A stretch of 64,000 nt of DNA, taken from positions 21,752 through 85,751 of the forward strand of contig JAFXTO010000002.1 of the NCBI GenBank assembly GCA_017535725.1, in the 5' to 3' direction. The position numbers and the translations under genes are program-made. Shown here piece by piece: positions 1 to 64,000 of the stretch. The notes beneath the pieces were generated by a model. The model was not told the DNA's origin. It saw nothing but the letters and a program-made list of their open reading frames with translations, and did not search any database. This DNA is from Bacteroidaceae bacterium. GTDB taxonomy: Bacteria > Bacteroidota > Bacteroidia > Bacteroidales > Bacteroidaceae. How positions within the stretch are numbered: the first letter of the stretch is position 1; every line of letters begins with the position of its first letter.

Positions 1-2
1 GT

Positions 3-80
3 ATCATCGTGGGCTCCAAGGAAGACTACGACCGCGTGCTCGCCAACCGCAAGGCTATCCTCGACTACGACTACGACTAA
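3..80 (+). CDS. C-terminal end of an unidentified CDS entering from upstream
   Basis: Frame 3 is open from the window edge (..IIVGSKEDYDRVLANRKAILDYDYD) to TAA at 78-80. A terminator hairpin follows. Too short to name. Confidence 0.35.
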   Translation: MIVGSKEDYDRVLANRKAILDYDYD

Positions 81-135
81 GTACACCTCCATGGTCATAC
101 GCCCTGTTAAGGGCAAAAGCCATGGATGGAACTAT

Positions 136-190
136 GCACAGAGTGGCTGTAACCAACTTCGGTCACAGCCACTCTGCATTTCTTCTTCCA
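136..190 (+). terminator. Rho-independent terminator
   Basis: 12-bp perfect stem: cagagtggctgt (139-150) pairs with acagccactctg (165-176). It is followed by the T-rich tract catttcttcttcc. Confidence 0.6.
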
Positions 191-273
191 ACGATGAGAA
201 CCACCTCATCATGAATCACCAACTGCTCAGCCCTAACTGCCAACGCTCTTTTGCCTGAATAACCCCAACGAAT

Positions 274-3200
274 ATGCAAAATACCTCTGAAAGCCTGACA
301 AGTACCCTCTTCCGGAAAGGTGTACTACTGAAACTACAACTGCAAGACGGCACAGACCTGCAAGGACAGGTCGTGGACGTCAACCCGGAAGGCATCCTGC
401 TACGTGACGACGAAGGAAACCAAACCATACTCACCTCCGACCTGCTGACCCACGCCTTGTACCTCTACAGCGGCTTCCCCACGCAAGAGGCAGAAGTGGA
501 AGTGCCGGTAACGGTGGCCGGTAACGGTTATATCCGCAGCTATAATGGTAAGATAGGATTCACCGACAATCAATTTGTCATCCAACCAGATTCCCTCCTC
601 GACGCCACCCTCCGTCAAGACGCCCAGGCCTTTCCTGCCAGTATTGTAGACCGTGAGGTACTGGTTGTGGTAGAAGAAGGTGCCGTGAAGAAGGCGTACT
701 TGCTGAGTGTGGGCGCCCTCGATGCCGTACTCGACAAGATTGCCGAGCTGGCAGCCATGCGCAAATACTCACTGGCTCGCCGCTTCTGTGAACTCTTGTC
801 GAAGCAGTTCCCCGAAGATTCTGACATCGCCAACTTCCTCCAGAAACTGCAGGACGCCACGAACTCGGGCAAGAAGGTGGACTTCTATCAGCCCATACAA
901 AGTGCAGAGGAACGCCAGCAGGCACAGGACAACGAAGAACTCCTGCCCATGGGACGCATCTTCGAAATGAACAACTATAAAAATGGATACATCATCGACG
1001 TGAGAAGCCACAAGAAGCTATTCTTCCACCGAGAACAGCTCTTGGGCGAACTGGAACGAAAGTCCACGCAGGAACTAATCGGACAGCCCGTGGTTTATTC
1101 CATCACACGAGTCAACGACAAGTTGCAAGCCCGTAGCATCATGGCTCCCATGCAGGTGGACGATGCCTTCCAACTGGCTGAAGTCAAGTACCGACAAAAG
1201 GACATGACCCTGACCGCCTGCGACATCCTTCGAATCATCCTTCAGCAATATGAGGATGACTATATTGCTCGGACTTACAGCCAATGGAAAGCCAAACGTG
1301 AGTTCCTGCTTTGGTCTATAGAAGCACTACCCGACTACCAAGGACAACCGGTAAGCCTACGGCGTTCCATAGAGGTGCCCGGAACAAGCACCAAGGACGT
1401 GAATCTGGAGCGCAAAACCGACCACACCCAGATGGAAATGGGGTTCGCCCCACCCGAATGCCCCAAAATAACCTTCACGTCCGAAGAACCCGAAGAACTG
1501 ATAGCCATTGAGCCCGAACCTGACGGCGAACTACCCGAAGCACCGCAGGAAGAAAGCGAAGAAGCTGACAAGACTATTGACGAGACACCCTCCGAAACAG
1601 AATTGCAACCCGCCTGGGCCGAAGTTCGGAAGGAGCCTGAAGAGGTCTTTGAGATGCCCACAGAAGAGGAGATTGCTGCCAGCGAGGGTGCCGAATCCGT
1701 GGTACAACCCAACGCCAGGCTCACCTATCATTACGGCGATGGGATTTTATACGACCGCCAAGGGGAGCAGTACAGCTTCACCCTCGATGACATCATCGAC
1801 GACACGTTGTTTGAAGAGGTGCGCAACAAGAACAACAATTCCGATGATTACGTGCGCGAGCGCGAAGTCATCTGCCAGCTCTACGAATCTGGAGGACGCA
1901 GGGCACGCAACATCTGCCGACCACTGACGGTACACGAATTGCTGCGTATGGCGCTGGACGCCTACAACACCGAAGACCTCGACTCGCGAGATCTGGAATA
2001 TATCAACGGGCTCATAGGCAACGTGCTCGATTATATCCCTAACAACATGGCTGCTAACCGAATGTACGATGTCGTTAGGATGCGAAGGGATACCGACAGC
2101 GAAACCTGCTACAAGGCGCCAGCAGGAGTGAAACCCTTCGGAACCATCTCCACGATTAATTGCGAACAGAAGCCTCAGCTGAAGATTAGCGACCCTCACT
2201 TCCGAAGACCCATACCTTTCCAGATTTCCGAAATCATCGACCGAGGCTACGACCACCAATGCCACGGCGATGAACTCATGTACTCCATCTATACCAATGA
2301 ACAAGGAGAGCCCATAGCACGATTCGTACATCGTGCAAAATCCGAAAGCGAGCTCTTCGCCTTAGCAGAGGACTGGGCAGGCAAAGGAGAGGTGGTGAAG
2401 GCATGGGCCATCATGATGAATTTGCTCGACCTCAACCCTGACAACGAGCGGGCCAAGCTGTTGGCTGCTGACTACGAGAACCATGCCGATGAACAAGGAG
2501 CGCCCTTCGTAGGTGAAGAGCTGAAACAGGGACGCCAATTCAATGACCTCCTGGCCCAGGCACGATTTTGTGCCGAACGGGGAGAACTGAATAAGGCACT
2601 CGAACTCTACGCACAGGAACTTCAAGACCCCAGGGAACCCGATAACCGAGCCTACTGCATCCGCGAGAGCATACAAATCTACAGCAAACTTTACCACGAC
2701 GACCCCACCGATACGGCTCTCCTCGCCGACTACCGCCGCTTTGGCGATATGTACATCAACTCGGAAAACGGTTTCGCCAACCAGACCAAGAAAGTACTGG
2801 AGAACATCCGGGTGGTAATCATCTACCACCAGGACATGGAAGAACCAGACAACCTGATAAGGGCACTCCGACGACTACTTCCATTGTTGCAGAACCCCAC
2901 AACATGGCCGCGGTTAAACGGAGACCCGCAGAGCATCATCGCCGCGACCCGAGCGGAACTGGCCTGGTCCCTCCTACGTCAGGGCAACAACCAGGAGGCA
3001 GAGGACATGACCCGTCTCAGCGAACGCTCCTTCGACAACGAGAAAGCGCGAATGTGTCGCGCGGTCATCGAAGAGCGAAAGGTGGGCACGGAAAAGAACA
3101 TTCGATGGTCACGGTCGTTCAGGCCTTACAACGTCTACGCACTCGACACCTGCGACTGTCGTGTCTCGGTACAACAGTCTCGGGAAAAGAAAGGCCTCAT

Positions 3201-5550
3201 CTACCACCGCTTCAAAATGCTATGCCAACTGCTGGACATGCAGAACGAGTCCCTTTCACAGGGCACACGCATGGACGAATCTTCCCGTACCCTCCTCATG
3301 AAGCTGCTGGCAGGGTATGTCTCCACCCTGCTGTGTGACGACTGGCAGCAATACGCCCGAGACAAGTTCCTACATCAGTACCTGCCCGGAGACTGTCAGC
3401 TGGTACTTCAGCTCAGCCGTTGTGTCTCCAAAGGACTCTCGTGGAACGGATGGATGGACCTCCGACTGATGTCCATGCTCTGCGGCGAGGCAGCCTACGC
3501 CATCTGCAGCATCCTCTTTAGCCTCAACCGCGACCAAGCTATCGATCTGTTGCGCAATTCCCACATCGAAATCAGCTACGAGAACAAGGCCGTTACACCG
3601 CAGTTCTACGCCGGCCGCTTCAACGAATGGCGTGGGGAGAACTTCCGAGACCTCCTCATCCAGGTGCTGCGCAAGTCCGAGGAACTGGTGGAACGACCCC
3701 GTTTGAGCGACTGCGCTGACTTCTTCCGCCAACTGACCTTCGAAGCGTGGATGTCTCAGGATGACAGCGACCTCATCACCGCCCTGCGACAACAGTTGCC
3801 CATACTCATCGCAGCCTTCCTCAGTTCCCATACGGAAAATGCACGCACTATCATCAACGCCTACCAGTCTTTGACCGGATTCCTTACGGACAAGATCGAA
3901 GCCATCAGCCAGCGTCCTACTGTCTTCTCGGCCGTCGTCCTGGACCCGCTGCTTAAGAAGATTCTCTCCGAGGCACAACTTCTCTACGACCGCCTGCAAT
4001 TCGAGGCTCCCCTGCCCAAGGCTACCGTCATCTCCACCTCACTCGTAGGAACCGATGGTTCCTTCCTCACCGAAGTTCAGGTGTGCAACGCCTGTCGCAT
4101 GGCCACACCCATGAAAGACCTGCATCTCATCGTAGACCACATCAGCGGCGGAGTGCAAACGGAGAAACCAATCATCTACTCCGATATCAGCAAGGTAGAT
4201 GGCAAAGTTTATGGCGAGGAATATGTCATCTATACCATTCGGGCACGACTTACTGGCGATTGGCAGCAGCAGCGCTCAGGACAGTTGCAGCTCCGACTGC
4301 TTTTCACCAACGAGGAGGGCACCCACCTCGAAGCACCCTTCGAACTCCCCTTCCCCATACAGGAGTGGACAGAGCAGACACCCAAGTTGCCTGAAATCTA
4401 CGCAGCTGGTCCCAAGGTAGAAGACGAGAAAATGTTCTACGGACGTGATGACGATGTGGCTGCTGTCGTCTCTGCCGTCGGAGCCACCAAGAACAAGCCC
4501 CACTACTTCATCTTTGGACAGAAGCGCAGTGGTAAGTCCTCCCTGCTCTACCACATCCAGAAGAAACTCCTCGCCAACTACCACTTCATCAGTGTAGAGA
4601 TGGCTTTCGCGGACTTCACCATCCACCGCGAGGAGCACATCTACCGCCACATCTTCTCTGCCGTACAGACAACCCTTGACTGGGACTACGACATATCCGT
4701 GGAGGACTGGACCGACGCCGACGAAACTTCCACCGATTCCATGACCTTCAGCCAGTTCGTCAACAATCTTAAGCACATCAACAAGACCATTGAGGCATCG
4801 GAACAATGGCATGACTACCGCCTTGTCTTCTTCATCGACGAGTTCACCACCTCCTACGAGTGGTTCGTCAGAGGGAAAATTCCCAAGGAATTCTTCGGAC
4901 GTTGGAAGAGTCTACAGGACAAAGGACTCTTCAGTGCCGTACTCATCGGGCAGGATGTTTTCCGCTACATCGTTCGCGACCTCGTACACAACGACTTCGG
5001 CAGCCTGCTGAATTTGGAACTCACCTACCTAAGCCGCGAAGCTGCCATGCGTCTGGTCACTGACCCTGTCGTAGAAGCTAGCGGCAACGCTGACATTTAC
5101 GTGGGAAATGCCGTACAACGCATCCTCTATTACTCGGCCAATAGCGCCTACTACACCCAATGGATATGCAGTGAACTCATCAAATATGTCAACGCCAACC
5201 GCCTGCAACTCATCACGGAAGCCGACGTCGAGGAATGCGTACACCGCATGATGAACGACGATCCCAACGAATTGAAAGTGAAGTTCTCACCTTTGGAATA
5301 CTCTGGCCGAGACCCCAAGGAGTCATGGCAATTCCCGCGAGAGGAAACCGTAGCCGTTCTCCGACAGGTTGCTCTGGCAGAAATCAGCGACCCCGTGCGA
5401 GGCTGTCCACGGTGGAAGATACACTCCGAGAACGGACGTACCGACGAGTTCCTGGCTGACCTCGTGGAACGACACGTGCTCACCGTCGACAACGACAACT
5501 ACAAACTTATCGTCAAACTTTATCTTTTATATCATGGACTTAGCAAATAA
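274..5550 (+). CDS. Giant (1758 aa) multidomain P-loop NTPase with N-terminal Sm-like and repeated cold-shock/OB-like modules, an acidic linker, a helical/TPR-like middle and a C-terminal STAND/AAA-like ATPase
   Basis: Single uninterrupted 5.3-kb ORF. Walker A is GQKRSGKS at 4516-4539, preceded by FYGRDDD. Walker B-like RLVFFIDEF lies near 4819-4845. The N-terminus LQDGTDLQGQVVDVNPEGILL resembles the Hfq/Sm pattern. Four G-x-I..G-[FY]-I..FFH-type CSD-like segments are visible. Confidence 0.85.
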   Translation: MQNTSESLTSTLFRKGVLLKLQLQDGTDLQGQVVDVNPEGILLRDDEGNQTILTSDLLTHALYLYSGFPTQEAEVEVPVTVAGNGYIRSYNGKIGFTDNQFVIQPDSLLDATLRQDAQAFPASIVDREVLVVVEEGAVKKAYLLSVGALDAVLDKIAELAAMRKYSLARRFCELLSKQFPEDSDIANFLQKLQDATNSGKKVDFYQPIQSAEERQQAQDNEELLPMGRIFEMNNYKNGYIIDVRSHKKLFFHREQLLGELERKSTQELIGQPVVYSITRVNDKLQARSIMAPMQVDDAFQLAEVKYRQKDMTLTACDILRIILQQYEDDYIARTYSQWKAKREFLLWSIEALPDYQGQPVSLRRSIEVPGTSTKDVNLERKTDHTQMEMGFAPPECPKITFTSEEPEELIAIEPEPDGELPEAPQEESEEADKTIDETPSETELQPAWAEVRKEPEEVFEMPTEEEIAASEGAESVVQPNARLTYHYGDGILYDRQGEQYSFTLDDIIDDTLFEEVRNKNNNSDDYVREREVICQLYESGGRRARNICRPLTVHELLRMALDAYNTEDLDSRDLEYINGLIGNVLDYIPNNMAANRMYDVVRMRRDTDSETCYKAPAGVKPFGTISTINCEQKPQLKISDPHFRRPIPFQISEIIDRGYDHQCHGDELMYSIYTNEQGEPIARFVHRAKSESELFALAEDWAGKGEVVKAWAIMMNLLDLNPDNERAKLLAADYENHADEQGAPFVGEELKQGRQFNDLLAQARFCAERGELNKALELYAQELQDPREPDNRAYCIRESIQIYSKLYHDDPTDTALLADYRRFGDMYINSENGFANQTKKVLENIRVVIIYHQDMEEPDNLIRALRRLLPLLQNPTTWPRLNGDPQSIIAATRAELAWSLLRQGNNQEAEDMTRLSERSFDNEKARMCRAVIEERKVGTEKNIRWSRSFRPYNVYALDTCDCRVSVQQSREKKGLIYHRFKMLCQLLDMQNESLSQGTRMDESSRTLLMKLLAGYVSTLLCDDWQQYARDKFLHQYLPGDCQLVLQLSRCVSKGLSWNGWMDLRLMSMLCGEAAYAICSILFSLNRDQAIDLLRNSHIEISYENKAVTPQFYAGRFNEWRGENFRDLLIQVLRKSEELVERPRLSDCADFFRQLTFEAWMSQDDSDLITALRQQLPILIAAFLSSHTENARTIINAYQSLTGFLTDKIEAISQRPTVFSAVVLDPLLKKILSEAQLLYDRLQFEAPLPKATVISTSLVGTDGSFLTEVQVCNACRMATPMKDLHLIVDHISGGVQTEKPIIYSDISKVDGKVYGEEYVIYTIRARLTGDWQQQRSGQLQLRLLFTNEEGTHLEAPFELPFPIQEWTEQTPKLPEIYAAGPKVEDEKMFYGRDDDVAAVVSAVGATKNKPHYFIFGQKRSGKSSLLYHIQKKLLANYHFISVEMAFADFTIHREEHIYRHIFSAVQTTLDWDYDISVEDWTDADETSTDSMTFSQFVNNLKHINKTIEASEQWHDYRLVFFIDEFTTSYEWFVRGKIPKEFFGRWKSLQDKGLFSAVLIGQDVFRYIVRDLVHNDFGSLLNLELTYLSREAAMRLVTDPVVEASGNADIYVGNAVQRILYYSANSAYYTQWICSELIKYVNANRLQLITEADVEECVHRMMNDDPNELKVKFSPLEYSGRDPKESWQFPREETVAVLRQVALAEISDPVRGCPRWKIHSENGRTDEFLADLVERHVLTVDNDNYKLIVKLYLLYHGLSK

Positions 5551-6094
5551 AAAAAATATCATTTGGGCGCGTATTCGCACCCTCGGACCGCAGTCCATCG
5601 TACTGCCCCCCTCCACGGACGACCATCAGGTAGCCCTCGCCCTCATCAGCGAGCTGGAAACCGAGATGCAAGAGGAACATTTCGTTGCCGTCACCATTCC
5701 CTGTGAGAAGTACACCACCATTCTCGACTTTTGGAAAGCGCTGACCATGGAGGTGTGGAAAGCACTGTGCCCTGTCATGCAGCCTCAGCTACGCTCCACT
5801 ATGGAAAACAAAGTCCTCCGCATGGCCCAGAGCCAGCGCACCATCGACCTCTTCAATGGACTGCTGCATTTCCTGAAACATGTGAGGGAGAAACAAGGCT
5901 TGAAGGTGGTGCTTATCCTCGAGAAGTTCGCCGCGCTCGTGGAGCTACAGGACGAGTCCGATGCCATGAAAATACGCCAGTTGACAGACGTGATGGCGCT
6001 ACTGACCCTCTCGGAGAAACCCCTGGTGGAACTCGCCGACAAATACAAGAACGAATACTTCTGCAACCAGTTTGTGGCCTTGCAGGCATCCTGA
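5534..6094 (+). CDS. Small (186 aa) partner protein; NTPase-like layout without a Walker A lysine
   Basis: ATG at 5534 overlaps the stop of the giant gene by 17 nt. VVLILEKFAAL resembles a Walker B strand with the acidic residues lost. GPQSIVLPPSTDD sits where a P-loop would be. The upstream part of tracked ORF 5369.. lies inside the previous gene and was discarded. Confidence 0.65.
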   Translation: MDLANKKNIIWARIRTLGPQSIVLPPSTDDHQVALALISELETEMQEEHFVAVTIPCEKYTTILDFWKALTMEVWKALCPVMQPQLRSTMENKVLRMAQSQRTIDLFNGLLHFLKHVREKQGLKVVLILEKFAALVELQDESDAMKIRQLTDVMALLTLSEKPLVELADKYKNEYFCNQFVALQAS

Positions 6095-6106
6095 CCTCAG
6101 CAGCCT

Positions 6107-7846
6107 ATGGAATACCCTTTTTCATTCGTGGGAAAGTCCTCCCTCGGAACGGACTTCGTGGGACGTGACAGCCAGTCCAAACTCATCACCGAACGCACCT
6201 TAGAGGGTAGCATGACCTGCATCGTGGGACTTCCACGAATGGGCAAGACGTCCCTCATAAACCACCTTTTCTTCGAATCTGGGCGTCCTGAGTGGTGGGC
6301 ACAGCACCACCTCCTGCCTCTCTACGTCAGCATAGACACTTGCGCCACAGCCGATGAGTTTTGGGGCAGTGTCGCCTCCCAGCTTTACCAAGCCGTCGAT
6401 GACTGGGTAGAACAGCAGCAGATACCCGTAGAGAACAAGGACCTACGGAAATTTTACGAAGAACTGCAGAAAGCCGACCATCCAGCTGCCGATGGCGCCT
6501 TCATCTTTAACAAGATGACAAACAGCCTTACCTCCTTGAAGAATCTGCAGTTGCAGGTCATCTTCATCTTGGACGAGCTCGACAGCCTGGGCCGGTACCA
6601 CTACGGCTACGACCACTTCCGTAAGATTCGCGCCCTTGCTAACTACGGACCGCTCATCACCTGCTCACGTAGACAGCCCCAAGCCATCGAGAAGAAGGCT
6701 TTTGACACCGACTATTTCTCCAACATGTCCGAGAAAGTCTTCATCGGGACGTTCACTCCCGACGAGGTTACGACCTACTGGCAACACTTCCGTCCGGCTT
6801 TCAGCCAGCTCAGTGGCCCCGAGTTCCGCGAGTACCGCAAACTCGTAGCACGCTACGCTGGCAACCATCCACACCTGATGAACCTGATGAACTACCACGC
6901 TCTGCATTCGGGGAACCTCACAGAATGGCAGCGCGCTATGGGAACAAGCCAACGCTACCGGCAGGAATGGCAGTTTCGTGCATCGCTGGTCGAAGCCTTC
7001 CGCGAACAGATGCGATACATAGAGGAACAGGAACTAAATAAAACGGCCATCGTAGCTGTGCTCGGAGGAGAACGCAAGGAGGACTTTGCCGACCAAATCA
7101 CCACCCTCAAGCAGTACACCTTCATCCGTGAAGTCACCAACGAGGAGAAACGAGCCCTCTTCACCTATGACCTGGGGCTGCAGACGCCGGACTGCAGATA
7201 CCGCTACGTTTGCCTCTCTGACTTCTTCAGCCATTTCATGCGTGACAACTACCTCCCTACCTACAAGGACTCAGAATTGCACATCGTCACCGAACTGAAG
7301 CTTCGGGAACTCGTTCGGGCATTCCTTCGACTGCAATTCGGCGATGATGCACTAAAGCCCATTGGCGATGATGAGTACGCCCACGAGCACTATGAGGAAC
7401 ACTGGGAAAAACCTTATCGCCTCTTCTGCGAACGCAAGGCACTCTTGTATTTCGACGAAGACAACGAGACTGCATGGAGCGAAATCAAGCACCGACGCTG
7501 GCAACTGACGCAGACCGACTGCAAGCCACCCTCAGAGCGACCACCCATCGACTTCCTTACAGGTCTCAACCTTCACCAGCTCAAGACATTCTTCCTCAAA
7601 CCCCTGTGGTTCACCTTCTTCGGCAAAGTGCTCGATGCCGAACAATGGGGAGAAAGCACCTATAAAGGCAATCGCGAGAGATGGATGCATACCTATTTCG
7701 ACCCTTTCCACACAATCCGTAACCGCGACAGCCACCGTAACCTTGTATTCATTACCGAGGAGGCCATCGAAAAAGCCCACAGCGCTTGCCGCAAGATTTG
7801 CCAGGACATTGACCGCTGGATGGCACAACAAGCAGATTCATTATAG
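6107..7846 (+). CDS. P-loop NTPase (STAND-like) with a C-terminal HEPN-type domain (predicted RNase)
   Basis: Walker A is GLPRMGKTS at 6227-6253. Walker B is VIFILDELD. AGNHPHL is a GxP-like motif. The C-terminal motif R-N-R-D-S-H (Rx4H) is at 7718-7735, within FHTIRNRDSHRN. The gene starts 12 nt after the previous stop. Confidence 0.85.
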   Translation: MEYPFSFVGKSSLGTDFVGRDSQSKLITERTLEGSMTCIVGLPRMGKTSLINHLFFESGRPEWWAQHHLLPLYVSIDTCATADEFWGSVASQLYQAVDDWVEQQQIPVENKDLRKFYEELQKADHPAADGAFIFNKMTNSLTSLKNLQLQVIFILDELDSLGRYHYGYDHFRKIRALANYGPLITCSRRQPQAIEKKAFDTDYFSNMSEKVFIGTFTPDEVTTYWQHFRPAFSQLSGPEFREYRKLVARYAGNHPHLMNLMNYHALHSGNLTEWQRAMGTSQRYRQEWQFRASLVEAFREQMRYIEEQELNKTAIVAVLGGERKEDFADQITTLKQYTFIREVTNEEKRALFTYDLGLQTPDCRYRYVCLSDFFSHFMRDNYLPTYKDSELHIVTELKLRELVRAFLRLQFGDDALKPIGDDEYAHEHYEEHWEKPYRLFCERKALLYFDEDNETAWSEIKHRRWQLTQTDCKPPSERPPIDFLTGLNLHQLKTFFLKPLWFTFFGKVLDAEQWGESTYKGNRERWMHTYFDPFHTIRNRDSHRNLVFITEEAIEKAHSACRKICQDIDRWMAQQADSL

Positions 7847-7878
7847 TCCACTTCACCACCCCAATACCACCTTACACA

Positions 7879-9153
7879 ATGACACACCGATACACTGCCT
7901 ACTTCTGTGGATGCCTGACGGCCAACAACGAAGTCAGCACCAGAAGCCTCATCGACGCAGGATGGAAGCAAGAAGAGAATAAAGAGATGGCTACCTATCA
8001 GGCCAAACACATTTATTACGACGAGTTCCTGAATTTCTGCGCTGCAAAGACACCGCAAGAAGGCTGTGTGGCGTGGAGGTATGAGATGAAAGAGGATGAG
8101 CGCGTTGGAACCTGCAAGAACCTACTCGATCAAGTTGTCATTTATCTCGTGCCTGCCTTGCATTGTTACATACTGCCTTTTGGTATAGTCATCTTCGCCA
8201 TTGAAGTCACCGCCGTGGATGAAGTCATGGACAACTTCATATCCATAGCCGTCCAACTGCGCCGTCTGGCAATCCCCCAAGGGGTGGCAGACGTCTTGCG
8301 CAAGTTAAAGAACAAAGTAACAGGAAATGAGCAGGTGGAACTGTCCGAGGCACTGGACTATGGCTACAAACTGAAGGTCTTTCAGATCATAGACTCTGAT
8401 GCGGCTTGGAACAGCGAGACGAATGAGGAGCGGAAACAGGTGCTGTTCCGATTAGGAGTCATACAAAGCAACAAATCCACCATATCCACGCGGTTCCAGG
8501 ACGGTTACGAGGAGGGCATCCTGAATCAACACAGCATCTCCGTTTTCAATAATTGGGATGCCTTAGCCCTGCTCGACTCCTTCACAATCCGTTCTATGCA
8601 ATGCGAGGATTGGCAGATGAAGGAGTGGCAAAACGCCTTCTTCCGCATGATTTACATCCAGAGCCTCTTCCAGAAATTCTATCTCCAAAGCCTGAACCAG
8701 CGTTTCCGTGCGATGGTGGAGCATCGAAGTAAGGACAAGTTAGCGAATTTACTAGCAGAGTTCGAACACTACGAACGCATCTGCCAATTCAACAAGGTGT
8801 CCTACACCTTCCTGCCACTCCTCATCGACAACGCCATCGACACCTCGTTGGAAATCAAAGAGGAGCGCGATTTGCTTTCTACCTACATCAAAGGAGAGGA
8901 GAAACGCCATGAGTCTGACAACGAACGAAGAATCAATCGTCTGTTGCTCGCCATTTCCTGTCTGACCATGTTCTCCGCCATCTGGGATCTCTCGAGTCTC
9001 ATGAACGAAATCCTACCCTACAATTGTTTCTTCTGCAGCACTCGCAGAGGGTATGCCATAATATCATCTGGTCTGCTTATTATCGTGCTGGTTCTCATTG
9101 CCTTCATTTATATAATGGGAAAAAGCAGGAACCGGAAACGGGACCAACAATAG
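7879..9153 (+). CDS. CorA-like membrane protein with a soluble N-terminal domain, two C-terminal TM helices and a basic tail
   Basis: NERRINRLLLAISCLTMFSAIWDLSSLMNEILPY aligns in spacing with the CorA N..LT..(TM1)..GMN..P segment, but has LMN instead of GMN. A second TM (GYAIISSGLLIIVLVLIAFIYIM) and the tail KSRNRKRDQQ follow. An alternative start is ATG at 7987. Confidence 0.7.
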   Translation: MTHRYTAYFCGCLTANNEVSTRSLIDAGWKQEENKEMATYQAKHIYYDEFLNFCAAKTPQEGCVAWRYEMKEDERVGTCKNLLDQVVIYLVPALHCYILPFGIVIFAIEVTAVDEVMDNFISIAVQLRRLAIPQGVADVLRKLKNKVTGNEQVELSEALDYGYKLKVFQIIDSDAAWNSETNEERKQVLFRLGVIQSNKSTISTRFQDGYEEGILNQHSISVFNNWDALALLDSFTIRSMQCEDWQMKEWQNAFFRMIYIQSLFQKFYLQSLNQRFRAMVEHRSKDKLANLLAEFEHYERICQFNKVSYTFLPLLIDNAIDTSLEIKEERDLLSTYIKGEEKRHESDNERRINRLLLAISCLTMFSAIWDLSSLMNEILPYNCFFCSTRRGYAIISSGLLIIVLVLIAFIYIMGKSRNRKRDQQ

Positions 9154-9179
9154 CGGTTCACCCGAACAAAAAAGTGTTC

Positions 9180-9211
9180 GCTCCAAAGTGGGCATGAATC
9201 CACTTTGGAGC
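9180..9211. terminator. Bidirectional hairpin terminator between the convergent four-gene operon and mdh
   Basis: Perfect 12-bp stem: gctccaaagtgg (9180-9191) pairs with ccactttggagc (9200-9211), with an 8-nt loop and A/T-rich flanks. Confidence 0.65.
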
Positions 9212-9237
9212 GAGCAACAGGGAAGAAATAAAAATTC

Positions 9238-10224
9238 TTAGAGGTTTGCGTTGTCCTTGCCCCACTCCTCCACGGGAGGAATGATGCCGAGGCCAATGAT
9301 TTCGTCGCGCATCTTCTGCAGGTGCTCGTAGGATGCCTGAAGGGCAGCCATCTCTTCTTCAGTACCCTCGGGAGCCGTGAAGTGAACACCGTCCTTGTCA
9401 ATCACTGAGGGCATAGCCATCATCACATTCTTGAAGCCGAAGGCGTTGACATAGCAGCCAGCAGGCCAGGTGAAGGGTTCGCCACCCATAGCACCCTCAA
9501 TCATCTTGACAGCCTGATAAGCAGGGCTCTGGAAGGAGGAGCGGCCACGCAGCTTGATGATATTGCTGCCGCCCTGAGTGGTCATGTGCTTGATTTCTGC
9601 CCAGCGCTCGGCAGAGAGAGGCAGTTCGCTGAGGGGCTTGCCATCGATGAGAGCCTTGCTGGCAAAGACTGCCATCTGTTCGCCGTGACCACCGTAGGTG
9701 TAGGCCTGAGTGACCTTGTCCTGCTGCACGCCGAACTCCTGAGCCAGCTGCTGCTGCAGACGGGTGCTGTCGAGAGCGGCCAGGGAGGTAAGCTGGTTGG
9801 GCTTCAGACCAGAGTGGATAAGAGCGGTGAGGGCGGTGACGTCAGCGGGGTTGAAGATGACGACCACGTGGTTCACATCGGGGCAGTACTTCTTGATGTT
9901 CTCGCCGAAGTCTGCTGCAATCTGGCAGTTACCCTTGAGCAGGTCCTCACGTGTCATGCCTTCCTTACGGGGAGCACCACCGGAAGAGATGATGTACTTA
10001 GCACCCGTGAAAGCTTCCTCTGCATTCACCGTATAGGAGAGGTTTGCACCGGGGAATGCGCAGTGGCACATCTCATCGTACACACCATGAACGCCGGGCT
10101 CATAGATATCGTAGAGGCAGATGTTTGGGGTCAATCCCAGCATCAGGACACTCTGAACCATGTTCGAACCAATCATGCCACCGGCACCTACAATCACAAG
10201 TTTGTCATTCGTTAAGAATTTCAT
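9238..10224 (-). CDS. mdh: Malate dehydrogenase (LDH-like family)
   Basis: MKFLTNDKLVIVGAGGMIGSNM Rossmann N-terminus. 328 aa; length and sequence are typical of Bacteroidota Mdh. Confidence 0.93.
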   Translation of the reverse strand: MKFLTNDKLVIVGAGGMIGSNMVQSVLMLGLTPNICLYDIYEPGVHGVYDEMCHCAFPGANLSYTVNAEEAFTGAKYIISSGGAPRKEGMTREDLLKGNCQIAADFGENIKKYCPDVNHVVVIFNPADVTALTALIHSGLKPNQLTSLAALDSTRLQQQLAQEFGVQQDKVTQAYTYGGHGEQMAVFASKALIDGKPLSELPLSAERWAEIKHMTTQGGSNIIKLRGRSSFQSPAYQAVKMIEGAMGGEPFTWPAGCYVNAFGFKNVMMAMPSVIDKDGVHFTAPEGTEEEMAALQASYEHLQKMRDEIIGLGIIPPVEEWGKDNANL

Positions 10225-10279
10225 TGCTTTTGAGCTTTAAAAGTTAATAAGTTTATGTGTTTAACAGTTAATTGCAGGG

Positions 10280-10287
10280 CAAAAGTA
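10280..10287 (-). promoter_or_regulatory. Bacteroidota -7 promoter element (TACTTTTG) for mdh
   Basis: Matches TAnnTTTG on the minus strand, 56-63 nt upstream of the mdh ATG. Confidence 0.4.
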
Positions 10288-10351
10288 ATCTTTTTTTATG
10301 GATTACGCGCACAAAATAGCGAAAACTTTTTGTCGGGCGGTGTGAATCGTG

Positions 10352-10359
10352 TAATTTTG
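10352..10359 (+). promoter_or_regulatory. Bacteroidota -7 promoter element (TAATTTTG) for the aminopeptidase gene
   Basis: Matches TAnnTTTG about 100 nt upstream of the ATG at 10459. Confidence 0.35.
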
Positions 10360-10458
10360 CAAAGCTGAAAGAGCAAAATGAGAGTTTTCAGATTAAAGTT
10401 TAGGATTTATAATCCAAAGTTGAATGTCAAACGACGGTTTTCACCTTAATAAGATAAT

Positions 10459-12318
10459 ATGACGAAAGCAGCAGTTATCACAGGGCGTGTGGAAGCCCTA
10501 CGCAAGTGGATGCGCTGGGCGGGCATCAGCGCCTATATCTTCCCCAGTACCGACCCTCACAGCGGGGAATATGTGCCCGACCACTGGAAGGGGCGCGAAT
10601 GGATATCGGGCTTCAACGGCTCGGCAGGAACAGCGGTGGTCACGCTCCATGCAGCGGGTCTGTGGACGGACAGCCGCTACTGGCTCGCAGCCGAGGAGCA
10701 GACGGCAGATACGCCCTTCGAGGTTATCCGCTGTGGCAGGAATGTGGCCACGGCAGAGGAGCTGGTAGAATGGATTAAAGGGAACATGGAAAAAGGGAAC
10801 GAGGGAGCATGTAAAGAAGGCGCTTCCGTTGGACTCGATGCTTCATCGAACACCACGGAGAGCGTGGAGGAGCTGAAAGAACAGCTGGCGCTCTATGGGC
10901 TCACCATCACCTACGCTGACCCGCTGGTAGATATCTGGAGCGACCGTCCTGCCGTACCCGAGGCTCCTATTGAAATACAACCCTTGGAATTGGCTGGATG
11001 TAGCGTGGCGCAGAAGATGGCTTCCATCCGCGAGGAGCTCAGCAAGAACCGCGCTGACGCTCTCGTGGTCAGTCAGTTGGACGAGATTGCATGGGCGCTG
11101 AACCTGCGCGGAACAGACGTCCACTGTACTCCTGTCTTCGTCTCATATTTGCTCATCCTGCCTCAGAAGACAGTCCTCTATGTGGATCGGAAAAAGGTCA
11201 CGCCCGAAGTGGCGACCTACCTTGCTGATAATGGCATCGACATCCATTCATACTACACGCTCAATGCAGACCTCGCAGACGGACACGTGGAGGGTTTGCC
11301 GCTGAAAAGCCTCTGCATCCAGTTCGACCCAGCCACCACGAACTATGCCATCTGCGATTCCCTCTCTATCTGTGGGGCAACGGTCGTGAGGAAGTCATCA
11401 CCCATCACCGCCCTGCGAGCCATCAAGAACGAGGTGGAGATTGCTGGCTTCCGGCGGGCCATGCTGAAGGATGGCGTGGCGATGGTGAAGTTCTTGAGGT
11501 GGATTTCAGAACAATCCTTCACCAATTATGTTGGCGAGAGGCTAACGGAAATCACGGTGGACCAGAAGCTCACGGCCTTGCGCGCCGAGCAGGAGGGATT
11601 CCGCGACATCTCCTTCGATACCATCGCGGGCTATGGAGCACATGCCGCCATTGTTCATTACGAGGCGACTCCGGAGACGGATATCCCGCTGGAACCCCAC
11701 GGCCTGTTGCTCTTGGACAGCGGAGCGCAGTATCAGGATGGTACCACGGATATCACCCGCACCATCCCATTGGGTCCGCTAACGGACAACGAGCGTCGTG
11801 ACTACACCCTCGTCCTGAAAGGTCACATCCGTCTGGCCACCGCCGTCTTCCCTCAAGGCACCACAGGCACTCAGCTTGATGTCCTCGCCCGCTACGCCAT
11901 GTGGCAGGAACACAAGAACTACGGCCACGGTACGGGGCATGGCGTAGGCAGCTACCTCAGCGTCCACGAGGGGCCTCATCAGTTCCGCATGAACTGGATG
12001 CCCGCTCCCTTGCAGGCAGGAATGACCGTCACCATCGAACCTGGTATTTACATCGCAGGCAGTCACGGCGTTCGGACAGAGAACACGATGCTGATAGTGG
12101 ACTCCCCAGCTCTCCAAGGGGAAGGGTCCTGGCTCTGTCTCGAACCCCTCACCCTCTGCCCCATCGACACACGTCCCATCGTTCGTGAATTCATGGCATC
12201 CGACGAAATCGAGTACCTTAATAATTATCACGCCCGCGTGCGCGAAGCCCTCCTTCCCCTCCTCGACGACGAAGCCGACCGTCAATGGCTCATCCACGCA
12301 ACGGAGCCTTTTCCTTAA
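10459..12318 (+). CDS. Xaa-Pro aminopeptidase (M24B family, aminopeptidase P-like)
   Basis: 619 aa. The C-terminal pita-bread catalytic region carries DITRT..HGTGHGVGSYLSVHEGP..EPG motifs. Confidence 0.88.
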   Translation: MTKAAVITGRVEALRKWMRWAGISAYIFPSTDPHSGEYVPDHWKGREWISGFNGSAGTAVVTLHAAGLWTDSRYWLAAEEQTADTPFEVIRCGRNVATAEELVEWIKGNMEKGNEGACKEGASVGLDASSNTTESVEELKEQLALYGLTITYADPLVDIWSDRPAVPEAPIEIQPLELAGCSVAQKMASIREELSKNRADALVVSQLDEIAWALNLRGTDVHCTPVFVSYLLILPQKTVLYVDRKKVTPEVATYLADNGIDIHSYYTLNADLADGHVEGLPLKSLCIQFDPATTNYAICDSLSICGATVVRKSSPITALRAIKNEVEIAGFRRAMLKDGVAMVKFLRWISEQSFTNYVGERLTEITVDQKLTALRAEQEGFRDISFDTIAGYGAHAAIVHYEATPETDIPLEPHGLLLLDSGAQYQDGTTDITRTIPLGPLTDNERRDYTLVLKGHIRLATAVFPQGTTGTQLDVLARYAMWQEHKNYGHGTGHGVGSYLSVHEGPHQFRMNWMPAPLQAGMTVTIEPGIYIAGSHGVRTENTMLIVDSPALQGEGSWLCLEPLTLCPIDTRPIVREFMASDEIEYLNNYHARVREALLPLLDDEADRQWLIHATEPFP

Positions 12319-12427
12319 TACATTCATTCATAATTCGCCCGCTTTTTGCTTCTTTAACGGAGCTTGAGGATGATATATAAAAGAAAAGTGGTAATTTTGT
12401 CCCCGAAAACAAGAAAACAATCCCATT

Positions 12428-12703
12428 ATGAGCACCGCAACACTGTCAAGCCTGTTAGAATATCTCTACGCCACACTCTCGCCAAGCAACATGCGCTGGG
12501 TGGGTGAGCATCTGATTGAATACGCCAAGAAAGAAGAGGAGGAAGAAGCCCTAACGCCTTACACCAGAGAGGAACTGCTGGAAAGAGCCGAGGAAGGACG
12601 GCGGCAAATAGCAATGGGCAACTATTGCACGATGGAAGAACTCCTTCAAGAATTGGATGAGGATTTTGCGGAAGACAATAAACCACAATACGAAATAGCA
12701 TGA
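12428..12703 (+). CDS. Putative antitoxin of a type II TA pair
   Basis: 91-aa acidic helical protein. Its stop overlaps the start of the downstream toxin-like gene (ATGA, 4-nt overlap). Confidence 0.55.
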   Translation: MSTATLSSLLEYLYATLSPSNMRWVGEHLIEYAKKEEEEEALTPYTREELLERAEEGRRQIAMGNYCTMEELLQELDEDFAEDNKPQYEIA

Positions 12704-13011
12704 GGGTATTTGTCCACGACGTCGTTAAGGAGAAAATCCGCACGACATCGAGATACATTCAAGCTAATTTCGGGAAGAAAGCACGTCTGAACTTTCGACA
12801 CGAAATAGCTCATGTCTCCCAACTCCTACAGAAGAACCCCAACCTCGGTCCGGCAGAGCCTTATCTTGCGGACGCTCCTGTCCTATACAGAAGCATCGTC
12901 GTAAATCACCTCAATAAAATTGTCTATTGGATTAACGACGATGTCATTGAAATCGTTGACTTCTGGGATACACGACGCGAACCTGTATCACAAGCCCAAC
13001 AGGTGAAGTAA
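12700..13011 (+). CDS. RelE/ParE-family toxin
   Basis: 103 aa. The size and the C-terminal IVYWINDDVIEIVDFWDTRREP are typical of ParE/RelE-fold toxins. Translationally coupled to the upstream small gene. Confidence 0.7.
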   Translation: MRVFVHDVVKEKIRTTSRYIQANFGKKARLNFRHEIAHVSQLLQKNPNLGPAEPYLADAPVLYRSIVVNHLNKIVYWINDDVIEIVDFWDTRREPVSQAQQVK

Positions 13012-13079
13012 CAATGGGAAAGCAATGCTTACCTTTGCCCACATATTGCGATAAATGACGAACAACATATTTTATTATT

Positions 13080-13664
13080 ATGGAAAAGTTTGTTTTGATG
13101 ACGCTGCCATACGAGGCAGATGCTTTGGAACCTGTGATTAGCCGTGCGACCATCTGCTTCCACCACGGCAAGCATTTGGCAGCATACGTGAATAACCTGA
13201 ACGCACTGCTACCAGATAGCGGCTTCGAAGAGGCTACGTTGGAGGAAATCGTCTGCAAGGCGACTGGTGGAATTCTTAACAATGCTGGACAGATTCTGAA
13301 TCACGAGCTGTACTTTGGACAATTTACGGCTCCGAAAGAGGGCAACGTCCCATTAGGTAGATTGCTTGTGGCCATCAATCGTGACTTCGGTTCGTTCGAG
13401 ACTTTCAAGGAGGCTTTCCATAAAGCTGGTGCAACGCTCTTCGGCTCTGGCTGGGTATGGCTGTCAGCGGACAAGGACGGGCGCCTCCTTATCACGCAGG
13501 AGACGAACGCCGCCAATCCTGTTCAGCACGGACTGAAGCCTCTGCTGACCTTCGATGTCTGGGAACACGCCTACTATCTGGACTACCAGAATCGCCGTCC
13601 CGACCATCTCGCAGCCCTTTGGAAAATCATCGACTGGGAGGTCATCAATTGGCGCTATGCATAA
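13080..13664 (+). CDS. sodB: Fe/Mn superoxide dismutase
   Basis: LPYEADALEP..HHGKHLAAYVNNLN..DVWEHAYYLDYQNRRPD is the canonical Fe/Mn-SOD signature. Confidence 0.95.
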   Translation: MEKFVLMTLPYEADALEPVISRATICFHHGKHLAAYVNNLNALLPDSGFEEATLEEIVCKATGGILNNAGQILNHELYFGQFTAPKEGNVPLGRLLVAINRDFGSFETFKEAFHKAGATLFGSGWVWLSADKDGRLLITQETNAANPVQHGLKPLLTFDVWEHAYYLDYQNRRPDHLAALWKIIDWEVINWRYA

Positions 13665-13793
13665 TACGCCGCTTACGAATAGTCAGACACAATACCATAG
13701 GGCTATTTAGATTCATTTCACTAAAAAAGTCTAATATACCATTCAATGGGGATCTTTTCCGTAAGAAAATTACGGCAATTAATTATTAATGCT

Positions 13794-13801
13794 TAACTTT
13801 G
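13794..13801 (+). promoter_or_regulatory. -7 promoter element (TAACTTTG)
   Basis: TAnnTTTG match 32 nt upstream of the ATG at 13833. Confidence 0.4.
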
Positions 13802-13832
13802 TGCCCAAAATCAATTAAACATCAAACTGATT

Positions 13833-14933
13833 ATGCTGATTAAGTTCGCTGTAACCAACTTCCGAGGGTTTGCCAAACGTATTGAATGGGACTTGTCGAA
13901 GCCCAGTAATTATGCCTTTCGTTCGGAGGTCATCAAGGATGGTATTATCAAAAATGGAATCATTTACGGTCCAAATGGTGTTGGCAAGTCAAACTTTGGC
14001 CTTGCCATCTTTGACATCGTTTATCATTTAACCATCAAATGGAAGAAAGGTGATTATCTGAGCAACTACACCTATGCCGGTAAGACGGATATGCCTGTTT
14101 CGTTTGAATACGCATTTATGTTAGGCAGCGACCTCGTAGAATACAACTATTCGAAGAATCATGCTGGAGTGCTTCTTTCGGAAACGCTTCGTGTAAACAA
14201 TCATCAAGTATTCAAGCAGGACAAAGAAACTTTCGAGATTGACGAAACGCAGTTCAAAGTTGATGCGACGATTCAGAATAATTTCAAGCAGAGCGTAAAC
14301 GGTGCTTCTGTTATTGCCTTTTTGACTGCGTCGTTCCCACTGCCGCAAGAGCACTATATTGTCAAACTGTTGCAATTCGTCAACTCCATGCTTTGGTTTA
14401 AATGTCTGGAGAGCCGTGAGTTTATTGGTTTAGAGACAAGCAACATAGAATTGGATGCCTATATTATCCAGAATAATCTCGTTGGAAACTTCAAGAGTTT
14501 CCTAAAGCAAGTGAGTGAGCAAGAGTTTAATTTTGTCAAGCCAAACGAAGGGGACAAACTACTATTCTGCGAAATCGACGGGAACAAAATGCCGTTTATC
14601 AGTATTATTTCAACAGGAACCAAGTCTCTGCAATTACTCTATGTCTGGATGCAAGAGATGAAAAATGCCTCGTTCGTCTTCATTGACGAGTTTGACGCGT
14701 TCTATCATTTCAAGCTGGCCTTTGAGGTTTGCATGCAACTTTTCAAGTTGGATTGTCAGATATTCATGTCATCACACAACACCTATCTGATGACAAACGA
14801 CCTGTTGCGACCCGACTGTAACTTCATCATCGGTGACAACAAAATCAAGCCCTTGAACGACTGCACAGAGAAAGAACTCCGCTTCGGTCATAATATTGAG
14901 AAACTTTTCCGCGGTGACGCATTCCGAGTATGA
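13833..14933 (+). CDS. AAA/ABC-type ATPase (AAA_21/RloA/AbiLi-like)
   Basis: Walker A is GPNGVGKSN near the N-terminus. Walker B/D-loop is FVFIDEFDAF. H-loop is SSHN. 366 aa. Confidence 0.85.
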   Translation: MLIKFAVTNFRGFAKRIEWDLSKPSNYAFRSEVIKDGIIKNGIIYGPNGVGKSNFGLAIFDIVYHLTIKWKKGDYLSNYTYAGKTDMPVSFEYAFMLGSDLVEYNYSKNHAGVLLSETLRVNNHQVFKQDKETFEIDETQFKVDATIQNNFKQSVNGASVIAFLTASFPLPQEHYIVKLLQFVNSMLWFKCLESREFIGLETSNIELDAYIIQNNLVGNFKSFLKQVSEQEFNFVKPNEGDKLLFCEIDGNKMPFISIISTGTKSLQLLYVWMQEMKNASFVFIDEFDAFYHFKLAFEVCMQLFKLDCQIFMSSHNTYLMTNDLLRPDCNFIIGDNKIKPLNDCTEKELRFGHNIEKLFRGDAFRV

Positions 14934-15694
14934 TTTTGTTCGTATTTGAAGGAGAAAAAGAGAGCCCGACCTTTTCCACACGTTGGAGCGTTTATATTTC
15001 CCAAGGGATAACAACCGCATAGTCTGTTCTTTTGGGAATAACCTCTATTACTTGTACAAGGAACTGGAGAAATACGGTGAAGATGGTGACATTGTTGCTA
15101 TCATGAAAGAACTACTGGCAAGGAAGGAGGACAATCCATTAGCCAACATAAAGCGTTCTTCTGACTTCTCCGAAATATACCTTTTCTTCGACTATGACTT
15201 CCATCATAAACAGCTGTCTGTTGAAGAAATCAATCTCCAAGTCAGCGAGATGTTATCCCTTTTTTGCGATGAAACAGACCGAGGCAAGCTCTACATTAAT
15301 TATCCGATGATTGAATCCATTCGATACACGAAGGAATTGCCGGATGAGAACTATCACACCTACGTAGCCACAAGAGAAGAATGCCGCCACTTCAAAGCTT
15401 TGGCAGATTCCTTTTCAGTCTATTCATCACTCGATTTCATCCTATTGAAAGAAGAGAAACCAACAAAAAAGAAATATATGTCGGTGCATGACAACTGGGA
15501 ATATCTTAAAGATCAGAACGTCAAGAAGGCAAACTTCATTTGCAACGACATCTGCGCTTATCCTACGACAAAGAGAGCAATTTCGCAAGACATCATATTT
15601 TGCCAGTCAAGTCTCAAAATATGTGGATACAGAGAAGACAGAAGTTGCTATACTAAATGCCCTTCCGATATTCCTATATGAATACTTCAAATAA
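14930..15694 (+). pseudogene. Toprim/RloB-like partner gene interrupted by two single-base homopolymer indels
   Basis: ATG at 14930 overlaps the ATPase stop (ATGA) and gives MILFVFEGEKE (Toprim Glu strand). The frame breaks in the A-run at about 14953-14961 and continues as REPDLFHTLERLYF..LFFDYDFHH (DxD). A second break at the T-run near 15598-15601 restores the first frame, giving ASQVSKYVDTEKTEVAILNALPIFLYEYFK and a stop at 15694. Confidence 0.6.
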
Positions 15695-15760
15695 AATGCA
15701 GGTGAAAAGGTACATATAACTCTTCATATTCCGCACTTATTATTACAAATATCACATCAT

Positions 15761-15879
15761 TTGTGATGGATTTGTGCAATTATCTAAGCCTAAATGCTCA
15801 AATTAGCAAGAAAAGAATGGCGATACGGGAAATCTTTGTACTTTTGCAACACTAAATACGGAATCTTTATGGCAAAGAA
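15761..15879. repeat. Direct repeat copy 1 (119 bp: promoter, 5-prime UTR and codons MAKK)
   Basis: Near-identical to 19148-19267 (one extra T and one substitution). Contains TACTTTTG at 15839-15846. Confidence 0.9.
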
Positions 15880-17539
15880 GAAGAATAAGAAGCAGAAGGG
15901 GCAGCAGTTCCTCTCACCAGAGCAGTATATTAGGCAGAAAGCGCGGACGCTGGAAATCGGCAAGTGTTATGTAGACAACGACCTCGAAAAGGCGGGCGAG
16001 GGTCACATCATCGTCAGCCGCAAGCATACTGGAGGAAGGGTGAGCATCGGTTTCTATCTCGTGGACATCTGGTGTGTCGGCGTGAAGCGCTCGTTTTATC
16101 GTCTGCGCATGGAGGACTATGAGCTCGACGAGATGATAGATTCGTACCAGCTTAATTTGCGCGAATGTAGTTACGACGAGGTCCACAACTGGATATACGG
16201 AGCCATTGCCTTCGCCGAGGAAGCTGGCATTGCTCCCGACAAAAGTTTCAACCTGACACAATACTTCCTCGAGGAGGACGATGATGATATCCCCCTCATG
16301 GAGTTCGACTTTGGCCGAAAGGGCAAGCATACGCTGGTCGCCAGCAGCAATTTAGAGGCCAGCCGCTATCTGCCTCTGCTCGAGAAGAATCTCGGCAAGG
16401 GGAACTATGATTACATCCTTCGTGTAGACGAGGATGATGATTTTGAGGAAGACGAGGATGATGATTTTGATGAAGACGAGGTCGAGGAATCCGAAGGCCC
16501 TATTTATATGCGCCAATTGGTAGATGACATAGAAATTAATGACCTCTTGGGATGTGCTGCAATCCTTGGATTGAAGATTGACACAAAAGCTTCAGAAGAA
16601 GAGATTCGCCGACAATATATAGAAGGTGTACTCTCCGACCCATACGACATACTTTGTCGTCTGCCGAATGAGGACACGGCCATGCTGGAAACAGCACAGA
16701 ATGAGCATGACAACCGTGTCTTTTATCCAGATAACTATCGAATGCCTTTGCTCTATCATTATGGCTTTGCTGATGAGGATTGGGACGAGGATGGCAATCG
16801 TGTGATCCAGATAGCCAAGGACTTTGCGGACGCCATGTCGCCTCACTTGGCAACTGCGTCGGAAGAACCTGCCAATATGGGACGTCTCATCATGGAGGCC
16901 GTCATCGACGGACTGGCTAATCTCTTCGGTGAGATACGCTTAGATGAGGCTAAACGATATATAAAGATGGTTTTTGACCATAAAGAGGACCTGAATGTGG
17001 ACAGACTCTCACAGTTGGTTATGGGACACTCCCTGCTGCTTGACTGGATGGCCGTGCCTCTTGGCCCCGCCCACCAATCGGTGTATGAACTTCCTGACGA
17101 CCAGGTGGTCTTTTTGTCCCTCTATGGATGGAATACGCCAGAGAAGCTGCGCGACAAGATAGCTCAGCGCCAAACGATTCCGAGCCGAAAGGACTACACC
17201 ATGGAGGAGATTATCCAATCATCCTCCGTACTGCCAATCATCCCGAATCCAGAAGCAAAGAACTTCCACCGGTTCCTTCAGACGACACTCGGCTATGACG
17301 AAGAAGAGGCTAAAGAAATCTCCTTCAACCTGTGGTATCGCGCCCAGCACGAAGAGGACGAGAGTTTCGAAGACGGCACCTATCAGGACTATTTCACCAA
17401 AGAGGTTCTCCGTCAGGCTCCCAAGCGCATAGGAATGAAACAAATGAACGAAGCGATTTCGGCACTGACCAACTACATGAATGCCATGCCACGCTGGATA
17501 CTGAAAGGGCATTCTCCTAATGAGGTGAACGAGTTATAA
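15869..17539 (+). CDS. Hypothetical protein (556 aa) with a basic N-terminus and an acidic D/E tract
   Basis: Long ORF. Start chosen at MAKKKNKKQKG (ATG 15869), 23 nt after a TAnnTTTG element. No recognisable catalytic motif. Confidence 0.75.
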   Translation: MAKKKNKKQKGQQFLSPEQYIRQKARTLEIGKCYVDNDLEKAGEGHIIVSRKHTGGRVSIGFYLVDIWCVGVKRSFYRLRMEDYELDEMIDSYQLNLRECSYDEVHNWIYGAIAFAEEAGIAPDKSFNLTQYFLEEDDDDIPLMEFDFGRKGKHTLVASSNLEASRYLPLLEKNLGKGNYDYILRVDEDDDFEEDEDDDFDEDEVEESEGPIYMRQLVDDIEINDLLGCAAILGLKIDTKASEEEIRRQYIEGVLSDPYDILCRLPNEDTAMLETAQNEHDNRVFYPDNYRMPLLYHYGFADEDWDEDGNRVIQIAKDFADAMSPHLATASEEPANMGRLIMEAVIDGLANLFGEIRLDEAKRYIKMVFDHKEDLNVDRLSQLVMGHSLLLDWMAVPLGPAHQSVYELPDDQVVFLSLYGWNTPEKLRDKIAQRQTIPSRKDYTMEEIIQSSSVLPIIPNPEAKNFHRFLQTTLGYDEEEAKEISFNLWYRAQHEEDESFEDGTYQDYFTKEVLRQAPKRIGMKQMNEAISALTNYMNAMPRWILKGHSPNEVNEL

Positions 17540-17622
17540 GTAGCGAATTGATAGGAAATAAAAGTATTGTACGAGAGTGTTATAATTAAAGAAAGCGAAT
17601 AGACACAGATAAGGACGGATTT

Positions 17623-17964
17623 TTACGCAGCCTCGTAGATGTAGTTCTTAAACAGGCTGGCCTTGCTTTGCTCAGAGGACGCGACATCAATGCTTTGCAG
17701 CGGCGAGACGGCTATCAGGTTGTTGGAGTAGCGGGTGAGGTAGTTGATGGCCTCCACGCTGTTGACGCTGCCATCGGTGGGCATCGAGGTGATTACCTGC
17801 GACAGGAACTCATACTCTTTCGGCGGGAAGAGGCCGCGCACGGCATCCAACTTCTGCTGGGAATAGCGCACGTCCACCTTGTCGCCGTCAACGAATATCA
17901 GTCCGAGGCTTACACGCTCGGAAATCTCGGGGCGGATGACCGCATAGATGATGCTGTATTTCAT
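17623..17964 (-). CDS. DUF3037-like small protein (113 aa)
   Basis: MKYSIIYAVIRPEISERVSLGLIFVDG.. matches my memory of DUF3037. The ATG lies 1 nt after the stop of the upstream kinase gene. Confidence 0.6.
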   Translation of the reverse strand: MKYSIIYAVIRPEISERVSLGLIFVDGDKVDVRYSQQKLDAVRGLFPPKEYEFLSQVITSMPTDGSVNSVEAINYLTRYSNNLIAVSPLQSIDVASSEQSKASLFKNYIYEAA

Positions 17965-17965
17965 A

Positions 17966-18763
17966 TTATCTGATGTTTTCGGTGAGACATTCCATATAGT
18001 TATCCCATACGGCGGCTGTCCATCTGTCGTCAAATAGTTGGTTCAACTTTTTGCTGACGGTTTCGGCAGGGACTTGCCACTCTTGCGGCATTTCGTTCGT
18101 TATCTCTGCTGCGGCGCTTCTGCTCTGCTGCAGACACTCGGCATAGTCGGCCTTCAGGCGGTTAGCTATGGCGAGGACGGTCTGCTTGTTCGTGCTCTGA
18201 AAGAGATGCCGGAAAAGGTCGGACCAGAGAATGGTGTCTGTAGATGTGAGTTGTGAGAGGGGATAGTCAAACGTGGCGGTGTTGAAGATGCATCCGTAGT
18301 CAATCGATACCAACTGCTCACGAGCCATGTCGTACATCAAGTTAGCATTGTTCGCGTTGCGGTCTTCGTTGGCCACCCAGAAGTCGAAGAGGGCAATCTT
18401 CATCAGTTGGCTCAGAGTCTCAATGGTTGCGGGAACTTTTGCGTAGGTGGAGGGGGTGATGTCAACCACACCGTCCTGCCAGCGGAAGCCTATTGACTGG
18501 GAGGAAAGAATGTGAGATTCGTTTATGCCTTCCCAATGCGAAGGCTTGATATTGACAATTGCGATTTCTGGAGTCCTCAGTTGCCATGCCGTTGCCAATT
18601 GTGCCCCGATGAGTTCACAGGCCAACTTGTAGGCTGTTGCCGAGGATCGCATGTATTTACAGACGTAGATGTTTACGTCTGAACACATCACCATCACTGG
18701 CTCTTCGCCCGTGTGGAACTGGTGCTCGATGCGCTTGGCACTGTATAAAAAAGGGATAGACAT
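17966..18763 (-). CDS. HipA-like serine/threonine kinase (short form, 265 aa)
   Basis: DFWVANEDRNANNANLMYD fits the HipA-family catalytic loop D-x-x-x-x-N..DR..N. Start chosen at MSIPFLYS (18763). Confidence 0.7.
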   Translation of the reverse strand: MSIPFLYSAKRIEHQFHTGEEPVMVMCSDVNIYVCKYMRSSATAYKLACELIGAQLATAWQLRTPEIAIVNIKPSHWEGINESHILSSQSIGFRWQDGVVDITPSTYAKVPATIETLSQLMKIALFDFWVANEDRNANNANLMYDMAREQLVSIDYGCIFNTATFDYPLSQLTSTDTILWSDLFRHLFQSTNKQTVLAIANRLKADYAECLQQSRSAAAEITNEMPQEWQVPAETVSKKLNQLFDDRWTAAVWDNYMECLTENIR

Positions 18764-19147
18764 GATTGTTGAGAATTGCAAATGTGTCGCCTGTGCTAAA
18801 ATGTGGCAGATAAATCGCCGCAAAAATAGTGATTATATCTGATATGTATTGAAGGAAAGCTTGAAAAATACTTAAAGGGAAGAGAAATACAGCAATTTTT
18901 AAGGCAAATGCTTACGTGCGGAAATACTTCTAACCATCCAAACAACGGTATTATGGCTTCGATAAGTGACAAAGCTTACCTCGTAAATGCGTTTGATATC
19001 CGAAGGAACAATTATATTGGCTCATTACATCTTGCTGGTGATTGTGAAGCTATTGAGCAATATGTCTACACTCTTTGCTGGATGCTGTTGAAAAAGTGCA
19101 TATAATTCTTCGGTTTCAATGCCTCAAAAAGTAAAATATGGCATCTA

Positions 19148-19267
19148 TTGTGATGGATTTGTGCAATTATCTAAGCCTAAATGCTCAAATTAGCAAGAAA
19201 AGAATGGCGATACGGGAAATCTTTTGTACTTTTGCAACACTAAATACGGAATCATTATGGCAAAGAA
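19148..19267. repeat. Direct repeat copy 2 (120 bp)
   Basis: Near-identical to 15761-15879. Contains TACTTTTG at 19227-19234. It is followed by a 28-codon ORF, MAKKIKLNPSNNKGKQEEEFSFEDVLRR (19257-19343). Confidence 0.9.
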
Positions 19268-19364
19268 AATAAAACTGAACCCTTCGAACAATAAAGGAAA
19301 GCAAGAGGAAGAGTTTTCCTTTGAAGACGTTTTGAGGAGATAAAGTAGCTAATCGATTGAATAT

Positions 19365-19934
19365 ATGGCAATAGTAAAAGTAGTGAAGGGCTTGAAGCCC
19401 AAGTTTGGAAAACATTGTTATTTGGCAGATGGTGCCGTCATCGTGGGCGAAGTTACGCTGGGTGACGACGTGACGATATGGCCGTGCGCCGTGCTGCGCG
19501 GCGACGTACATTATATTAAGATTGGTAACCGCTCCAATATCCAGGACAACTCGTGCGTACATACCCTCAACGGCAAGGCGCCCGTGGAAATCGGCGAGGA
19601 CGTGACGGTGGGGCACAGCGTGACGCTCCACGGTTGCACCATCCTCGACGGGGCACTTATCGGGATGGGCGCTACGGTGCTGGACCACGCCGTGGTAGGT
19701 CGCGGTGCCATCGTGGCAGCAGGTGCCCTTGTCCTCTCGGGCACCCATATTCCTGACGGTGAACTGTGGGGAGGCGTACCCGCCAAGTTCATCAAGCGGG
19801 TAGATCCAGAACAGGCGCAGGCCTTGAACAAGACCTACGCCTCTCACTACATTGAATATTCTGATTGGTACCGCGAGTCAGACCGCAACCCGATGAACAC
19901 GCAGAACGTCCTCAACGGCGAGGACTACGTGTAG
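19365..19934 (+). CDS. Gamma-carbonic-anhydrase-family / hexapeptide-repeat protein
   Basis: Left-handed beta-helix repeats (GDDVTIWPCAVLRGD..IGNRSNIQDNSCVH..VGHSVTLHG). Confidence 0.88.
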   Translation: MAIVKVVKGLKPKFGKHCYLADGAVIVGEVTLGDDVTIWPCAVLRGDVHYIKIGNRSNIQDNSCVHTLNGKAPVEIGEDVTVGHSVTLHGCTILDGALIGMGATVLDHAVVGRGAIVAAGALVLSGTHIPDGELWGGVPAKFIKRVDPEQAQALNKTYASHYIEYSDWYRESDRNPMNTQNVLNGEDYV

Positions 19935-19960
19935 AGAGGTGCGTAGCCTGTCACTCGGCA

Positions 19961-20773
19961 TTACATCGCGAAGACATTGAAGCCGCCATCGACCACTGCC
20001 ACGGTGCCCGTCACGAAACGTGAGGCATCGGAGATGAGGTAGTGGATGGTGCCGCAGAGTTCTTCCGGTTCGCCCATGCGACCGAAGGGCGTCTGACGGA
20101 TGACATCTTGTCCGCGCTGGGTGAAGCTACCGTCGGGATTCGTCAACAGCGAACGGTTCTGCTCGGTGATGAAGAAGCCTGGGGCGATGGCGTTCACGCG
20201 GATGCCCTCGCCAAACTTCTTGGCACACTCCGTGGCCATGTAAGCCGTGAAGTTGGAAATGCCTGCCTTGGCGGCAGCATAGCCGCAGACGCGCGTCATG
20301 GGACGGAAGGCGGCCATCGACGAGAAGTTCACAATAGCACCCTTGCCTTGTTTCACCATGGGACGCAGGAACACCTGCGTGGGGATGACCGTACCCGTCA
20401 GGTTCAGGTCCAGCACGGTCTGGAACTGCGCTGGGTCGAGGTCGAAGAAGTTCTTGTCCGGAGCGATGGTGGCACCAGGCTGGTTGCCGCCGGCAGCATT
20501 CAGCAGGGCGTCAACACGGCCGTAGCGTGCCAGCACTTCCTGACAGTTCTGCTCCAAGCGGGCAGCATCGAGCACGTTGGTCTCCAGGAACAGGGCGTCC
20601 CCGCCGTCGGCAACGATATCTGCGACAATGGCGTCGCCCACCTCTTTCTTACGTCCGAGAATAACCACCTTGGCACCCTCGGAGGCCAGGTATTTGGCGA
20701 TGGCGCGACCCAGCACGCCCGTACCGCCGGTGATGACCACGACGTGGTCCTGAATGTTGAAAAGTGTGTTCAT
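19961..20773 (-). CDS. SDR-family oxidoreductase
   Basis: ITGGTGVLGRAIA Rossmann motif, NAAG, S..Y..AAK catalytic residues. 270 aa. Confidence 0.9.
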   Translation of the reverse strand: MNTLFNIQDHVVVITGGTGVLGRAIAKYLASEGAKVVILGRKKEVGDAIVADIVADGGDALFLETNVLDAARLEQNCQEVLARYGRVDALLNAAGGNQPGATIAPDKNFFDLDPAQFQTVLDLNLTGTVIPTQVFLRPMVKQGKGAIVNFSSMAAFRPMTRVCGYAAAKAGISNFTAYMATECAKKFGEGIRVNAIAPGFFITEQNRSLLTNPDGSFTQRGQDVIRQTPFGRMGEPEELCGTIHYLISDASRFVTGTVAVVDGGFNVFAM

Positions 20774-20824
20774 GTAAAAACTATTTCTTGTGTGGTATGA
20801 TATTTTCGACCTTGCAAACCCTAT

Positions 20825-21478
20825 TTATAGCGCGAAGTCAGCGCCCATGACAATCCTCGGGTGGGAGGTCAGGAAATCGTTGCCCCAGAGGTAGAAGTTC
20901 CATTGCTTCAACGTGTAGTAGCACCCTGCGGCCAGGTCCAAGTCCTGGTCAAACAGCCAGGAATGAATGCATCCGGCCATAGGCGTGATGGAATGTCTGT
21001 TCTTCAGGGGAAAGGTGTAACCCAGATATTCGTAGTTGGAGAAGGTGTTATTCGCCCCTCGCTTCACAATCCACCACGTGTTGGAACACCAGAACAGGCG
21101 ACCGTCCCTAGTGATGGCTCCATTCAGGTAGAGGGCGTTCGTCAGGTAGGCGAAGCGGAAACTGTCATTCAAGTTGAACGTCGGAGTGACTTCCGCACCG
21201 ATATTGAACCACTTGCTGATGCCCACGCCGTAGCGGACTAAGGCACCCCAGCAGGCACAGCCTGGCCCTGTGTACAAATCGAGGCCAGTAGCGAAATGGT
21301 CGCCCAAGCCGTACTGGAACGTGGTGTACGTCGCCATCTTGTTCACGCCCGGACGCAGCTTCAACGAGGTATAGCCGTACAACTTGCCATCCCCCACGGT
21401 TGCTGCAAAATAAGGTATCTGAGCGAGGACACGAACGGACAACAACAGACTTACTGCGAAGACCACTATGTGTTTCAT
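20825..21478 (-). CDS. Secreted/outer-membrane hypothetical protein
   Basis: N-terminal signal peptide MKHIVVFAVSLLLSVRVLAQ. Aromatic-rich alternating sequence ending ..GADFAL suggests a beta-barrel. Confidence 0.65.
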   Translation of the reverse strand: MKHIVVFAVSLLLSVRVLAQIPYFAATVGDGKLYGYTSLKLRPGVNKMATYTTFQYGLGDHFATGLDLYTGPGCACWGALVRYGVGISKWFNIGAEVTPTFNLNDSFRFAYLTNALYLNGAITRDGRLFWCSNTWWIVKRGANNTFSNYEYLGYTFPLKNRHSITPMAGCIHSWLFDQDLDLAAGCYYTLKQWNFYLWGNDFLTSHPRIVMGADFAL

Positions 21479-21563
21479 AGCTCTATATAAATCTATACCT
21501 TCTACTTATTTCGGCATTTCTTTAATGCCTCTACCTTCTTCTTATTATGCCTCTACCTTCTTC

Positions 21564-23456
21564 TTATTTCGGCATTTCGATGATGATACGGCAACCTTGT
21601 TGATAGTCGGCGTCGTAGATGAGGTTACCGCCGAGGCCGGTAACTTGGCGCTGGGCCAGCGGCAGTCCGAGTCCAAATCCCATGGACTCCTCGTTGGCCT
21701 GCGTGAAGGGCTGGGTGAGAATCTCGTGCCAATCCTTCTGAAGACCTGGGCCGGTATCTTCCACGATGAAGCAGACGGTGGACTCCGTCTCCATCAGGCG
21801 CAGGGTGATATGCTTGTCGTCGGAGAACTTGGCGGCGTTGTGCAGGAGCTCACCAATGGCACGATTGAGGAAGAAGTGGTTGGTCTGGATGCACACATCA
21901 TCGGACAGCAACGTCTCCAGATGGAATTCCAGGTTCGCATGGCACGTGTGCATGTACTCGATGACCTCGCGTGCAAGCTCGTTGCAGGGCAGTTTCGAGT
22001 TCCGCAGGTATTGCACCTTGTCCTCAGACTTCGGTCTGGAACTATCATAGAGCATCGTCACCCTTCGGTCCAGGCGGATGACATTGATGGCCATCGTGTC
22101 CTTGACGACCTGCAGCTCGCTGGGCGTCAGGTGGTGGCTCAGCAAGGTGTCTGTCATACCTTCGAGGATGTTCAGAGGCAAACGTATCTGTCGAAGGACG
22201 TGTTGTGAGAACCGGCGTTTTTCCTCAAACGATTTCTTGGCGGCTGCCATAGCTTGCTCCAGCTCCTCGTTTTCGACTCTGACTTGCTCCGATGTCTGCT
22301 TGACTTCCTTCATGTGTGCCACGATGGTTCGCTTCATCGCGATGAAAGCGTTCTGCAGGAGTGCCACCGCGTCCTTGCGGGGTGACAGGGGAATCACCAC
22401 ATCGTAGTTGCCGCTGGCAATCATCTGCATGTCATCCAGTAGCTGTTTGATGGGCTTGATATTCATTCGGACGACGCTGACCGTGATGAGCAGGATGAGC
22501 ATCAGGCCGACCACCACGACGATGATGGCGAGATACACCAGGTGATTATAGTCGCTCAGCACCTCATCGTCCAAGCATACCATGGCCAGACTCCATTGGG
22601 TCTCAGGCACAGGAGCATAGCAGACGTGATAGACCTCGTCGCCCCTCTTGACGTGCATGATGCCCTGTTTGCCAGCGGTCATCTCGCGTCCCAGCTTGAT
22701 GACATCCGGGTCCTGGATGGAGTCCGTGACCGAGAAGATGGTCCGACGGAACAGGAAGCTGGATTCCGGGTACACCAGATAGCGGCCATCGGTGCCCAGC
22801 AGCATGTAGTAGGCGCTGGGGAATGGATGTTCCGATGCCTCGATGATTTTCGACAAACGGCCAAAGGAGAAGTCCGTGGAGACAACACCCTGAATGCGAC
22901 CGCCTCCCGGACGCAAGGGGATGCAATAGGAAGCAATGGCATCATTGAGGCTGATGGTGCCCTGGTTGAAGTCGCTGAACGGATCCAGCCAGCTATCCTT
23001 GCCCGTACGCTTGGGTTCCTGATACCAATGCCGCTCGTAGTAGTCGTAATCCGACTCACGCGCGGTGAGGATGGTGTCACCGTCATTCACGGAATAGACC
23101 GAGAACCGAGAGCCATACTCCGGAAATACATCGGGTTCCGTACCCACCGAGCAACTGATTACGCTTTGGTTGATGGTGACGATGCGACGCGAGAGGGACT
23201 GCAGGGAGTCGGGATTGAAGTTAGCCTCCATCAGCCACACATTTGACTTGGCTGCGTTCTTGACGGCAGACATGTAGTTGACCACGCGCTGCATGGTGGT
23301 GTTCAGCGTGCTGTAGGAACGCTCCATGGTTTCCTTGTGCATGATTGCCTGCACGTGCTTGAAGAAGACGCCCAGCGAAACCATGAAGAGGGGTGCTGCC
23401 AGCAGTAAGATGGTAATACCTATCTTCCGGGCCAGACTTTTACGCGGCTTATCCAT
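21564..23456 (-). CDS. Sensor histidine kinase (Cache-like periplasmic domain, HAMP, DHp, HATPase_c)
   Basis: H-box-like FSQHVLRQIRLPLN. G-boxes DTGPGL and GFGLGLPLAQ. Two TM segments flank a roughly 270-aa extracytoplasmic domain. Confidence 0.85.
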   Translation of the reverse strand: MDKPRKSLARKIGITILLLAAPLFMVSLGVFFKHVQAIMHKETMERSYSTLNTTMQRVVNYMSAVKNAAKSNVWLMEANFNPDSLQSLSRRIVTINQSVISCSVGTEPDVFPEYGSRFSVYSVNDGDTILTARESDYDYYERHWYQEPKRTGKDSWLDPFSDFNQGTISLNDAIASYCIPLRPGGGRIQGVVSTDFSFGRLSKIIEASEHPFPSAYYMLLGTDGRYLVYPESSFLFRRTIFSVTDSIQDPDVIKLGREMTAGKQGIMHVKRGDEVYHVCYAPVPETQWSLAMVCLDDEVLSDYNHLVYLAIIVVVVGLMLILLITVSVVRMNIKPIKQLLDDMQMIASGNYDVVIPLSPRKDAVALLQNAFIAMKRTIVAHMKEVKQTSEQVRVENEELEQAMAAAKKSFEEKRRFSQHVLRQIRLPLNILEGMTDTLLSHHLTPSELQVVKDTMAINVIRLDRRVTMLYDSSRPKSEDKVQYLRNSKLPCNELAREVIEYMHTCHANLEFHLETLLSDDVCIQTNHFFLNRAIGELLHNAAKFSDDKHITLRLMETESTVCFIVEDTGPGLQKDWHEILTQPFTQANEESMGFGLGLPLAQRQVTGLGGNLIYDADYQQGCRIIIEMPK

Positions 23457-24945
23457 AATTATCCTCCTTTCTCACCTCGGGGGATGAGGTGTTCAACATT
23501 TGGTCAAGCAGTCCCAGGATGATCTTGCTCTCTCGCCTGATGGTATCTGCCTCGCGCCTTGCCTCTTCCGGGCTTAATTCGTCGTAATGCTCCAAGAGGT
23601 TGTTGACACACTTGCCGATAGCATCGGACGGGGCTATCATCTGGTTCGTCACATTGCGCAGGAAGTCCACACGCACGCGGCGGGAATCCTTGGCCTGATC
23701 ATTGAGCCTGCGCAGGGTCTCGCGGCGTTCGTTCAGTGTCTTCGTCAGTTGTTCTTCTTCTTCCACCTGGGTCAGCAACGTCTCCTGCATGATTCTGAAA
23801 TTCTGCTGGAACAGGCCGACCTCATCCATCCGTCGCGTCCGCGGTATCTCCTCATTGAAGTTGCCCTCCGCAATACTTTCGGCTATCTCCGTGAGTTCGC
23901 GAACGGGCCTCAGCTGTATCCGGAAGACTATACGGCAAAGTATCCAGAAGAGGAGCAGGGCACCAACGGCGATGGCCATCACGTGGTAAATGAGCTGACT
24001 GTAGGACTCTGTGACATCCACCGTCGGGTAAACGACGGCGATGCGCCAATCGTTCTTCGGGCGGGCACGGCCAGTCACTTCGTAGCGCACAAAAGGCTTG
24101 TAGAACAAACGGTACTCTTCACCTCCCACGTAGAAAAAGCTGTTGCCCGTACTGCCGGCCGCCATGGCTTGGGCACTTTCGAGCACAACGGAGGGTGCAT
24201 CCTCGGGAATAACGTCAAAAATCGTCTTTCCCTTGCGCTTCTCGGGGTCGGGATTTATGATGTATTTCCCGTCTTTGTCTATCAGTATGCAGTAGCTGCT
24301 GGATGACATCTTGGAAACATTCACCATCTGCGAGAGCAAGTCCACGGACACCTCCACGGCCATAACCCCTATGACTTGCTGGCTCCTGTCCATCATGGGC
24401 AGGCAGAAGAGGAGAGGCATTTCCTCGTCATTGGTCACGTGCCTGGACTGTCTCCAGCTCGACAAGCCCGTCTCCACGGCGTCCTTGTACCAATCCTGCT
24501 CCACATAGGGCAGGTCGCCCATCATTTCCGGCGTGAGGAGTTCCGGCGAGTCGTATTTCTTGCGCTGGACGTAGGCCATGAACTGTTCGCGGTCGGGATA
24601 ATAGTTGGGAACGAAGCTGATGGCACAACCCATAATATGCGGATTGCACACCACCAGCTCACGTGCGTAGGTCGTCATGTGGTCGGGCTGGTCGAGGTGC
24701 CCCAGCAGTTCCCAGTAGACGTTACCCACGGACTGCTCCACCCCGCGCAGGACGTTGTCCACCTGCAATTCCGAACCGCGCAATGTCTGTTCGGCATCTT
24801 GCACGGCCTCTTTCTTGAGTACCTCGCGCGAGAAGTAGAAGATTACCGCCAGCGAGACCACGAGCAGTAACATGACCTCGCAGATGGCCGTCGTATTGAG
24901 CTTGAGCGAGGGGGGGGAGAATGCGGCTTTGAAGAGTTTTCTCAT
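23449..24945 (-). CDS. Cache/HAMP sensor protein with a DHp-like helix lacking the phospho-acceptor His and lacking an ATPase domain
   Basis: VDFLRNVTNQMIAPSDAI occupies the H-box position with N in place of H. The protein ends soon after. 8-nt overlap with the downstream kinase gene. Confidence 0.8.
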   Translation of the reverse strand: MRKLFKAAFSPPSLKLNTTAICEVMLLLVVSLAVIFYFSREVLKKEAVQDAEQTLRGSELQVDNVLRGVEQSVGNVYWELLGHLDQPDHMTTYARELVVCNPHIMGCAISFVPNYYPDREQFMAYVQRKKYDSPELLTPEMMGDLPYVEQDWYKDAVETGLSSWRQSRHVTNDEEMPLLFCLPMMDRSQQVIGVMAVEVSVDLLSQMVNVSKMSSSSYCILIDKDGKYIINPDPEKRKGKTIFDVIPEDAPSVVLESAQAMAAGSTGNSFFYVGGEEYRLFYKPFVRYEVTGRARPKNDWRIAVVYPTVDVTESYSQLIYHVMAIAVGALLLFWILCRIVFRIQLRPVRELTEIAESIAEGNFNEEIPRTRRMDEVGLFQQNFRIMQETLLTQVEEEEQLTKTLNERRETLRRLNDQAKDSRRVRVDFLRNVTNQMIAPSDAIGKCVNNLLEHYDELSPEEARREADTIRRESKIILGLLDQMLNTSSPEVRKEDNYG

Positions 24946-24948
24946 ATC

Positions 24949-25995
24949 TTAATTTTCCATTGCGGAGGTGGCTTTCTTTGCAACCGTCCGTGTGACTAAC
25001 CATACTATCAGCATTCCTACGGCTGCGAGCAGCACGAAGACAAGGGCCAAAGGCAACATGGGCTTCAACAGGTCCTGCTTGGGCACGACGACAGCTATGG
25101 CCCATTCGATATTTTCTATCGGACCGTAGTACACCGTACAGGGCACGCCGCCCACATTCATGTCGAGCTCTCCACCTTTCTTCTGTGCCAGATTCAGGAG
25201 GGCATCATGATCGGTGATGGAAAACGACAGCTCCTCGGGGTGCGCGATACTGGTTCCGTCGATGTCGAGAATCAAGGAGTAGAAATCGAGGTCCTTGGAC
25301 ATCATCTGGTATTTATTGAGCTGTTGGTCGTGCTTGCTGGACTCATCCACCCACTCCAGTTCCTTGGCCAGCCACTCGAACTTCATGTCCGCTCCGCAGA
25401 CACACGCCAGGCGCCCGTTGCCGTCGTAGAGGGGCTTGATAAACGTCGTGTAGTGTCCGCTCATGCTGGTGCCATCGTAGTAATAATAAGGTTCGGACCA
25501 GAATGTCTCGCCAGTCTTCTTGGCTTGGACATACCACGGAGACTTGGTATAGTTGTGGCGTGCGGAGCCCACTTGGCGGTACTCAAAGCCCGTGACGTCG
25601 GGCTGGTAGATATACGGCTCAAACCACGTGCCCTGCTCCGGGAAATAGTCGAGTTCGAAAGCGGCAAAGTAACCTCGGGTGTCGCGGTTGAGGTTGGCCT
25701 TGCGCCTCAGGGCGGTAATCACGTTCTCCGGGGTGTCCATGTTCGCACTTACCTCGTCAAAGACATTCTGCGCACTCAACTCCACGCCTCGGACGACGCG
25801 GGAAACCTTCTCCGCAGAGACATTCTTAATGCCCATGTAGCGGGCGTAGGCTTCCGCCTTTACGGTCTGATAACAAAACCAAAAAGCCGTCGAAAGCGTG
25901 GCAATCAAGACCACGAAAACCGTAATCAGGACATTGCGTGTCAATCGGCTGTCCTGTATAGATGTTTCTTTCACTGGAATACTGGTTGTTTTCAC
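24949..25995 (-). CDS. Membrane-anchored Cache-domain protein without an output domain
   Basis: TM, roughly 260-aa extracytoplasmic aromatic-rich domain (SPWYVQAKKTGETFWSEPYYYYDG), TM, then stop. Confidence 0.8.
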   Translation of the reverse strand: MKTTSIPVKETSIQDSRLTRNVLITVFVVLIATLSTAFWFCYQTVKAEAYARYMGIKNVSAEKVSRVVRGVELSAQNVFDEVSANMDTPENVITALRRKANLNRDTRGYFAAFELDYFPEQGTWFEPYIYQPDVTGFEYRQVGSARHNYTKSPWYVQAKKTGETFWSEPYYYYDGTSMSGHYTTFIKPLYDGNGRLACVCGADMKFEWLAKELEWVDESSKHDQQLNKYQMMSKDLDFYSLILDIDGTSIAHPEELSFSITDHDALLNLAQKKGGELDMNVGGVPCTVYYGPIENIEWAIAVVVPKQDLLKPMLPLALVFVLLAAVGMLIVWLVTRTVAKKATSAMEN

Positions 25996-26028
25996 CTTTT
26001 TATTATATTTTATGCAAAATTTCGACTC

Positions 26029-27753
26029 TTAGGAGATGGGGTGCCCCAATGCCTCCTGATAGGTGCGGTTCTTTAACACCGCAGTCCGTGCGCTTTTGGG
26101 TAATTGACAGTAGAAGCGTGTGCCGCTGGTGTATTCCGCATCGTGCCAGATACGGCCGTGCAACAGACGGGTGATGGACTGGCAGATATTGAAGTTCATG
26201 CCCACATAGCGGACCTTGTTGCCCTTCTCGGAGAACATACCTATCACATTGGCAGCAGGCTTATTACCCAGTCCGGCGCTGGTGTCCGTGACGCTGAGCA
26301 GCACGTTGTCGCCATCCTCCTGGCAGAGCAACTTGATGTATCCCTTGTGGGTGAAACGCGCTGAGTAGTGCAGCAGGTGCGCCAGGAGTTTCCTCAGCGC
26401 CTCGGGCTCCGTCTGAATCTCAAAGTCATCGGGTAACGTGGTCTGGAACATCACATAGACACCCTTATAGCAATGAGGCTGTGTGGAATCGGCCACGCGG
26501 TTACACAGCTTATTGAGGTGTACGGATGCAGAGAGGTCCAGTTCTTCCTTGCTCTCGAAGAAGGACAGCTCGTTCAAGTCCGTCAGCGCACGCTCGGCGT
26601 CTTTCCGCTCGTAGGCCAACGACCTGTTGTCGTGCCGGAGCTGCCGGATGGTGCGACGTTCTATCCAGAGGAAGACCAGCAGGAGGACGATCAGCAGGCC
26701 CACAAAGATCGAGACCGTGAGTTTCTGCTGTCGTTCGCTCTCACTTTCCAGCTGATTCCGCTGCAACTGCAGGTGTGCCTCATTCATCTGTTCATAGTAG
26801 CTGGCAACCACGTCCTCGTGGGACTCCTGCATGATGGAATCGCTAATCCTCTTATATTCCTGCATGTACTGGTATGCCCGCGCGTCGTCGCCCATGCGAT
26901 GGTAGATGAGCGCCTTCCGCTCGTTGCGCCTATCCACCTTCAGTCGCTCCACAAGTTCCAGGGCCTTGTCATACTCTCCGTTGATGATATGATAGTCCAC
27001 TTCAACCTGAAGTCGCTGCATGCTGATTTCCTCGAGCGGCTTCAGCACCTTCAGTTCATGGCTGTAGCGATTGAACTCCGTCACATCATCCTTGCGGAAG
27101 GCCACCTCGCAGAGCTGGCACAAGGCTTTCTCCTTGCGAATGAGGAGCGTATTCGGTTCTTCCAGAATCTGGCGTGCGTACTTCGCACTGGCCTCGTCGT
27201 CATTCCGATGGACGGCTATCATCATGAGTTCCAGCAAGTCCTCTCCGGCACTCTCGAGGGGGAAACGTCTGTGGTGGTACTCCACCGCTTCTATGAAGGC
27301 CGCTTCGGCACCGCTATAGTCCTGCTTCTGCAGGAGCACCATGGCTTTCGTGTGCAGGTAGGCGTATTCACCGAACACGCTGGCATGTTCCTCGGCATAT
27401 TCCAGGATGCTCTCGGCAATATCCAGTCCCTCCTGATAGTTCTGCTGCGTGGCCTCAAAGACAGCCTGTGTGCCCCACGCCTTGTAGAACCTCCGCTCGT
27501 CGCCCACTTCCAGGCTGGCCGCTTTCAGTTCTTCGGTGATGCCGATGAACCGTTCCCGGTCCTTCGTGCCGAAAGAGGTCAGCATCTCTTCCTCCAAACG
27601 GACGACATCTTCCTGTTGCACGGCGCCCGCAGGCATACAGAAGAACAGCCCCGTAACGAGCAGCAGCAGAAAACGTCTCACGAGCTGCGGCAGAGATTGT
27701 CTTACGTGCTGCGGCAGAAATCGTCTTGTATTTATCTTGTCGAATAAAATCAT
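26029..27753 (-). CDS. TPR-repeat membrane protein with a C-terminal histidine-kinase-like ATPase domain (no clear H-box)
   Basis: Signal/TM, TPR-like helices, TM (LTVSIFVGLLIVLLLVFLWI), then an HATPase-like end (VTDTSAGLG..GMNFNICQSI). I could not find a HExxxPL-type motif. Confidence 0.78.
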   Translation of the reverse strand: MILFDKINTRRFLPQHVRQSLPQLVRRFLLLLVTGLFFCMPAGAVQQEDVVRLEEEMLTSFGTKDRERFIGITEELKAASLEVGDERRFYKAWGTQAVFEATQQNYQEGLDIAESILEYAEEHASVFGEYAYLHTKAMVLLQKQDYSGAEAAFIEAVEYHHRRFPLESAGEDLLELMMIAVHRNDDEASAKYARQILEEPNTLLIRKEKALCQLCEVAFRKDDVTEFNRYSHELKVLKPLEEISMQRLQVEVDYHIINGEYDKALELVERLKVDRRNERKALIYHRMGDDARAYQYMQEYKRISDSIMQESHEDVVASYYEQMNEAHLQLQRNQLESESERQQKLTVSIFVGLLIVLLLVFLWIERRTIRQLRHDNRSLAYERKDAERALTDLNELSFFESKEELDLSASVHLNKLCNRVADSTQPHCYKGVYVMFQTTLPDDFEIQTEPEALRKLLAHLLHYSARFTHKGYIKLLCQEDGDNVLLSVTDTSAGLGNKPAANVIGMFSEKGNKVRYVGMNFNICQSITRLLHGRIWHDAEYTSGTRFYCQLPKSARTAVLKNRTYQEALGHPIS

Positions 27754-27791
27754 TAAAACTTCAATTACTTTTCCCTATATCAAATAGTGCG

Positions 27792-27799
27792 CAAAGGTA
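27792..27799 (-). promoter_or_regulatory. -7 promoter element (TACCTTTG) for the sensor operon
   Basis: TAnnTTTG on the minus strand, 39-46 nt upstream of the ATG at 27753. Confidence 0.4.
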
Positions 27800-27985
27800 C
27801 AACTTTTTTTTCATATTACCGCACTTTTCACCATATATTTTCCACTTTTCCCACAAGTTCACCCCATTTTCTTCTCTTCCGCCGCATTTCAACTCTATTT
27901 TAACCGTCCGCTCGGCGCTTCCGCCGCTTGACCCTTCAAGAATCCTCGTCAAGCAAACCATCAATCTGCATTCTCTCCCGTCCTG

Positions 27986-28197
27986 CCTTGGTCAAGTCTG
28001 CGAGCGTGAGCAGACTCGCCTTGGTCAAAGTGGTCAAGTCTGCGATTAAGTGAGTGCAATGATGCTTGCATCAATTGCCGAACGTGAGCAGACTCGCCAT
28101 TGGTCACAATGGTCAAGTCTGCGATTTAGTGAGTGCAATGATGCTTGCTTCAATTGCCGAACGTGAGCAGACTCGCCATTGGTCAAAGTGGTCAAGG
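27986..28197. repeat. Tandem repeat, about 79-bp unit, about 2.5 copies
   Basis: cgtgagcagactcgcc recurs at 28005, 28083 and 28162. Units 28005-28082 and 28083-28161 are near identical. Eight TGGTCA motifs lie in direct orientation between 27989 and 28209. Confidence 0.85.
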
Positions 28198-28321
28198 TCA
28201 AAATGGTCAAAATCGATTTCTGCTTGTCAAAATCCGCCACTATATATAAATATTTATATTTATATATAGTGAGCCAAATGACCGAATCCAAAAACGAAAA
28301 TGACCATTTTGACCTTGACCA
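28189..28321. repeat. Perfect 21-bp inverted repeat flanking an AT-rich palindrome
   Basis: tggtcaaggtcaaaatggtca (28189-28209) is the exact reverse complement of 28301-28321. A second 17-bp inverted pair lies at 28101-28117 and 28314-28330. Confidence 0.9.
28238..28271. repeat. AT-rich palindrome (14-bp arms, 6-nt spacer)
   Basis: cactatatataaat-atttat-atttatatatagtg. Confidence 0.9.
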
Positions 28322-28478
28322 TTGTGACCACTTTCTTGATGGGGCATCCCTTTAGGGTGCATCTTCCCTGTCGTCGGATAATCCGGGGGTACTGCGCACC
28401 CCCGGTTACTGAGCGGAGACGCTTTTAGCGTCTTTTGCAGGATGCAAATCATTAGGGTGGGAAACTTTAGTTATTTAA

Positions 28479-28702
28479 CGTCAATCGTCAATCTGCGCCA
28501 ACCTATTCGTCAATCTAATCATAAATAATTCATGAAAAATTCACGGATAAATTCATGAAAAATTCGTGTAAAATACCTCATTTCGTCACTTCGTCACCGA
28601 TTTGTCACCTTCGTCACACTTTCCGTCACACTTATAAACAATTAATTGTCAATATAAATACGCATTAAAAATCCCCTTTTGTGACGAAATGACGGGATTT
28701 TT
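28479..28702. repeat. Cluster of short direct and inverted repeats (second module)
   Basis: CGTCAATC x3 (28479, 28486, 28508). AATTCATGAAAAATTC x2 (28527, 28550). (C/T)GTCAC x5 (28584-28629), with inverted GTGACG/TGACGG at 28681-28695. Palindrome acaattaattgt at 28638-28649. 9-bp arms aaaaatccc/gggattttt at 28667-28675 and 28694-28702. Confidence 0.85.
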
Positions 28703-28770
28703 CATCTTTTCGTGCCCGCGCGCGTATAGGGGCGCGAAACAAGGATGAACCACAAACAAGGTAGGGACGA

Positions 28771-28818
28771 GTTGACAAGTTGATGAGTTGACAAGTTGAC
28801 GAGTTGACGAGTTGACAA
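28771..28818. repeat. 8-bp tandem repeat GTTGA(C/T)(A/G)A x6
   Basis: Copies start at 28771, 28779, 28787, 28795, 28803 and 28811. Confidence 0.9.
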
Positions 28819-28906
28819 ACACATAAGGACGAAAACTCAAACACGTAAGGACGATATTACAAACACGTACGGACGATATTGCAAACTCGTACGGACGAGT
28901 GAATCG
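28819..28906. repeat. 22-bp tandem repeat x4 (iteron-like)
   Basis: acacataaggacgaaaactcaa / acacgtaaggacgatattacaa / acacgtacggacgatattgcaa / actcgtacggacgagtgaatcg, in exact 22-bp register. Confidence 0.85.
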
Positions 28907-28927
28907 TTTGACAACTGTCAAACGATT
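28902..28927. repeat. 26-bp palindrome (12-bp perfect arms, 2-nt spacer), operator-like
   Basis: aatcgtttgaca-ac-tgtcaaacgatt. Confidence 0.9.
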
Positions 28928-29060
28928 TGTGCGTCTGTATCTATTGGGGAATGATTATAGATTGATGAGCCAATCATTAAGGCAGAGAAGGGGATAAAAG
29001 AAAGCCTCTCTGCGAGGGGGACAGAGAGGCGAGACGTGAAGCAGACAGTTGAGTCTATCG

Positions 29061-29867
29061 TTATTGATTTACAAGTTGTTGGCAGAGGACTGGGTCGTTG
29101 GTGGTGATGTAATCCACACCCAGGTCGCGCATAGCTTCGATATCCTCAGCTTTATCCACGGTCCAGACGTTGACATTCATCCCCAGGTCGTGCGCCTCCT
29201 TCACCCATTCGGGATGCTTGCGGAAAACGTTGATGTGGTAGTCCAGCCCTGTCAGTCCCATGGCATGCAGTTCTGCCGGAGTACGGTCGCCGCTGAGATA
29301 AGCCACTTCGGCCTGTGGCGCCAGTTGGTGAATGGTCTCGCACGCTTCGATGGAGAAGGAAATGTACATGACGCGCTCCTCGAGTTTGCGGCTCCGGATG
29401 GCTTTCACGGCTGCTTCGGCGCACTCGCGGCTACGTTGAGGCTCGCGGTGGTTCTTCACCTCCACCACCAATTTTGTCGGGCTCTTGCTCTTCTTCAGAA
29501 TCTTCAGCAGGTCTTTCAGCTGCGGCATGGCCTCACCGTTTTTCAGACGTAGGCGCTTGCAGGCGGCATAGGTGGTGTCCTGAACGGTGACGCCCTTGTA
29601 GGTGGCGTCGTGGTTGACCATGATATGTCCGTCGCGCGTCAGCCAGATGTCTATCTCGGAACCGAAAATCCCGAGATCCAGCGCCCGTTGCAGGGAGGTC
29701 CTCGAGTTCTGAGCCGAGCCCTCGGGCTGCCAGTCACCTCGATGGGCTATGGTCTGGGTGCGGGGCAACGGCTGGGCGACGGCCACGCTACTCGTGGTCG
29801 CCACCAGCAGAAATATTGCGAAGAGACATGAAATGCACCTGCGAATCATCATCGAGACAACTTTCAA
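29061..29867 (-). CDS. Glycerophosphodiester phosphodiesterase (secreted)
   Basis: Signal peptide, then IAHRGDW..ENSRTSLQRALDLG..SEIDIWLTRDGHIMVNHD, the GDPD signature. Confidence 0.88.
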   Translation of the reverse strand: MKVVSMMIRRCISCLFAIFLLVATTSSVAVAQPLPRTQTIAHRGDWQPEGSAQNSRTSLQRALDLGIFGSEIDIWLTRDGHIMVNHDATYKGVTVQDTTYAACKRLRLKNGEAMPQLKDLLKILKKSKSPTKLVVEVKNHREPQRSRECAEAAVKAIRSRKLEERVMYISFSIEACETIHQLAPQAEVAYLSGDRTPAELHAMGLTGLDYHINVFRKHPEWVKEAHDLGMNVNVWTVDKAEDIEAMRDLGVDYITTNDPVLCQQLVNQ

Positions 29868-29900
29868 TACCTATTTATTCTATTGTTTTCGGCAACAAGG

Positions 29901-31988
29901 TTATTTGAAGTCTGCCCAGTCGTCGGTGCGGAAGGGACCTACGGGCAGTCCGCTGACGGTCTTCAGGTCGCAGGTTGGATTGTCGGCCCAGGCGTAGCGA
30001 ACGGCAATGGGAAGCGCCACTTCGGGGCATTCGACGATGACGCGCTGCATCCAGCGCTCGCCTTCCACACGAGCCTTAGCGACGTGCCATTGGTGGTCGG
30101 GACCCGCAATGGAGAAGCCCTTGATATCGTCGTTCTGTGCCAAGGCGTCGCTGCCCTGAACGGGACGGAAGGTGAGGATGGCTTTGCCCTCGCTGACACG
30201 CATCTGCATATATTCAGGTGCTGCGCAGGGCTCCTCGCGACCATAGGTGCGGTTGAGGGCGAGCAGGGCCAGGCGGCGACCCACCTCCTGCTTGTTCTTC
30301 GGGTGGATATCCATCGCCATACCTATATCTATATTCACCATCATTCCTACGCCGTCGAGCTTGGTGGCCTGTCGCTGTGCCTCGCGGATAGCAGCCCAGT
30401 CAGACTGCGGCTGCAGGTCTTTCTCCCAGCGGTAGTTGGCAATCTGAACGAAGTAGAAGGGGAGTGCCTTGGAGTCGGCTTGGGCAAAGAAGCGGCGACG
30501 CTCGTCCTGCTGTGCGGGTTTCGGATAGGCCGCTACCACCGCATTCTTGTTGAACTTGGCCTGCCAGTCGAGAATCATCGCCTGGAAGAGGCTTTCGTAC
30601 TGCACGGCTCGACCCACGTTGGAGCAGCCCTGATACCAGAGGAAGCCGCGAACGGGCATATCGAGGAAGGGAGCCACCATCGCGTTCCAGAGGTTGGCGG
30701 GGTACCACGAGTCGTTGAGGGGCTTCGGTTCTACGATAGCCGATATGTTTTTCACCTGCGTGGCGTCCATACTCTTTTGCCAGCTCCATTCTCCAGCCAG
30801 GGAAATCGTGGTGGAGCCGGAGGTGATATTGAAGGCGTCGGCTGCGGCGTTGAAGCCACCGTTGCCGCTGGTATCGTAGATACGAACGGTCAGCACGTTG
30901 CGACCAGCCTGCACGAGACGGCCAGGGACGTTGTAAGAACGCTTGGCACTCCATCCGGCGGTCATCCCAACGCTCTCGCCATTCCAGTAGGTGACATCCT
31001 CATCGTCGATACCTCCGAGGTTCAGTTTCAAGTCCTTACCAGCAATAGGAGCAGGGATATCAACCACGCGGCGCATCCATACAACTCCGTCGAAGTCCTT
31101 CAGCGCAGCGTCGTTGTCCCATTGCGTGGGCTGTTGCTGCTTTGCCCAGCTGCTGTCGTCAAAGTCAGTGGCCGCCCAAGGCGCACGGCGCAGGTTGCCC
31201 TCTTCCAGGCCTGCATCAGCGCCGAAGGCTTCCTTCATCCATTCAAGGCGCTCGTCCTGATAGAGTTGCTTGAGTTTCTGCTCGTCGTAGCCAGCTTCTG
31301 CGGCCCGCTGCTCATGTTTCTCGAAACCGGTGACGCCCTTCAGCGCCTCGTTGCTGGTCCAGCTCTCAGCAGGCGTTCCGCCCCATGAGCTGTTGACCAC
31401 ACCAATGGCAATACCCAGTTTCTGCGACACCTCGCGGGCAAAGAAATAGGCACAGGCGGAGAACTCTTCCACCATTTCGGGCGAGCAGACAGCCCAGCCC
31501 TTGGTGTGCCCCTGCGGCACGGTGGTCTGCGGGGTGAGGGCTACGGCGTGTCCGACTTGGAAGAGACGTACCAACGGGTGGTTGGCAGCAGCCACTTCCT
31601 GTTCGAAGTTCAGCACCTTGCCCCAGCCTTTCACGGGCATTTCCATATTCGACTGTCCGCTGCAGAACCAGACTTCTCCCGCCATCACATCCTCGAGGAC
31701 GAGTTTCTTGCCATCGTCGAAGGTGATGGAGTAGGGGCCTCCAGCACGGGGCACACGGAGGTCGAAGGCAAAGGCACCAGTCTGCTTGTCGGCCTGGATT
31801 TTCTGAGTCTGCTGGTCCCAAGAGGCGGTAATCTTGACGGTGGCGCCTTTCTTGGCAGTAGCGTTGAGGTGAACGGTGGTCTGTTGCTGAAGAACCATGT
31901 GAGAGGTCATCCAGCCAGGCAATTGGACTTCTGCCTGTACGGCCAAGGTGGTAAGTACCAAGGCCAATGAGAGGAGTCGTTTCTTCAT
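29901..31988 (-). CDS. Sialate O-acetylesterase-family protein (SGNH/DUF303 type)
   Basis: Signal peptide. GEVWFCSGQSNMEMPV catalytic Ser block. 695 aa. Confidence 0.82.
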   Translation of the reverse strand: MKKRLLSLALVLTTLAVQAEVQLPGWMTSHMVLQQQTTVHLNATAKKGATVKITASWDQQTQKIQADKQTGAFAFDLRVPRAGGPYSITFDDGKKLVLEDVMAGEVWFCSGQSNMEMPVKGWGKVLNFEQEVAAANHPLVRLFQVGHAVALTPQTTVPQGHTKGWAVCSPEMVEEFSACAYFFAREVSQKLGIAIGVVNSSWGGTPAESWTSNEALKGVTGFEKHEQRAAEAGYDEQKLKQLYQDERLEWMKEAFGADAGLEEGNLRRAPWAATDFDDSSWAKQQQPTQWDNDAALKDFDGVVWMRRVVDIPAPIAGKDLKLNLGGIDDEDVTYWNGESVGMTAGWSAKRSYNVPGRLVQAGRNVLTVRIYDTSGNGGFNAAADAFNITSGSTTISLAGEWSWQKSMDATQVKNISAIVEPKPLNDSWYPANLWNAMVAPFLDMPVRGFLWYQGCSNVGRAVQYESLFQAMILDWQAKFNKNAVVAAYPKPAQQDERRRFFAQADSKALPFYFVQIANYRWEKDLQPQSDWAAIREAQRQATKLDGVGMMVNIDIGMAMDIHPKNKQEVGRRLALLALNRTYGREEPCAAPEYMQMRVSEGKAILTFRPVQGSDALAQNDDIKGFSIAGPDHQWHVAKARVEGERWMQRVIVECPEVALPIAVRYAWADNPTCDLKTVSGLPVGPFRTDDWADFK

Positions 31989-32004
31989 GATGATAGGTAT
32001 GTGA

Positions 32005-32799
32005 TTAAAGTACGCTGACGAGTCTGCTAAAAAGCCAGATGTCTTCAGGGTGGGTTATTTTAAGGTTCACGCGCTCGCCACGTGACTTGTAGAGTGGCCA
32101 GCGGTGGAGTTCTGCCATGAGGGTATAGAGCGACTGGGAGTCCTCGATGCCCTTTTGCCTGGCTTCGTCGAAGACTTCTACGAGGGTGCTTAGAGGGAAG
32201 GTCTGTGGTGTCTGTGCTCCCCAGAGTTGTTCGCGCGGAATCATGCCTGTTCCCTTGGTGGCGTCGCCAGTAAGGAATGCTTCCTCGCCCTGAAGTGCCG
32301 CTATGGCACTACCGTGACGGCTGCAGACGTTGATGGCATCTGTGATGACAGCAGAGGAAACGAGGGGACGCACGCCGTCGTGGACGAGGATGATGGGGTC
32401 GGAGAAGGCATCGGCGGACGAATCGACGACTTCGGCTTCCTCAGAAGGAGAAGAGGGATTCGCGGGGCTGGAAGAAGAATCGGGATTCGGGTAGAGTCCG
32501 GCGAGGTGACGGACGCCGTTGCGGATAGATGCAAAACAGCTGTCTCCAGCGGAAATGGTGCCGCGGAATTTGTTGAAAGCCAGCTCTGTGGCAGCACGCT
32601 GGACCAGATGTGACCACTCATCGCGGCAAACAACGAAGACACCATCAATGAGCGGGTGACGGTCGAAGGCGCGCATGGTATAGGCCAGAATGGGAATGCC
32701 CTCTATCTGGACATATTGCTTGGGCACGCTCTGCGCAGCGCGGGTGCCGTCGCCGCCAGCCAGTAGGAGTGCTATATTGGATCTATGGTATGCTGTCAT
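32005..32799 (-). CDS. IspD/TarI-family cytidylyltransferase with a Ser/Pro-rich insertion
   Basis: LLAGGDGTRA..PKQYV..ILVHDGVRP motifs. Start chosen at MTAYHRS (32799), because the longer tracked ORF overlaps the upstream gene. Insertion is PNPDSSSSPANPSSPSEEAEVVDSSADAFSD. Confidence 0.78.
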   Translation of the reverse strand: MTAYHRSNIALLLAGGDGTRAAQSVPKQYVQIEGIPILAYTMRAFDRHPLIDGVFVVCRDEWSHLVQRAATELAFNKFRGTISAGDSCFASIRNGVRHLAGLYPNPDSSSSPANPSSPSEEAEVVDSSADAFSDPIILVHDGVRPLVSSAVITDAINVCSRHGSAIAALQGEEAFLTGDATKGTGMIPREQLWGAQTPQTFPLSTLVEVFDEARQKGIEDSQSLYTLMAELHRWPLYKSRGERVNLKITHPEDIWLFSRLVSVL

Positions 32800-32810
32800 A
32801 ACGGTCGATT

Positions 32811-33755
32811 TTAACTTTTGTCTCTCAACTTCTCTGCAATATCGCGGCACAGCTGTTCGTGCTTGCTGCGGAGGCGGAAGAAGATGATCTGGAGCACGAT
32901 ACCCTCGAAGAGGAAATAGACCCACACGCAGTTGAGCAACGCCGTGAGGTAAAGAACGCCGATGCGCAGGTCGAAGGTCAGAGCCTGGCAGACTGGCATC
33001 ATGGGACGGCTGCGGCGCACGAATTCCTCGCGGAGCTCGTCTGGCACATCGTCGCCGTAGCGCACCTCGAGGAGGTCGAGCATGGTCTGACAGTTGGGAG
33101 TCATGTGCTCCTGACGGAGGGTATAACGGATGTAGAAGAATAGGTAGAGCTTCTCGAACCAGTCGGGGCTCATCCACAGAAGGCTGTCATACCGTATTTG
33201 AAGCTGCTTGCTGCGGTCCAGTTCGCTGCGTCGGGCTCCTAACTGGAAGTAAAGGTGCTGGTTGCGGTAGTAGTCAGCGAGGTTGGCCTGGCGGACGTGG
33301 CACCAATAGCCGGCGTAGGCTCCCAGAAGCCAGCCCCAAATGCCCCAGGTGGGAGTCAGGCGGAGGGCGAGAGCAACATAGATGAACTGAAACCATACAT
33401 CGCCCGCGAAACCATCGAGGATGCGGCCGATGAGTGTCCTCTTGCCGGTGATGCGAGCCAGCTGTCCGTCGGCACAGTCCAGCCAGTTGGCCACTACGAG
33501 CAGACAGACGGCGATGATGTTATTCTGCAGGTCTGTCTTCACAAAGAAAAAAGCGGAGGCCGCACCGAGGACAATACTAATGAGTGTCACGGCAATGGGA
33601 TGAACGTGCAGCACACGGAACAACTGTGCCCAGAGGTAACCGGGGGTACGTGTGAACAGGAGTTCAAAGCGTCCTTCGGTGTCCTCGGACTTCATCGTGG
33701 AGCGGACGTTGTCCCAGAAGGAGTGGTGCTGTATGCTTTTTTCTTCGGCTGTCAT
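32811..33755 (-). CDS. CDP-alcohol phosphatidyltransferase-family membrane protein
   Basis: DCADGQLARITGKRTLIGRILDGFAGD fits D-x2-DG-x2-AR-x8-G-x3-D-x3-D. Multiple TM helices. Confidence 0.85.
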   Translation of the reverse strand: MTAEEKSIQHHSFWDNVRSTMKSEDTEGRFELLFTRTPGYLWAQLFRVLHVHPIAVTLISIVLGAASAFFFVKTDLQNNIIAVCLLVVANWLDCADGQLARITGKRTLIGRILDGFAGDVWFQFIYVALALRLTPTWGIWGWLLGAYAGYWCHVRQANLADYYRNQHLYFQLGARRSELDRSKQLQIRYDSLLWMSPDWFEKLYLFFYIRYTLRQEHMTPNCQTMLDLLEVRYGDDVPDELREEFVRRSRPMMPVCQALTFDLRIGVLYLTALLNCVWVYFLFEGIVLQIIFFRLRSKHEQLCRDIAEKLRDKS

Positions 33756-33834
33756 AAGTGCGTTGGAAGGGTTCCCCTTCGCCTATTGGGCTGCAAATAT
33801 ACCGCTTTTTATTGGTAAATGGTGCGCTTAGAGG

Positions 33835-34323
33835 TCAAAATTTTCTAAAACGCAGCAGAGTGTCGGCTTTTTCGAGGACCAGTGAGCTGGAAGTGAGTGT
33901 TTGGATATGGAAACGGGTATGCAAGGTGTGTATTCCCCAGGGATTCATCAGCCCCTTGTCGAGTTCCTCGGCGGTAACCCATTGGGTCGTGTTGTCATCG
34001 ACGGAGTGGGCGGAGGGATGTGAGAGGTCGAAGAAGAGGAGGGAGTCGCCTTGATGGGTGAAATGGGAGTAGAGGCGAGTGTTGCTTGTATGATCTTCAA
34101 ATTGTGCTATTTCCAGCTGGATAGAGAGGAAGGTGAGATTGTCCTTGGTCTGGGTGCTGGCTTCGGGTGTCTCAATGGATGTCAGCTGCCAATGACCATC
34201 GAGGGCACCGTTGGCGGGAGTCTTATCGCAGGAAGCGAGTAGGAAGAGCAGGAGGGAAAGCAGGTAATAGGGCTTGTAAGCCTTGGGGGACTTATGTGAT
34301 GTATGGGTGGTAGGTAACTTCAT
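33835..34323 (-). CDS. Lipoprotein, lipocalin-like
   Basis: Lipobox LLASC after a signal sequence. 162 aa. The family name is from memory of similar Bacteroidota proteins. Confidence 0.6.
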   Translation of the reverse strand: MKLPTTHTSHKSPKAYKPYYLLSLLLFLLASCDKTPANGALDGHWQLTSIETPEASTQTKDNLTFLSIQLEIAQFEDHTSNTRLYSHFTHQGDSLLFFDLSHPSAHSVDDNTTQWVTAEELDKGLMNPWGIHTLHTRFHIQTLTSSSLVLEKADTLLRFRKF

Positions 34324-34330
34324 TGTTGGA

Positions 34331-35872
34331 TTATTTGAGGTTGAGCGTTTTGCGTATGGTTAGTTGGCCTCCGAAACTGTTTCCCAGAAGTTGTCCATGA
34401 TCCAATGCAAGTGCCGCGACGCCTGTCCATCCCTCTGCCCAGCGGGGACGGTAGGTGGCTTCGGCCATGGCGTAGGCTTGGTGCTGCATGTCCGTGAAGG
34501 GATAGTCGTAGGTTCCCCAGTTGTGGGAAAAGGAGAATAAGGCGCGCCAATGCCATTCGGAAGAGGGGTCGCCTGCGAGGGCCGCGTGCCAAGCGTGAAT
34601 GCGGTTGTTGTAAAAACGGAGATGGTTGCTTTGGTTAAGGGCGGCATTATATAAAGGTGAAGTTATCAAGGGGTTGCCTATCGTATGGCCATAGTTCTGC
34701 CACCCGCTGTAGTTGAGGTTGTTGTAATAGTCGTCCCGTCCAGCTATGCGCAGGGGAAAGAAAGGAGTGGGGTCGTGGAGAATCGGTCCTGTCTGGTCCG
34801 TCGTTCCTAAATATTCGAAAACGACACTACTGACAATCCGGTTGTGGGGTAGGGTGACCTCAGCCCCAATGAGCATGTCGTGGATGCCATACTGTACGGT
34901 CAGCTGGGAGTGGTCTTCGAAGAAACGCTCCCAGTAAGCACGCGCTTGCCAACGATGTCCGTGGTACTTGAGCTGCATTACCCAGCTGCCCAGATGATTG
35001 CCTTCCACGTTGGGGTCGCTCCCGTCGGTGGCATCGCTGCCGCTGCAGATGAGGGCGTTCCAGAAGGAACGTAGGTTGGAAGAGTGCTTGAAGGTCGTGG
35101 TACCTTGATAGCGGCCGGAGACAACTCCATAGCTCGTCCCTCCGAATTCGGCCGCCATATTCAGGCCAATCTCGTAGGTGAGTGGGAAGATATCTGGGCG
35201 GCCGAACTGCCAATGGAGTGCCTTCTCGTGATATAAAGAATGGCGGGTGTAGCGAGTTCCTTCTGCAACCCATTCTTCCTGCCAAGGACCATCGGTCTTC
35301 AGCCCATAGCTTCCGTGCAGGGTCCATTGCCACCATCCCCGGGTGCCGGGGAACGAGAACCAGTCCACGTCTAAGCGTATCTGAGGGATGGGGCGTGCGT
35401 TGATGCCATACGTCAGGGCCCCGCTGCTTAGCTCGTTGTTCTGCATCTCCAGTTTCTGCTGCTTGGCTCCCACGGTCAGGCGTAGGCACCGCCAGGCCCC
35501 TTCGACGTAAGCTTGCTGAAGGATGACATGGCGCTCGTGGCCAAATGTGAGGGCTGCATCGAAGCCGTAGCCTATTCGCCACTTTCGGCCTTCGTCGTGG
35601 AGGATAGAGCGTTCCATACGCGCCCGTTCATATATAGATTGTGTTTCAACGCTTCCGAGACCATAACGATTAGCGGAGAGCCAAAGCGGCGCGAAGTCAC
35701 CCGAAGCGACGGTGCCCGACCACTCAAAAGTCATCTCTGTCTGTTGCAAGAGGTCGCGGCCTGTGGAGTCTGGCTCGGCTGATAGCCCTCGGGGAGCCGC
35801 CAGGACAGGGAGCCCGAGAGTAATCAGCAGGAATAAGAGTGAGGTCTTGCGAAAAAATATTTTCTGGTACAT
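34331..35872 (-). CDS. Outer-membrane beta-barrel protein (possibly capsule-assembly Wzi-like)
   Basis: Start at MYQKIFFRKTSLLFLLITLGLPVLA (35872), a signal peptide. Aromatic-rich alternating sequence. The Wzi name is tentative. Confidence 0.6.
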   Translation of the reverse strand: MYQKIFFRKTSLLFLLITLGLPVLAAPRGLSAEPDSTGRDLLQQTEMTFEWSGTVASGDFAPLWLSANRYGLGSVETQSIYERARMERSILHDEGRKWRIGYGFDAALTFGHERHVILQQAYVEGAWRCLRLTVGAKQQKLEMQNNELSSGALTYGINARPIPQIRLDVDWFSFPGTRGWWQWTLHGSYGLKTDGPWQEEWVAEGTRYTRHSLYHEKALHWQFGRPDIFPLTYEIGLNMAAEFGGTSYGVVSGRYQGTTTFKHSSNLRSFWNALICSGSDATDGSDPNVEGNHLGSWVMQLKYHGHRWQARAYWERFFEDHSQLTVQYGIHDMLIGAEVTLPHNRIVSSVVFEYLGTTDQTGPILHDPTPFFPLRIAGRDDYYNNLNYSGWQNYGHTIGNPLITSPLYNAALNQSNHLRFYNNRIHAWHAALAGDPSSEWHWRALFSFSHNWGTYDYPFTDMQHQAYAMAEATYRPRWAEGWTGVAALALDHGQLLGNSFGGQLTIRKTLNLK

Positions 35873-36068
35873 TTTTTCCAATTTTAAAGCCATTTGCCTG
35901 TATTTTGGGGGCAAATATAAGACAAAAACGGGGAACTTCACACATTTTAGCACAAATCTTGCACCGCTTTCGCACTTTTGGGCTACATTTGCCTCGGATT
36001 TCACCCGAGGGTGACTTGGATGAGACAGAATTTGTAATTATTCATAAACTATTAAAGAGAAAAAGACA

Positions 36069-36728
36069 ATGAAGAAAATCATGCTTTTCATGGTTGCAGC
36101 AGTTGCAACTTTGAGCCTCGTATCATGCGGAGGAAAAACGAATGGTAACACAGCAGAACTTGACAGCCTTGCCACAGAGACGACGGAGGCTGAAGTAACA
36201 CCCGTAGAACAGGCACAGAAAGTAGTGGCCTTGCTTCAGGAACAAATTAAGAATGCAGACCCCGAACAGATTAAGGCTATCGGTTCCCAAGTGGCCGAGA
36301 AAGTTGCCGAGTTCATCGCTAAGGGTGATGAGGCTGCTGCAAAGGCCTACACGGAGACCATCAATCAGTTCATCAGCGAGAATGCAGAGACCCTGAAGGC
36401 TATCGGTGCCAGCACCACGATTGCTGAGGCCCTGTCCAACGTGGAGAATCTGCCTTCCAGCCTGCTGGAGTCTGTAAACAGCGCTGCTACTGGCGTTGCT
36501 ACTACTGCCGATGAGCAGGTTGATGCCGCAAAGCAGGCCGTGGATGCCGCGAAGGCTGCTGTGGAGGCTGCTCCAGAAGCTGCCAAGCAGGCTGCTGAAG
36601 AAGCTGCCTCGGCTGCTAAGGCTAAGGTGGAAGAAGAAGCTGCTGCCGCACAACAGAAAGCGCAGGAGAAGGCCAACCAGGCTATTGACGACGCTGCCGC
36701 CGCAGCAAAGAAGAAGCTGGGCCTTTAA
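36069..36728 (+). CDS. Ala/Glu/Lys-rich low-complexity lipoprotein
   Basis: Signal peptide with lipobox SLVSCGG. Long helical A/E/K-rich sequence. The antisense ORFs here are shadows. Confidence 0.62.
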   Translation: MKKIMLFMVAAVATLSLVSCGGKTNGNTAELDSLATETTEAEVTPVEQAQKVVALLQEQIKNADPEQIKAIGSQVAEKVAEFIAKGDEAAAKAYTETINQFISENAETLKAIGASTTIAEALSNVENLPSSLLESVNSAATGVATTADEQVDAAKQAVDAAKAAVEAAPEAAKQAAEEAASAAKAKVEEEAAAAQQKAQEKANQAIDDAAAAAKKKLGL

Positions 36729-36848
36729 TGCCGATGCCGACAAGCAGGAGAAGCCCGGCTTTTCGTATAGGATTTCGGGCATCCTTGCCTCGCGCGTACC
36801 TTATTAATATAAAAAGAAGATTGATAAAACCGAATAAATGACAGAATC

Positions 36849-37166
36849 ATGGCAAAGGACAATGAACAAAAGCCAGGACAAGTACAGGTGAACATGACTC
36901 CAGAAGTGGAGAAGGGTGTCTATAGTAATTTGGCTATCATGGGCTATACGCCAACGGAATTCATTATGGACTTTGTTTTCCATCATCCTGGTATGCCTCG
37001 GGCCAACGTGCAGAGCCGTGTAGTGATGTCTCCAGTTCAGGCCAAGAGGTTGATGCGATTGCTGGAACAAAATATGGCCAACTACGAGAAGAACTTCGGG
37101 TTAATCCAGTTGGCAGAGGATGCTTCCTCGCAAAATGGTCCTATCTCTCCATTTAAGGTGAACTGA
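36849..37166 (+). CDS. DUF3467-family protein
   Basis: VYSNLAIMGYTPTEFIMDFVF..VVMSPVQAKRL pattern. In my recollection this gene sits upstream of rpsL in Bacteroidota. Confidence 0.75.
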   Translation: MAKDNEQKPGQVQVNMTPEVEKGVYSNLAIMGYTPTEFIMDFVFHHPGMPRANVQSRVVMSPVQAKRLMRLLEQNMANYEKNFGLIQLAEDASSQNGPISPFKVN

Positions 37167-37339
37167 CCTCACCGTGGTCATAAGTGAGCGTTTTACACTT
37201 AACACTTTGTGCCGTTAAAATGCTTATTTGAGCGGTGTATTCTGTTAAATCTTCTTAAAATTCAAGAAAAATATACTTCTTTTGTGCCCTCGAAGCGATT
37301 TTCTGGCTTTGAGGGCATTGTTATATGCAGGATTTTGTC

Positions 37340-37347
37340 TACCTTTG
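37340..37347 (+). promoter_or_regulatory. -7 promoter element (TACCTTTG) for the str operon
   Basis: TAnnTTTG 85 nt upstream of the rpsL ATG. A small hairpin gggca-tagag-tgccc follows. Confidence 0.45.
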
Positions 37348-37431
37348 CAGCCCGAATGGGCATAGAGTGCCCGTTTGAATCGTGCTTGATAACAAAATAC
37401 ACAATATATAATTACAAAAAACAAAACAACA

Positions 37432-37818
37432 ATGCCAACCATTCAACAACTCGTGCGGAAAGGCCGCAAGGTGCTTGTGGATAAGAGCAAGAGCCCAGCG
37501 CTGGATAACTGCCCCCAGCGTCGTGGCGTATGTGTTCGCGTTTACACAACCACACCTAAGAAGCCTAATTCTGCCATGCGTAAGGTAGCGCGTGTGCGCC
37601 TTACGAACACCAAGGAAGTCAACAGCTACATCCCCGGAGAGGGTCACAACCTGCAGGAGCACAGCATCGTGCTGGTGCGCGGTGGTCGTGTGAAGGATCT
37701 CCCAGGCGTACGTTATCACATTGTACGCGGTTCTCTGGATACTGCCGGAGTCGCCAATCGTACACAGCGTCGTTCCAAGTATGGAGCCAAGCGTCCGAAG
37801 GCTGCCAAGAAGAAATAA
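37432..37818 (+). CDS. rpsL: 30S ribosomal protein S12
   Basis: [22 protein letters not shown] conserved S12 sequence. Confidence 0.97.
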
Positions 37819-37980
37819 GGACGTGGCTTGAATTCCAAATTATTTATTCGTAAATTGTTTATTAACAAAGGTTTTGTGTTGTAGAAACGCGGTTGAGTAA
37901 ATGCGGCATGACCCCTCGTGATGAGGATGGCGGCATTGAAGAACAAACGAATACAGCCAAACAAAAACATCTCAAGCGAA

Positions 37981-38457
37981 ATGAGAAAAGCAAAACCAAA
38001 AAAGAGACAAGTCCTTCCCGATCCCGTCTATGGCGACGTGAAGGTCTCAAAGTTCGTCAACCATTTGATGTATGACGGCAAAAAGAGCATTTCCTATCGT
38101 ATCTTCTATGATGCACTGGAAATCGTGAAGAACAAGATGCAGGGCGTTGAGAAAACTCCCCTGGAAATCTGGAAGGAAGCACTCCAGAAAGTAACTCCGC
38201 AGGTGGAGGTCAAGAGCCGTCGTATCGGCGGTGCTACGTTCCAGGTGCCTACGGAGATTCGTCCCAGCCGTAAGGAGAGCGTTAGCATGAAGAACCTTAT
38301 TTCCTATGCACGCAAGCGTGGCGGTAAAACGATGGCCGACAAGCTCGCTGCTGAAATAATGGATGCATACAATGAACAGGGCGGTGCCTTCAAGCGCAAG
38401 GAAGATATGCACCGTATGGCAGAGGCTAACCGTGCTTTTGCACACTTCCGTTTCTAA
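37981..38457 (+). CDS. rpsG: 30S ribosomal protein S7
   Basis: [19 protein letters not shown].. start chosen at ATG 37981. Follows rpsL. Confidence 0.95.
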
Positions 38458-38494
38458 ATAAGGAAAAAGATTATTTCAAGATAACATAAAACGA

Positions 38495-40612
38495 ATGGCA
38501 AAACAAGATTTGCATCTGACCCGTAATATCGGCATCATGGCTCACATCGATGCTGGTAAGACGACTACGTCTGAGCGTATCCTCTACTACACGGGTCTGA
38601 CACATAAAATCGGTGAGGTACATGATGGCGCCGCAACTATGGACTGGATGGCCCAGGAACAGGAGCGCGGCATCACAATCACCTCTGCCGCAACGACGAC
38701 ATTCTGGAACTGGAACAACAGGAAGTATAAAATCAACCTGATAGACACTCCGGGACACGTAGATTTCACCGCTGAGGTGGAGCGTTCCCTGCGTGTGCTT
38801 GACGGCGCAGTGGCTGCTTATTGTGCAGTCGGTGGCGTGGAGCCCCAGTCCGAAACAGTATGGCGTCAGGCCGATAAGTACAACGTGCCGCGCATTGGTT
38901 ACGTCAACAAGATGGACCGTAGCGGAGCTGACTTCTTTGAGGTCGTAAGGCAGATGAGGGATGTCCTTGGCGCCAAGGCTGTGCCCATCGTGATTCCCAT
39001 TGGCTCTGAAGAGAACTTCAAGGGTGTGGTTGACCTCATCAAGATGAAGGCCATCCTTTGGCATGATGAAACAATGGGAGCTGAGTATGTCATGGAAGAG
39101 ATTCCTGCAGACATGCTTGACGAAGCTCAGGAGTGGCATGACAAGATGGTCGAGACCGCTGCCGAGTACGATGAAGCACTCATGGAGAAGTTCTTCGATG
39201 ATCCTTCCAGCATTACCGAGGAAGAGATTATCGCTGCTCTCCGCGCTGCCACCGTCAGCATGGAAATTACTCCCATGTTGTGTGGTTCCTCCTTTAAGAA
39301 TAAAGGTGTGCAGACCCTGCTTGACTATGTCTGCGCCTTCCTTCCCAGTCCTCTTGACACACCGAATGTCGTGGGCACGAACCCCGAGACAGGTGAGGAG
39401 GAAGACCGTAAGCCGGATGAGGACGAGAAGACATCTGCACTCGCTTTCAAAATTGCTACCGACCCGTACGTTGGCCGTCTGACCTTCATCCGCGTGTATT
39501 CCGGCAAGGTGGAGGCTGGCTCATACATCTACAATACCCGTTCGGGTAAGAAGGAGCGTGTCAGCCGTCTGTTCCAGATGCACTCCAACCACCAGAACCC
39601 CGTGGAAGTCATCAGTGCTGGTGACATCGGTGCAGGTGTAGGCTTTAAGGACATCCGTACGGGTGATACGCTTTGCGACGAGGATGCACCCATCGTACTT
39701 GAGTCGATGGAGTTCCCCGATCCCGTTATCGGTATTGCCGTGGAGCCAAAGACCCAGAAAGACCTCGACAAGCTCAGCAATGGTCTTGCCAAGCTGGCAG
39801 AGGAGGATCCCACATTCACCGTTCGTACCGACGAGCAGAGTGGACAGACCATTATCAGCGGTATGGGTGAGCTGCACCTTGATATCATCATCGACCGCCT
39901 GAAGCGTGAATTCAAGGTGGAATGCAACCAGGGTAAGCCTCAGGTGAACTACAAGGAAGCTATCACCAAGACTGTGAACCTTCGTGAGGTTTACAAGAAG
40001 CAGTCTGGCGGTCGCGGTAAGTTCGCTGACATCATTGTTAACGTAGGTCCTGTGGATGATGACTTCGAAGGCTCTGGCCTGCAGTTCATCAACAGCGTCA
40101 CAGGTGGTAACATTCCCAAGGAGTTCATTCCTGCTGTTCAGAAAGGATTCGAAAGTGCCATGAAGAACGGTGTGCTTGGCGGATTCCCCATGGATAGCTT
40201 GAAGGTAGAACTCATTGACGGTTCTTTCCACCCCGTGGACTCTGATCAGCTCTCCTTCGAGATCTGTGCCATTCAGGCCTATCGTAACGCTTGCTCCAAG
40301 GCCAAGCCCGTCCTGATGGAGCCCATCATGAAACTGGAAGTCGTTACTCCGGAAGAGAATATGGGTGACGTTATCGGCGACCTTAACAAGCGTCGTGGTC
40401 AGGTTGAGGGTATGGACACCAGCCGTAGCGGTGCTCGTATCGTCAAGGCAATGGTGCCGCTGGGCGAGATGTTTGGTTACGTGACAGCTCTCCGCACCAT
40501 CACTTCAGGACGTGCCACCAGTAGCATGACGTACGATCATCATGCACCTGTCTCCAGCAGCATTGCCAAGGCTGTGCTTGAGGAGGTCAAGGGACGTGTA
40601 GATTTAGTTTAA
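38495..40612 (+). CDS. fusA: Elongation factor G
   Basis: [28 protein letters not shown] GTPase motifs. 705 aa. Confidence 0.97.
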
Positions 40613-40625
40613 AAAATAAGGCAGG

Positions 40626-40657
40626 GGGCTGCCGAGCAAATGACTCTTCGGCAGCCC
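40626..40657 (+). other. 10-bp-stem hairpin downstream of fusA (processing or attenuation candidate)
   Basis: gggctgccga (40626-40635) pairs with tcggcagccc (40648-40657). No trailing T-run, so it is not called a terminator. Confidence 0.35.
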
Positions 40658-40712
40658 AACCACCTCAGAGAATAAAAATAAATAGTAAATCATTAAATCG
40701 TAAAATTAAGAC

Positions 40713-41018
40713 ATGAGTCAGAAAATCAGAATTAAGCTGAAATCCTACGATCACAACCTCGTGGATAAGTCCGCTGAGAAGATTGTGAAGACTGTGAAGG
40801 CAACAGGTGCCATCGTGAGCGGGCCCATTCCTCTCCCCACCCACAAGCGCATTTTCACCGTCAACCGTTCCACCTTCGTCAACAAGAAGGCACGCGAGCA
40901 ATTCCAGCTCAGCAGCTACAAGCGTCTCATCGACATTTACAGCAGTACGGCACAGACCGTGGACGCACTGATGAAACTTGAACTGCCCAGCGGTGTGGAA
41001 GTAGAGATTAAGGTGTAA
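40713..41018 (+). CDS. rpsJ: 30S ribosomal protein S10
   Basis: [14 protein letters not shown].. first gene of the S10 operon order. Confidence 0.96.
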
Positions 41019-41058
41019 GAATCTGAGTGTAGAGTTAAACAAACAAATTAGTACAGAA

Positions 41059-41673
41059 ATGCCAGGATTATTAGGAAAGAAAATCGGAATGACTTCCGTC
41101 TTCAGTGCCGACGGCAAGAATGTGCCGTGCACTGTTATCGAATTAGGTCCTTGCGTAGTTACCCAGATCAAGAGCGTAGAGAAGGACGGTTATGCAGCCG
41201 TTCAGCTCGGCTTCGAGGAGGCTAAGGAAAAGAATACTACCAAGCCTATGCTCGGCCACTTCGCCAAGAGCGGTACTACTCCCAAGCGCCACTTGGCCGA
41301 GTTCACAGGTTTTGAAGAGGTTAATCTCGGTGACACCATCACCGTGGAACTCTTCGCTGACACCGCTTACGTAGATGTCATCGGCGTCTCGAAAGGTAAG
41401 GGTTTCCAGGGCGTCATGAAACGTCATGGATTCGGTGGCGTTGGACAGTCAACTCATGGCCAGGACGACCGTGCTCGCAAGCCGGGTTCCATCGGTGCCT
41501 GCTCCTATCCCGCAAAGGTCTTCAAGGGCCTGAGAATGGGAGGCCAGATGGGTTCTGAGCGTGTAACAACGCACAATCTGCAAGTGTTAAAAGTGATTCC
41601 CGAGCACAACTTGCTCCTCATCAAGGGCAGCATCCCCGGGTTCAAAGGTTCAATCGTAAGCGTTATTAAGTAA
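41059..41673 (+). CDS. rplC: 50S ribosomal protein L3
   Basis: [15 protein letters not shown].. conserved L3 N-terminus; synteny. Confidence 0.96.
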
Positions 41674-41674
41674 G

Positions 41675-42304
41675 ATGGAAGTCCGTGTTTTGAATATCCA
41701 AGGTCAGGAGACCGGTCGTACGGTAGTCCTGAACGATGCAGTCTACGGCGTAGAGCCCAATGACCATGCAATTTATCTTGATGTCAAGCTCTTCCTCGCC
41801 AACCAGCGCCAGGGTACTGCAAAGTCCAAAGAGCGTTCCGAAATCAGCGGTTCCACACGCAAGCTTGGTCGCCAGAAAGGTGGTGGCGGAGCACGTCGTG
41901 GTGACATCAATTCTCCCGTCCTCGTTGGTGGCGCTCGTGTTTTTGGTCCCAAACCCCGCGATTATGGCTTCAAGCTCAACAAGAAAGTGCGTCTTCTGGC
42001 ACGCAAGAGTGCCCTGTCTTACAAGGCACAGGAGAACGCTATTCTGGTTGTTGAGGACTTCACTTTTGATACACCAAAGACCAAAAGCCTCATTGAAGTC
42101 TTAAAAAATCTTAAACTTGACGGCAAAAAGGCCCTCTTTGTTTTGCCAGGTGCAAATAAAGCCGTATATTTGTCCGCTCGAAACCTCGAGAAGGTCAATG
42201 TTATGGCTGCTTCTGCGCTGAACACTTACAGAGTGCTTGACGCAGAGGTGCTTGTGCTGACAGAAGGTGCATTGCCCGTCGTTGACCAAAATCTTAACAA
42301 GTAA
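41675..42304 (+). CDS. rplD: 50S ribosomal protein L4
   Basis: Synteny and the [30 protein letters not shown] motif. Confidence 0.95.
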
Positions 42305-42319
42305 AGGACTACAACAACT

Positions 42320-42610
42320 ATGGGATACATTATCAAACCCCTCGTCACTGAGAAGATGACGAATATCACCGAGAAGCAGAACAAGTTCGGCTTCATCGTG
42401 CGTCCTGAGGCTAACAAGATCGAGATCAAGAACGAGGTGGAAGCCCTCTACAATGTAACGGTGGTGCATATCACTACTTGCCGCTATGCCGGAAAGAACA
42501 AGAGCCGTTATACCAAGGCTGGCCTCCTCCAGGGACGCACCAATGCCTTTAAGAAGGCCATCGTCACTCTCAAGGAGGGCGATGTTATCGATTTCTACAG
42601 TAACATCTAA
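42320..42610 (+). CDS. rplW: 50S ribosomal protein L23
   Basis: Synteny, 96 aa, IIKPLVTEK start. Confidence 0.94.
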
Positions 42611-42618
42611 AAAGAACA

Positions 42619-43446
42619 ATGGCAGTACGTAAATTAAAGCCCACAACACCGGGCCAGAGACACAAGATTATAGGTACCTTCGAAGAGATTACTGCTGCGG
42701 TACCTGAGAAATCTCTCGTCTACGGCAAGCACTCTACAGGCGGCCGTAACAACGTCGGCAAAATGACCGTCCGCTACATGGGCGGCGGCCACAAGCAGAA
42801 ATACCGCTTTATCGACTTCAAACGAGAGAAAGATGGTGTTCCCGCAGTCGTGAAGACTATCGAGTACGACCCGAACCGCTCGGCTCGCATCGCTCTCCTC
42901 TTCTATGCTGACGGTGAAAAACGTTATATTATTGCTCCCAATGGACTGAAGGTCGGTCAGACCGTGATGTCGGGTGTTGAGGCAGCTCCTGAAGTAGGAA
43001 ATGCACTCCCCTTGCAGAACATTCCTGTTGGTACGGTTATCCACAACATCGAGCTCCGTCCTGGTCAGGGCGCACTCCTTGTGCGTTCCGCTGGAAACTT
43101 CGCTCAGCTCACTTCCCGCGAAGGACGCTATTGTGTCATCAAGCTCCCTTCGGGCGAGACACGTAAAATCCTCAGCGCATGTAAGGCTACTGTTGGCAGC
43201 GTAGGAAACAGCGACCACGCACTTGAGGCCTCCGGTAAAGCCGGTCGCAGCCGTTGGCTCGGTCGTCGTCCCCACAACCGTGGTGTTGTCATGAACCCCC
43301 ACGATCACCCGATGGGTGGTGGTGAAGGACGCCAGAGCGGTGGACATCCTCGTTCACGTAAGGGCCTTTATGCAAAGGGACTCAAGACTCGTGCACCTAA
43401 GAAGCAGTCGAATAAGTACATTATTGAAAGAGCCAACAAGAAGTAA
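42619..43446 (+). CDS. rplB: 50S ribosomal protein L2
   Basis: [24 protein letters not shown] motifs. Confidence 0.97.
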
Positions 43447-43471
43447 TCACAGTTAAACTCGAAAGTATATT

Positions 43472-43741
43472 ATGAGTCGTTCACTTAAAAAAGGACCATA
43501 CATCGCAGTAAGCCTTGAAAAGAAGGTTCTCGCCATGAACGAGAGCGGCAAGAAGAGCGTCGTGAAGACTTGGGCTCGTGCTTCAATGATCAGCCCCGAC
43601 TTTGTCGGTCACACGATTGCCGTGCACAATGGCAACAAGTTCATCCCTGTGTATGTCACTGAAAACATGGTCGGCCACAAGCTCGGCGAGTTCGCTCCCA
43701 CCCGTAAGTTCGGCGGTCATGCAGGTCAGAAGAAGAAGTAA
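43472..43741 (+). CDS. rpsS: 30S ribosomal protein S19
   Basis: [33 protein letters not shown]. Confidence 0.97.
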
Positions 43742-43786
43742 GCAGGGTCTAAGGATTCTAAAACCGATTAATTAGAGTATAATATA

Positions 43787-44185
43787 ATGGGAAAAAGAAA
43801 GAGAATTGCAGCTGAAGCAAGAAAGGCTGCACAGAAGACCCAGTACTTTGCCAAGGCCATGAGCGTGCCATCCTCCCCGCGGAAGATGCGTTATGTGGTG
43901 GATTTGATCCGCGGCATGGAGGTAAACCGCGCCCTGGCTACACTGCGCTTCAACAAGAAGGCTGCCGCACAGGATGTAGAGAAACTGCTCCGTTCGGCTA
44001 TCGCCAACTGGGAACAGAAGAACGATCGCAAGGCCGAAGATGGCGAACTGATCGTTTCGAGAGTATTTGTCGACGAAGGAGCTACGCTCAAGCGCATGCG
44101 CCCCGCCCCTCAGGGTCGTGGATACCGCATCCGTAAACGCAGCAATCACGTCACCTTGTTCGTTGACACTAAATCTAATGATTAA
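43787..44185 (+). CDS. rplV: 50S ribosomal protein L22
   Basis: Synteny; [14 protein letters not shown] motif. Confidence 0.94.
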
Positions 44186-44194
44186 TAAGAAATT

Positions 44195-44929
44195 ATGGGA
44201 CAAAAAGTTAACCCGATAAGCAACCGTCTTGGTATTATCCGCGGTTGGGATTCCAATTGGTTTGGTGGCAAGAACTTCGGTGACTCCATTCTTGAGGACA
44301 GCAAAATCCGCAAGTACCTCATGGTTCGTCTGGGCGACGCAAGCATCGCTCGCATCGTCATCGAACGTACCCTCAAGCTTGTGACCATTACTGTATGCAC
44401 CTCTCGTCCGGGTTTGATCATCGGTAAGGGTGGTGAGAAAGTCGATGCCCTCAAGAAAGAACTCAAGAAGATCACTGACAAGGATATCCAGATTAATATC
44501 TATGAGATAAAGAAGCCGGATCTTGATGCAAACATCGTTGGCGCTAATATCGCCAAGCAGGTGGAGGGTAAGATTGCCTATCGTCGCGCTATTAAGATGG
44601 CTATCCAGAATGCCATGCGTGCTGGTGCCGAAGGCATCAAGGTGCTCATCTCTGGACGTCTGAATGGTGCAGAAATTGCCCGCTCCGAAATGTTCAAGGA
44701 AGGTCGTACTCCTCTGCACACTTTCCGCGCAGACATCGACTATTGTCAGACCGAGGCCCTCACGAAGGTTGGTTTACTTGGTATCAAGGTGTGGATTTGC
44801 CGTGGTGAGGTTTATGGTAAGAAGGATCTCGCTCCTAACTTCGCACAGCAGAAGGAAACAGGTCGCTTCAGCGGTAACGATCGTGGCGGTCGCCGTGGCC
44901 CCCGCCGTCCGCGCAACAACAATCGTTAA
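44195..44929 (+). CDS. rpsC: 30S ribosomal protein S3
   Basis: [14 protein letters not shown].. KH domain, basic tail. Confidence 0.97.
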
Positions 44930-44954
44930 ACAATCAGAAAGAACGTAATAAGTT

Positions 44955-45380
44955 ATGTTACAGCCGAAAAGAACTAAATACAGAAGGCCGCAAAAAGGTC
45001 GTTGCAAAGGCAACGCTCAGCGCGGCAACCAGCTTGCTTTCGGGTCGTTCGGTATCAAGAGTCTCGACACACACTGGATTACTGGTCGCCAGATTGAGGC
45101 TGCTCGTGTTGCCGTGACTCGTTACATGCAGCGTGAAGGTCAGGTTTGGATTCGCATCTTCCCTGACAAACCCATCACCAAGAAGCCTGCCGACGTCCGT
45201 ATGGGTAAAGGTAAGGGTGACCCTGTGGGTTATGTATTCCCGATTACTCCCGGTCGTATTATCTTCGAGGTCGAGGGTGTACCCTATGAGACCGCTAAAG
45301 AAGCCCTGCGCCTTGCCGCTCAGAAGCTTCCTGTTACTACAAAGTTCATTGTTAGACGAGATTACGATAAAAACGCTTGA
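44955..45380 (+). CDS. rplP: 50S ribosomal protein L16
   Basis: [18 protein letters not shown] motif. Confidence 0.97.
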
Positions 45381-45382
45381 TT

Positions 45383-45577
45383 ATGAAGACTGCAGAAGTA
45401 AGAGCACTCACTGTAGAGGAGCTCGCTGAGAAAATCGAAACAGCCAAGGCACAGTACAACCAGATGTTGCTGAACCATGCTGTATCTCCGCTGGAGAACC
45501 CTTCTGAAATCAAGAAGGCTCGTCGCGACATCGCCCGAATGATGACCATCCTGGCGGAGAAGAAGAATGCTAATTAA
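45383..45577 (+). CDS. rpmC: 50S ribosomal protein L29
   Basis: Synteny. Start taken at ATG 45383 ([14 protein letters not shown]), just after the rplP stop. Confidence 0.9.
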
Positions 45578-45593
45578 TAATGGTCTTAAGACA

Positions 45594-45851
45594 ATGGAAG
45601 CTAGAAACTTAAGAAAGACAAGAACAGGTGTCGTCGTCAGTGACAAGATGGATAAGACCATTGTAGTGGCTGCCAAGTATAAGGAGAGACACCCAATCTA
45701 TGGTAAGTTCGTCCAGAAGACGAAGAAATATCACGCTCATGATGAGAAGAACGACTGCCACAAGGGTGACACCGTTCTGATTATGGAAACCCGCCCCTTG
45801 AGCAAGACCAAGAGGTGGAGAGTAGTAGAAATCGTTGAAAGAGCTAAGTAA
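45594..45851 (+). CDS. rpsQ: 30S ribosomal protein S17
   Basis: Start at ATG 45594 ([22 protein letters not shown]). Confidence 0.93.
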
Positions 45852-45853
45852 TT

Positions 45854-46219
45854 ATGATACAGGCAGAATCTAGATTAGTAGTTGCAGATAACAGTGGCGC
45901 CAAAGAGTGCCTCTGCATCCGCGTCCTTGGAGGAACCAAGCGTCGCTATGCAACGGTCGGGGACATCATCGTTGTCTCTGTGAAGAGCGTCATCCCCTCC
46001 AGTGAAATTAAAAAGGGTGCTGTGTCGAAGGCTTTGATCGTCCGCACAAACAAGGAAGTCCGTCGTGCCGATGGCTCCTATATCCGTTTCGACGACAACG
46101 CTTGCGTACTGTTGAACAATGCTGGTGAACTTCGTGGTAGCCGTATCTTTGGCCCTGTGGCCCGTGAGCTGCGTGCTGTCAATATGAAGGTCGTATCACT
46201 CGCACCCGAGGTACTTTAA
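45854..46219 (+). CDS. rplN: 50S ribosomal protein L14
   Basis: [18 protein letters not shown].. conserved L14. Confidence 0.97.
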
Positions 46220-46245
46220 TCATCTTAAAACAGATTCAATAAGTA

Positions 46246-46566
46246 ATGGCTAAGTTACATATTAAGAAAGGTGACACCGTGATGGTTCTTGCTGGCAACA
46301 GCAAGGGTCAGACCGGCACCGTACTTCGCGTGCTTGTCAAGGAGCAGAAGGCCATCGTTGAAGGCCTGAACATGGTCTCCAAGAGCCAGAAGCCAAGCGC
46401 CAAGAACCCTCAGGGTGGTATCGTGAAGCAAGAAGCCCCCATCCACATCTCCAATTTGAGTGTGGTGGACCCGAAGACGGGTAAGGCAACTCGCATAGGT
46501 CGTAAGTTGAACGCTGACGGCAAGCTTGTCCGTTATGCAAAAAAATCAGGAGAGGAGATTAAATAA
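46246..46566 (+). CDS. rplX: 50S ribosomal protein L24
   Basis: [22 protein letters not shown] motif; synteny. Confidence 0.95.
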
Positions 46567-47120
46567 TGGCAAATACCGCAAGACTCAAGCAGGAGTATAC
46601 CGAGCGTATTGCTCCCGCTCTCAAGGAAAAGTTCGGCTACACATCCGCTATGCAGATTCCGGTCCTGAAGAAGATTGTCATCAACCAGGGACTGGGTATC
46701 GCTACCGCCGACAAGAAGATAATCGAAGTTGCGATTAACGAGCTCACCGCAATCACGGGTCAGAAGGCTGTTGCCACCATCTCCAAGAAAGACGTGGCTA
46801 ACTTCAAGCTCCGTAAGAAGATGCCTATCGGTGTCATGGTGACTCTGCGTCGCGAGCGCATGTACGAGTTCCTTGAGAAACTCGTGAAGGTCGCTCTTCC
46901 CCGTATCCGTGACTTCAAGGGAATCGAGAGCAAGCTCGATGGCCGTGGCAACTATACCCTCGGTATCCAGGAGCAGATTATCTTCCCAGAGATTAACATT
47001 GATGCCATCGACCGTATTGTCGGTATGAACATCACTTTCGTGACCACAGCACAGACCGACGAGGAAGGCTTTGCTCTCCTTAAGGAGTTCGGTCTGCCCT
47101 TCAAGAACGCTAAAGACTAA
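46566..47120 (+). CDS. rplE: 50S ribosomal protein L5
   Basis: Synteny; [24 protein letters not shown] motif. Confidence 0.96.
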
Positions 47121-47126
47121 GAGAAT

Positions 47127-47441
47127 ATGGCAAAAGAATCAATGAAGGCCCGCGAGGTCAAGCGTGCCAAACTCGTTGCCAAGTATGCTGCTAAGCGTGC
47201 TGCCCTGAAGAAAATCGTCAATGCTGGCAACACCAGCGATGAGGCAGCCGTGGCTGCATTCGAGGCTGCCCAGAAGCTTCAGAGCATTCCCCGCAATGCT
47301 AACCCCATCCGTCTTCACAACCGCTGCAAGATCACGGGTCGTCCGAAGGGCTACATGCGCCAGTTCGGCCTCTCGCGTATTCAGTTCCGTGAGATGGCTA
47401 GTCAGGGTCTGATTCCGGGCGTGAAGAAGGCAAGCTGGTAA
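47127..47441 (+). CDS. rpsN: 30S ribosomal protein S14 (long, non-zinc form)
   Basis: [38 protein letters not shown] end. Confidence 0.94.
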
Positions 47442-47522
47442 TCATCATTATCACAAGGCTATAAGTTACTTTATGTTTAATATTGTCGGCAGAGTGCCGA
47501 TTAATTAAATCAATTCAAACAA

Positions 47523-47918
47523 ATGACAGATCCTATTGCAGACTATCTGACACGGCTCCGCAACGCTATTATGGCTAAGCACCGCGTGGTGGAGATTCCC
47601 GCGTCGAATCTGAAGAAGGAGATCACCAAGATCCTCTTCGAGAAGGGGTACATCCTGAACTACAAGTTCATTGAAGATGGCCCTCAGGGTACAATCAAGA
47701 TTGCCCTGAAGTATGATGCTGTTAACAAGGTTAACGCCATCAAGAAACTCATCCGTGTGTCTCGTCCTGGTATGCGTAAGTATGCAGGCTACAAAGACAT
47801 GCCTCGTGTTATTAACGGACTGGGTGTTGCCATCCTTTCCACTTCTCAGGGAGTAATGACCAACAAGGAAGCTGCCGAAAAGAAAATTGGCGGCGAAGTA
47901 CTTTGCTACGTTTATTAA
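47523..47918 (+). CDS. rpsH: 30S ribosomal protein S8
   Basis: MTDPIADYLTRLRNA.. conserved. Confidence 0.97.
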   Translation: MTDPIADYLTRLRNAIMAKHRVVEIPASNLKKEITKILFEKGYILNYKFIEDGPQGTIKIALKYDAVNKVNAIKKLIRVSRPGMRKYAGYKDMPRVINGLGVAILSTSQGVMTNKEAAEKKIGGEVLCYVY

Positions 47919-47936
47919 TTAATAGGAGGACTTAAC

Positions 47937-48518
47937 ATGTCAAGAATCGGTAAATTGCCCATAAACATCCCCGCTGGTGTTGAGATTTCCGTTAACGGCA
48001 ACGTTGTTACCGTTAAGGGTAAGGAGGGTGTTTTAACCCAAGAGGTTAATCCTTCCATTGTAGTGAACTATGACAAAGAAAAGGCAGAGGTGACTTTCAC
48101 GATCGACGAAGCTTACGATCCTGAAAACATCACTCTCAAGCAGAAGCAAGCCTTCCATGGCCTGTACCGCTCACTCATCCACAACATGGTGGTTGGCGTC
48201 AGCGAGGGCTACACCCGTCAGCTGGAGCTCGTAGGTGTCGGTTACCGTGTGAGCAACAAGGGAAATCTCCTTGAGTTTGCTCTCGGTTACACCCATCCCA
48301 TCTATTTCATGCTTCCCAAGGAGGTCAAAGTCGAGACCAAGTCCGAGCGTAACCAGAATCCACAGATTATCCTGCAGTCCTGCGACAAGCAGCTCCTCGG
48401 CCAGGTCTGTGCCAAGATTCGTACCTTCCGTAAGCCCGAGCCTTACAAGGGCAAAGGTATCCTGTTCAAGGGTGAGGTTATCCGTCGTAAGTCTGGTAAG
48501 TCGGCTGGTGCCAAGTAA
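47937..48518 (+). CDS. rplF: 50S ribosomal protein L6
   Basis: MSRIGKLPINIPAGVE.. conserved. Confidence 0.96.
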   Translation: MSRIGKLPINIPAGVEISVNGNVVTVKGKEGVLTQEVNPSIVVNYDKEKAEVTFTIDEAYDPENITLKQKQAFHGLYRSLIHNMVVGVSEGYTRQLELVGVGYRVSNKGNLLEFALGYTHPIYFMLPKEVKVETKSERNQNPQIILQSCDKQLLGQVCAKIRTFRKPEPYKGKGILFKGEVIRRKSGKSAGAK

Positions 48519-48542
48519 GTGTAACTCTAAAATAGCGTAATC

Positions 48543-48884
48543 ATGACAACGAAAATAGAAAGACGAATCAAGATTAAGTATAGAGTTCGCAACAAGATCT
48601 CAGGAACTGCCGAACGTCCCCGCATGTCGGTGTTCCGCAGCAACAAGCAGATCTACGTTCAGGTCATCAACGACCTCACCGGCACCACTCTGTGTGCAGC
48701 CTCTTCCCTCGGTATGGAGGCTTGCCCGAAGAAGGAACAGGCAGCCAAGGTGGGTGAACTCATCGCAAAGAAAGCCCTGGAGGCAGGTATTACCACGGTG
48801 GTCTTCGACCGCAACGGATACCTCTACCATGGTCGTGTGAAAGAAGTTGCAGATGCAGCACGTAAAGGTGGACTTAAATTCTAA
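48543..48884 (+). CDS. rplR: 50S ribosomal protein L18
   Basis: Synteny; [18 protein letters not shown] motif. Confidence 0.95.
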
Positions 48885-48889
48885 TCATT

Positions 48890-49402
48890 ATGGCAATCAA
48901 GAATGTAAAGATCAATAGCGATGTTGAATTGAAGGACCGCCTCGTAGCCATCAATCGTGTCACGAAAGTGACTAAGGGTGGTCGCACTTTCACATTCGCA
49001 GCAATCGTAGTAGTCGGCGACGGCAAGGGAATCATCGGTTACGGCCTCGGTAAGGCCGGCGAAGTTACTGCTGCCATCGCCAAGGGCGTGGAGTCAGCCA
49101 AGAAGAACTTGGTACAGGTTCCCGTCATTAATGGCACGGTGCCTCATGAGCAGGCTGCCAAGTTTGGAGGTGCCGAAGTGCTCATCATGCCCGCCAGCAC
49201 TGGTACGGGTGTTGTGGCCGGAGGTGCTATGCGTGCCGTTCTCGAGAGTGTAGGTATCACTGACTGTCTGGCCAAGTCTAAGGGCTCCTCTAACCCCCAC
49301 AACTTGGTCAAGGCCACCATCGCAGCCCTGGCTGAGATGCGCGATGCGCGTCAGGTGGCTCAGAACCGCGGCATCAGTGTAGAGAAAGTATTCAGAGGTT
49401 AA
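48890..49402 (+). CDS. rpsE: 30S ribosomal protein S5
   Basis: [27 protein letters not shown] motif. Confidence 0.96.
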
Positions 49403-49420
49403 CGAAGGAGGTTCAAGACA

Positions 49421-49597
49421 ATGGCAACGATTAAAGTCAAGCAAATCAAGAGCCGCATCGGCGCCCCCAAGAATCAAAAGCGTACACTGGACGCTATGGG
49501 GCTGAGAAAGTTGAATCATGTTGTGGAACTGGAGGACACTCCTTCCGTCCGCGGACAGATTCAGACCGTCCACCATCTTGTCAAGGTTCTGGACTGA
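49421..49597 (+). CDS. rpmD: 50S ribosomal protein L30
   Basis: Not in the ORF track (58 aa). Hand translation gives MATIKVKQIKSRIGAPKNQKRTLDAMGLRKLNHVVELEDTPSVRGQIQTVHHLVKVLD*. It sits between rpsE and rplO as expected. Confidence 0.9.
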   Translation: MATIKVKQIKSRIGAPKNQKRTLDAMGLRKLNHVVELEDTPSVRGQIQTVHHLVKVLD

Positions 49598-49652
49598 TTC
49601 AGCTTTATCCCTAAACTGTAAACTCTAAACTTTTTTAAACCGACTCACGATT

Positions 49653-50096
49653 ATGAAATTAAATACATTGAAACCCGCAGCAGGCTCAACGAAGACTCGC
49701 AAGAGAATCGGTCGTGGTCCCGGTAGCGGCCTGGGTGGAACCTCCACTCGCGGTCACAAGGGTGCTAAGGCTCGTTCGGGTTATAAGAAGAAGATTGGTT
49801 TCGAAGGTGGCCAGATGCCTCTGCAGCGCCGTCTGCCGAAGTTCGGCTTCAAGAACATCAACCGCAAGGAGTACCAGCCCGTGAACCTGGCTCAGCTGCA
49901 GAAGCTGGCAGAGCAGGGTCTGGAGAAGATCGGCATTCAGGAAATCGTAGCTGCAGGTCTGGCCAAGGCCGGTCAGTTGGTGAAAATCCTGGGCAATGGT
50001 CAACTCACTGCCAAGATTGAGGTTGAGGCCAATAGCTTCTCTAAGACTGCTGAGGCTGCAATCACAGCTGCTGGCGGCACAGTTAAAACTGTTTGA
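49653..50096 (+). CDS. rplO: 50S ribosomal protein L15
   Basis: MKLNTLKPAAGS..RGHKG motif; synteny. Confidence 0.95.
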   Translation: MKLNTLKPAAGSTKTRKRIGRGPGSGLGGTSTRGHKGAKARSGYKKKIGFEGGQMPLQRRLPKFGFKNINRKEYQPVNLAQLQKLAEQGLEKIGIQEIVAAGLAKAGQLVKILGNGQLTAKIEVEANSFSKTAEAAITAAGGTVKTV

Positions 50097-50134
50097 GACA
50101 GAATCCTGCAAAGACACTCTAAGAAAATCGACTT

Positions 50135-51481
50135 ATGAAGAAGTTTTTTGCAACACTGAAGAACATCTGGATGATAGAGGACCTTCGTATGAAGATCCTC
50201 TTCACCCTTGCTTTCGCAGCCATCTACCGTTTTGGCTCTTTCGTGGTGCTTCCTGGCATCAATCCGAGTCAGTTGGTAGCATTGCGCGAACAGACCAGCG
50301 AGGGCTTGATGAGTCTTCTGAATATGTTCTCTGGAGGTGCGTTCTCCAACGCTTCCATCTTCGCGTTGGGAATCATGCCCTACATCACGGCGTCCATTGT
50401 CATTCAGCTGTTGGCTGTTGCTGTACCTTATTTCCAGAAGATACAGCGTGAGGGTGAGAGTGGCCGTCGCAAGATTAATCAGTACACGCGTTACCTGACC
50501 ATCTTCATCCTGCTCTTCCAGGGTCCTGGCTATCTGGTGAATCTTCGCCATATGTCCGGAGGCGCCCTGAGTCCTGCACTCGACTGGACATGGTTCATGG
50601 TTTCTTCCACCGTCATCCTCGCCGCCGGCAGTATGTTCATTCTGTGGCTTGGTGAGCGCATCACGGACAAGGGAATCGGTAATGGCGTGTCCATGATTAT
50701 TATGTTGGGTATCATCGCGCGTCTGCCTCAGGCTTTTGGTCAGGAAGCAGTAAGCCGCCTCAACAACCTCAATGGTGGTGGCCTGGTGATGTTCCTGGTT
50801 GAGCTGGTCATCCTTTTCTGTGCTATCCTTGCTGCTATCATGCTGACTCAGGCTACCCGCAAGGTGCCCGTCCAGTATGCCAAGCGTGTTCAGGGTAATG
50901 GTCAGCAGGTAGGTGGCGCTCGTCAGTACATCCCCTTGAAGCTGTTTGCAGCCAATGTGATGCCAATCATCTTTGCCCAGGCAATTATGTTCCTTCCCAT
51001 CACGCTCTATGGAGCTCTGAGCGACGGACAGAACCCCTCTGCCCTGATGATTGCATTGTCCGACCACACCAGTTGGGCTTACAACCTGGCTTTTGCAGCG
51101 CTCATCATTATCTTCACCTACCTCTACACCGCCATCACCATGAACCCTGTTCAGATGGCTGAGGATATGAAGCGCAACAATGGCTTCATCCCTGGTGTAC
51201 GTCCAGGTAAGGATACGGCAGACTATATTGATAATGTGATGTCCCACATCATGCTGCCTGGCTCCATCTTCTTGGCTTTCATTGCCTGCATGCCTGCTTT
51301 TGCAGGTTTGCTGAATGTCCAGCCGGAATTTGCCCAGTTCTTCGGTGGAACGTCGTTGCTCATCCTTGTGGGTGTTGTCCTCGATACTCTGCAGCAGATT
51401 GAGAGTCATCTTCTCATGCGTCACTACGACGGTCTGTTGGAGTCTGGTCGCATCCGCGGCCGTTCCATGTCTGCCTACTAA
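50135..51481 (+). CDS. secY: Preprotein translocase subunit SecY
   Basis: 448 aa, 10-TM pattern, LGIMPYITASI motif; synteny. Confidence 0.96.
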   Translation: MKKFFATLKNIWMIEDLRMKILFTLAFAAIYRFGSFVVLPGINPSQLVALREQTSEGLMSLLNMFSGGAFSNASIFALGIMPYITASIVIQLLAVAVPYFQKIQREGESGRRKINQYTRYLTIFILLFQGPGYLVNLRHMSGGALSPALDWTWFMVSSTVILAAGSMFILWLGERITDKGIGNGVSMIIMLGIIARLPQAFGQEAVSRLNNLNGGGLVMFLVELVILFCAILAAIMLTQATRKVPVQYAKRVQGNGQQVGGARQYIPLKLFAANVMPIIFAQAIMFLPITLYGALSDGQNPSALMIALSDHTSWAYNLAFAALIIIFTYLYTAITMNPVQMAEDMKRNNGFIPGVRPGKDTADYIDNVMSHIMLPGSIFLAFIACMPAFAGLLNVQPEFAQFFGGTSLLILVGVVLDTLQQIESHLLMRHYDGLLESGRIRGRSMSAY

Positions 51482-51499
51482 ACAAGCGATCTATCCATA

Positions 51500-52306
51500 A
51501 TGATATTCCTAAAGACAGAGGACGAGATTGAACGGATGCGTGCCGCCAATCAGTTGGTGGCAGCAACGTTGGCCGAAGTTGGCCGTGCCGTTGCACCTGG
51601 CATCTCTACAGCTCAGCTCAACCGTTTGGCCGACGAGTTCATTCGTGACCACGGTGCCATCCCAACGTTCCTGGGATTTCCCAATCCCTATGGCAGTCCC
51701 TTCCCCGGCAGCATCTGTACTTCCGTCAATGAGGTTGTCGTGCATGGTGTCCCCTCTGAGGATGTGGTACTAAAGGATGGCGACATCATCTCCGTCGACT
51801 GTGGCACGCTTCTGGATGGCTACAATGGTGATTCCTGCTACACCTTTCAGGTGGGCGAGGTCGCTGAGGATGTCCGCCAGTTGCTGCGCACGACTAAGGA
51901 AGCTCTGTACCTCGGCATTGGTCAGGCTGTTGCCGGCCATCGTATTGGCGACATCAGCTATGCCGTGCAGACACATTGCGAAGCTCAGGGCTACGGCGTG
52001 GTCCGTGAGTTCGTGGGGCATGGCATTGGCCGCGACATGCACGAGGATCCACAGGTGCCCAATTATGGGCGCCGTGGTCAGGGCAAGCAGATTAAAAATG
52101 GTCTGTGCATTGCCATCGAACCGATGATTACCATGGGCACCTATGAGGTGTATATGTCCGAGGACAAGTGGTCTATCTATACCCGCGACAGCCGTCCGGC
52201 AGCCCACTTCGAGCATACCATCGCCATCCATCATGGCAAGGTCGACATCCTCTCCTCCTTTGAGGAAATAGAAGTATTGGAAGCACAACGTAACCAAACA
52301 TTATAA
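51500..52306 (+). CDS. map: Type I methionine aminopeptidase
   Basis: [22 protein letters not shown] metal-ligand motifs. Confidence 0.95.
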
Positions 52307-52328
52307 ACAGATCCAACTGATACGAAGT

Positions 52329-52547
52329 ATGGCAAAGCAATCCGCTATCGAGCAAGATGGGCAGATCATGGAGTCCCTCTCCAACGCGATGTTTCGCGTG
52401 GAGCTGGAGAATGGCCATCAGATTACGGCCCACATCTCCGGCAAGATGAGAATGCATTACATTAAGATTCTTCCCGGTGACAAGGTCAAGGTCGAGATGA
52501 GTCCTTACGACCTGTCCAAGGGACGCATCGTATTCAGATATAAATAA
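52329..52547 (+). CDS. infA: Translation initiation factor IF-1
   Basis: 72 aa, [25 protein letters not shown]. Confidence 0.96.
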
Positions 52548-52560
52548 ATGAACAAAGAAT

Positions 52561-52677
52561 ATGAAAACAAGAGCCTCTTTAAAGAAGCGTACCCCTGACT
52601 GCAAGATCGTCCGCCGCAAGGGTCGCTTGTATGTAATCAACAAGAAAAACCCTAAGTTCAAAATGCGTCAGGGTTAA
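52561..52677 (+). CDS. rpmJ: 50S ribosomal protein L36
   Basis: Not in the ORF track (38 aa). Hand translation gives [38 protein letters not shown]. Confidence 0.9.
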
Positions 52678-52702
52678 TCGAACAAGAAACAAAGTATAAG
52701 AT

Positions 52703-53083
52703 ATGGCAATAAGAATTGTTGGTGTCGATTTGCCTCAGAACAAGCGAGGTGAAATCGCGTTGACCTATGTTTTTGGCATCGGTCGCAGTAGTGCAGCAAA
52801 GATTCTCGAGAAGGCCGGTGTTGACAAGGACATCAAGGTCAAGGATTGGACCGACGAACAAGCAGGTCGTATCCGTGAGGTCATCGCTGCAGATTATAAG
52901 GTCGAAGGTGACCTGCGCACGGAAATCACGATGAACATCAAGCGCCTGATGGATATCGGTTGCTATCGTGGTGTGCGTCACCGTCACGGACTTCCCGTTC
53001 GTGGTCAGAGCACGAAGAACAATGCCCGTACTCGTAAGGGCAAGAAGAAGACTGTCGCAAACAAGAAAAAGGCTACCAAATAA
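52703..53083 (+). CDS. rpsM: 30S ribosomal protein S13
   Basis: [15 protein letters not shown].. conserved. Confidence 0.97.
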
Positions 53084-53093
53084 TAAGTAAGAT

Positions 53094-53483
53094 ATGGCAA
53101 AGAAAACAGTCGCTGCTAAGAAAAGAAATGTGAAGGTTGATGCTCTGGGCCAGCTTCATGTGCACAGCTCCTTCAACAATGTCATCGTTTCGCTTGCCAA
53201 TAGCGAGGGTCAGGTCATTTCCTGGTCCAGCGCCGGCAAGATGGGATTTCGCGGTTCCAAGAAGAACACGCCTTATGCCGCCCAGATGGCCGCCCAGGAT
53301 TGCGCCAAGATTGCTTACGACCTTGGCCTGCGCAAGGTGAAGGCCTACGTGAAGGGTCCTGGTAATGGTCGTGAGAGCGCCATCCGCACTATTCACGGTG
53401 CAGGCATCGAGGTTGTGGAAATCATCGACGTTACTCCGCTTCCTTTCAACGGATGTCGTCCTCCGAAGCGTCGCAGAGTCTAA
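53094..53483 (+). CDS. rpsK: 30S ribosomal protein S11
   Basis: [29 protein letters not shown]. Confidence 0.97.
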
Positions 53484-53647
53484 GTCACAGAGAGTACCCA
53501 ACATCAACAAAGAGCTCACAAAAGGGTAGGAGTGAGGACCCTAATTACATAGGGCACATACATCCTCATCTGTAAGTTAGCGCGGCTGCTAAGGTCTGAC
53601 TCCTAATCCCTCGAAGCTCACAATCATTAAAACCCAAATAAGAAACT

Positions 53648-54253
53648 ATGGCTCGTTATACTGGTCCAAAGTCAAAGATTGCCCGCCGTTTCGGCGAGGC
53701 CATTTATGGTCCCGACAAGGTGCTGTCCAAGCGTAACTTTCCTCCTGGACAGCATGGCAACAACCGCCGTCGCAAGACCTCTGAGTATGGCATCATGCTT
53801 GCCGAGAAGCAGAAGGCAAAGTACACCTATGGTGTTCTGGAGAAGCAGTTCCGCAACATGTTCGAGAGGGCAGCCCGCACCAATGGCATCACTGGTGAAA
53901 TCCTGCTCCAGAATCTGGAGTGCCGTCTGGACAACATCGTCTTCCGTCTCGGTATTGCTCCCACCCGTGCCGCTGCTCGTCAGCTCGTCAGCCACCGCCA
54001 CATCGTCGTCGATGGTGCTGTGGTGAATATTTCCTCTTTCAGCGTCAAGCCCGGCCAGATTGTCGGCGTTCGCGAAAAGAGTAAGTCTCTGGAGGTTATC
54101 GCCGCTGCCTTGGCTGGCTTCAACCACAGTAAGTACCCCTGGCTGGAATGGGACGAAGCCCAGAAAGCCGGCAAGCTGCTCCATAAGCCCGAGCGTGCAG
54201 ACATCCCTGAGAACATCAAGGAGCAACTGATTGTAGAATTGTACTCTAAATAA
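53648..54253 (+). CDS. rpsD: 30S ribosomal protein S4
   Basis: [17 protein letters not shown].. conserved. Confidence 0.97.
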
Positions 54254-54262
54254 AAATTGATT

Positions 54263-55255
54263 ATGGCGATATTAGCATTTCAAAGACCTGACAAGGTGTT
54301 AATGGTGGAGGCCGATGACAAATACGGCAAGTTCGAATTTCGTCCGTTGGAGCCCGGCTTCGGTATTACCGTAGGTAATGCTCTTCGCCGTATTCTGCTT
54401 TCTTCCCTGGAAGGCTATGCAATCAATACAGTCCGTATTGGAGGCGTAGAGCACGAATTCGCATCAGTACCTGGTGTGAAGGAAGATGTCACAAACATTA
54501 TCCTCAACCTGAAGCAAGTGCGCTTCCGCCAGGTGGTCGAGGAATTTGAGAACGAGAAGGTCAGTGTGACCATTGAGAACACTACGGAGTTCAAGGCCGG
54601 TGACTTTAACAAGTACCTCACAGGTTTCGAAGTCCTTAATCCGGAACTCATCATCTGCCACATGGATGCCAAGGCTTCCTTGCAGATGGAAATCTCCATC
54701 AACAAAGGTCGTGGCTACGTCCCCTCCGAGGAGAACCGCGAGTTCTGCACCGATGTGAACGTTCTGCCTATTGACTCCATCTACACTCCTATCCGCAATG
54801 TGAAATATGTTGTGGAGAACTTCCGTGTGGAGCAAAAGACCGACTACGAAAAACTCGTCCTCGAAATCACCACCGATGGTTCCATTCACCCGAAGGATGC
54901 CCTCAAGGAGGCCGCCAAAATCCTCATTTACCACTTTATGCTCTTCTCCGATGAGAAGATCACCCTGGAGAACTCCGATGCCGAAGGCAACGAAGAGTTT
55001 GATGAGGAAATTCTCCACATGCGTCAGCTGCTCAAGACCAAGCTTGTGGACATGGATCTCAGCGTCCGTGCCCTCAACTGCCTCAAGGCTGCCGACGTCG
55101 AGACACTTGGCGACTTGGTACAGTTCAACAAGACTGACCTCCTCAAGTTCCGCAACTTCGGCAAGAAATCGCTCACCGAGCTTGATGATTTGCTCGAGAG
55201 TCTGAATCTGTCGTTTGGAACCGACATTTCAAAGTATAAATTAGACAAAGATTAA
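54263..55255 (+). CDS. rpoA: DNA-directed RNA polymerase alpha subunit
   Basis: Start at ATG 54263 ([11 protein letters not shown]). [11 protein letters not shown] motif; C-terminal domain [10 protein letters not shown]. Confidence 0.96.
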
Positions 55256-55261
55256 TTCCCA

Positions 55262-55750
55262 ATGAGACACGGAAAGAAATTCAATCACCTGAGCCGTACT
55301 GCATCTCATCGCGATGCCATGCTTTCCAATATGGCAATCTCCTTGATTATGCACAAAAGAATCACTACGACTCTCGCCAAGGCCAAGGCCCTCAAGAAGT
55401 TTGTGGAGCCTCTGATGACCAAGGCAAAACAAGATACCACCAACGCTCGTCGCGTTGTCTTCAGCCACCTGCAGAACAAGTATGCCATCACGGAGCTCTT
55501 CCAGATTATTGCTCCTAAGATTGCAGACCGTCCCGGCGGTTACACCCGCATCATCAAGACAGGTTTCCGCAAAGGTGACATGGCCCCCATCTGCTTTATC
55601 GAACTCGTTGACTTCGATGAGAACATGGCCAAGGCACAGAAGAAGGCAACCCGTACCCGTCGCAGCCGCAAGTCCAATGCTGCTGCACCCGCAGCCGAAG
55701 CTCCGGCAGCTACAGAAGCTCCCGCAGCAGAGGAAGCAAACGCCGAATAA
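55262..55750 (+). CDS. rplQ: 50S ribosomal protein L17
   Basis: [21 protein letters not shown].. conserved; Ala/Pro-rich tail. Confidence 0.96.
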
Positions 55751-55776
55751 TTCTTTATTGCAATACCAAGTGAGAA

Positions 55777-55803
55777 GGGCAACCCGAGAGGGCTGCCCTT
55801 TTT
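55777..55803 (+). terminator. Rho-independent terminator of the alpha operon
   Basis: gggcaaccc (55777-55785) pairs with gggctgccc (55790-55798) with one mismatch, followed by ttttt. Confidence 0.7.
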
Positions 55804-55889
55804 GAGCTCTAACTTTTTGACTTCCGATTTCTTGAGCTCAGGCATTTTATCAATACCTTTTCTGGTGGTTGCTACTTCAAAGTCCTCTT

Positions 55890-57731
55890 TCAGAACTTCT
55901 TTCCGAAAATGATATTGAGGAAGGTGAGGCTAAGAATTTTCACGTCAAGCCACCATGAGCGATATTTAAGATAATATAGGTCTAACTCCAGGCGACGCAG
56001 CATCTTCTCCATGGTATCGGTGTATCCGTTGTAGAGTGTAGCGTATGATGTGACCCCTGGACGTATCTGATAGAGGAATGCATAGCGCGGGTCCTCTTTC
56101 ATAATCTGGTCGATGAAGAACTTGCGCTCAGGTCGGTAGCCGATGAAAGCCATGTCGCCAGTAAAGACATTCCAAAGCTGCGGCAACTCGTCCAGATGGT
56201 GAGCGCGCAGGAAGCGACCCACACGTGTCAAGCGCGGATCTGCTTCACCGCTGGCGTGGCTGAGTGCAGGTCCCGCCTTCTCAGCATCCAGACGCATCGA
56301 CCGGAACTTATAGATGTTAAATGGTCTTCCGAATCTGCCGATGCGTTCCTGCTTGAAGATTGCCGGGCCTCCATCGTCGAGCTTAATGAGGATGTAACTA
56401 ATGAGCATCAATGGAGAAAATACGATAAGACAGGTTGCTGATATCAGCAAATCCACGATGCGTTTAGTATTCCTCTCAAATGAGTTCATACCGTCAGATA
56501 TGAATTCGATGTTGCTCTCCATGATTTTATCAGCAGGAAGCCCCATGGTGCCGTATGTCTCAGCCTTGCGTCGGAGAGTTTCATGAGGTATATGTGCATA
56601 CCATGAGTCCTCGCCGTATGCCTTTTCCCATTCCTTATGGAATCCTTTGGCCTCATACCGGCGGATGAAATGGTTAATGATACTGATGATGGCCACCCAC
56701 AATAATATGTCTAAGAGCAAGAGTATGTTTGCATTCCAGTCTCTCAAGACGCCATACGTGTTCATCGCTACGAAGGTGCCCATGAGACCTGCAATTGTGA
56801 CGGGAATCAATCGTCGCGGCATACCCGTACGGATAAGCATGTGGCTGAATTGGTTTCGGTCGGGTCTGTCCAAAGTACGTTTTTCGCGAACACGGCTTCT
56901 GACCACACGTAGGATGTCAATCATGGGCATGAAAAGTGCTCCTATACATATCATCAGCATGCTTTCTGGCATATAGGTACTATGGCTAAGGCCCACCGCC
57001 TGGTAGCTGATGATGTAACCCAGGACGTATGTTCCAGAATTGCCCATGAGGGTATTCCTCCAGCTTTTGGACAGGAAGGACATCAGACAGAATGGCGCTG
57101 CAACACCCAAGGCTGCCGCTGCCACAAAACTGATCAGTGTGGAATTATACCAAATACTGAACAACAAAAAAATAAATAGCAGCAGTCCACCCACACCGCT
57201 GCTCAGCCCATCGATACCATCCAACAAGCTGAAAGCCTCTGTGATGTATAACACCAAAAGCACAGTCAGCGGTATTCCCACATACGCTGGCAATTCCCAA
57301 ACGCCAAAGAGACCATGCAAGCTGTCCAACCACAACCCTGTAGCCGGGAACATCGTGGCAGCCAGCAGTAGTGCTCCCGTCTTCACGGATCCGCTGGTGC
57401 CGTGGAGGTCATCCTTCAACCCCACGATAAAAAGCATCGAGCAACCCACGATAATCTGCATAATACGCATTGTCGTCGGTTCTACCTGTTTTCGCAAATT
57501 CTCCATCTCCAACAAGTAAGGCAGCGCGATGCTGGTACACAGCGCTATGAGGATAACAGGAAAGAATGCTATGCCACCTATCATCATACTGCAGTCAGTG
57601 TCGTTGTTTGCCTGTTTGGGCAGGAACATCTTGCTGTCCGCAGCTGTCAGCCGCATGTGGGGTATGATGACCATACTCAGTAGCACAGAGATGATGAAAG
57701 GTGTAATCTTAGTTAAAAGTGCAAAATCCAT
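55890..57731 (-). CDS. Fusion protein: N-terminal MraY/WecA-like polytopic phosphoglycosyl transferase and C-terminal PglC/WbaP-type monotopic sugar-phosphate transferase
   Basis: N-terminal half has GLKDD, LLDGIDGLSSG, MGNSGTYVLG and many TM helices. C-terminal 200 aa has KQERIGRFGRPFNIYKFRSM..LDELPQLWNV..GYRPER (Bac_transf signature). Confidence 0.82.
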   Translation of the reverse strand: MDFALLTKITPFIISVLLSMVIIPHMRLTAADSKMFLPKQANNDTDCSMMIGGIAFFPVILIALCTSIALPYLLEMENLRKQVEPTTMRIMQIIVGCSMLFIVGLKDDLHGTSGSVKTGALLLAATMFPATGLWLDSLHGLFGVWELPAYVGIPLTVLLVLYITEAFSLLDGIDGLSSGVGGLLLFIFLLFSIWYNSTLISFVAAAALGVAAPFCLMSFLSKSWRNTLMGNSGTYVLGYIISYQAVGLSHSTYMPESMLMICIGALFMPMIDILRVVRSRVREKRTLDRPDRNQFSHMLIRTGMPRRLIPVTIAGLMGTFVAMNTYGVLRDWNANILLLLDILLWVAIISIINHFIRRYEAKGFHKEWEKAYGEDSWYAHIPHETLRRKAETYGTMGLPADKIMESNIEFISDGMNSFERNTKRIVDLLISATCLIVFSPLMLISYILIKLDDGGPAIFKQERIGRFGRPFNIYKFRSMRLDAEKAGPALSHASGEADPRLTRVGRFLRAHHLDELPQLWNVFTGDMAFIGYRPERKFFIDQIMKEDPRYAFLYQIRPGVTSYATLYNGYTDTMEKMLRRLELDLYYLKYRSWWLDVKILSLTFLNIIFGKKF

Positions 57732-57755
57732 TGTCTATATATTACTTACTTGTTG

Positions 57756-58535
57756 TTAACAGTCTATAAGATGTAGCCGTCCCCAAACGATGGCCTTCAG
57801 TTTCGGCAATAAGCGGCGCAGGATGAACAACGGTGAAGGCTGGAAACCATGCATTCGTAGGGCACGCAGGATTCCCAAGTTACCGTGGATAATGTTGCGC
57901 AGACTGCGTGCACTCTCACCGCCCGTGCGCATCTTGACAAAATAGCGTGGCAGGTAGCGGTTGCTTAATCCTGCCACCTCAATGAAGCGCAGCATCAGCT
58001 CGAAGTCCGCAGAAACTACGTAGCTGGTGTCGAAGCCCCCCAGCCGCTCGAAGCATTCGCGTCGAGCGTAGAACGTGGGGTGTGCTGGATGCCATCCTTT
58101 CAGATATGCTCCTTTTTGATATTGAGAGCCCTTCCAAATGCGCACAACCCGGTTTTTGTTCTTTGGCAAGACATATAATAAGTCGCCGTAAATGCAATCC
58201 ACCGACTGGTCTTCCATAGCTTGGTTGATGTCTTCCAATACGTGTTTATCGAAGTAGAAGTCATTTGAATTTAGAATGCCTATAATATCACCTGTAGCAT
58301 GGGCAATGCCGCGATTCATGGCATCATAGAGCCCTTCATCCTTCTCCGAGTAAATACGCATCCTACCCTGGCATCTCGGCTCGTATTCTCTCACGATGGA
58401 AAGTGTGTCATCCCGTGAAAGCCCATCTTCGATAATCAGTTCCCAATCTTGGTGAGTCTGCTGAAGAATGCTCTCCAACGTGTCACGCACGGTTGCTGCA
58501 CTATTATATGTTGCTGTGATGATGGAAATTTTCAT
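57756..58535 (-). CDS. Family 2 glycosyltransferase
   Basis: ISIITATYNSAATV..IIEDGLSRDDT..DxD-type GT-A N-terminus. 259 aa. Confidence 0.9.
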   Translation of the reverse strand: MKISIITATYNSAATVRDTLESILQQTHQDWELIIEDGLSRDDTLSIVREYEPRCQGRMRIYSEKDEGLYDAMNRGIAHATGDIIGILNSNDFYFDKHVLEDINQAMEDQSVDCIYGDLLYVLPKNKNRVVRIWKGSQYQKGAYLKGWHPAHPTFYARRECFERLGGFDTSYVVSADFELMLRFIEVAGLSNRYLPRYFVKMRTGGESARSLRNIIHGNLGILRALRMHGFQPSPLFILRRLLPKLKAIVWGRLHLIDC

Positions 58536-58764
58536 TATTCGACAGATTCTATTGCTACTTTTTTCATACCAAACGTCGGCTGAAACAATGTATGAGTAGC
58601 TTCAGGTTCTCTCTTTTCCATTCTCTTTTATTCTCTTTTATTCTCTTTTATTCTTCTTTACTCTCTTTTATTCTTTTTTATTCTATATCGCTGACAAAAG
58701 TACTAATTATATTTGACATAAGATTCTATCCCCCGTCATTTTTAACATTTATTTCGCTTCTGTA
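58315..58764. repeat. Direct repeat copy A (about 450 bp: GT2 5-prime end plus upstream region)
   Basis: Near-identical to 60806-61247 by direct comparison. Identity ends at ..ttcgcttctgta in both copies. Confidence 0.85.
58621..58680. repeat. 10-bp tandem repeat TTCTCTTTTA x6 (phased T-tracts)
   Basis: Six units in exact 10-bp register, 85-145 nt upstream of the GT2 start on the minus strand. Confidence 0.9.
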
Positions 58765-58938
58765 GATTTAGATGTGCAGACTTTTTGACAGCTGCTAAAC
58801 GATTCACACGTCCGTACCTGTTTGTGTTTTCGTCCTAATGGGAATGTAAAACACATCATAATCTGCCGTAGAGTGTTAAAAATACCAATAATCGGCAGAA
58901 TAAAGTATATAATATTTTGCCGGGAGGATACGTTTTTG

Positions 58939-58946
58939 TAATTTTG
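58939..58946 (+). promoter_or_regulatory. -7 promoter element (TAATTTTG)
   Basis: TAnnTTTG 31 nt upstream of the ATG at 58977. Confidence 0.4.
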
Positions 58947-58976
58947 CGGCAGAATTAAGGATAAAACCATACTGTT

Positions 58977-60497
58977 ATGAGTATAATAATTGGAAGAAAA
59001 CATGAGCAGGAAGAACTGGATAGATTGTACAGAAGCAACCGGCCAGAATTCTTAGCCGTATATGGTAGAAGACGTGTTGGAAAGACTTTTCTCATTAAAC
59101 AAGCCTTGAAGGACCGTATCGTCTTTCAGCACACAGGTGTATCTCCCGTCGATCAAGAAGGAGCCAAGAACCGCATGAGGACACAGTTGGAAAGTTTCTA
59201 TTATTCCCTGCTCACTCACGGATTAGAGGGCTTTACGACTCCCAAAACATGGATGGAAGCTTTCTATCAGTTGGAACAATTACTCATCAAGCTTGATGAT
59301 GGGAACCGTCAAGTGGTATTCATGGACGAACTGCCCTGGATGGACACGCCCCGTTCTGGTTTTCTTTCTGCATTCGAAAGCTTTTGGAATGGCTGGTGTA
59401 CAGGCAGAGACAATATGATGCTGATTATAGCAGGAAGTGCAACATCATGGATTCTCGGCAACTTCGGACGAAGCAAAGGAGGACTTTATGACCGTGTAAC
59501 CAGCGAGATGAAAATCCTGCCATTCACGTTGAGGGAATGTGAAGAGTACTTTGCCAGTGAAAACATTGAACTTTCCCGATATGACATTGTACAAAGCAAC
59601 ATGGTGTTCGGCGGCATCCCCTACTATCTCAGCTATTTTAGGAAAGGACTCAGTTTTGAAGCCAACACAGACAAGATACTGTTTGGCCGTAATCCAAAAC
59701 TGAAAGACGAATTCGATCGTCTCTTCAGTGCTATATTCAGCAATCCTGAGGACTGCAAGAAGGTTATACGTCTGCTCGCAACGAGGCATAGTGGTTTCAC
59801 ACGTGAGGAAATTTCCAAAGCCACGAAGCTTCCATTGGGAGGCGGCTTGTCAGACACCCTAAAAGCTCTGGCCGAAAGTGATTTCATTTTACGTTACCCT
59901 CCATACGGCGAGTCGGGCAATGTGGAACGCTATAAACTCATCGACAACTTCTGCCTGTTTTGGCTTAAATATGTGGATCCAAACAAAGCTGATGCCAGTT
60001 TCATGACCGACAACATCACCTCAGACATCATGCGGTCATGGCGGGGAGTGGCATTCGAGGAGGTATGCTGGCAGCACATCACGCAAATTAAGAGGGCTTT
60101 GGAAATAGGTGGAGTGAAGTCTTCCCTTTCTGCATGGAGCGTTAGAGGCGAAGATGGACAACCGATGGAGCAGAAAGAGCAAAGCGATGCTTGCATCAGC
60201 TCTGCCGAGTCGCTTCAGAGGAAGACAAAGTCAATCGACGGCGTACAGATTGATCTCCTCATCGCAAGAGCCGACAATGTTGTCAACCTCTGCGAAATGA
60301 AATTTGCGAACGGCGAATATACTATTAGCAAGGAAGAAGAGGGCAAACTGAGAAATCGTATAGAGGCATTAAAGAAAACGCTTACAGCCAAACAGACTGT
60401 TCATCTGACGATGATAACAACCTACGGCGTGGCCTACGGCAAACATTCTGGTATAGTTCAAAAGCAAGTGGTCATGGATGACCTGTTTGCGGTTTAA
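58977..60497 (+). CDS. AAA-type ATPase (Arch_ATPase/DUF234-like)
   Basis: IIGRKHEQEELDRL..FLAVYGRRRVGKTFLIKQ Walker A. VVFMDELPWM Walker B. C-terminal DLLIARADNVVNLCEMKF is a nuclease-fold-like DUF234 pattern. Confidence 0.85.
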   Translation: MSIIIGRKHEQEELDRLYRSNRPEFLAVYGRRRVGKTFLIKQALKDRIVFQHTGVSPVDQEGAKNRMRTQLESFYYSLLTHGLEGFTTPKTWMEAFYQLEQLLIKLDDGNRQVVFMDELPWMDTPRSGFLSAFESFWNGWCTGRDNMMLIIAGSATSWILGNFGRSKGGLYDRVTSEMKILPFTLRECEEYFASENIELSRYDIVQSNMVFGGIPYYLSYFRKGLSFEANTDKILFGRNPKLKDEFDRLFSAIFSNPEDCKKVIRLLATRHSGFTREEISKATKLPLGGGLSDTLKALAESDFILRYPPYGESGNVERYKLIDNFCLFWLKYVDPNKADASFMTDNITSDIMRSWRGVAFEEVCWQHITQIKRALEIGGVKSSLSAWSVRGEDGQPMEQKEQSDACISSAESLQRKTKSIDGVQIDLLIARADNVVNLCEMKFANGEYTISKEEEGKLRNRIEALKKTLTAKQTVHLTMITTYGVAYGKHSGIVQKQVVMDDLFAV

Positions 60498-60595
60498 TCA
60501 TGGCTCAGGCGCAGTATCTTGAATAGTGTCGGCCCTGTTTAGTCGTCAACCAGTCGCATACAACGGTTTATACTATCGTCGGTCGATGCTGAGAG

Positions 60596-60637
60596 CTTGG
60601 TGACTACTTGGTGACAGCTTGGTGACTACTTGGTACA
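60596..60637. repeat. 11-bp tandem repeat CTTGGTGAC(T/A)(A/G), about 3.5 copies
   Basis: cttggtgacta cttggtgacag cttggtgacta cttggtaca, at the truncation point of the GT2 fragment. Confidence 0.8.
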
Positions 60638-61026
60638 TTTCGATGCGTGTTTCCAGCTTGCACAAACTTCAGGTCGCCATAGACACAATCTATAGGTTGA
60701 TTCTCCATGGCAAGATTAATATCTTCTAACACGCGTTCATCGTGGTAGAAATCATCCGAGTTAAGTATTCCGACGACCTCTCCTGTAGCGCGGGCAAAGC
60801 CATGGTTCATGGCATCATATAGCCCTTCATCCTTCTCTGAGAAAATACGCAACCTACCCTGGCATCTCGGCTCGTATTCTCTCACGATGGAAAGTGTGTC
60901 ATCCCGTGACAGCCCATCTTCGATAATCAGCTCCCAATCCTGGTGAGTCTGCTGAAGAATGCTCTCCAACGTGTCACGCACGGTTGCTGCACTATTATAC
61001 GTTGCTGTGATGATGGAATTTTTCAT
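60604..61026 (-). pseudogene. Truncated GT2 glycosyltransferase (N-terminal roughly 125 codons only)
   Basis: The first roughly 57 codons are almost identical in DNA to gene 57756-58535 and the next roughly 65 codons are diverged. The frame then runs into the 11-bp repeat and stops. It lacks the C-terminal half of a GT2. Confidence 0.75.
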
Positions 61027-61247
61027 TATTCGACAGATTCTATTGCTACTTTTTTCATGCCAAACATCGGCTGAAACAATGTATGAATAGCTTCAGGTTC
61101 TCTCTTTTCCATTCTCGTTTTTATTCTCTTTTATTCTTCTTTACTCTCTTTTATTCTTTTTTATTCTATATCGCCGACAAAAATACTAATTATATTTGAC
61201 ATAGGATTCTATCCTCCGTCATTTTTAACATTTATTTCGCTTCTGTA
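60806..61247. repeat. Direct repeat copy B (about 440 bp)
   Basis: See copy A. It contains only five of the 10-bp units (61111-61162). Confidence 0.85.
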
Positions 61248-61250
61248 TCA

Positions 61251-62072
61251 TCATGCGCATCCGATGGTGTTGGTGTCTTGTTGTTTGAGGTACTTTATGC
61301 TATCACGTCTGACTTTTAATACCTTACAAAAATGACTTGGCAGAAACAAGAAGATGAAATAAAGCCAAGACTTCAGCTTGGAATAGCTGAAAATGGTCTC
61401 ATAGACATTCACATTATACTTCACGAGAGACATCTTGTCGCTTGACACGGAGCCTTTGCGATGTTGCAAATAATATGCAAGAGGTTCCTTTATGGAGAAA
61501 CAAATCTGGCAATCCTTCAGGATATTCAAGAAAAGTGCCCAATCCTGACGTTTACGAATTGCCGGCATATAATACTTATGTCCTAATCTTTTTATGTCAT
61601 AGACAGCTGTCAGACAACCGATCTTATTGTCACGTTTCATGTCTTTAAGAGTAAGTTGTGAAGGCGCATAATTAACTCCTATGATTTCCCCCTCCTCATT
61701 GCAGATAAGATATGATGAACTACACAAGGCACAATCGTGTTTATCCATGTGATTTATTTGTTTCTCTAATTTATCGGGAAACCATCGATCATCGCTGTCA
61801 CAGAATGCAATATAGCGACCTTCAGCACGTTCAATACTTTTGTTGCGAGCTACAGCGGGGCCGCAATTTTTAGTCAGATATTCGACTTTCACACGTGGGT
61901 CTTTTGCAGCATACGATTCCAGAAGTTCTCGAGTAGAGTCCGTGGAACAGTCATCTGTGATGAGCAACTCCAGATGCGGATATGTCTGCCCCAATATACT
62001 GTCAATGCTTGCAGCAAGAAACTTGCTGCTATTGTGTGTTGGCATGATGACCGATACTAATTCTCCGTACAT
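61251..62072 (-). CDS. Family 2 glycosyltransferase
   Basis: VSVIMPTHNSSKFLAASIDSILGQTY..LLITDDCSTD..DSDD motifs. 273 aa. Confidence 0.9.
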   Translation of the reverse strand: MYGELVSVIMPTHNSSKFLAASIDSILGQTYPHLELLITDDCSTDSTRELLESYAAKDPRVKVEYLTKNCGPAVARNKSIERAEGRYIAFCDSDDRWFPDKLEKQINHMDKHDCALCSSSYLICNEEGEIIGVNYAPSQLTLKDMKRDNKIGCLTAVYDIKRLGHKYYMPAIRKRQDWALFLNILKDCQICFSIKEPLAYYLQHRKGSVSSDKMSLVKYNVNVYETIFSYSKLKSWLYFIFLFLPSHFCKVLKVRRDSIKYLKQQDTNTIGCA

Positions 62073-62074
62073 AA

Positions 62075-63493
62075 TTATTCCAAAAATAAATCGTTCCCTT
62101 CTACGACGTTTTGTATTTCGTCGGCATACGAGTTGCGTACCAGCCCCTGTGCACAGACCATTGTTAGGTGAACAGCCTTTTGCGTGTGTGTCCTCTCTAC
62201 AAACCGTGCGCGTTTGTTTTGTAGGTCTGCATCATAGTTCGCGTCAATCTTGAAAGGCGCTTTTGTGAACTTCATCTCACATAGGTTAATCACATCGTCG
62301 CTACGGTCTATCAGCAAATCAATTTGTGTGCCGTTTCCCTTCTCATTGTTTCCAGTCCACCAGGCGTATTCGCTACTGATAATACCTGAAATGCCTAATT
62401 TAGTTTTTATCTGCCTGCTGTGAAGCAGACAAACCCTTTCGAAGGCAAGTCCACACCAGTTAGTGTAATGTGGGGTGTCAATACTCTTACTCCAGTACTG
62501 TTCGTCGTTGATAGGGTTCCCTGCTATAAACTTGAAATAGAATAGGGTATAACAGTCGATGAGTTGGAATAATGCCCCCTTGGTTTTTTGTCCGATGGCA
62601 TTATATTTGCGAATGAATTCACAATCTTCCAATTCGTCAAGTATTTCGCTCAGTTTACCATTATCTTCAAGACCGCTTACCGCCACAATCTCAGCACGGC
62701 TCATCCCCGCTTTTTTCTTCCCCAGAGCCTCGATGACAGCAAGATATTTGTCTGGATGATTAAAAAGCGAAGCGTATAGTTCATCATACTCATTGCGCAG
62801 TTCGCCGCGTTTCGAAAAGAATAGCGTGTCAATGTTCTGCGCCAGGCTCTTCGACTTATCTAACAACGACCAATAGTATGGTATGCCCCCTAAAGCCATG
62901 TAACATTCCATCAGTTGTTTACGATTCATGCCTAACCGCTGCCATTTGGCGTATTTCTCGCACTCGGAAAGGGTAAATGGCGAAAGATGTATCCTGTAGG
63001 TCAATCGGTTATGAAGCCCTTTCTTGTTCTTCAACAATTTCTTGGTTATCCATGCTGTCGCTGACCCACAGGCAATCAGTAGGACATCTTTGCGAGAAGA
63101 GGCAAAACCATTCCAGAAATGTTCCAAAGCGGAAAGGAAACTTGAACGCGGTGCATCCATCCATGGCATTTCGTCGATAAACACGACCTTCCTCTTGTCA
63201 TTTGAGTGTTCTATCAACGTTGCCAACATGTCGAAGGCTTCTAACCAGTTTCCGGGTAAAGGCGCTTTTACATACCCTTGTCTGCGCAGTGAGATTTGGA
63301 AATTCTGCAATTGCTGTCTGGTGTTTTTCTTTGCCAATCCTGTATGCGAGAAAGTGAATCTATAACCAAACTGCTCTCGGATAAGGTATGTCTTTCCTAC
63401 GCGTCTACGCCCATATACCACTACAAACTCCGAATATTCAGAGTTGAAAGCGTCTTGTAGTTTACGTTGTTCCTTTTCTCGTCCGATTATCAT
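62075..63493 (-). CDS. AAA-type ATPase (Arch_ATPase/DUF234-like), paralogue of 58977-60497
   Basis: Start at MIIGREKEQRKL (63493). VVVYGRRRVGKTYLIRE Walker A. VVFIDEMPWM Walker B. DLLIDRSDDVINLCEMKF at the C-terminus. Confidence 0.85.
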   Translation of the reverse strand: MIIGREKEQRKLQDAFNSEYSEFVVVYGRRRVGKTYLIREQFGYRFTFSHTGLAKKNTRQQLQNFQISLRRQGYVKAPLPGNWLEAFDMLATLIEHSNDKRKVVFIDEMPWMDAPRSSFLSALEHFWNGFASSRKDVLLIACGSATAWITKKLLKNKKGLHNRLTYRIHLSPFTLSECEKYAKWQRLGMNRKQLMECYMALGGIPYYWSLLDKSKSLAQNIDTLFFSKRGELRNEYDELYASLFNHPDKYLAVIEALGKKKAGMSRAEIVAVSGLEDNGKLSEILDELEDCEFIRKYNAIGQKTKGALFQLIDCYTLFYFKFIAGNPINDEQYWSKSIDTPHYTNWCGLAFERVCLLHSRQIKTKLGISGIISSEYAWWTGNNEKGNGTQIDLLIDRSDDVINLCEMKFTKAPFKIDANYDADLQNKRARFVERTHTQKAVHLTMVCAQGLVRNSYADEIQNVVEGNDLFLE

Positions 63494-63520
63494 AACATTT
63501 GATTTATAAGTTTGATGGTG

Positions 63521-63528
63521 CAAAGGTA
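63521..63528 (-). promoter_or_regulatory. -7 promoter element (TACCTTTG)
   Basis: TAnnTTTG on the minus strand, 28-35 nt upstream of the ATG at 63493. Confidence 0.4.
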
Positions 63529-63596
63529 GTGTTTTTTTGTCAGAAACCAGCGGAATCTATACGATTTTTTTGAGATTTCGCTGATTTCTGACATAA

Positions 63597-63731
63597 TCAG
63601 CCTATTTCCGAACCGATAATATCGTAAGTGCGAAAAGTCGTTTCGGATATCGCACAATACTTGAAACAGGCAGCAAAGAATTTGCTGCTATTATACGTAG
63701 GCATTATGACCGAAACTAAATCTCCGTACAT
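63597..63731 (-). pseudogene. Orphan 5-prime fragment of a GT2 gene (44 codons)
   Basis: MYGDLVSVIMPTYNSSKFFAA.. parallels MYGELVSVIMPTHNSSKFLAA.. of gene 61251-62072 for about 20 codons, then diverges and stops. Confidence 0.7.
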
Positions 63732-63735
63732 AATG

Positions 63736-64000
63736 TTATTTGTCAGAGTGATAATTTAAATCTATTAAATCTCCAGCGAGAAGCTGGAATTCAGGGCTAT
63801 AGTAGTACATCATTCCTCCTGTACTTGTGAACGTCAGTTCTCCAAAATAGATTTTCCCTGATAAATTGTACAGATCAACACGAACAACAGAAAAATCTTC
63901 TGCAAGCTTCTCGGCAATAGTCATCATCTTTTCAAAATTGTGTGGTTTAGGAATTAGCTCGCCTCTTGGATGCTTTTTATCGAAAATCGAAAACTCAGGG
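63736..64000 (-). CDS. C-terminal part of an ATP-grasp (TupA-like) protein, continuing beyond the window
   Basis: ..RVDLYNLSGKIYFGELTFTSTGG.. matches the TupA-like ATP-grasp C-terminus as I remember it. The frame is open to the window end. Confidence 0.6.
   Translation of the reverse strand, partial: PEFSIFDKKHPRGELIPKPHNFEKMMTIAEKLAEDFSVVRVDLYNLSGKIYFGELTFTSTGGMMYYYSPEFQLLAGDLIDLNYHSDK

Follow-up and report, generated by a model that had tools for sequence, protein, structure and literature searches.

A four-gene operon of P-loop ATPases, a HEPN-like domain and a CorA-like membrane protein is a candidate immune system of an unnamed family

Results

Four co-directional genes lie between two strong hairpins

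The window, i.e., the whole stretch of 64,000 nucleotides of DNA from a Prevotella-type member of the Bacteroidaceae that was analysed, carries an operon of four co-directional plus-strand genes (g1-g2-g3-g4; ORF calls), which is enclosed by two strong hairpins. The operon and its borders comprise the following features:

136..190, plus strand: upstream hairpin with a T-rich tail, 3' of the rpoC stop; upstream operon boundary
274..5550, plus strand: g1 (1758 aa), N-terminal putative sensor region and C-terminal P-loop ATPase, predicted active
5534..6094, plus strand: g2 (186 aa, ATG at 5534), degenerate paralogue of the g3 ATPase core lacking Walker A and Walker B
6107..7846, plus strand: g3 (579 aa), P-loop ATPase, winged-helix region and C-terminal HEPN domain
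7879..9153, plus strand: g4 (424 aa), CorA-like membrane protein (AF2, Foldseek, PADLOC, alignment A2)
9178..9213, unstranded: perfect 18-bp hairpin between the operon and mdh; downstream operon boundary
9238-10224, minus strand: mdh (malate dehydrogenase), convergent downstream neighbour of the operon

The genes g1 and g2 overlap by 17 nt, and gaps of 12 nt and 32 nt separate g2 from g3 and g3 from g4, respectively. Gene order and spacings are exactly those of the original prediction, as are its motif coordinates (4516-4539, 6227-6253 and 7718-7735). All four are real genes, each with full-length homologues (25-68% identity). The upstream gene is rpoC, whose stop codon lies at 78-80. Folding confirmed the strength of both predicted boundary hairpins, with -30.7 kcal/mol (z -5.5) for segment 125-200 and -31.3 kcal/mol (z -7.1) for segment 9165-9230. 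The downstream hairpin is shared between the operon and mdh, which converges on it, and has a T-run on its minus-strand side only, while a terminator scan found no terminator between g3 and g4. The base composition had been described as resembling the surroundings; this holds for G+C, which does not differ from that of the adjacent housekeeping genes, but the coding strand of the operon shows a negative GC skew, which is unusual.

g1 is a giant protein ending in a P-loop ATPase

Approximately 1,380 residues precede the ATPase of g1, and we divided the protein into these segments:

286..483, plus strand: aa 5-70, weak Sm/Hfq-like module (hhalign/profile)
496..1158, plus strand: aa 75-295, two copies (75-150, 220-295) of a small β-rich module (hhalign)
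1474..1704, plus strand: aa 401-477, acidic E/P-rich linker (composition; poor conservation)
1705..2343, plus strand: aa 478-690, two more β-rich modules (478-555, 612-690; hhalign)
2344..4023, plus strand: aa 691-1250, helical, partly TPR-like (Pfam TPR matches)
4411..5547, plus strand: aa 1380-1758, ATPase_2/AAA_16/nSTAND1-type P-loop ATPase and conserved C-terminal region (Pfam, hhalign)

The first module aligns to E. coli Hfq with an hhalign probability of 41%, and its profile matches the Hfq-like protein Asl2047 (3hfn) with an E of 0.25; a diverged g3 relative, P0072, has an Hfq-like N-terminus. The β-rich modules resemble each other (87% between modules 1 and 2, 84% between modules 1 and 3), and module 2 is the best-conserved segment outside the ATPase (50% pairwise identity). 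The repeat at aa 75-295 is possibly cold-shock/OB-like. Module 4 aligns to CspA across 58 columns with a probability of 37%, and the distant giant at locus L014 matches Pfam CSD (E 6.7e-5). The acidic linker (25 Glu in 80 residues) shows 19% pairwise identity, and the shorter g1 homologue at L003 lacks the stretch aa 478-690. TPR matches are sub-threshold in the g1 of the window, are found in its relatives as TPR_14, TPR_7 or Fis1_TPR, and are clear in the distant giants. Thus, of the architecture initially proposed for g1, the C-terminal P-loop stands, while the nucleic-acid-binding modules (hhalign 37-41%, a single CSD match in a distant relative) and the Sm-like, β-rich and TPR-like sensor assignments remain weak predictions.

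Ten homologues of g1 were found. In its family, Pfam ATPase_2 was matched by 12 of 12 relatives (best 1e-9) and nSTAND1 by 8 of 12 members. Walker A (GQKRSGKS, 4516-4539) contains the invariant K1421, and Walker B (DE) lies at 4837-4842. The ATPases of g1 and g3 are homologous (hhalign probability 93%).

g2 and g3 share an ATPase core, and g3 carries a C-terminal HEPN domain

Two parts of g3 were delineated:

6155..6748, plus strand: aa 17-214, ATPase core (alignment A1; Pfam AAA_16/AAA_22 sub-threshold)
7259..7843, plus strand: aa 385-579, divergent, insert-bearing Swt1-like HEPN (invariant motif, model, profile)

Walker A of g3 (GLPRMGKTS, 6227-6253) includes the invariant K47, and Walker B (D156-E157-x-D159, 6572-6583) is followed by an invariant S187-R188-R189. 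The small Walker-A-less NTPase-like protein of the original prediction proved to be a paralogue of this core, as g2 aligns to g3 residues 25-214 (A5 vs A1) with an hhalign probability of 99% and an E of 7e-18. In this alignment, GLPRMGKTS of g3 faces LPPSTDDHQ in g2, and DELD faces EKFA. Judged from these motifs, g2 is a presumably catalytically dead ATPase module, and the intact, invariant Walker A/B motifs of g1 and g3 mark both as predicted active ATPases of the ATPase_2/ORC-Cdc6-like type.

The AF2 model of g3 (pLDDT 88.8) matched the archaeal ATPase_2 proteins 2qen and 2fna best in Foldseek, followed by Orc1/Cdc6, with Avs4 at rank 31 (E 1e-3). MuB and ORC/Cdc6 in this list, together with faint TniB Pfam matches in relatives, could hint at an ORC/Cdc6-like replication factor or at what is left of an AAA+ module from a mobile element, with target-selection ATPases of the TniB/MuB kind. 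We regard such an origin as highly improbable, as transposase, integrase and replication genes are absent from all loci examined, neither terminal inverted repeats nor conserved transposase genes were seen around homologous loci, the best structural matches are archaeal ATPase_2 proteins and not MuB, and in the operon the ATPase is fused to HEPN and accompanied by a CorA-like protein.

The motif R538-N539-x3-H543 (7718-7735) is unchanged across the 22 full-length homologues of g3, and the C-terminal domain is all-helical in the AF2 model. The g3 of the window has no match to Pfam HEPN. A profile of the C-terminal domain retrieved 74 representatives, in all of which it lies at the C-terminus of an ATPase protein; HEPN_Swt1 was matched by 6 of 10 distant representatives and by the partners at L014, L016 and L017. 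The best such match among g3 relatives (E 7e-6, 26.7 bits) falls just below the Pfam gathering cut-off of 27.5 bits. The domain is thereby transitively tied to Pfam HEPN_Swt1 and HEPN_SAV2148, and the ExxLR and RNxxxH elements align. The predicted HEPN assignment is therefore upheld by the invariant motif and the profile reach, which support a Swt1-like domain predicted to cut RNA.

g4 is a CorA-like two-TM protein

The product of g4 is organised as follows:

7879-8607, plus strand: N-terminal α/β domain, followed by long stalk helices
8941-9003 and 9049-9117, plus strand: two C-terminal TM helices

A conserved FSAIWD closes TM1 and the tail is basic (alignment A2). The 12 best Foldseek PDB matches of the AF2 model (pLDDT 87.3) are all CorA, and two PADLOC CorA models match 17 and 15 of the 25 g4 family members (best 3.7e-12), with a weak match (E 0.011) for the g4 of the window. 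As had been proposed, g4 is thus truly a CorA-like two-TM protein. The GMN ion-selectivity motif is absent from g4 (A2). CorA proteins are classically known as Mg2+ channels.

The conserved core is a trio, and g4 is optional

The family comprises 23 clusters among 5.8 billion proteins, and 185,579 species genomes yielded 3 close loci; its members are patchy accessory genes and not core genes, in line with the original prediction. The quartet occurs in the species of the window and at L020/21, L022/23 and L034 (about four lineages), whereas at least six further lineages (L001-5, L011, L013, L113) hold g1-g2-g3 without g4, and g1 is kept upstream of g2-g3 throughout. A two-gene form of giant and ATPase-HEPN is found in Planctomycetota and Chromatiaceae (Pirellulaceae, Lamprobacter, Thiodictyon). 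Hence, the co-occurrence predicted for four genes is real in about four lineages, but the conserved core is the g1-g2-g3 trio and, more distantly, a pair of g1-like and g3-like proteins.

Elsewhere, g4 relatives adjoin NACHT and PPR-like genes or, at 52 of 80 metagenome loci, a P-loop NACHT-like giant of ~1,350 aa with or without GDPD, and members with different partners are intermixed in the g4 tree. g4 is an optional, swappable module that also partners NACHT ATPases. The trio without g4, and g4 relatives without a recognisable NTPase neighbour (e.g. L008, L032 and L052), would also suit two independent adjacent units, a complete HEPN-based system (g1-g2-g3) and a g4 acting alone or with a partner encoded elsewhere. 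This arrangement seems improbable given that g4 is co-directional, begins 32 nt past g3 with no intervening terminator, retains its junction with g3 in four diverged lineages (46-100% identity) and in most relatives abuts a P-loop NTPase gene.

Homologous loci occupy differing chromosomal positions between genomes. The operon is present on all 23 contigs that encode the identical Mdh protein, where these are long enough, and the species thus showed no polymorphism for its presence or absence. Homologues were found in neither phage nor plasmid collections, and there is thus no direct sign of mobility.

Together with the site between rpoC and mdh and the host-like G+C, the presence on every sampled contig of the species could fit a non-immune machine of RNA metabolism, with a housekeeping or regulatory role (e.g. 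in ATP-dependent RNA surveillance or in RNA decay under stress) and linked to a transporter of Mg2+ or other cations; the Sm/CSD-like modules beside an RNase domain and the classical channel role of CorA proteins would suit such a machine. We nevertheless judge it quite unlikely, as it is at odds with the extreme rarity and patchiness, the varying genomic position, the recurrent defence-gene neighbours described below, and a g4 that lacks GMN yet fits CRISPR-ancillary CorA models and swaps among unrelated NTPase partners.

Defence genes recur near the operon and its homologues

The original prediction had seen no other defence genes flanking the operon, which proved incorrect, as two defence-type loci lie nearby in the window:

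13833-15681: PDC-M12 candidate system (PADLOC)
17966-18823: HipA_2-like gene

Neighbourhood analysis of homologues bore out the expected patchy spread and showed repeated proximity to defence genes. The trio at L013 lies alongside DUF262 Orf5/HEC-06 (2e-167), and neighbours include TIR at L022, PLD, TIR and MazE at L005, and HicA at L004. At L010, a NACHT/g4 version occupies the same rpoC-downstream site with a TIR protein beside it. No PADLOC system fits the operon; as anticipated, no system or protein model rose above noise, CorA excepted. Likewise, the searchable literature yielded no description of an ATPase-HEPN that is obligately paired with a pseudo-ATPase and a giant Sm/β-module/TPR ATPase.

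Toxin-antitoxin genes near several loci (HicA, MazE, HipA_2) raise the question of a conflict system that is not directed at phages, i.e., a selfish module of the addiction or toxin-antitoxin type, or a system acting against plasmids, ICEs or competing bacteria, in which the ATPases would restrain HEPN and CorA-like toxins. Typical toxins include HEPN and pore-like proteins, and the link of the operon to phages is putative. We consider this reading unlikely: a small antitoxin-like partner and MNT are absent, as are secretion and immunity genes, no homologues reside on plasmids or phages, and a giant repeat-rich sensor with a switch ATPase is a pattern-recognition architecture.

Discussion

The operon shares with Avs/AVAST, bacterial STAND (NLR-like) and bNACHT systems a P-loop switch ATPase, a large TPR-like putative sensor and a cell-killing effector (here HEPN), as well as rarity, patchiness and defence-island neighbours, and the expected common logic would be trigger binding, ATP-dependent oligomerisation and effector activation. 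In contrast to these single-chain proteins, its parts are divided over three or four proteins, the Avs order is reversed (sensor N-terminal to the ATPase in g1, effector C-terminal in g3), two predicted active ATPases accompany a dead paralogue, and the ATPase most resembles the ATPase_2 (PF01637) and Orc1/Cdc6 folds, with Avs4 at rank 31. Of the STAND/Avs-type logic first suggested, the switch-ATPase design fits the operon, but strict STAND or Avs membership is not supported; no Avs/NACHT model of PADLOC or Pfam exceeded threshold.

PF18731 (Swt1-like HEPN) and PF20703 (nSTAND1) are computationally defined conflict-system domains. Like Swt1-like HEPN-STAND/AAA fusions, g3-type proteins combine an ATPase with a C-terminal HEPN bearing ExxLR and RNxxxH; distant g3 relatives match PF18731 and PF18725, and the g1 family matches nSTAND1. 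In the operon family, however, all these matches lie below Pfam gathering scores, and the HEPN of g3, which contains a large insert, is ~190 aa long.

In type III CRISPR systems of Bacteroides, proteins of the CorA family have been proven to act as immune effectors and are ligand-gated by SAM-AMP (PMC10600005). The effector of the Bacteroides fragilis Cmr system, from the same phylum as the window operon, resembles g4 in its divergent soluble N-terminal domain and its C-terminal CorA-like stalk and two-TM region; this C-terminal region is the sole part resembling CorA (PMC10600005) and is the region covered by the PADLOC 'CorA-like' matches of the g4 family. The operon differs in that it has no cas10, CRISPR array, NrN or SAM-AMP lyase and no signal synthase, and g4 is instead partnered with a P-loop ATPase module. 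CoCoNuT type IV restriction-like systems likewise contain large multi-domain proteins predicted to engage RNA via cold-shock-type domains, with HEPN-type nucleases nearby, but their base of McrB GTPase, McrC and coiled coils (PMC11090510) is entirely absent here.

By analogy only, the co-encoded homologous ATPase modules, one of them without Walker motifs (g2), recall ORC and clamp loaders, and the placement of sensor (g1) and executioner (g3) on separate chains recalls plant sensor/helper NLR pairs; the sequence relationship ends at the shared ATPase fold. ORC and clamp loaders contain dead subunits, and g2 might similarly be a non-catalytic subunit or adaptor in a g1/g3 assembly. In our model, the N-terminal 1,380 residues of g1 would bind invader-derived RNA/ssDNA or protein, upon which the ATPase modules of g1 and g3 would co-assemble in an ATP-dependent manner. 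This would bring the HEPN domains of g3 together into a composite RNase site, as dimerisation is needed by other HEPN RNases, and growth of an infected cell would be arrested by RNA cleavage. Where g4 is part of the operon, the ATPase complex so formed might also open or otherwise activate it, and this second effector arm would make ion homeostasis or the membrane potential collapse.

We infer a defence function from sequence comparisons, and consider it fairly probable that the operon is an NTPase-switch conflict system of an unnamed family, most likely of the anti-phage/abortive-infection type. Rare, patchy, often located beside anti-phage genes and matching no named system, it is therefore a credible candidate for a bacterial immune system.

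Organization of the operon

ORF calls and folding analysis bore out the layout of the original prediction, in which four closely spaced, co-directional genes lie between two stable hairpins, and its motif positions proved exact in the family alignments. The operon comprises the following features:

274-5550, + strand: g1, putative giant ATPase, ORF of 1758 aa
5534-6094, + strand: g2, putative pseudo-ATPase, ORF of 186 aa from an ATG overlapping the g1 end by 17 nt
6107-7846, + strand: g3, predicted ATPase-HEPN protein, ORF of 579 aa, starting 12 nt past g2
7879-9153, + strand: g4, predicted CorA-like protein, ORF of 424 aa, starting 32 nt past g3
136-190: upstream hairpin after the rpoC stop codon (-30.7 kcal/mol, z -5.5)
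9178-9213: downstream hairpin, common to the convergent malate dehydrogenase gene (-31.3 kcal/mol, z -7.1)

A terminator scan found no credible terminator inside the operon, where terminator-like sites were no commoner than in shuffled sequence. Over window positions 1-8000, the operon coding strand shows a GC skew of -0.09 to -0.15 and an AT skew of +0.12 to +0.22, and pepP, a neighbouring gene on the same strand, has a skew near zero. The skew of the operon strand may reflect amino-acid composition or origin.

g3 joins an ATPase core to a probable HEPN domain

The AlphaFold2 model of g3, based on 22 homologues, reached a pLDDT of 88.8. Its N-terminal ~400 residues matched best, by Foldseek, the archaeal ATPase_2 proteins PABY2304 (2qen, E 1.3e-7) and SSO1545 (2fna), followed by Orc1/Cdc6 and, lower still, MuB and Avs4; a Pfam scan of g3 yielded sub-threshold matches to AAA_16 and AAA_22 only. 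Walker A (GLPRMGKTS, K47), Walker B (D156-E157-x-D159) and an S-R-R triplet are invariant in the family.

Within the C-terminal 195 residues, positions 389-575 are all helical in the model, and R538 caps the end of helix 523-538. This arginine opens an Rx4-6H catalytic motif, R538-N539-x3-H543, that is invariant in 22 g3 homologues at 30-47% identity. The whole-chain Foldseek search is dominated by the ATPase and does not assess the HEPN fold. The curated Pfam HEPN profile did not match this domain of the window protein, two g3 relatives gave weak matches to HEPN_Swt1 (E 0.036) and NTase_sub_bind (E 0.046), and a PDB sequence search with the HEPN-domain profile returned a spurious acetylcholinesterase match only. 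We also searched a profile of the C-terminal domain alone against 1.84 billion representative proteins. It reached just 74 proteins, always matching the C-terminus of 500-650-aa ATPase proteins, and in six of the ten distant members scanned HEPN_Swt1 matched exactly that region. For HEPN_Swt1 (PF18731), the E-values of the distant g3 relatives ranged from 7e-6 to 3e-3, the best score, 26.7 bits, falling just short of the 27.5 cut-off, and the g3-like proteins of the Pirellulaceae, Lamprobacter and Thiodictyon loci matched both HEPN_Swt1 and HEPN_SAV2148. The ExxLR helix and the RNxxxH motif of g3 align residue for residue with these distant partners (VRNPMAH there). Given the invariant motif, the reach of the domain profile to HEPN_Swt1 proteins and the aligned ExxLR and RNxxxH elements, we accept the HEPN assignment made originally from an Rx4H motif on the second P-loop NTPase, its link to Pfam running transitively through the relatives. 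The domain is very probably a divergent, insert-bearing Swt1-like HEPN and a predicted RNase.

g1 and g2 are homologous to the g3 ATPase

The C-terminal ~380 residues of g1 carry GQKRSGKS (K1421) and DEF (D1522-E1523), both invariant in the family, and are predicted to form an active ATPase, in line with the P-loop first noted there. This ATPase is homologous to that of g3 (hhalign 93%); twelve of twelve g1 relatives matched ATPase_2 and eight of twelve nSTAND1. The ATPase is assigned with more certainty than are the modules of the N-terminal 1,380 residues. The start of g1 is weakly Sm/Hfq-like (hhalign 41%), and a search of the PDB with the g1-family profile gave nothing significant, an Hfq-like protein ranking best at E 0.25. 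An Hfq-like N-terminus is also present in a diverged g3 relative, P0072. Furthermore, g1 contains four small β-rich modules, three of them mutual repeats (hhalign 84-87%), as well as a poorly conserved E/P-rich linker and a helical, partly TPR-like region. One β-rich module bears a weak resemblance to CspA (hhalign 37%), and a distant Pirellulaceae giant matches Pfam CSD at E 6.7e-5. Judged by the hhalign values of 37-41% and the distant CSD match, the multiple nucleic-acid-binding modules originally ascribed to g1 are a reasonable lead, not a finding.

An alignment of eight g2 homologues matched residues 25-214 of the g3 family with a profile-profile probability of 99% (E 7e-18). In g2 both nucleotide-binding motifs are replaced: GLPRMGKTS aligns to LPPSTDDHQ, and DELD of Walker B to EKFA. 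What had been described as a small NTPase-like protein devoid of Walker A is thus a paralogue of the ATPase core of g3, and by its sequence a catalytically dead one. The distant two-gene loci examined lack g2, which therefore probably originated by partial duplication within Bacteroidales.

g4 is CorA-like and lacks the canonical channel motif

In the AlphaFold2 model of g4 (pLDDT 87.3), an α/β domain is followed by long helices and two C-terminal transmembrane (TM) helices; the model has helices at 326-378 and 388-423. Hydrophobic segments span residues 355-375 and 391-413 and precede a basic tail. A long stalk helix, two C-terminal TMs and two termini predicted to be cytoplasmic correspond to the CorA layout. 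By Foldseek, the best 12 PDB matches were all T. maritima CorA (>300 aligned columns, probability up to 0.96), and ZntB and CmaX came next; the CorA matches had E-values of 3e-3 to 5e-2 and low TM scores of 0.20-0.28. More decisive for CorA-likeness was a family-wide PADLOC scan, in which the CorA-like models PDLC01043 and PDLC01174 matched 17 and 15 of the 25 g4 family members, respectively (best 3.7e-12 and 3.7e-11), with the window protein itself reaching E 0.011 only. These matches fall on the C-terminal region; in CRISPR-associated CorA, too, similarity to the Mg2+ channel is confined to that region (PMC10600005). The CorA-like two-TM assignment proposed earlier is thereby substantiated.

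The family alignment shows no GMN motif, the hallmark of canonical CorA Mg2+ channels, at the end of TM1 and has a conserved FSAIWD instead, of which F365, S366, W369 and D370 are invariant. W226, D233 and T236 are invariant residues of the N-terminal domain. Because g4 matches CorA and carries FSAIWD in place of GMN, it is best described from sequence and model as CorA-like by fold and ancestry, not as a canonical Mg2+ channel; the latter reading was rejected on the missing GMN motif and the varying partner genes.

The ATPase pair is conserved and g4 changes partners

The complete quartet g1-g2-g3-g4 recurs in four settings: in the window species, always as rpoC-quartet-mdh; in L020/21 with the same flanks and a g4 of 68% identity; in L022/23 in a different context and with a g3 of 46% identity; and in L034 with a shorter g1. 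A trio without g4 occurs in L001/2, L003/4, L005, L011, L013 and L113, and a two-gene form, consisting of a giant TPR/CSD ATPase and an ATPase-HEPN protein, in Pirellulaceae, an unclassified MAG, Lamprobacter and Thiodictyon. Relatives of g4 are found with other partners as well. In L006 and L010 they lie behind a 557-aa NACHT ATPase and a 586-606-aa PPR-like helical protein, and 52 of 80 metagenome loci have one adjoining a ~1,350-aa P-loop NACHT/NPHP3_N-like giant (L035, L039, L057, L074, L102 and about 47 more within L032-L111). A distance tree intermixes the g4s of quartets with those of NACHT and PPR loci, at ~50% identity. Since trios and pairs lack g4, g4 associates with other partners and the tree shows this intermixing, we conclude that the conserved functional core consists of the two ATPases, joined by g2 in Bacteroidales, and that g4 is an exchangeable output module of NTPase-based systems. 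The expectation of a conserved quartet held in that it recurs in four settings, whereas the core proved to be the trio or pair.

A GDPD phosphodiesterase (PF03009, E 2e-39) is also present in 40 of the 80 distant g4 loci, where type III CRISPR CorA would have NrN or a SAM-AMP lyase; the resulting triad of NACHT-like giant, GDPD and CorA-like protein recalls that obligate pairing. This triad is apparently unnamed and commoner than the window system.

Several single loci deserve mention. The diverged L113 trio encodes a 1519-aa giant, a 201-aa g2-like protein and a 622-aa g3-like protein with an Hfq-like N-terminus. The gene after it (L113 8146-9162) encodes a 338-aa product with a putative WYL-like motif (HPHFLKQYNRRWFLFG), recognized by eye, and this product had no PDB sequence match. 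Among strains that are identical in other respects, some show a g4 called with 388 instead of 424 aa and a g1 split into pieces of 385 and 187 aa (L024 11072-12238; L030 5434-7127), which could reflect gene decay or assembly error.

The family is rare and often neighbours defence genes

Protein searches recovered 23 clusters of the g3 family among 5.8 billion proteins, and 10 homologues for g1. A pattern-based scan of one genome each of 185,579 species, which may miss members, detected three close loci, all in Bacteroidales. These figures agree with the predicted patchy accessory, not core, character of the genes. Neither the IMG/VR viral contigs nor the PLSDB plasmids yielded any relative of g3 or g4. 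The genomic position of the operon homologues differs between genomes; within the species, all contigs with an identical Mdh protein carry the operon, and no presence/absence polymorphism was found. The G+C content of the operon equals that of its neighbours, as predicted, and this, together with its carriage on all identical-Mdh contigs, weakens a reading as a genomic island.

The claim that no other defence genes flank the operon did not hold, as two such features lie in the window:

13833-15681: PDC-M12A/B candidate defence system (PADLOC, E 6e-129 for M12A and 3e-49 for M12B)
17966-18823, - strand: HipA_2/PDC-M66A-like kinase-toxin gene (E 1e-13)

PDC-M12A is an AbiLi/AAA_21-like ATPase, and a 581-aa ORF without match comes after the PDC-M12 genes. 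The PDC-M12 patch (13833-17539) lies ~4.7 kb downstream of the operon and has a low GC of 0.41; a second low-GC stretch (0.42-0.43) covers 58000-64000. The HipA_2-like gene is adjoined by a 113-aa partner gene, as L018, an identical locus, shows. The operon homologues, too, often have genes for defence or toxins close by: a DUF262 Orf5/HEC-06 gene (2e-167) lies 2 kb from the L013 trio, a TIR protein is encoded in L022, PLD, TIR and MazE in L005, and HicA in L004. At the same position downstream of rpoC, L010 holds the NACHT/PPR/g4 system and a TIR protein, which suggests a Prevotella hotspot for cargo of this kind. The latter protein (L010 4902-6389, minus strand, 494 aa, directly after rpoC) combines TIR with two ribosomal L7/L12 C-terminal domains and Sel1 repeats and might represent a fusion serving as decoy or sensor.

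Comparison with known systems

Scanned against Pfam, NCBIfam and PADLOC, the four proteins showed sub-threshold P-loop matches and a weak CorA match and fitted no named system. From PADLOC-DB v2 these were noise-level P-loop matches (PDC-S60, mad8) and the CorA match, with, as expected, no system. A full-text literature search for this gene set (Swt1-like HEPN with STAND, nSTAND1, CorA with NACHT/bNACHT, HEPN with cold-shock and TPR) retrieved no description, though a computational mention may have escaped it; the sole related match, the CoCoNuT systems, was judged unrelated. The impression that the four genes form no named system thus stands.

The original prediction had also invoked the logic of STAND/Avs sensors. 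This part is retained in the intact Walker A and B motifs of the g1 and g3 P-loop NTPases and in the presence of sensor- and effector-like parts. However, STAND profiles stayed below threshold (nSTAND1 22.4 bits versus 27.1, AAA_16 27.6 versus 32.6), PADLOC gave no Avs match for the operon proteins, and the best-supported ATPase family is ATPase_2, with 2qen, 2fna and Orc1/Cdc6 as best folds. Avs proteins place an N-terminal effector, a central NTPase and a C-terminal repeat sensor on a single chain, whereas here the sensor-like region lies N-terminal to the g1 ATPase and the effector C-terminal to the g3 ATPase, on separate genes. By analogy, the operon would work like Avs/STAND sensors while differing from them in several defining features.

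In the same way, g4 is related to the CorA effector of type III CRISPR but has neither its CRISPR context nor a GMN motif. Instead of cas10, NrN or SAM-AMP lyase, its partners are P-loop ATPases, and no cas genes, NrN or SAM-AMP lyase were found in any locus examined. A transposon or TniB/MuB reading of the operon was rejected, as no locus contains a transposase. We class the operon as a candidate conflict system built on NTPases, with a HEPN and a membrane protein as effectors.

Discussion

On balance, we favour the view that the operon as a whole is an NTPase-based conflict or defence system. Dimerisation is the general mode of activation of HEPN RNases. In our model, g1 would sense a trigger, upon which the homologous ATPase modules of g1 and g3 would co-assemble in an ATP-dependent manner, with g2 as a dead subunit of the assembly as in ORC or clamp loaders. 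The clustered g3 HEPN domains would then form active RNase sites, RNA cleavage would arrest the cell, and g4, where encoded, would add membrane or ion collapse. We give the g1-g2-g3 hetero-oligomer, which is drawn by analogy, about even chances, and regard RNA sensing by g1 as more doubtful. CRISPR relatives of g4 bind SAM-AMP (PMC10600005), and the window operon encodes no SAM-AMP synthase.

We consider a more far-reaching reading rather unlikely. In it, CorA-like effectors would be a general, swappable output of NTPase immune sensors in gut and rumen Bacteroidales, not confined to type III CRISPR; the partners observed are g1-g2-g3, NACHT and PPR-like proteins, or a NACHT-like giant and GDPD. 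The g1-g2-g3 set would be a hetero-oligomeric paired receptor composed of a sensor ATPase, a pseudo-ATPase and an executioner ATPase. Invader RNA would be detected via the Sm/cold-shock-like modules, and HEPN RNase and ion channel would be fired together, the channel being gated by direct contact or by a small molecule.

What is new here are the architecture and the coupling of CorA to NTPases, and both are testable. Set against this, candidate defence systems are many, and this one belongs to a rare family with uncultured hosts and a function predicted from sequence. The commoner triad of NACHT-like giant, GDPD and CorA-like protein may be a more tractable entry point. The hosts are gut and rumen Bacteroidales, Prevotellaceae among them, whose immune systems are poorly sampled because E. 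coli and Bacillus stood at the centre of the classical discovery pipelines. If functional, the system would demonstrate that membrane effectors of the CorA family also act outside CRISPR, which raises the question of gating without SAM-AMP. It would also extend the NLR/STAND-like repertoire of bacteria by a multi-subunit design of two active ATPases plus a dead paralogue, and its sensor and executioner on separate chains would parallel the sensor/helper NLR pairs of plants.

Follow-up and report, generated by a model that had tools for sequence, protein, structure and literature searches.

What is the role of a bacterial protein that carries an Sm/Hfq-like head and a series of cold-shock-like barrels in front of a C-terminal STAND-type NTPase? 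The question is raised by gene A (274..5550), a 1758 aa ORF with an ATG start in the window, by which we mean the whole stretch of 64 000 nt of Bacteroidaceae DNA that was analysed; all features described here are encoded on its forward strand. The ORF was confirmed in the sequence, and full-length homologues were found at approximately 15 metagenomic loci at 22–42% identity overall (30–42%, and 22–29% for a more distant homologue). The peptides on which a preliminary description of the protein had been based were all found at the expected sites: LFRKG...QTIL (aa 12–53), GNGYIRSYNGKIGF (aa 83–96), MGRIF...HREQL (aa 226–256), ARLTYHYGDGILYD (aa 481–494), FGTISTIN (aa 622–629), FYGRDDD (aa 1388–1394) and GQKRSGKSSLL (aa 1415–1425). 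The order of domains is Sm/Hfq-like head, four cold-shock-domain (CSD)-like barrels, TPR array, Ig-like beta-sandwich, and STAND/Cdc6-like NTPase with winged helix. These assignments are well supported by AlphaFold models and Foldseek searches, together with sub-threshold Pfam and PDB profile matches; searches of the full-length proteins against Pfam, NCBIfam and PADLOC gave weak P-loop matches only. We propose, with a probability of roughly 0.5, that gene A is the sensor or scaffold of a three-gene NTP-dependent conflict cassette, which most likely mediates anti-phage abortive infection.

The N-terminal region (aa 1–710) was modelled with AF2 from an alignment of only eight sequences, and the confidence of the model is correspondingly moderate (mean pLDDT 71, 75–92 in the barrel modules; pTM 0.31). 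The top 50 Foldseek matches of this model in the PDB comprised 32 Hfq chains (TM 0.57–0.66), eight cold-shock domains (UNR, Bs-CspB and Bc-Csp; TM up to 0.75), seven MscS channel chains and three Tudor-SN barrels. The E-values of the Sm and CSD matches lay between 1e-3 and 1e-2, with none <1e-3. Both Hfq and CSD folds were thus matched within the first 700 residues, the part of the protein for which the preliminary description had predicted them.

The head (aa 1–80; 274..513) was modelled as a helix (residues 2–12) followed by strands at residues 18–23, 28–37, 40–44, 50–53 and 61–67, the N-terminal helix and bent five-stranded barrel of the Sm fold, as in Hfq and LSm proteins. Approximately 35 of 47 matches of the head profile in the PDB were to Hfq or LSm proteins, all in one register, with an alignment that spans Sm1 (Hfq residues ~13–49). 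Amongst the homologues, the head matched Pfam Hfq_1 in four of eight and Hfq in one of eight (E 1.3e-5), as well as DUF6897, all below threshold; for the window protein, the Hfq_1 match (E 0.052) scored 14.1 bits against a gathering cut-off of 27 bits. Unlike Hfq and LSm proteins, the head is fused to a 1700 aa protein, is sub-threshold in Pfam, and is acidic, with an acidic net charge in all eight homologues. It also has a conserved YxY-x-G-[FY]-P in place of the Sm2 [YF]KH: the motif [YF]KH[AS][IV], which forms the proximal RNA pocket, is absent, without any K-H, and the strand at this position reads ALYLYSGFP, in which Y63, Y65 and P69 are invariant. The possibility that the head is one more copy of the CSD-like module, the fifth, was rejected (hhalign E 0.05–0.2).

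Behind the head, AF2 predicted four beta3-alpha-beta2 barrels, the five-stranded arrangement of CSD and OB folds, which matched UNR CSD1, Bs-CspB and Bc-Csp at TM 0.69–0.75 in Foldseek. Module 1 (520..873) consists of a barrel at aa 83–147 (pLDDT 86–91) with a helical extension to aa 200; module 2 (946..1308) of a barrel at aa 225–292, the most CSD-like of the four, with helices to aa 345; module 3 (1708..2103) of a barrel at aa 479–550 with helices to aa 610; and module 4 (2131..2340) of a barrel at aa 620–689 that includes an invariant GDELxY motif. Profiles built across the eight homologues aligned the four modules mutually in register (hhalign E 1.1e-6 for modules 1 and 2, 2.4e-5 for 1 and 3, 3.6e-4 for 2 and 4, and 4.6e-4 for 3 and 4), a repeat that exceeds chance. 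The modules had been described as tandem copies; the four related copies are present, but they are not strictly tandem, as modules 1–3 are each trailed by a helical segment of 50–60 aa, and module 4 runs directly into the TPR helices. A 1461 aa variant of gene A at loci L008 and L009 does not contain modules 3 and 4.

Conservation and charge differ between the modules. In module 2, residues G238, I240, D242, S245, H246, F250 and F251 are invariant, and GYII (NGYII) and LFFH (KLFF[HF]) are found where the RNP1 and RNP2 motifs of cold-shock domains fall. Motifs resembling RNP1 (K/R-G-F/Y-G-F-I) and RNP2 (V-F-V-H-F) are lacking in modules 1, 3 and 4. A positive net charge across homologues is confined to modules 2 (+1 to +8) and 4 (0 to +5); the charge of modules 1 and 3 ranges from neutral to negative, and both are without RNP-like aromatic and basic residues. 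Because of the character of modules 1 and 3 and the acidity of the head, most of the barrels may not bind nucleic acid. Module 2 matched Pfam CSD (PF00313) over profile positions 9–64 of 66 with E 0.0044, at 17.3 bits against a gathering cut-off of 27 bits; CSD was matched by two of 32 module sequences, and a search of the PDB with the module profile gave a marginal match to a UNR CSD (E 0.21). The Pfam matches expected from the preliminary description (Hfq_1, CSD and TPR_7) were present, but all of them were sub-threshold.

An acidic linker had been placed after the fourth module, at about 1470–1690. The linker exists, but it lies between modules 2 and 3 (aa 346–478; 1309..1707), and the quoted positions are nucleotide coordinates, i.e. 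aa ~400–472. The linker has a net charge of −27, with the densest acidic run beginning at aa 404, is poorly conserved across homologues, and is predicted to be disordered (pLDDT <50 at aa 334–374 and 400–457).

The region at aa 690–1240 (2341..3993) comprises a TPR array followed by a conserved, presumed helical region. In agreement with the TPR-like region suggested earlier, the family profile matched consensus TPR proteins at profile positions ~684–933 (best E 5.5e-10), and Pfam TPR_7 was matched faintly at aa 759–788; a single-sequence search of the PDB with aa 690–1245 returned nothing useful. An Ig-like beta-sandwich follows at aa ~1248–1361 (4015..4356), recognized from its AF2 strands and from Foldseek matches to gamma-adaptin ear and GGA GAE domains (TM 0.5–0.68). 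The final module (aa ~1386–1758; 4429..5547) contains Walker A (GQKRSGKSS, aa 1415–1423) and Walker B (VFFIDEF, aa 1518–1524) motifs that are both invariant in the family, and bears out the prediction of a C-terminal P-loop STAND-like ATPase: it was modelled as an AAA+/STAND nucleotide-binding domain with a helical lid and a winged helix (pLDDT 79.5, pTM 0.72), and matched RFC, Cdc6 (1fnn) and RuvB in Foldseek. Its Pfam matches fell below gathering scores (AAA_16, 27.6 bits versus 32.6; nSTAND1, 22.4 versus 27.1; AAA_22 and ATPase_2 also sub-threshold), and five full-length homologues carry a precomputed PF01637 annotation. The order of domains is unusual, as had been remarked. The canonical order of NLR and Avs proteins is an N-terminal effector, a central NTPase and a C-terminal repeat sensor, whereas gene A has its barrels and TPR array at the N-terminus, its NTPase and winged helix last, and no effector domain.

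Two further genes complete the cassette. Gene B (5534..6094) shares its first 17 nt with the end of gene A and encodes a 186 aa inactivated paralogue of the NTPase domain, without Walker A or B motifs (the P-loop and DE are replaced), which aligned to the NTPase domain of gene C with an hhalign probability of 99.1% (E 4.6e-19). It is kept between genes A and C in most loci inspected, and is absent from the distant variant at L091. Gene C (6107..7846) encodes a 579 aa protein in which a STAND-type NTPase (Pfam AAA_16/AAA_22; Walker A GLPRMGKTS, aa 41–49; Walker B FILDELD, aa 153–159) precedes a predicted Swt1-like HEPN domain (aa ~385–579). The NTPase domains of genes A and C are homologous (hhalign E 6.9e-9); the homology is visible by profiles only, a BLASTP comparison of gene C with the C-terminal part of gene A not being significant.

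The HEPN call for the window protein is transitive. The sequence RNRDSH (aa 538–543) fits the HEPN Rx4–6H motif, and all of 22 homologues keep R538, N539 and H543 of the RNxxxH motif, together with E396 and W433. A profile search with the C-terminal domain of gene C retrieved 73 relatives; the R and H of the motif are also invariant in 48 more distant relatives, 27 of which matched Pfam HEPN_Swt1 (PF18731; best E 1.7e-8). A direct scan of the gene C family with PF18731 matched one of ten members (E 0.011), the window protein not being amongst them. With the HEPN domain, a PDB profile search gave no match, and a homologue search with its alignment retrieved two fragments only. An assignment of gene C as the transposon protein TniB was rejected, the precomputed matches being faint and no transposase being seen in the flanks.

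A 424 aa protein is encoded downstream (7879..9153) that is 48% identical to the product of the same-position gene at L093. It has two hydrophobic stretches near its C-terminus that appear by eye to be TM helices, and no family match, the only PADLOC match being CorA-like at E 0.011. We rejected this protein as a core component, given that it is conserved only at L093 and is absent from most other loci. A 469 aa protein at the accessory position at L004 is not detectably related to it.

Gene C was found downstream of gene A at every gene A locus, with reading frames that overlap or nearly abut; the co-occurrence of the two genes is strict. The flanking genes change with every locus, and known defence genes are frequent amongst them: TIR_2, PLDc and MazE at L010, HicA at L009, SIR2–HerA, AAA_15–RloB and WYL at L091, and TIR_2/FGE-sulfatase at L093. 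Across 90 flanking ORFs, PADLOC gave strong matches to HerA, SIR2, AbiLi/AriA-type ATPases, DpdF, PDC-M12A and others, without a matched background. Housekeeping genes lie directly next to the cassette in the window and at L001, L006 and L094. The cassette itself is recognized by none of PADLOC, Pfam and NCBIfam: PADLOC-DB v2 gave P-loop-level matches only for the three proteins (PDC-S60, mad8 and PDC-S01; E 1e-4 to 1e-2), and a literature search found no description of it.

The distribution of the cassette is sparse and patchy, amounting to ~20–30 clusters (50% identity) in a set of 1.84 billion representatives. Two patterns derived from the family alignment, possibly too narrow, found no relative in 185 579 GTDB species-representative genomes, and the cassette was absent from all 80 pepP regions retrieved from representatives of related species, mostly Prevotellaceae. 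None of the viral contigs scanned with the gene C family carries the cassette. No clean empty insertion site could be demonstrated, because the mdh/pepP region is rearranged in relatives. Rfam found no family over the whole window, and hence no known ncRNA partner. A scan for sigma-70 promoters and terminators, which is ill-suited to Bacteroidota promoters, did not rise above shuffled expectation.

Which known systems does the cassette resemble? Avs proteins are single polypeptides in the order effector–NTPase–sensor, and those characterized sense phage proteins. Like Avs/AVAST and NLR-like STAND proteins, the cassette, which often has defence genes in its flanks as those proteins lie in defence islands, sets a STAND-type NTPase beside a TPR array, and the expected logic is shared, in which ligand-induced oligomerization switches on a nuclease-type effector. 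Unlike Avs, the order is sensor–NTPase, a different NTPase protein carries the effector, there is an extra inactive NTPase paralogue, and the candidate sensor is made of nucleic-acid-binding folds; the PADLOC Avs models did not match the cassette proteins. UNR/CSDE1 is a eukaryotic multi-CSD protein in which canonical and non-canonical CSDs alternate. Its CSD1 gave the best Foldseek match (4qqb_X, TM 0.72), and both proteins have several CSD-like barrels per chain with RNP-type residues kept in some only. The sequence homology is, however, limited to the marginal profile match, and the barrels of gene A bear helical extensions and are joined to a TPR array and an NTPase in a bacterial protein.

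The closest single-chain likeness, at the domain level, is to catalogued conflict proteins that combine Swt1-type HEPN, STAND NTPase, TPR and CSD- or S1-type OB folds: single-chain HEPN–STAND–CSD proteins (such as Bacillus cereus gi 229028907) and proteins of the Npun_F6454 type with Swt1-like HEPN, STAND, TPR and S1 (Anantharaman et al. 2013, PMC3710099). Unlike these single chains, the cassette distributes its parts among three genes, of which two encode an active NTPase and one an inactive NTPase, gene A has four OB folds behind an Sm-like head with sensor-like domains N-terminal to the NTPase, and the HEPN domain of gene C is C-terminal to its own NTPase. CoCoNuTs, which are type IV restriction-like, are also multi-gene systems with CSD-like OB folds, Ig-like beta-sandwiches, NTPases and HEPN nucleases, and their combination of CSD and HEPN has been read as RNA targeting (Bell et al. 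2024, PMC11090510); the McrB-type GTPases, McrC and long coiled coils of those systems are not found in the cassette, the NTPases of which are STAND/Cdc6-like. Finally, gene B recalls iSTAND, an inactivated STAND-type NTPase that is a non-catalytic part of MoxR–vWA ternary conflict systems (Kaur et al. 2020, PMC7159879), in being an inactivated STAND-type domain in a multi-gene NTP-dependent system. It differs in being a bare NTPase core of ~180 aa that is accompanied by two active STAND paralogues and by neither MoxR nor vWA.

The cassette most likely represents a hitherto unrecognized type of immune or conflict system in bacteria, a reading to which we are led because the third gene of this rare, undescribed cassette has a predicted RNA-cutting HEPN domain. 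We propose that a trigger is caught by the head and barrels at the N-terminus, or else by the TPR array that follows them. Amongst the barrels, nucleic-acid-binding character may be retained in module 2 and possibly in module 4, and the trigger would most likely be single-stranded RNA or ssDNA that arises in infection. Its binding would free the STAND/Cdc6-like NTPase of gene A to bind ATP and oligomerize. The paralogy of the three NTPase domains, active in A and C and inactive in B, leads us to propose a hetero-oligomeric assembly of A, B and C, in which gene B could serve as a non-catalytic adaptor or brake. HEPN RNases have a composite Rx4–6H active site that requires dimerization; the assembly would juxtapose the Swt1-like HEPN domains of gene C, and the outcome would be RNA cleavage, then growth arrest.

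In the fullest form of this scheme, the cassette would be an NLR-like receptor for nucleic acid instead of protein, in which an Sm-type ring and the CSD array catch phage RNA or ssDNA, and a heterotypic STAND assembly activates a separate HEPN RNase; active sensor NTPase, inactive adaptor and active effector would then compare, in Bacteroidota, with the sensor and helper NLRs of plants. We regard this form as tentative and, taken as a whole, rather unlikely. A similarly doubtful alternative keeps the cassette and its HEPN output, and treats the barrels as protein-binding or architectural beads, like SH3/Tudor-type domains or the non-canonical CSDs of UNR, with the TPR array binding a phage protein as in Avs. 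The acidity of the head in every one of the eight homologues and the neutral to negative charge of modules 1 and 3 point in this direction, as do the restriction of recognizable RNP1/RNP2-like residues to module 2, the Foldseek matches to beta-domains that do not bind RNA (those of Tudor-SN and MscS), the existence of a natural gene A variant without modules 3 and 4, and the sizeable TPR array that adjoins the NTPase. However, module 2 is the most conserved N-terminal part, with LFF[HF] at the RNP2 position and a net positive charge in all homologues; furthermore, the output domain is a predicted RNase, and STAND–HEPN is joined to CSD or S1 in the single-chain architectures on record that come closest.

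Two further readings depart from the conflict-system interpretation or from the folds themselves. Sm/Hfq and CSD are classic RNA-chaperone folds, and their presence in gene A is consistent with an ATP-driven RNA chaperone or remodeller that acts with gene C as a regulated endoribonuclease in RNA turnover or dormancy in rumen and gut Bacteroidota. The housekeeping genes that adjoin the cassette at four loci, the window included, and its absence from the scanned viral contigs fit such a role. We nevertheless consider it improbable: the cassette is very thinly and unevenly distributed, neither the species representatives (with the patterns used) nor the 80 related loci contain it, the context changes with each locus and includes known defence genes, and the combination of STAND and HEPN is typical of conflict systems. 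It is more improbable still that the Sm and CSD folds are artefacts of prediction from a shallow alignment and that gene A is a large TPR–STAND protein with an unclassifiable N-terminus. The eight-sequence alignment, the pTM of 0.31 and mean pLDDT of 71 of the N-terminal model, and the lack of any Foldseek E-value <1e-3 or any Pfam match above gathering score would allow for this. Against it, three independent lines of evidence, namely structure, profiles compared with PDB sequences and single-sequence Pfam scans, agree on these two folds and on their positions; the kinship of the four modules is visible from sequence alone, the per-module pLDDT is 75–92, and the folds had been predicted from sequence patterns ahead of any model.

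The prokaryotic STAND/NLR-like receptors characterized in the papers that we consulted recognize phage proteins via C-terminal repeats. If the conflict-cassette reading with nucleic-acid sensing is correct, a STAND system that senses through an array of RNA/ssDNA-binding folds in inverted order would extend the known receptor repertoire, as would the spread of three paralogous NTPase modules over sensor, adaptor and effector genes, and the cassette would represent a bacterial counterpart of paired sensor/helper NLRs. Gene A would also add a rare bacterial multi-CSD protein and an Sm-like domain, so far unannotated, joined to an ATPase. The proteins of this PADLOC-invisible cassette currently bear the names 'hypothetical protein' or 'ATP-binding protein' in MAGs of rumen and gut Prevotellaceae; profiles from the present alignments would make the cataloguing and testing of the cassette possible.

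Gene A (274–5550, + strand, ATG start, 1758 aa) turned out to be the first of three genes, A, B and C, that make up a cassette for which a HEPN effector is predicted. Every peptide quoted from gene A in the preliminary description was located in its place. Gene A is a real gene, with a near-identical copy, full-length homologues and conservation from end to end. Among 5.8 billion proteins, the near-identical copy was joined by seven full-length homologues (30–42% identity), whose alignment showed conservation spanning the entire protein. Loci of the partner gene yielded more full-length homologues (32–34% identity) and one distant homologue (22–29%). One member of its identical cluster is an NCBI entry annotated 'hypothetical protein [Bacteroidaceae bacterium]'. 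The host is an uncultured Prevotellaceae of the rumen type, and the Xaa-Pro aminopeptidase encoded nearby showed 79% identity to Prevotellaceae MAGs.

Comparison of the whole gene A protein with Pfam, NCBIfam and PADLOC gave nothing above threshold, with P-loop matches at aa 1382–1562 and a faint TPR match. An AlphaFold2 model of aa 1–710 (8-sequence alignment, mean pLDDT 71, modules 75–92) placed a helix and bent barrel at the head (aa 2–78), followed by four beta3-alpha-beta2 barrels at about aa 85–145, 227–290, 481–548 and 623–687, with disordered stretches at aa 334–374 and 400–457. Two or three helices follow each of barrels 1–3, and barrel 4 leads into TPR helices. Nearly all Foldseek matches of this model in the PDB were small RNA-binding barrels, the best 50 comprising 32 Hfq chains, 8 cold-shock domains, 7 MscS channel chains and 3 Tudor-SN barrels. 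The top cold-shock match was UNR CSD1 (TM 0.72), with CspB and Bc-Csp reaching up to 0.75. The E-values were no better than 1e-3 to 1e-2, as expected because domains of 65 aa sit within a 710-aa query.

Independent profile searches gave the same picture. About 35 of the 47 PDB matches to the head profile were Hfq/LSm proteins in one common register, and in several homologues the head matched Pfam Hfq_1, Hfq and DUF6897. Module 2 matched Pfam CSD (E 0.0044, almost the full profile covered), and a UNR CSD was the second-ranked PDB match to a profile built from all 32 module copies. The four modules are mutually homologous (profile-profile E 1e-6 to 5e-4); the same type of comparison found no relationship between them and the head. 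The Sm/Hfq-like head and four CSD-like modules that had been proposed were therefore recovered by both model and profiles. The architecture put forward in the preliminary description was supported overall, except for the acidic linker, which had been placed after the four modules but actually lies between modules 2 and 3: its reported position, 1470–1690, was in nucleotide coordinates and corresponds to aa ~400–472.

Downstream of module 4, the family profile matched consensus TPR proteins (best E 5.5e-10), in keeping with the TPR-like region previously suggested there. A second model, of aa 1220–1758 (pLDDT 79.5, pTM 0.72), contained an Ig-like beta-sandwich followed by a nucleotide-binding domain of AAA+/STAND type, in which both the Walker A and the Walker B motif are intact, then a helical lid and, at the very end, a winged helix; this bears out the proposed C-terminal STAND-like P-loop. 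Foldseek matched the NTPase part to RFC, Cdc6, RuvB and proteasomal Rpt subunits, and the sandwich to gamma-adaptin-ear domains. The number of CSD-like modules varies and is either two or four, since a natural 1461-aa form, found in two metagenomic loci (L008, 5078–9463; L009, 2470–6855), has neither modules 3 and 4 nor the first TPRs, which together span roughly aa 497–756 in the window protein. Module 1 resembles module 3 and module 2 resembles module 4, a hint that a two-module unit was duplicated.

Gene B (5534–6094, 186 aa) starts 17 nt ahead of the gene A stop codon, and gene C (6107–7846, 579 aa) starts 12 nt past gene B. Genes A and C occurred together in all loci examined (about 15 distinct), and wherever the gene table of a closer relative was inspected, gene B separated the two. 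Gene B is not present in a distant two-gene version (L091, 2440–9797), in which a 1854-aa gene A homologue (22–29% identity, same head and modules) directly overlaps a 598-aa NTPase-HEPN gene, amid WYL, AAA_15-RloB and SIR2-HerA genes. The gene C NTPase is STAND-type (motifs GLPRMGKTS and FILDELD), with weak Pfam matches to AAA_16, AAA_22, nSTAND and ATPase_2 and profile matches in the PDB to NRC1 NB-ARC and 2fna. Within its C-terminal ~195 aa, E396, W433 and R538-N539-x3-H543 were invariant in 22 homologues. Direct Pfam scans of this domain gave almost no signal; its profile retrieved 73 proteins at E <= 1e-3 from 1.84 billion representatives, and of 48 more distant relatives, all of which keep R and H unchanged, 27 matched Pfam HEPN_Swt1 (best E 1.7e-8). 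Gene C therefore combines a STAND NTPase with a predicted Swt1-like HEPN domain, which would make it an RNase. Gene B aligned with the gene C NTPase core by hhalign (probability 99.1%, E 4.6e-19) and is, by homology, a paralogue in which neither Walker motif survives. Homology also links the NTPases of genes A and C (hhalign E 6.9e-9).

Gene A may bind nucleic acid. Within the N-terminal region, conservation in the homologue alignment is highest in module 2, which retains GYII and LFF[HF] where RNP1 and RNP2 are expected and has a positive net charge in every homologue. Charge ranges from neutral to positive in module 4 and from neutral to negative in modules 1 and 3; the head is acidic and lacks the Hfq Sm2 motif. 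A UNR-like mixture, in which some barrels bind and others act as scaffold, is plausible.

Three independent lines of evidence converge on the same gene A folds, which makes a modelling artefact unlikely; we regard the fold and domain assignments as very probably correct. Beyond the folds, motifs, NTPase paralogy and synteny that were shown, the most economical reading is that the cassette is an NTP-dependent conflict system, a function to which we give a probability of roughly one in two. Gene A would sense a trigger, its putative ligand, through the barrel array and/or the TPR array, oligomerize via its own NTPase and recruit gene C through paralogous NTPase–NTPase contacts. Inactive gene B would serve as adaptor or brake in this hetero-oligomeric assembly, and the HEPN domains of gene C would be brought together to form an active RNase with a presumed immune role. 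Alternatively, the same cassette could respond to a protein sensed by the TPR array, or it could be a non-immune machine for RNA remodelling and turnover.

A conflict system of this kind is already known from several precedents. Bacterial single-chain proteins combining HEPN, STAND and CSD, and a Swt1-like HEPN fused to STAND, TPR and S1, were catalogued by Anantharaman et al. 2013 (PMC3710099); NTP-dependent conflict systems with inactive STAND components and S1/CSD domains were described by Kaur et al. 2020 (PMC7159879); and the CoCoNuT paper (PMC11090510) took the combination of CSD and HEPN as RNA targeting. Unlike the single-chain HEPN-STAND-CSD proteins, the parts here are divided among three genes. 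In these three papers and in PADLOC we found no description of a division into three genes with paralogous NTPases, of the Sm-like head, of an array of four CSD-like modules or of the sensor-before-NTPase order.

The cassette is rare: the patterns used picked up no instance among GTDB species representatives, and it was likewise missing from 80 fetched loci surrounding pepP from related species representatives (mostly Prevotellaceae) and from the viral contigs scanned. Its flanks vary: some loci have housekeeping neighbours (mdh, pepP and sodB in the window; ClpS/ClpA; acetyl-CoA hydrolase), and many have defence or toxin–antitoxin genes, such as TIR_2, PLDc and MazE (L010), HicA (L009), SIR2-HerA, AAA_15-RloB and WYL (L091) and TIR_2/FGE-sulfatase (L093). 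Among 90 flanking ORFs of 15 loci, taken without a matched background set, PADLOC gave strong matches to HerA, SIR2, AbiLi/AriA-type ATPases and WYL, as well as DpdF, TmtA, PDC-M12A/B, PDC-S02 and PDC-M37B. In two loci (L005, 9266–9850; L092, 11799–12383), a gene for a 194-aa HD-domain protein closely follows the cassette in the opposite orientation.

Past mdh, pepP and sodB, at a distance of about 5 kb, lies a low-GC island (~13800–18900; GC 0.41–0.50 versus ~0.53 around it). It carries an AAA_21/SMC_N ATPase (13833–14933), probably one of the AbiLi/AriA-type PADLOC matches, two ORFs without a family (14983–15681 and 15794–17539) and a HipA-like kinase (17966–18823, − strand), and appears to be an island of defence or toxin genes distinct from the cassette. 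Two adjoining dCache_1 sensor proteins (21564–24945, − strand), one a histidine kinase and one with HAMP, are ordinary signalling proteins unrelated to the cassette.

A 424-aa gene of no known family (7879–9153, + strand) starts 32 nt past gene C. Its product shares 48% identity with the same-position gene of the closest relative, L093 (3202–4467); the gene is not present in most other cassette loci and is classed as accessory because it recurs only in L093. Two C-terminal hydrophobic stretches resemble TM helices by eye, and PADLOC gave no more than a faint CorA-like match (E 0.011); the protein could be an accessory membrane effector. Just past the upstream gene's stop codon (78–80), the stretch 139–190 holds a perfect 12-bp inverted repeat (arms 139–150 and 164–175, loop of 13 nt) and then a T-rich run. 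It looks like a terminator between the upstream gene and the cassette, and it escaped the terminator scan because its loop exceeds 8 nt. A strong 14-bp hairpin with a minus-strand T-run (9178–9213), located where the 424-aa gene and mdh converge, probably terminates mdh transcription and may work in both directions.

Follow-up and report, generated by a model that had tools for sequence, protein, structure and literature searches.

The question raised by this locus is which of its proteins is the likely toxic effector of a small Bacteroidales operon, and what might switch it on. We focus on the gene at positions 6107 to 7846 (+ strand) of the window, i.e., the whole 64,000-nucleotide stretch of DNA analysed here. 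Its public annotation reads 'ATP-binding protein' and nothing more (MBR4532963.1), which leaves the predicted HEPN RNase domain of its product invisible in databases. The ORF list and translation show an intact open reading frame with an ATG start and 579 codons for amino acids. The initial annotation had described a STAND-like P-loop core followed by a Swt1-type HEPN domain, and the motifs that it quoted all lie where it had placed them, including AGNHPHL (aa 251-257) and HTIRNRDSHRN (aa 535-545, containing R538 and H543); the segments quoted from the helical region fall at aa 397-412 (LKLRELVRAFLRLQFG) and aa 550-570 (EEAIEKAHSACRKICQDIDRW). The layout of the protein is as follows.

6107..7846, + strand: NTPase-lid-winged helix-HEPN protein (ORF, homologue alignment, AlphaFold)
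6107..6751, + strand: P-loop NTPase core, aa 1-215, five parallel strands (AlphaFold, Foldseek, sub-threshold Pfam)
6227..6253, + strand: Walker A GLPRMGKTS, aa 41-49 (invariant columns)
6566..6583, + strand: Walker B ILDELD, aa 154-159 (D156, E157 and D159 invariant)
6665..6673, + strand: sensor-1-like S187-R188-R189, in ITCSRR (invariant)
6758..7027, + strand: helical lid, aa 218-307, with GxP-like Y250-A-G252-N-H254-P255 (AlphaFold helices 218-307)
7037..7249, + strand: winged-helix domain, aa 311-381 (AlphaFold secondary structure)
7262..7837, + strand: Swt1-like HEPN domain, aa ~386-577 (AlphaFold, PF18731 via relatives, hhalign)
7292..7306, + strand: E396-x3-R400 (ELKLR), the upstream acidic Ex3[KR] motif (conservation)
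7718..7735, + strand: R538-N539-R-D-S-H543, the predicted RNase catalytic motif (invariance, position in the model)

The evidence supports an N-terminal P-loop NTPase of STAND type that resembles ORC/Cdc6 or ATPase_2 and has both Walker motifs intact, in agreement with the STAND-like core first proposed. Across 22 full-length homologues (29-47% identity), G41, L42, P43, R44, G46, K47 and S49 are invariant, as are D156, E157, D159, S187, R188, R189, Y250, G252 and P255, while H254 is at least 90% conserved. A Gx4GK[ST] Walker A is kept in 65 of the 67 full-length relatives. The lid motif is spaced as G-x-x-P (G252, P255) and is hence only GxP-like. By inspection, the SRR triplet resembles the STAND hhhTSR(P) motif (cf. 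'ISTRP' in the NACHT protein of locus L017). Pfam families reach the window protein below threshold (AAA_16, 24.8 against a gathering score of 32.6; nSTAND3, 15.2 against 27.2; also AAA_22 and nSTAND6), and two relatives pass the cut-offs, P0058 for ATPase_2 (34.3 vs 33.2) and AAA_16 (33.1 vs 32.6), and P0048 for nSTAND1 (28.0 vs 27.1). In the AlphaFold model of the whole protein (pLDDT 88.8), the NTPase core, helical lid and winged helix follow one another as in STAND and ATPase_2-type NTPases, and the winged helix consists of helices at 311-319, 324-336, 345-352 and 372-381 with strands at 340-344 and 365-369. Foldseek matches this model to proteins that combine an ATPase with a wHTH, i.e., the archaeal ATPase 2qen (E 1.3e-7), 2fna and ORC/Cdc6, with Avs4 lower in the same list (ranks 31 and 36). 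No repeat-type sensor (TPR, WD40 or LRR) is found within the polypeptide, which ends with the HEPN domain.

For the C-terminal domain, a single-sequence R-x4-H is uninformative because about 1.5 are expected in the window protein by composition (three are present; the expectation for RNxxxH is 0.05), and the signal comes from conservation. E396, R538, N539 and H543 are invariant across the 22 homologues. Among 47 distant relatives, at a mean column identity of 20%, the sole invariant columns are the helix-1 E, the motif R and H, and one Cys, and the equivalent of R400 is at least 90% conserved. An R-x4-H occurs within the last 95 residues of 65 of the 67 full-length representatives and R[NDH]xxxH in 64 of them; in the remaining three, either a C-terminal extension displaces the motif or the polar residue after R is missing. 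The initial annotation had staked its HEPN call on conservation of the R/H pair among homologues, and the pair is kept. All three sequence hallmarks of HEPN domains are thereby present, i.e., R-x4-6-H, a polar N/D/H right after the R, and an upstream acidic residue typically in Ex3[KR] (PMC3710099).

A search with the domain profile retrieved just 75 representatives among 1.84 billion proteins, nearly all of them 500-620 aa long with the domain at the C-terminus. PF18731 (HEPN_Swt1) ranks first among the Pfam families for the domain, and the Swt1-type assignment, anticipated in the initial annotation, is established through relatives. The window protein itself gives no direct Pfam HEPN match (whole protein at E<=0.1, C-terminal domain alone at E<=10), NCBIfam and PADLOC detect no HEPN in it, and a sequence-profile search of the PDB returned only a spurious glycosyl hydrolase (E 7.9). 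The relatives were retrieved at library-wide E values of 1e-5 to 1e-10 (P0060, 7.3e-6; P0065, 2.9e-5). PF18731 matches 24 of the 47 distant ones (best E 1.7e-8), two of ten relatives checked exceed its gathering score of 27.5 (P0060, 29.3 bits; P0065, 29.6 bits), and the relative's gene at locus L020 carries precomputed Pfam matches to HEPN_Swt1 and nSTAND2. Within the window clade, PF18731 matches 2 of 18 members (best E 0.01); the clade falls below Pfam detection because its insert is about 50 residues larger. Aligned by hhalign, the window clade and the distant relatives match at 99.7% (E 6.7e-26), with the E and RNxxxH columns in register.

AlphaFold modelled the domain alone as all-helical (pLDDT 90.9), with four long helices at 389-411, 451-470, 523-538 and 551-575 and short inserted helices at 483-509. 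R538 is the final residue of the helix 523-538, and H543 follows in the loop that leads to the last helix, a placement that agrees, at the level of secondary structure, with how HEPN domains are described in PMC3710099. At about 190 aa (aa ~386-577), the domain is longer than the roughly 130 aa first estimated, because a large insert separates the core helices. The four-helix HEPN fold predicted for it is borne out by the four long helices of the model but not by structural comparison: Foldseek with the isolated domain gave no significant match in the PDB (best E 0.33; generic helical bundles, with 4nqf, a solved HEPN protein, only in 19th place at E 2.7 and TM 0.26-0.33) or in BFVD. Such generic, sub-significant matches, and a window protein that lacks a direct Pfam match, would also be expected of an unrelated helical bundle whose R-x4-H is lineage-specific and serves another role, e.g., nucleotide or metal binding. 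We regard this as highly improbable, given that the relatives are bona fide PF18731 members, that the hhalign match is strong, and that the complete set of hallmarks is present with the motif at its canonical secondary-structure position. Alignment and model together support a Swt1-like HEPN domain in which the predicted catalytic residues, E396-x3-R400 plus R538-N539-x3-H543, are all present.

The other elements of the operon are listed here.

274..5550, + strand: giant partner protein, 1758 aa, predicted sensor/scaffold (ORF, Pfam, conserved position)
5534..6094, + strand: small protein, 186 aa, dead NTPase-core paralogue (BLASTP, hhalign, seven-orthologue alignment)
7879..9153, + strand: optional fourth gene, 424 aa, protein with two transmembrane (2-TM) helices (sequence, weak PADLOC CorA match)
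9178..9213, no strand: hairpin with a 14-bp stem and a T-run, between the convergent fourth gene and malate dehydrogenase gene, likely the operon end

The order giant TPR/NTPase gene, small inactive paralogue, NTPase-HEPN gene is conserved at seven independent Bacteroidales loci, and two-gene versions, made up of the giant and the NTPase-HEPN genes, are found in Pirellulaceae, Lamprobacter and another metagenome. Wherever a locus includes upstream sequence, the giant gene precedes the HEPN gene. Its N-terminal ~1250 aa consist of repeated beta-rich modules and TPR-like helical repeats, without a recognisable enzymatic domain. The C-terminal ~500 aa comprise a beta-rich domain, an NTPase of the P-loop type whose Walker A reads GQKRSGKSS and whose Walker B reads FIDEF, and a winged helix as the tail; Pfam places AAA_16, AAA_22, nSTAND1 and ATPase_2 at aa 1382-1562, in addition to a weak TPR match. 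hhalign shows homology between this NTPase and the one in the HEPN protein (91.6%, E 8e-7), and the C-terminal 500-640 aa are common to the giants of the distant two-gene versions. A G-x-I...FFH...GQxVxY pattern had raised the idea that the beta-rich modules are cold-shock (CSD/OB) domains. hhalign against CspA/CspB gave a probability of 3%, neither Pfam nor PDB profile searches detected a CSD or S1 domain in the giant, and the idea was not supported.

The small gene overlaps the giant gene by 17 nt and is separated from the downstream HEPN gene by 12 nt. Its product aligns with aa 66-206 of the HEPN protein by BLASTP (E 8e-6) and with the NTPase core by hhalign over 179 columns (98.9%, E 1.5e-17), and the alignment of seven orthologues contains neither a GK[ST] Walker A nor a DE Walker B. 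By these comparisons it is a truncated, catalytically dead paralogue of the HEPN-protein NTPase core, which makes three paralogous NTPase modules in the operon, and it is predicted to serve as an adaptor, cap or regulator of NTPase assembly. Every Bacteroidales locus with upstream sequence has the small gene, which the distant versions lack. One might instead see a toxin-antitoxin-like module, in which a constitutive NTPase-HEPN RNase toxin is restrained by the small protein acting as an antitoxin or decoy on the NTPase core. The truncated paralogue corresponds to exactly that core and its gene is the immediate upstream neighbour, and HEPN toxins are often paired with a protein antitoxin (PMC3710099). 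We nevertheless consider this unlikely: the distant members keep a catalytic HEPN without the small gene, the ever-present partner is the giant rather than the small protein, and the Walker motifs, intact in the giant and in the HEPN protein alike, point to a regulated NTP switch.

Instead, we favour, with a probability of roughly 0.6, the NTPase-HEPN protein as the effector subunit that is constant in a rare system of two to four genes, an RNase that would be switched on via the giant sensor. The product of 6107-7846 is likely the toxic effector of the operon, as the initial annotation had supposed, and this fits the conserved core, where our searches of the giant and the small protein revealed no further enzymatic domain. 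Under this reading, a trigger would be recognised by the giant protein and would drive nucleotide-dependent hetero-oligomerisation of the paralogous NTPase modules; two HEPN domains would be joined and form a composite R-x4-H active site; and metal-independent RNA cleavage would lead to growth arrest or abortive infection. The dead paralogue may cap or gate the assembly.

The fourth gene encodes a protein with a soluble N-terminal region and two C-terminal transmembrane helices (CorA-like topology), which matches PADLOC CorA weakly (E 0.011). It is found in some sub-clades and is missing from most loci of the family, and an orthologue (48% identity) occurs only in the closest locus; ORFs of similar size after the HEPN gene at loci L011 and L012 are unrelated to it. 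It has ~25 homologues, which close at least three different STAND-type operons at their 3' ends. At loci L017 and L018, the NACHT proteins adjoining such homologues have E-x3-R and R-N-x3-H near the N-terminus; the likeness consists of these motifs alone, with hhalign below 1% against HEPN profiles and no Pfam HEPN for these N-termini. We see the fourth protein as a candidate second (membrane) effector or an anchor. In a different account, it would be the killer in the window operon, acting on the membrane, while the HEPN domain would bind or sense RNA without cleaving it, as proposed for eukaryotic Swt1. The transmembrane pair, the weak CorA-like match and the recurrence at the end of different operons, like a swappable effector module, are in line with such a role, and the HEPN dyad of eukaryotic Swt1 is thought to be inactive (PMC3710099). 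However, the bacterial branch is described as active in the same work, and the family-wide invariance of E-x3-R and R-N-x3-H is expected of a catalytic site and not of a mere binding surface. Furthermore, the many loci without the fourth gene would have no effector if the HEPN domain were non-catalytic. This account is therefore improbable, and we retain the HEPN domain as the predicted RNase of the system.

The distribution of the family bears on whether the system serves in conflict. Its 75 representatives are spread patchily over Bacteroidales, Planctomycetota and Chromatiales, the flanking genes vary between loci, and TIR, HicA, PDDEXK and HD genes are nearby; the window has, within 7 kb, a ParE toxin as well as the candidate defence system PDC-M12. 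A housekeeping or stress-linked RNA-processing machine of Bacteroidales would be consistent with other features of the locus. The GC content of the cassette resembles that of the host and does not deviate from that of the flanks, the window operon is bordered by malate dehydrogenase and aminopeptidase genes, and no homologues were found in the plasmid or phage collections searched. PADLOC-DB v2.0.0 likewise gave no system match for the operon proteins, with only P-loop-level hits at E>=1e-4 (mad8, PDC-S60, PDC-S01 and CorA). A housekeeping role is nonetheless quite unlikely, since the family is extremely sparse, its neighbourhood differs in every locus, its orthologues are just 29-47% identical, and defence-type genes are close by. 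We found no experimentally characterised equivalent in the literature, and the architecture goes unmentioned in the accessible part of a 2026 survey of bacterial STAND receptors. We regard the locus as a rare, uncharacterised three- to four-gene putative defence operon of gut and rumen Bacteroidales.

A bolder and more doubtful proposition is that the operon represents a new family of immune machines. The three ORC/STAND-like NTPase modules (giant sensor, truncated dead paralogue and HEPN-bearing protein) might form an ORC-like hetero-oligomer that activates the RNase, and the 2-TM protein might be a portable membrane effector or anchor that also serves unrelated HEPN/STAND systems (NACHT-type and ATPase_2-type), giving here a dual RNA-and-membrane abortive response. 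The NTPase-HEPN operon offers a tractable test case for the gating of HEPN RNases by hetero-oligomeric STAND assemblies and points to a new portable 2-TM partner module common to several STAND systems. If the favoured reading holds, gut and rumen Bacteroidales would carry a rare STAND-type system that divides sensing and killing between two proteins with active NTPases and has the dead paralogue as a third subunit, an arrangement unlike the single-chain Avs and the published nSTAND2 pair.

Among catalogued candidates, component B of the PADLOC system PDC-M34 (PDC-M34B) shares the HEPN type: the HEPN domains of distant relatives match it (L013, E 9.5e-13; P0065, E 3.6e-5), so the same type of domain occurs in a candidate defence system. 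In contrast to the protein described here, PDC-M34B is a short profile of ~190 positions and not an NTPase fusion, and the window protein itself is unmatched; our literature search found no paper validating PDC-M34. The Avs/AVAST proteins (e.g., Avs4, PDB 8dgf) also combine a STAND-type NTPase, a TPR sensor and a nuclease-type effector, and their ligand-induced oligomerisation is the model that we borrowed for the mechanism proposed above. They are, however, single polypeptides ordered effector-NTPase-sensor, whereas here the sensor and the effector sit on separate NTPase proteins, and the PADLOC Avs models do not match the operon.

The nSTAND2 two-gene counter-invader operon (Kaur, Iyer, Burroughs, Aravind 2021; PMC8195603, Fig. 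6C) resembles ours in having two adjacent proteins, each built around a homologous STAND module, one of which ends in a C-terminal effector, often an HEPN RNase. A toroidal hetero-multimer is predicted for that operon, and either system contains one inactive NTPase module. In the published pair, the effector-bearing STAND is the inactive one, whereas here both Walker motifs are invariant in the HEPN-bearing NTPase, and it is the separate, truncated 186-aa protein that is inactive. PF20702 (nSTAND2) matches 5 of the 47 distant relatives (best E 4.2e-5; P0046 reaches 22.9 bits against a cut-off of 24) and none of the window proteins.

The closest precedent is the set of bacterial fusions of Swt1-like HEPN domains with STAND ATPases catalogued in 2013 (Anantharaman et al., PMC3710099). 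These share with our protein the HEPN sub-family (established here through relatives), the Ex3[KR] and R-N-x3-H motifs with their polar residue after R, and the coupling of a STAND NTPase to a predicted active HEPN RNase with TPR repeats. They differ in that, here, the TPR/sensor region is on a separate giant protein with its own paralogous NTPase, the window clade has the larger insert noted above, and the Bacteroidales operon adds a dead NTPase paralogue. A STAND NTPase joined to a Swt1-like HEPN as a conflict effector has thus been known since 2013, and the advance offered by this operon would be one of architecture and mechanism, not of kind.

The initial annotation had read the open reading frame (ORF) at 6107-7846 (+) as a STAND-like NTPase with a C-terminal, Swt1-type HEPN domain. 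This ORF is intact and encodes 579 aa (NCBI label 'ATP-binding protein') in an uncultured Bacteroidaceae MAG, and every motif string quoted for it was found in the translation. Its features, with the structural units taken from the AlphaFold model, are as follows.

aa 1-215: five-stranded P-loop core
aa 41-49: Walker A, GLPRMGKTS
aa 154-159: Walker B, ILDELD
aa 218-307: helical lid
aa 251-257: GxP-like motif, AGNHPHL
aa 311-381: winged helix
aa 389-411, 451-470, 523-538 and 551-575: long helices of the all-helical C-terminal domain
aa 535-545: HTIRNRDSHRN, with R538 and H543

By composition, about 1.5 R-x4-H strings are expected in this protein and three are observed; a single one is uninformative, and the test is therefore conservation of the motif and its placement within a HEPN-type domain. 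Searching 5.8 billion proteins recovered 22 full-length homologues (29-47% identity, all 560-592 aa). Hosts of the relatives are Prevotella/Prevotellaceae, Bacteroides thetaiotaomicron and Bacteroidia MAGs. Invariant in the 22-sequence alignment are Walker A (G41, L42, P43, R44, G46, K47, S49), Walker B (D156, E157, D159), a sensor-like S187-R188-R189, and, in the GxP-like motif, G252 and P255. Invariant C-terminal columns include E396, R538, N539 and H543, showing that the R/H motif is conserved among homologues, as the HEPN reading required.

The whole protein, modelled with the 22-sequence alignment, reached a pLDDT of 88.8 and a pTM of 0.86. Helix 523-538 ends with R538, and H543 lies within the sole low-confidence loop (542-548). 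Foldseek matched the whole model to the archaeal Walker ATPase 2qen (E 1.3e-7), 2fna and many ORC/Cdc6 subunits, with Avs4 lower in the list. Invariant Walker motifs and the resemblance of the predicted core to 2qen and ORC/Cdc6 bear out the proposed STAND-like P-loop core.

A rival reading is that the C-terminal domain is not HEPN. Modelled in isolation (pLDDT 90.9), the domain had no significant Foldseek match: in the PDB the best hit reached E 0.33 and the solved HEPN 4nqf scored E 2.7, and BFVD likewise yielded nothing significant; its secondary structure and motif placement fit HEPN, although the Foldseek similarity is below significance. The window protein matched nothing in Pfam, NCBIfam or PADLOC except sub-threshold P-loop families. 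A Pfam scan of 18 C-terminal domains of the window clade gave weak matches only, the top seven families including HEPN_Swt1 (two of the 18, best E 0.01), NTase_sub_bind and HEPN_RiboL-PSP, all three of which we take to be members of the Pfam HEPN clan. A profile of the window-clade domain, searched against about 15 billion proteins clustered at 50% identity with one representative each, retrieved no more than 75 proteins at E<=1e-3; almost all measure 500-620 aa and carry the domain C-terminally. Among 47 distant full-length relatives, 24 matched PF18731 (Swt1-like HEPN; best E 1.7e-8), and many also matched AAA_16, AAA_22, ATPase_2 and nSTAND1. When ten were scored individually, two passed the PF18731 gathering score of 27.5, P0060 at 29.3 bits and P0065 at 29.6 bits, each covering almost the entire profile. 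In the alignment of the 47 (mean column identity 20%), only the helix-1 Glu, the motif Arg and His, and one Cys are invariant. Aligning the window clade with the compact relatives by hhalign gave 99.7% probability (E 6.7e-26), with the TExxLR helix and the RNxxxH motif in register. The window protein has all three published sequence hallmarks of HEPN (PMC3710099), namely R-x4-6-H, N, D or H as the polar residue following R, and Ex3[KR] further upstream. We consider the HEPN assignment solid, and its Swt1-type affiliation is upheld by the PF18731 matches of the distant relatives. Two of these, P0054 (621 aa) and P0087 (626 aa), carry the motif R-R-P-x-A-H and an additional beta-rich extension of about 80 aa C-terminal to HEPN, recalling the 'STAND-ATPase, TPR, S1' architectures of the 2013 HEPN survey.

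The gene lies in the following arrangement.

274-5550 (+): giant gene, predicted sensor/scaffold
5534-6094 (+): small gene, 186 aa, 17-nt overlap with the giant gene
6107-7846 (+): NTPase-HEPN gene
7879-9153 (+): gene 4, 424 aa, two C-terminal TM helices, weak CorA-like PADLOC match
9178-9213: hairpin, perfect 14-bp stem with a T-run
9238-10224 (-): malate dehydrogenase gene

The order giant (1461-1803 aa), small (182-191 aa), NTPase-HEPN is conserved at seven independent Bacteroidales loci. The giant protein shows weak TPR matches. Its C-terminal NTPase is of the AAA_16/ATPase_2/nSTAND1 type, keeps its Walker motifs intact and shares homology with the NTPase of the HEPN protein (hhalign 91.6%). 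Pfam and PDB profile searches found no enzymatic effector domain in the giant protein. The small protein is paralogous to the NTPase core of the HEPN protein but truncated (BLASTP 8e-6; hhalign 98.9%, E 1.5e-17), and both Walker motifs are missing in all seven orthologues. Toxin-antitoxin logic is a rival reading of the operon; the small gene is kept in all Bacteroidales loci and is absent from distant versions (Pirellulaceae, Lamprobacter and another metagenome), which consist of a giant and a compact NTPase-HEPN gene with all NTPase and HEPN motifs intact. HEPN is the sole recognisable effector of the conserved core, which supports, by elimination, its earlier designation as most likely operon effector; within the window, gene 4 qualifies that claim as a second candidate.

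The giant protein also contains, at aa ~70-700 (window 274-2400 (+)), four repeats of a beta-rich module (aa ~70-150, 218-300, 470-560 and 615-700) with the pattern G-x-I...(F/Y)F...D/G-x-L...G-x-x-V-x-Y...A-R. Their likeness by eye to cold-shock/OB domains was not supported by hhalign (3% to CspA/CspB). An acidic, proline-rich linker (aa ~400-470) of variable length separates repeats; the orthologue at the related locus L006 lacks this linker and the repeats at aa ~470-700.

A further rival holds that HEPN is non-catalytic and gene 4 is the killer. Gene 4 itself occurs only in the window and at the closest relative's locus (48% identity), and the HEPN motif is invariant. Gene-4 homologues are the 3'-terminal genes in other STAND operons, downstream of a NACHT protein at loci L017 (9001-10275) and L018 (9001-10257) and of a compact giant plus NTPase-HEPN_Swt1 pair at L020 (8001-9269). 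Because the family recurs 3' in both NACHT-type and ATPase_2-HEPN-type operons, gene 4 appears to be a portable module, either a partner or an effector. The family is small (about 25 clusters), unannotated and without a Pfam match. The NACHT proteins (L017 7309-8985; L018 5539-7209) conserve N-terminal E84-x3-R88 and R151-N-x3-H156, motifs that suggest a putative HEPN domain; Pfam and hhalign gave this region no support, so the evidence is the motifs. The hairpin between the convergent gene 4 and malate dehydrogenase gene likely marks the operon end as a bidirectional terminator.

Could the operon instead serve a housekeeping role? PADLOC matched no system to it, and no homologous copies were found in plasmid or phage collections. 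Flanking genes differ at every locus, with TIR, HicA, PDDEXK and HD genes in the vicinity, and the HEPN domain of distant relatives matches the candidate PDC-M34B. In the window, a ParE-type toxin and a candidate PDC-M12 A/B defence pair lie within 7 kb downstream. The ParE-family gene (12700-13011 (+); Pfam 23.3 bits, cut-off 23) overlaps the 3' end of a 91-aa ORF (12428-12703 (+)), and 12428-13011 probably encodes a toxin-antitoxin pair of the ParDE type. Some 4.7 kb past the operon, 13833-15681 (+) encodes an AAA_21 ATPase, which matches PDC-M12A (PADLOC, E 6e-129) and is also AbiLi- and AriA-like, together with a partner matching PDC-M12B (E 3e-49). The two form a candidate defence system where GC falls to 0.40-0.46; the next ORF (15794-17539, 581 aa) has no family match.

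The putative defence function through RNase activity is plausible. HEPN RNases form a composite active site from two juxtaposed HEPN domains. Catalytic roles of the HEPN R and H have been described (PMC3710099). Because of this two-domain site and the precedent of Avs-type STAND proteins, we propose that the giant protein would sense a trigger, the paralogous NTPase modules would co-assemble in a nucleotide-dependent manner, and HEPN dimerisation would lead to RNA cleavage and then to growth arrest or aborted infection. The dead small paralogue may cap or gate assembly.

The literature searched contained no experimental study of this operon system. A 2013 survey lists STAND-ATPase fusions among Swt1-like HEPN proteins (PMC3710099). 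The nSTAND2 operon published in 2021 has two genes, and its HEPN or GT4 effector is carried by a STAND module that is inactive (PMC8195603). The window system lacks two nSTAND2 features, namely eroded motifs on the effector module and a PF20702 match. In contrast to these published systems, the HEPN-bearing NTPase here is predicted to be active from its intact Walker motifs, the inactive module forms a truncated protein of its own, and a giant TPR protein serves as partner.
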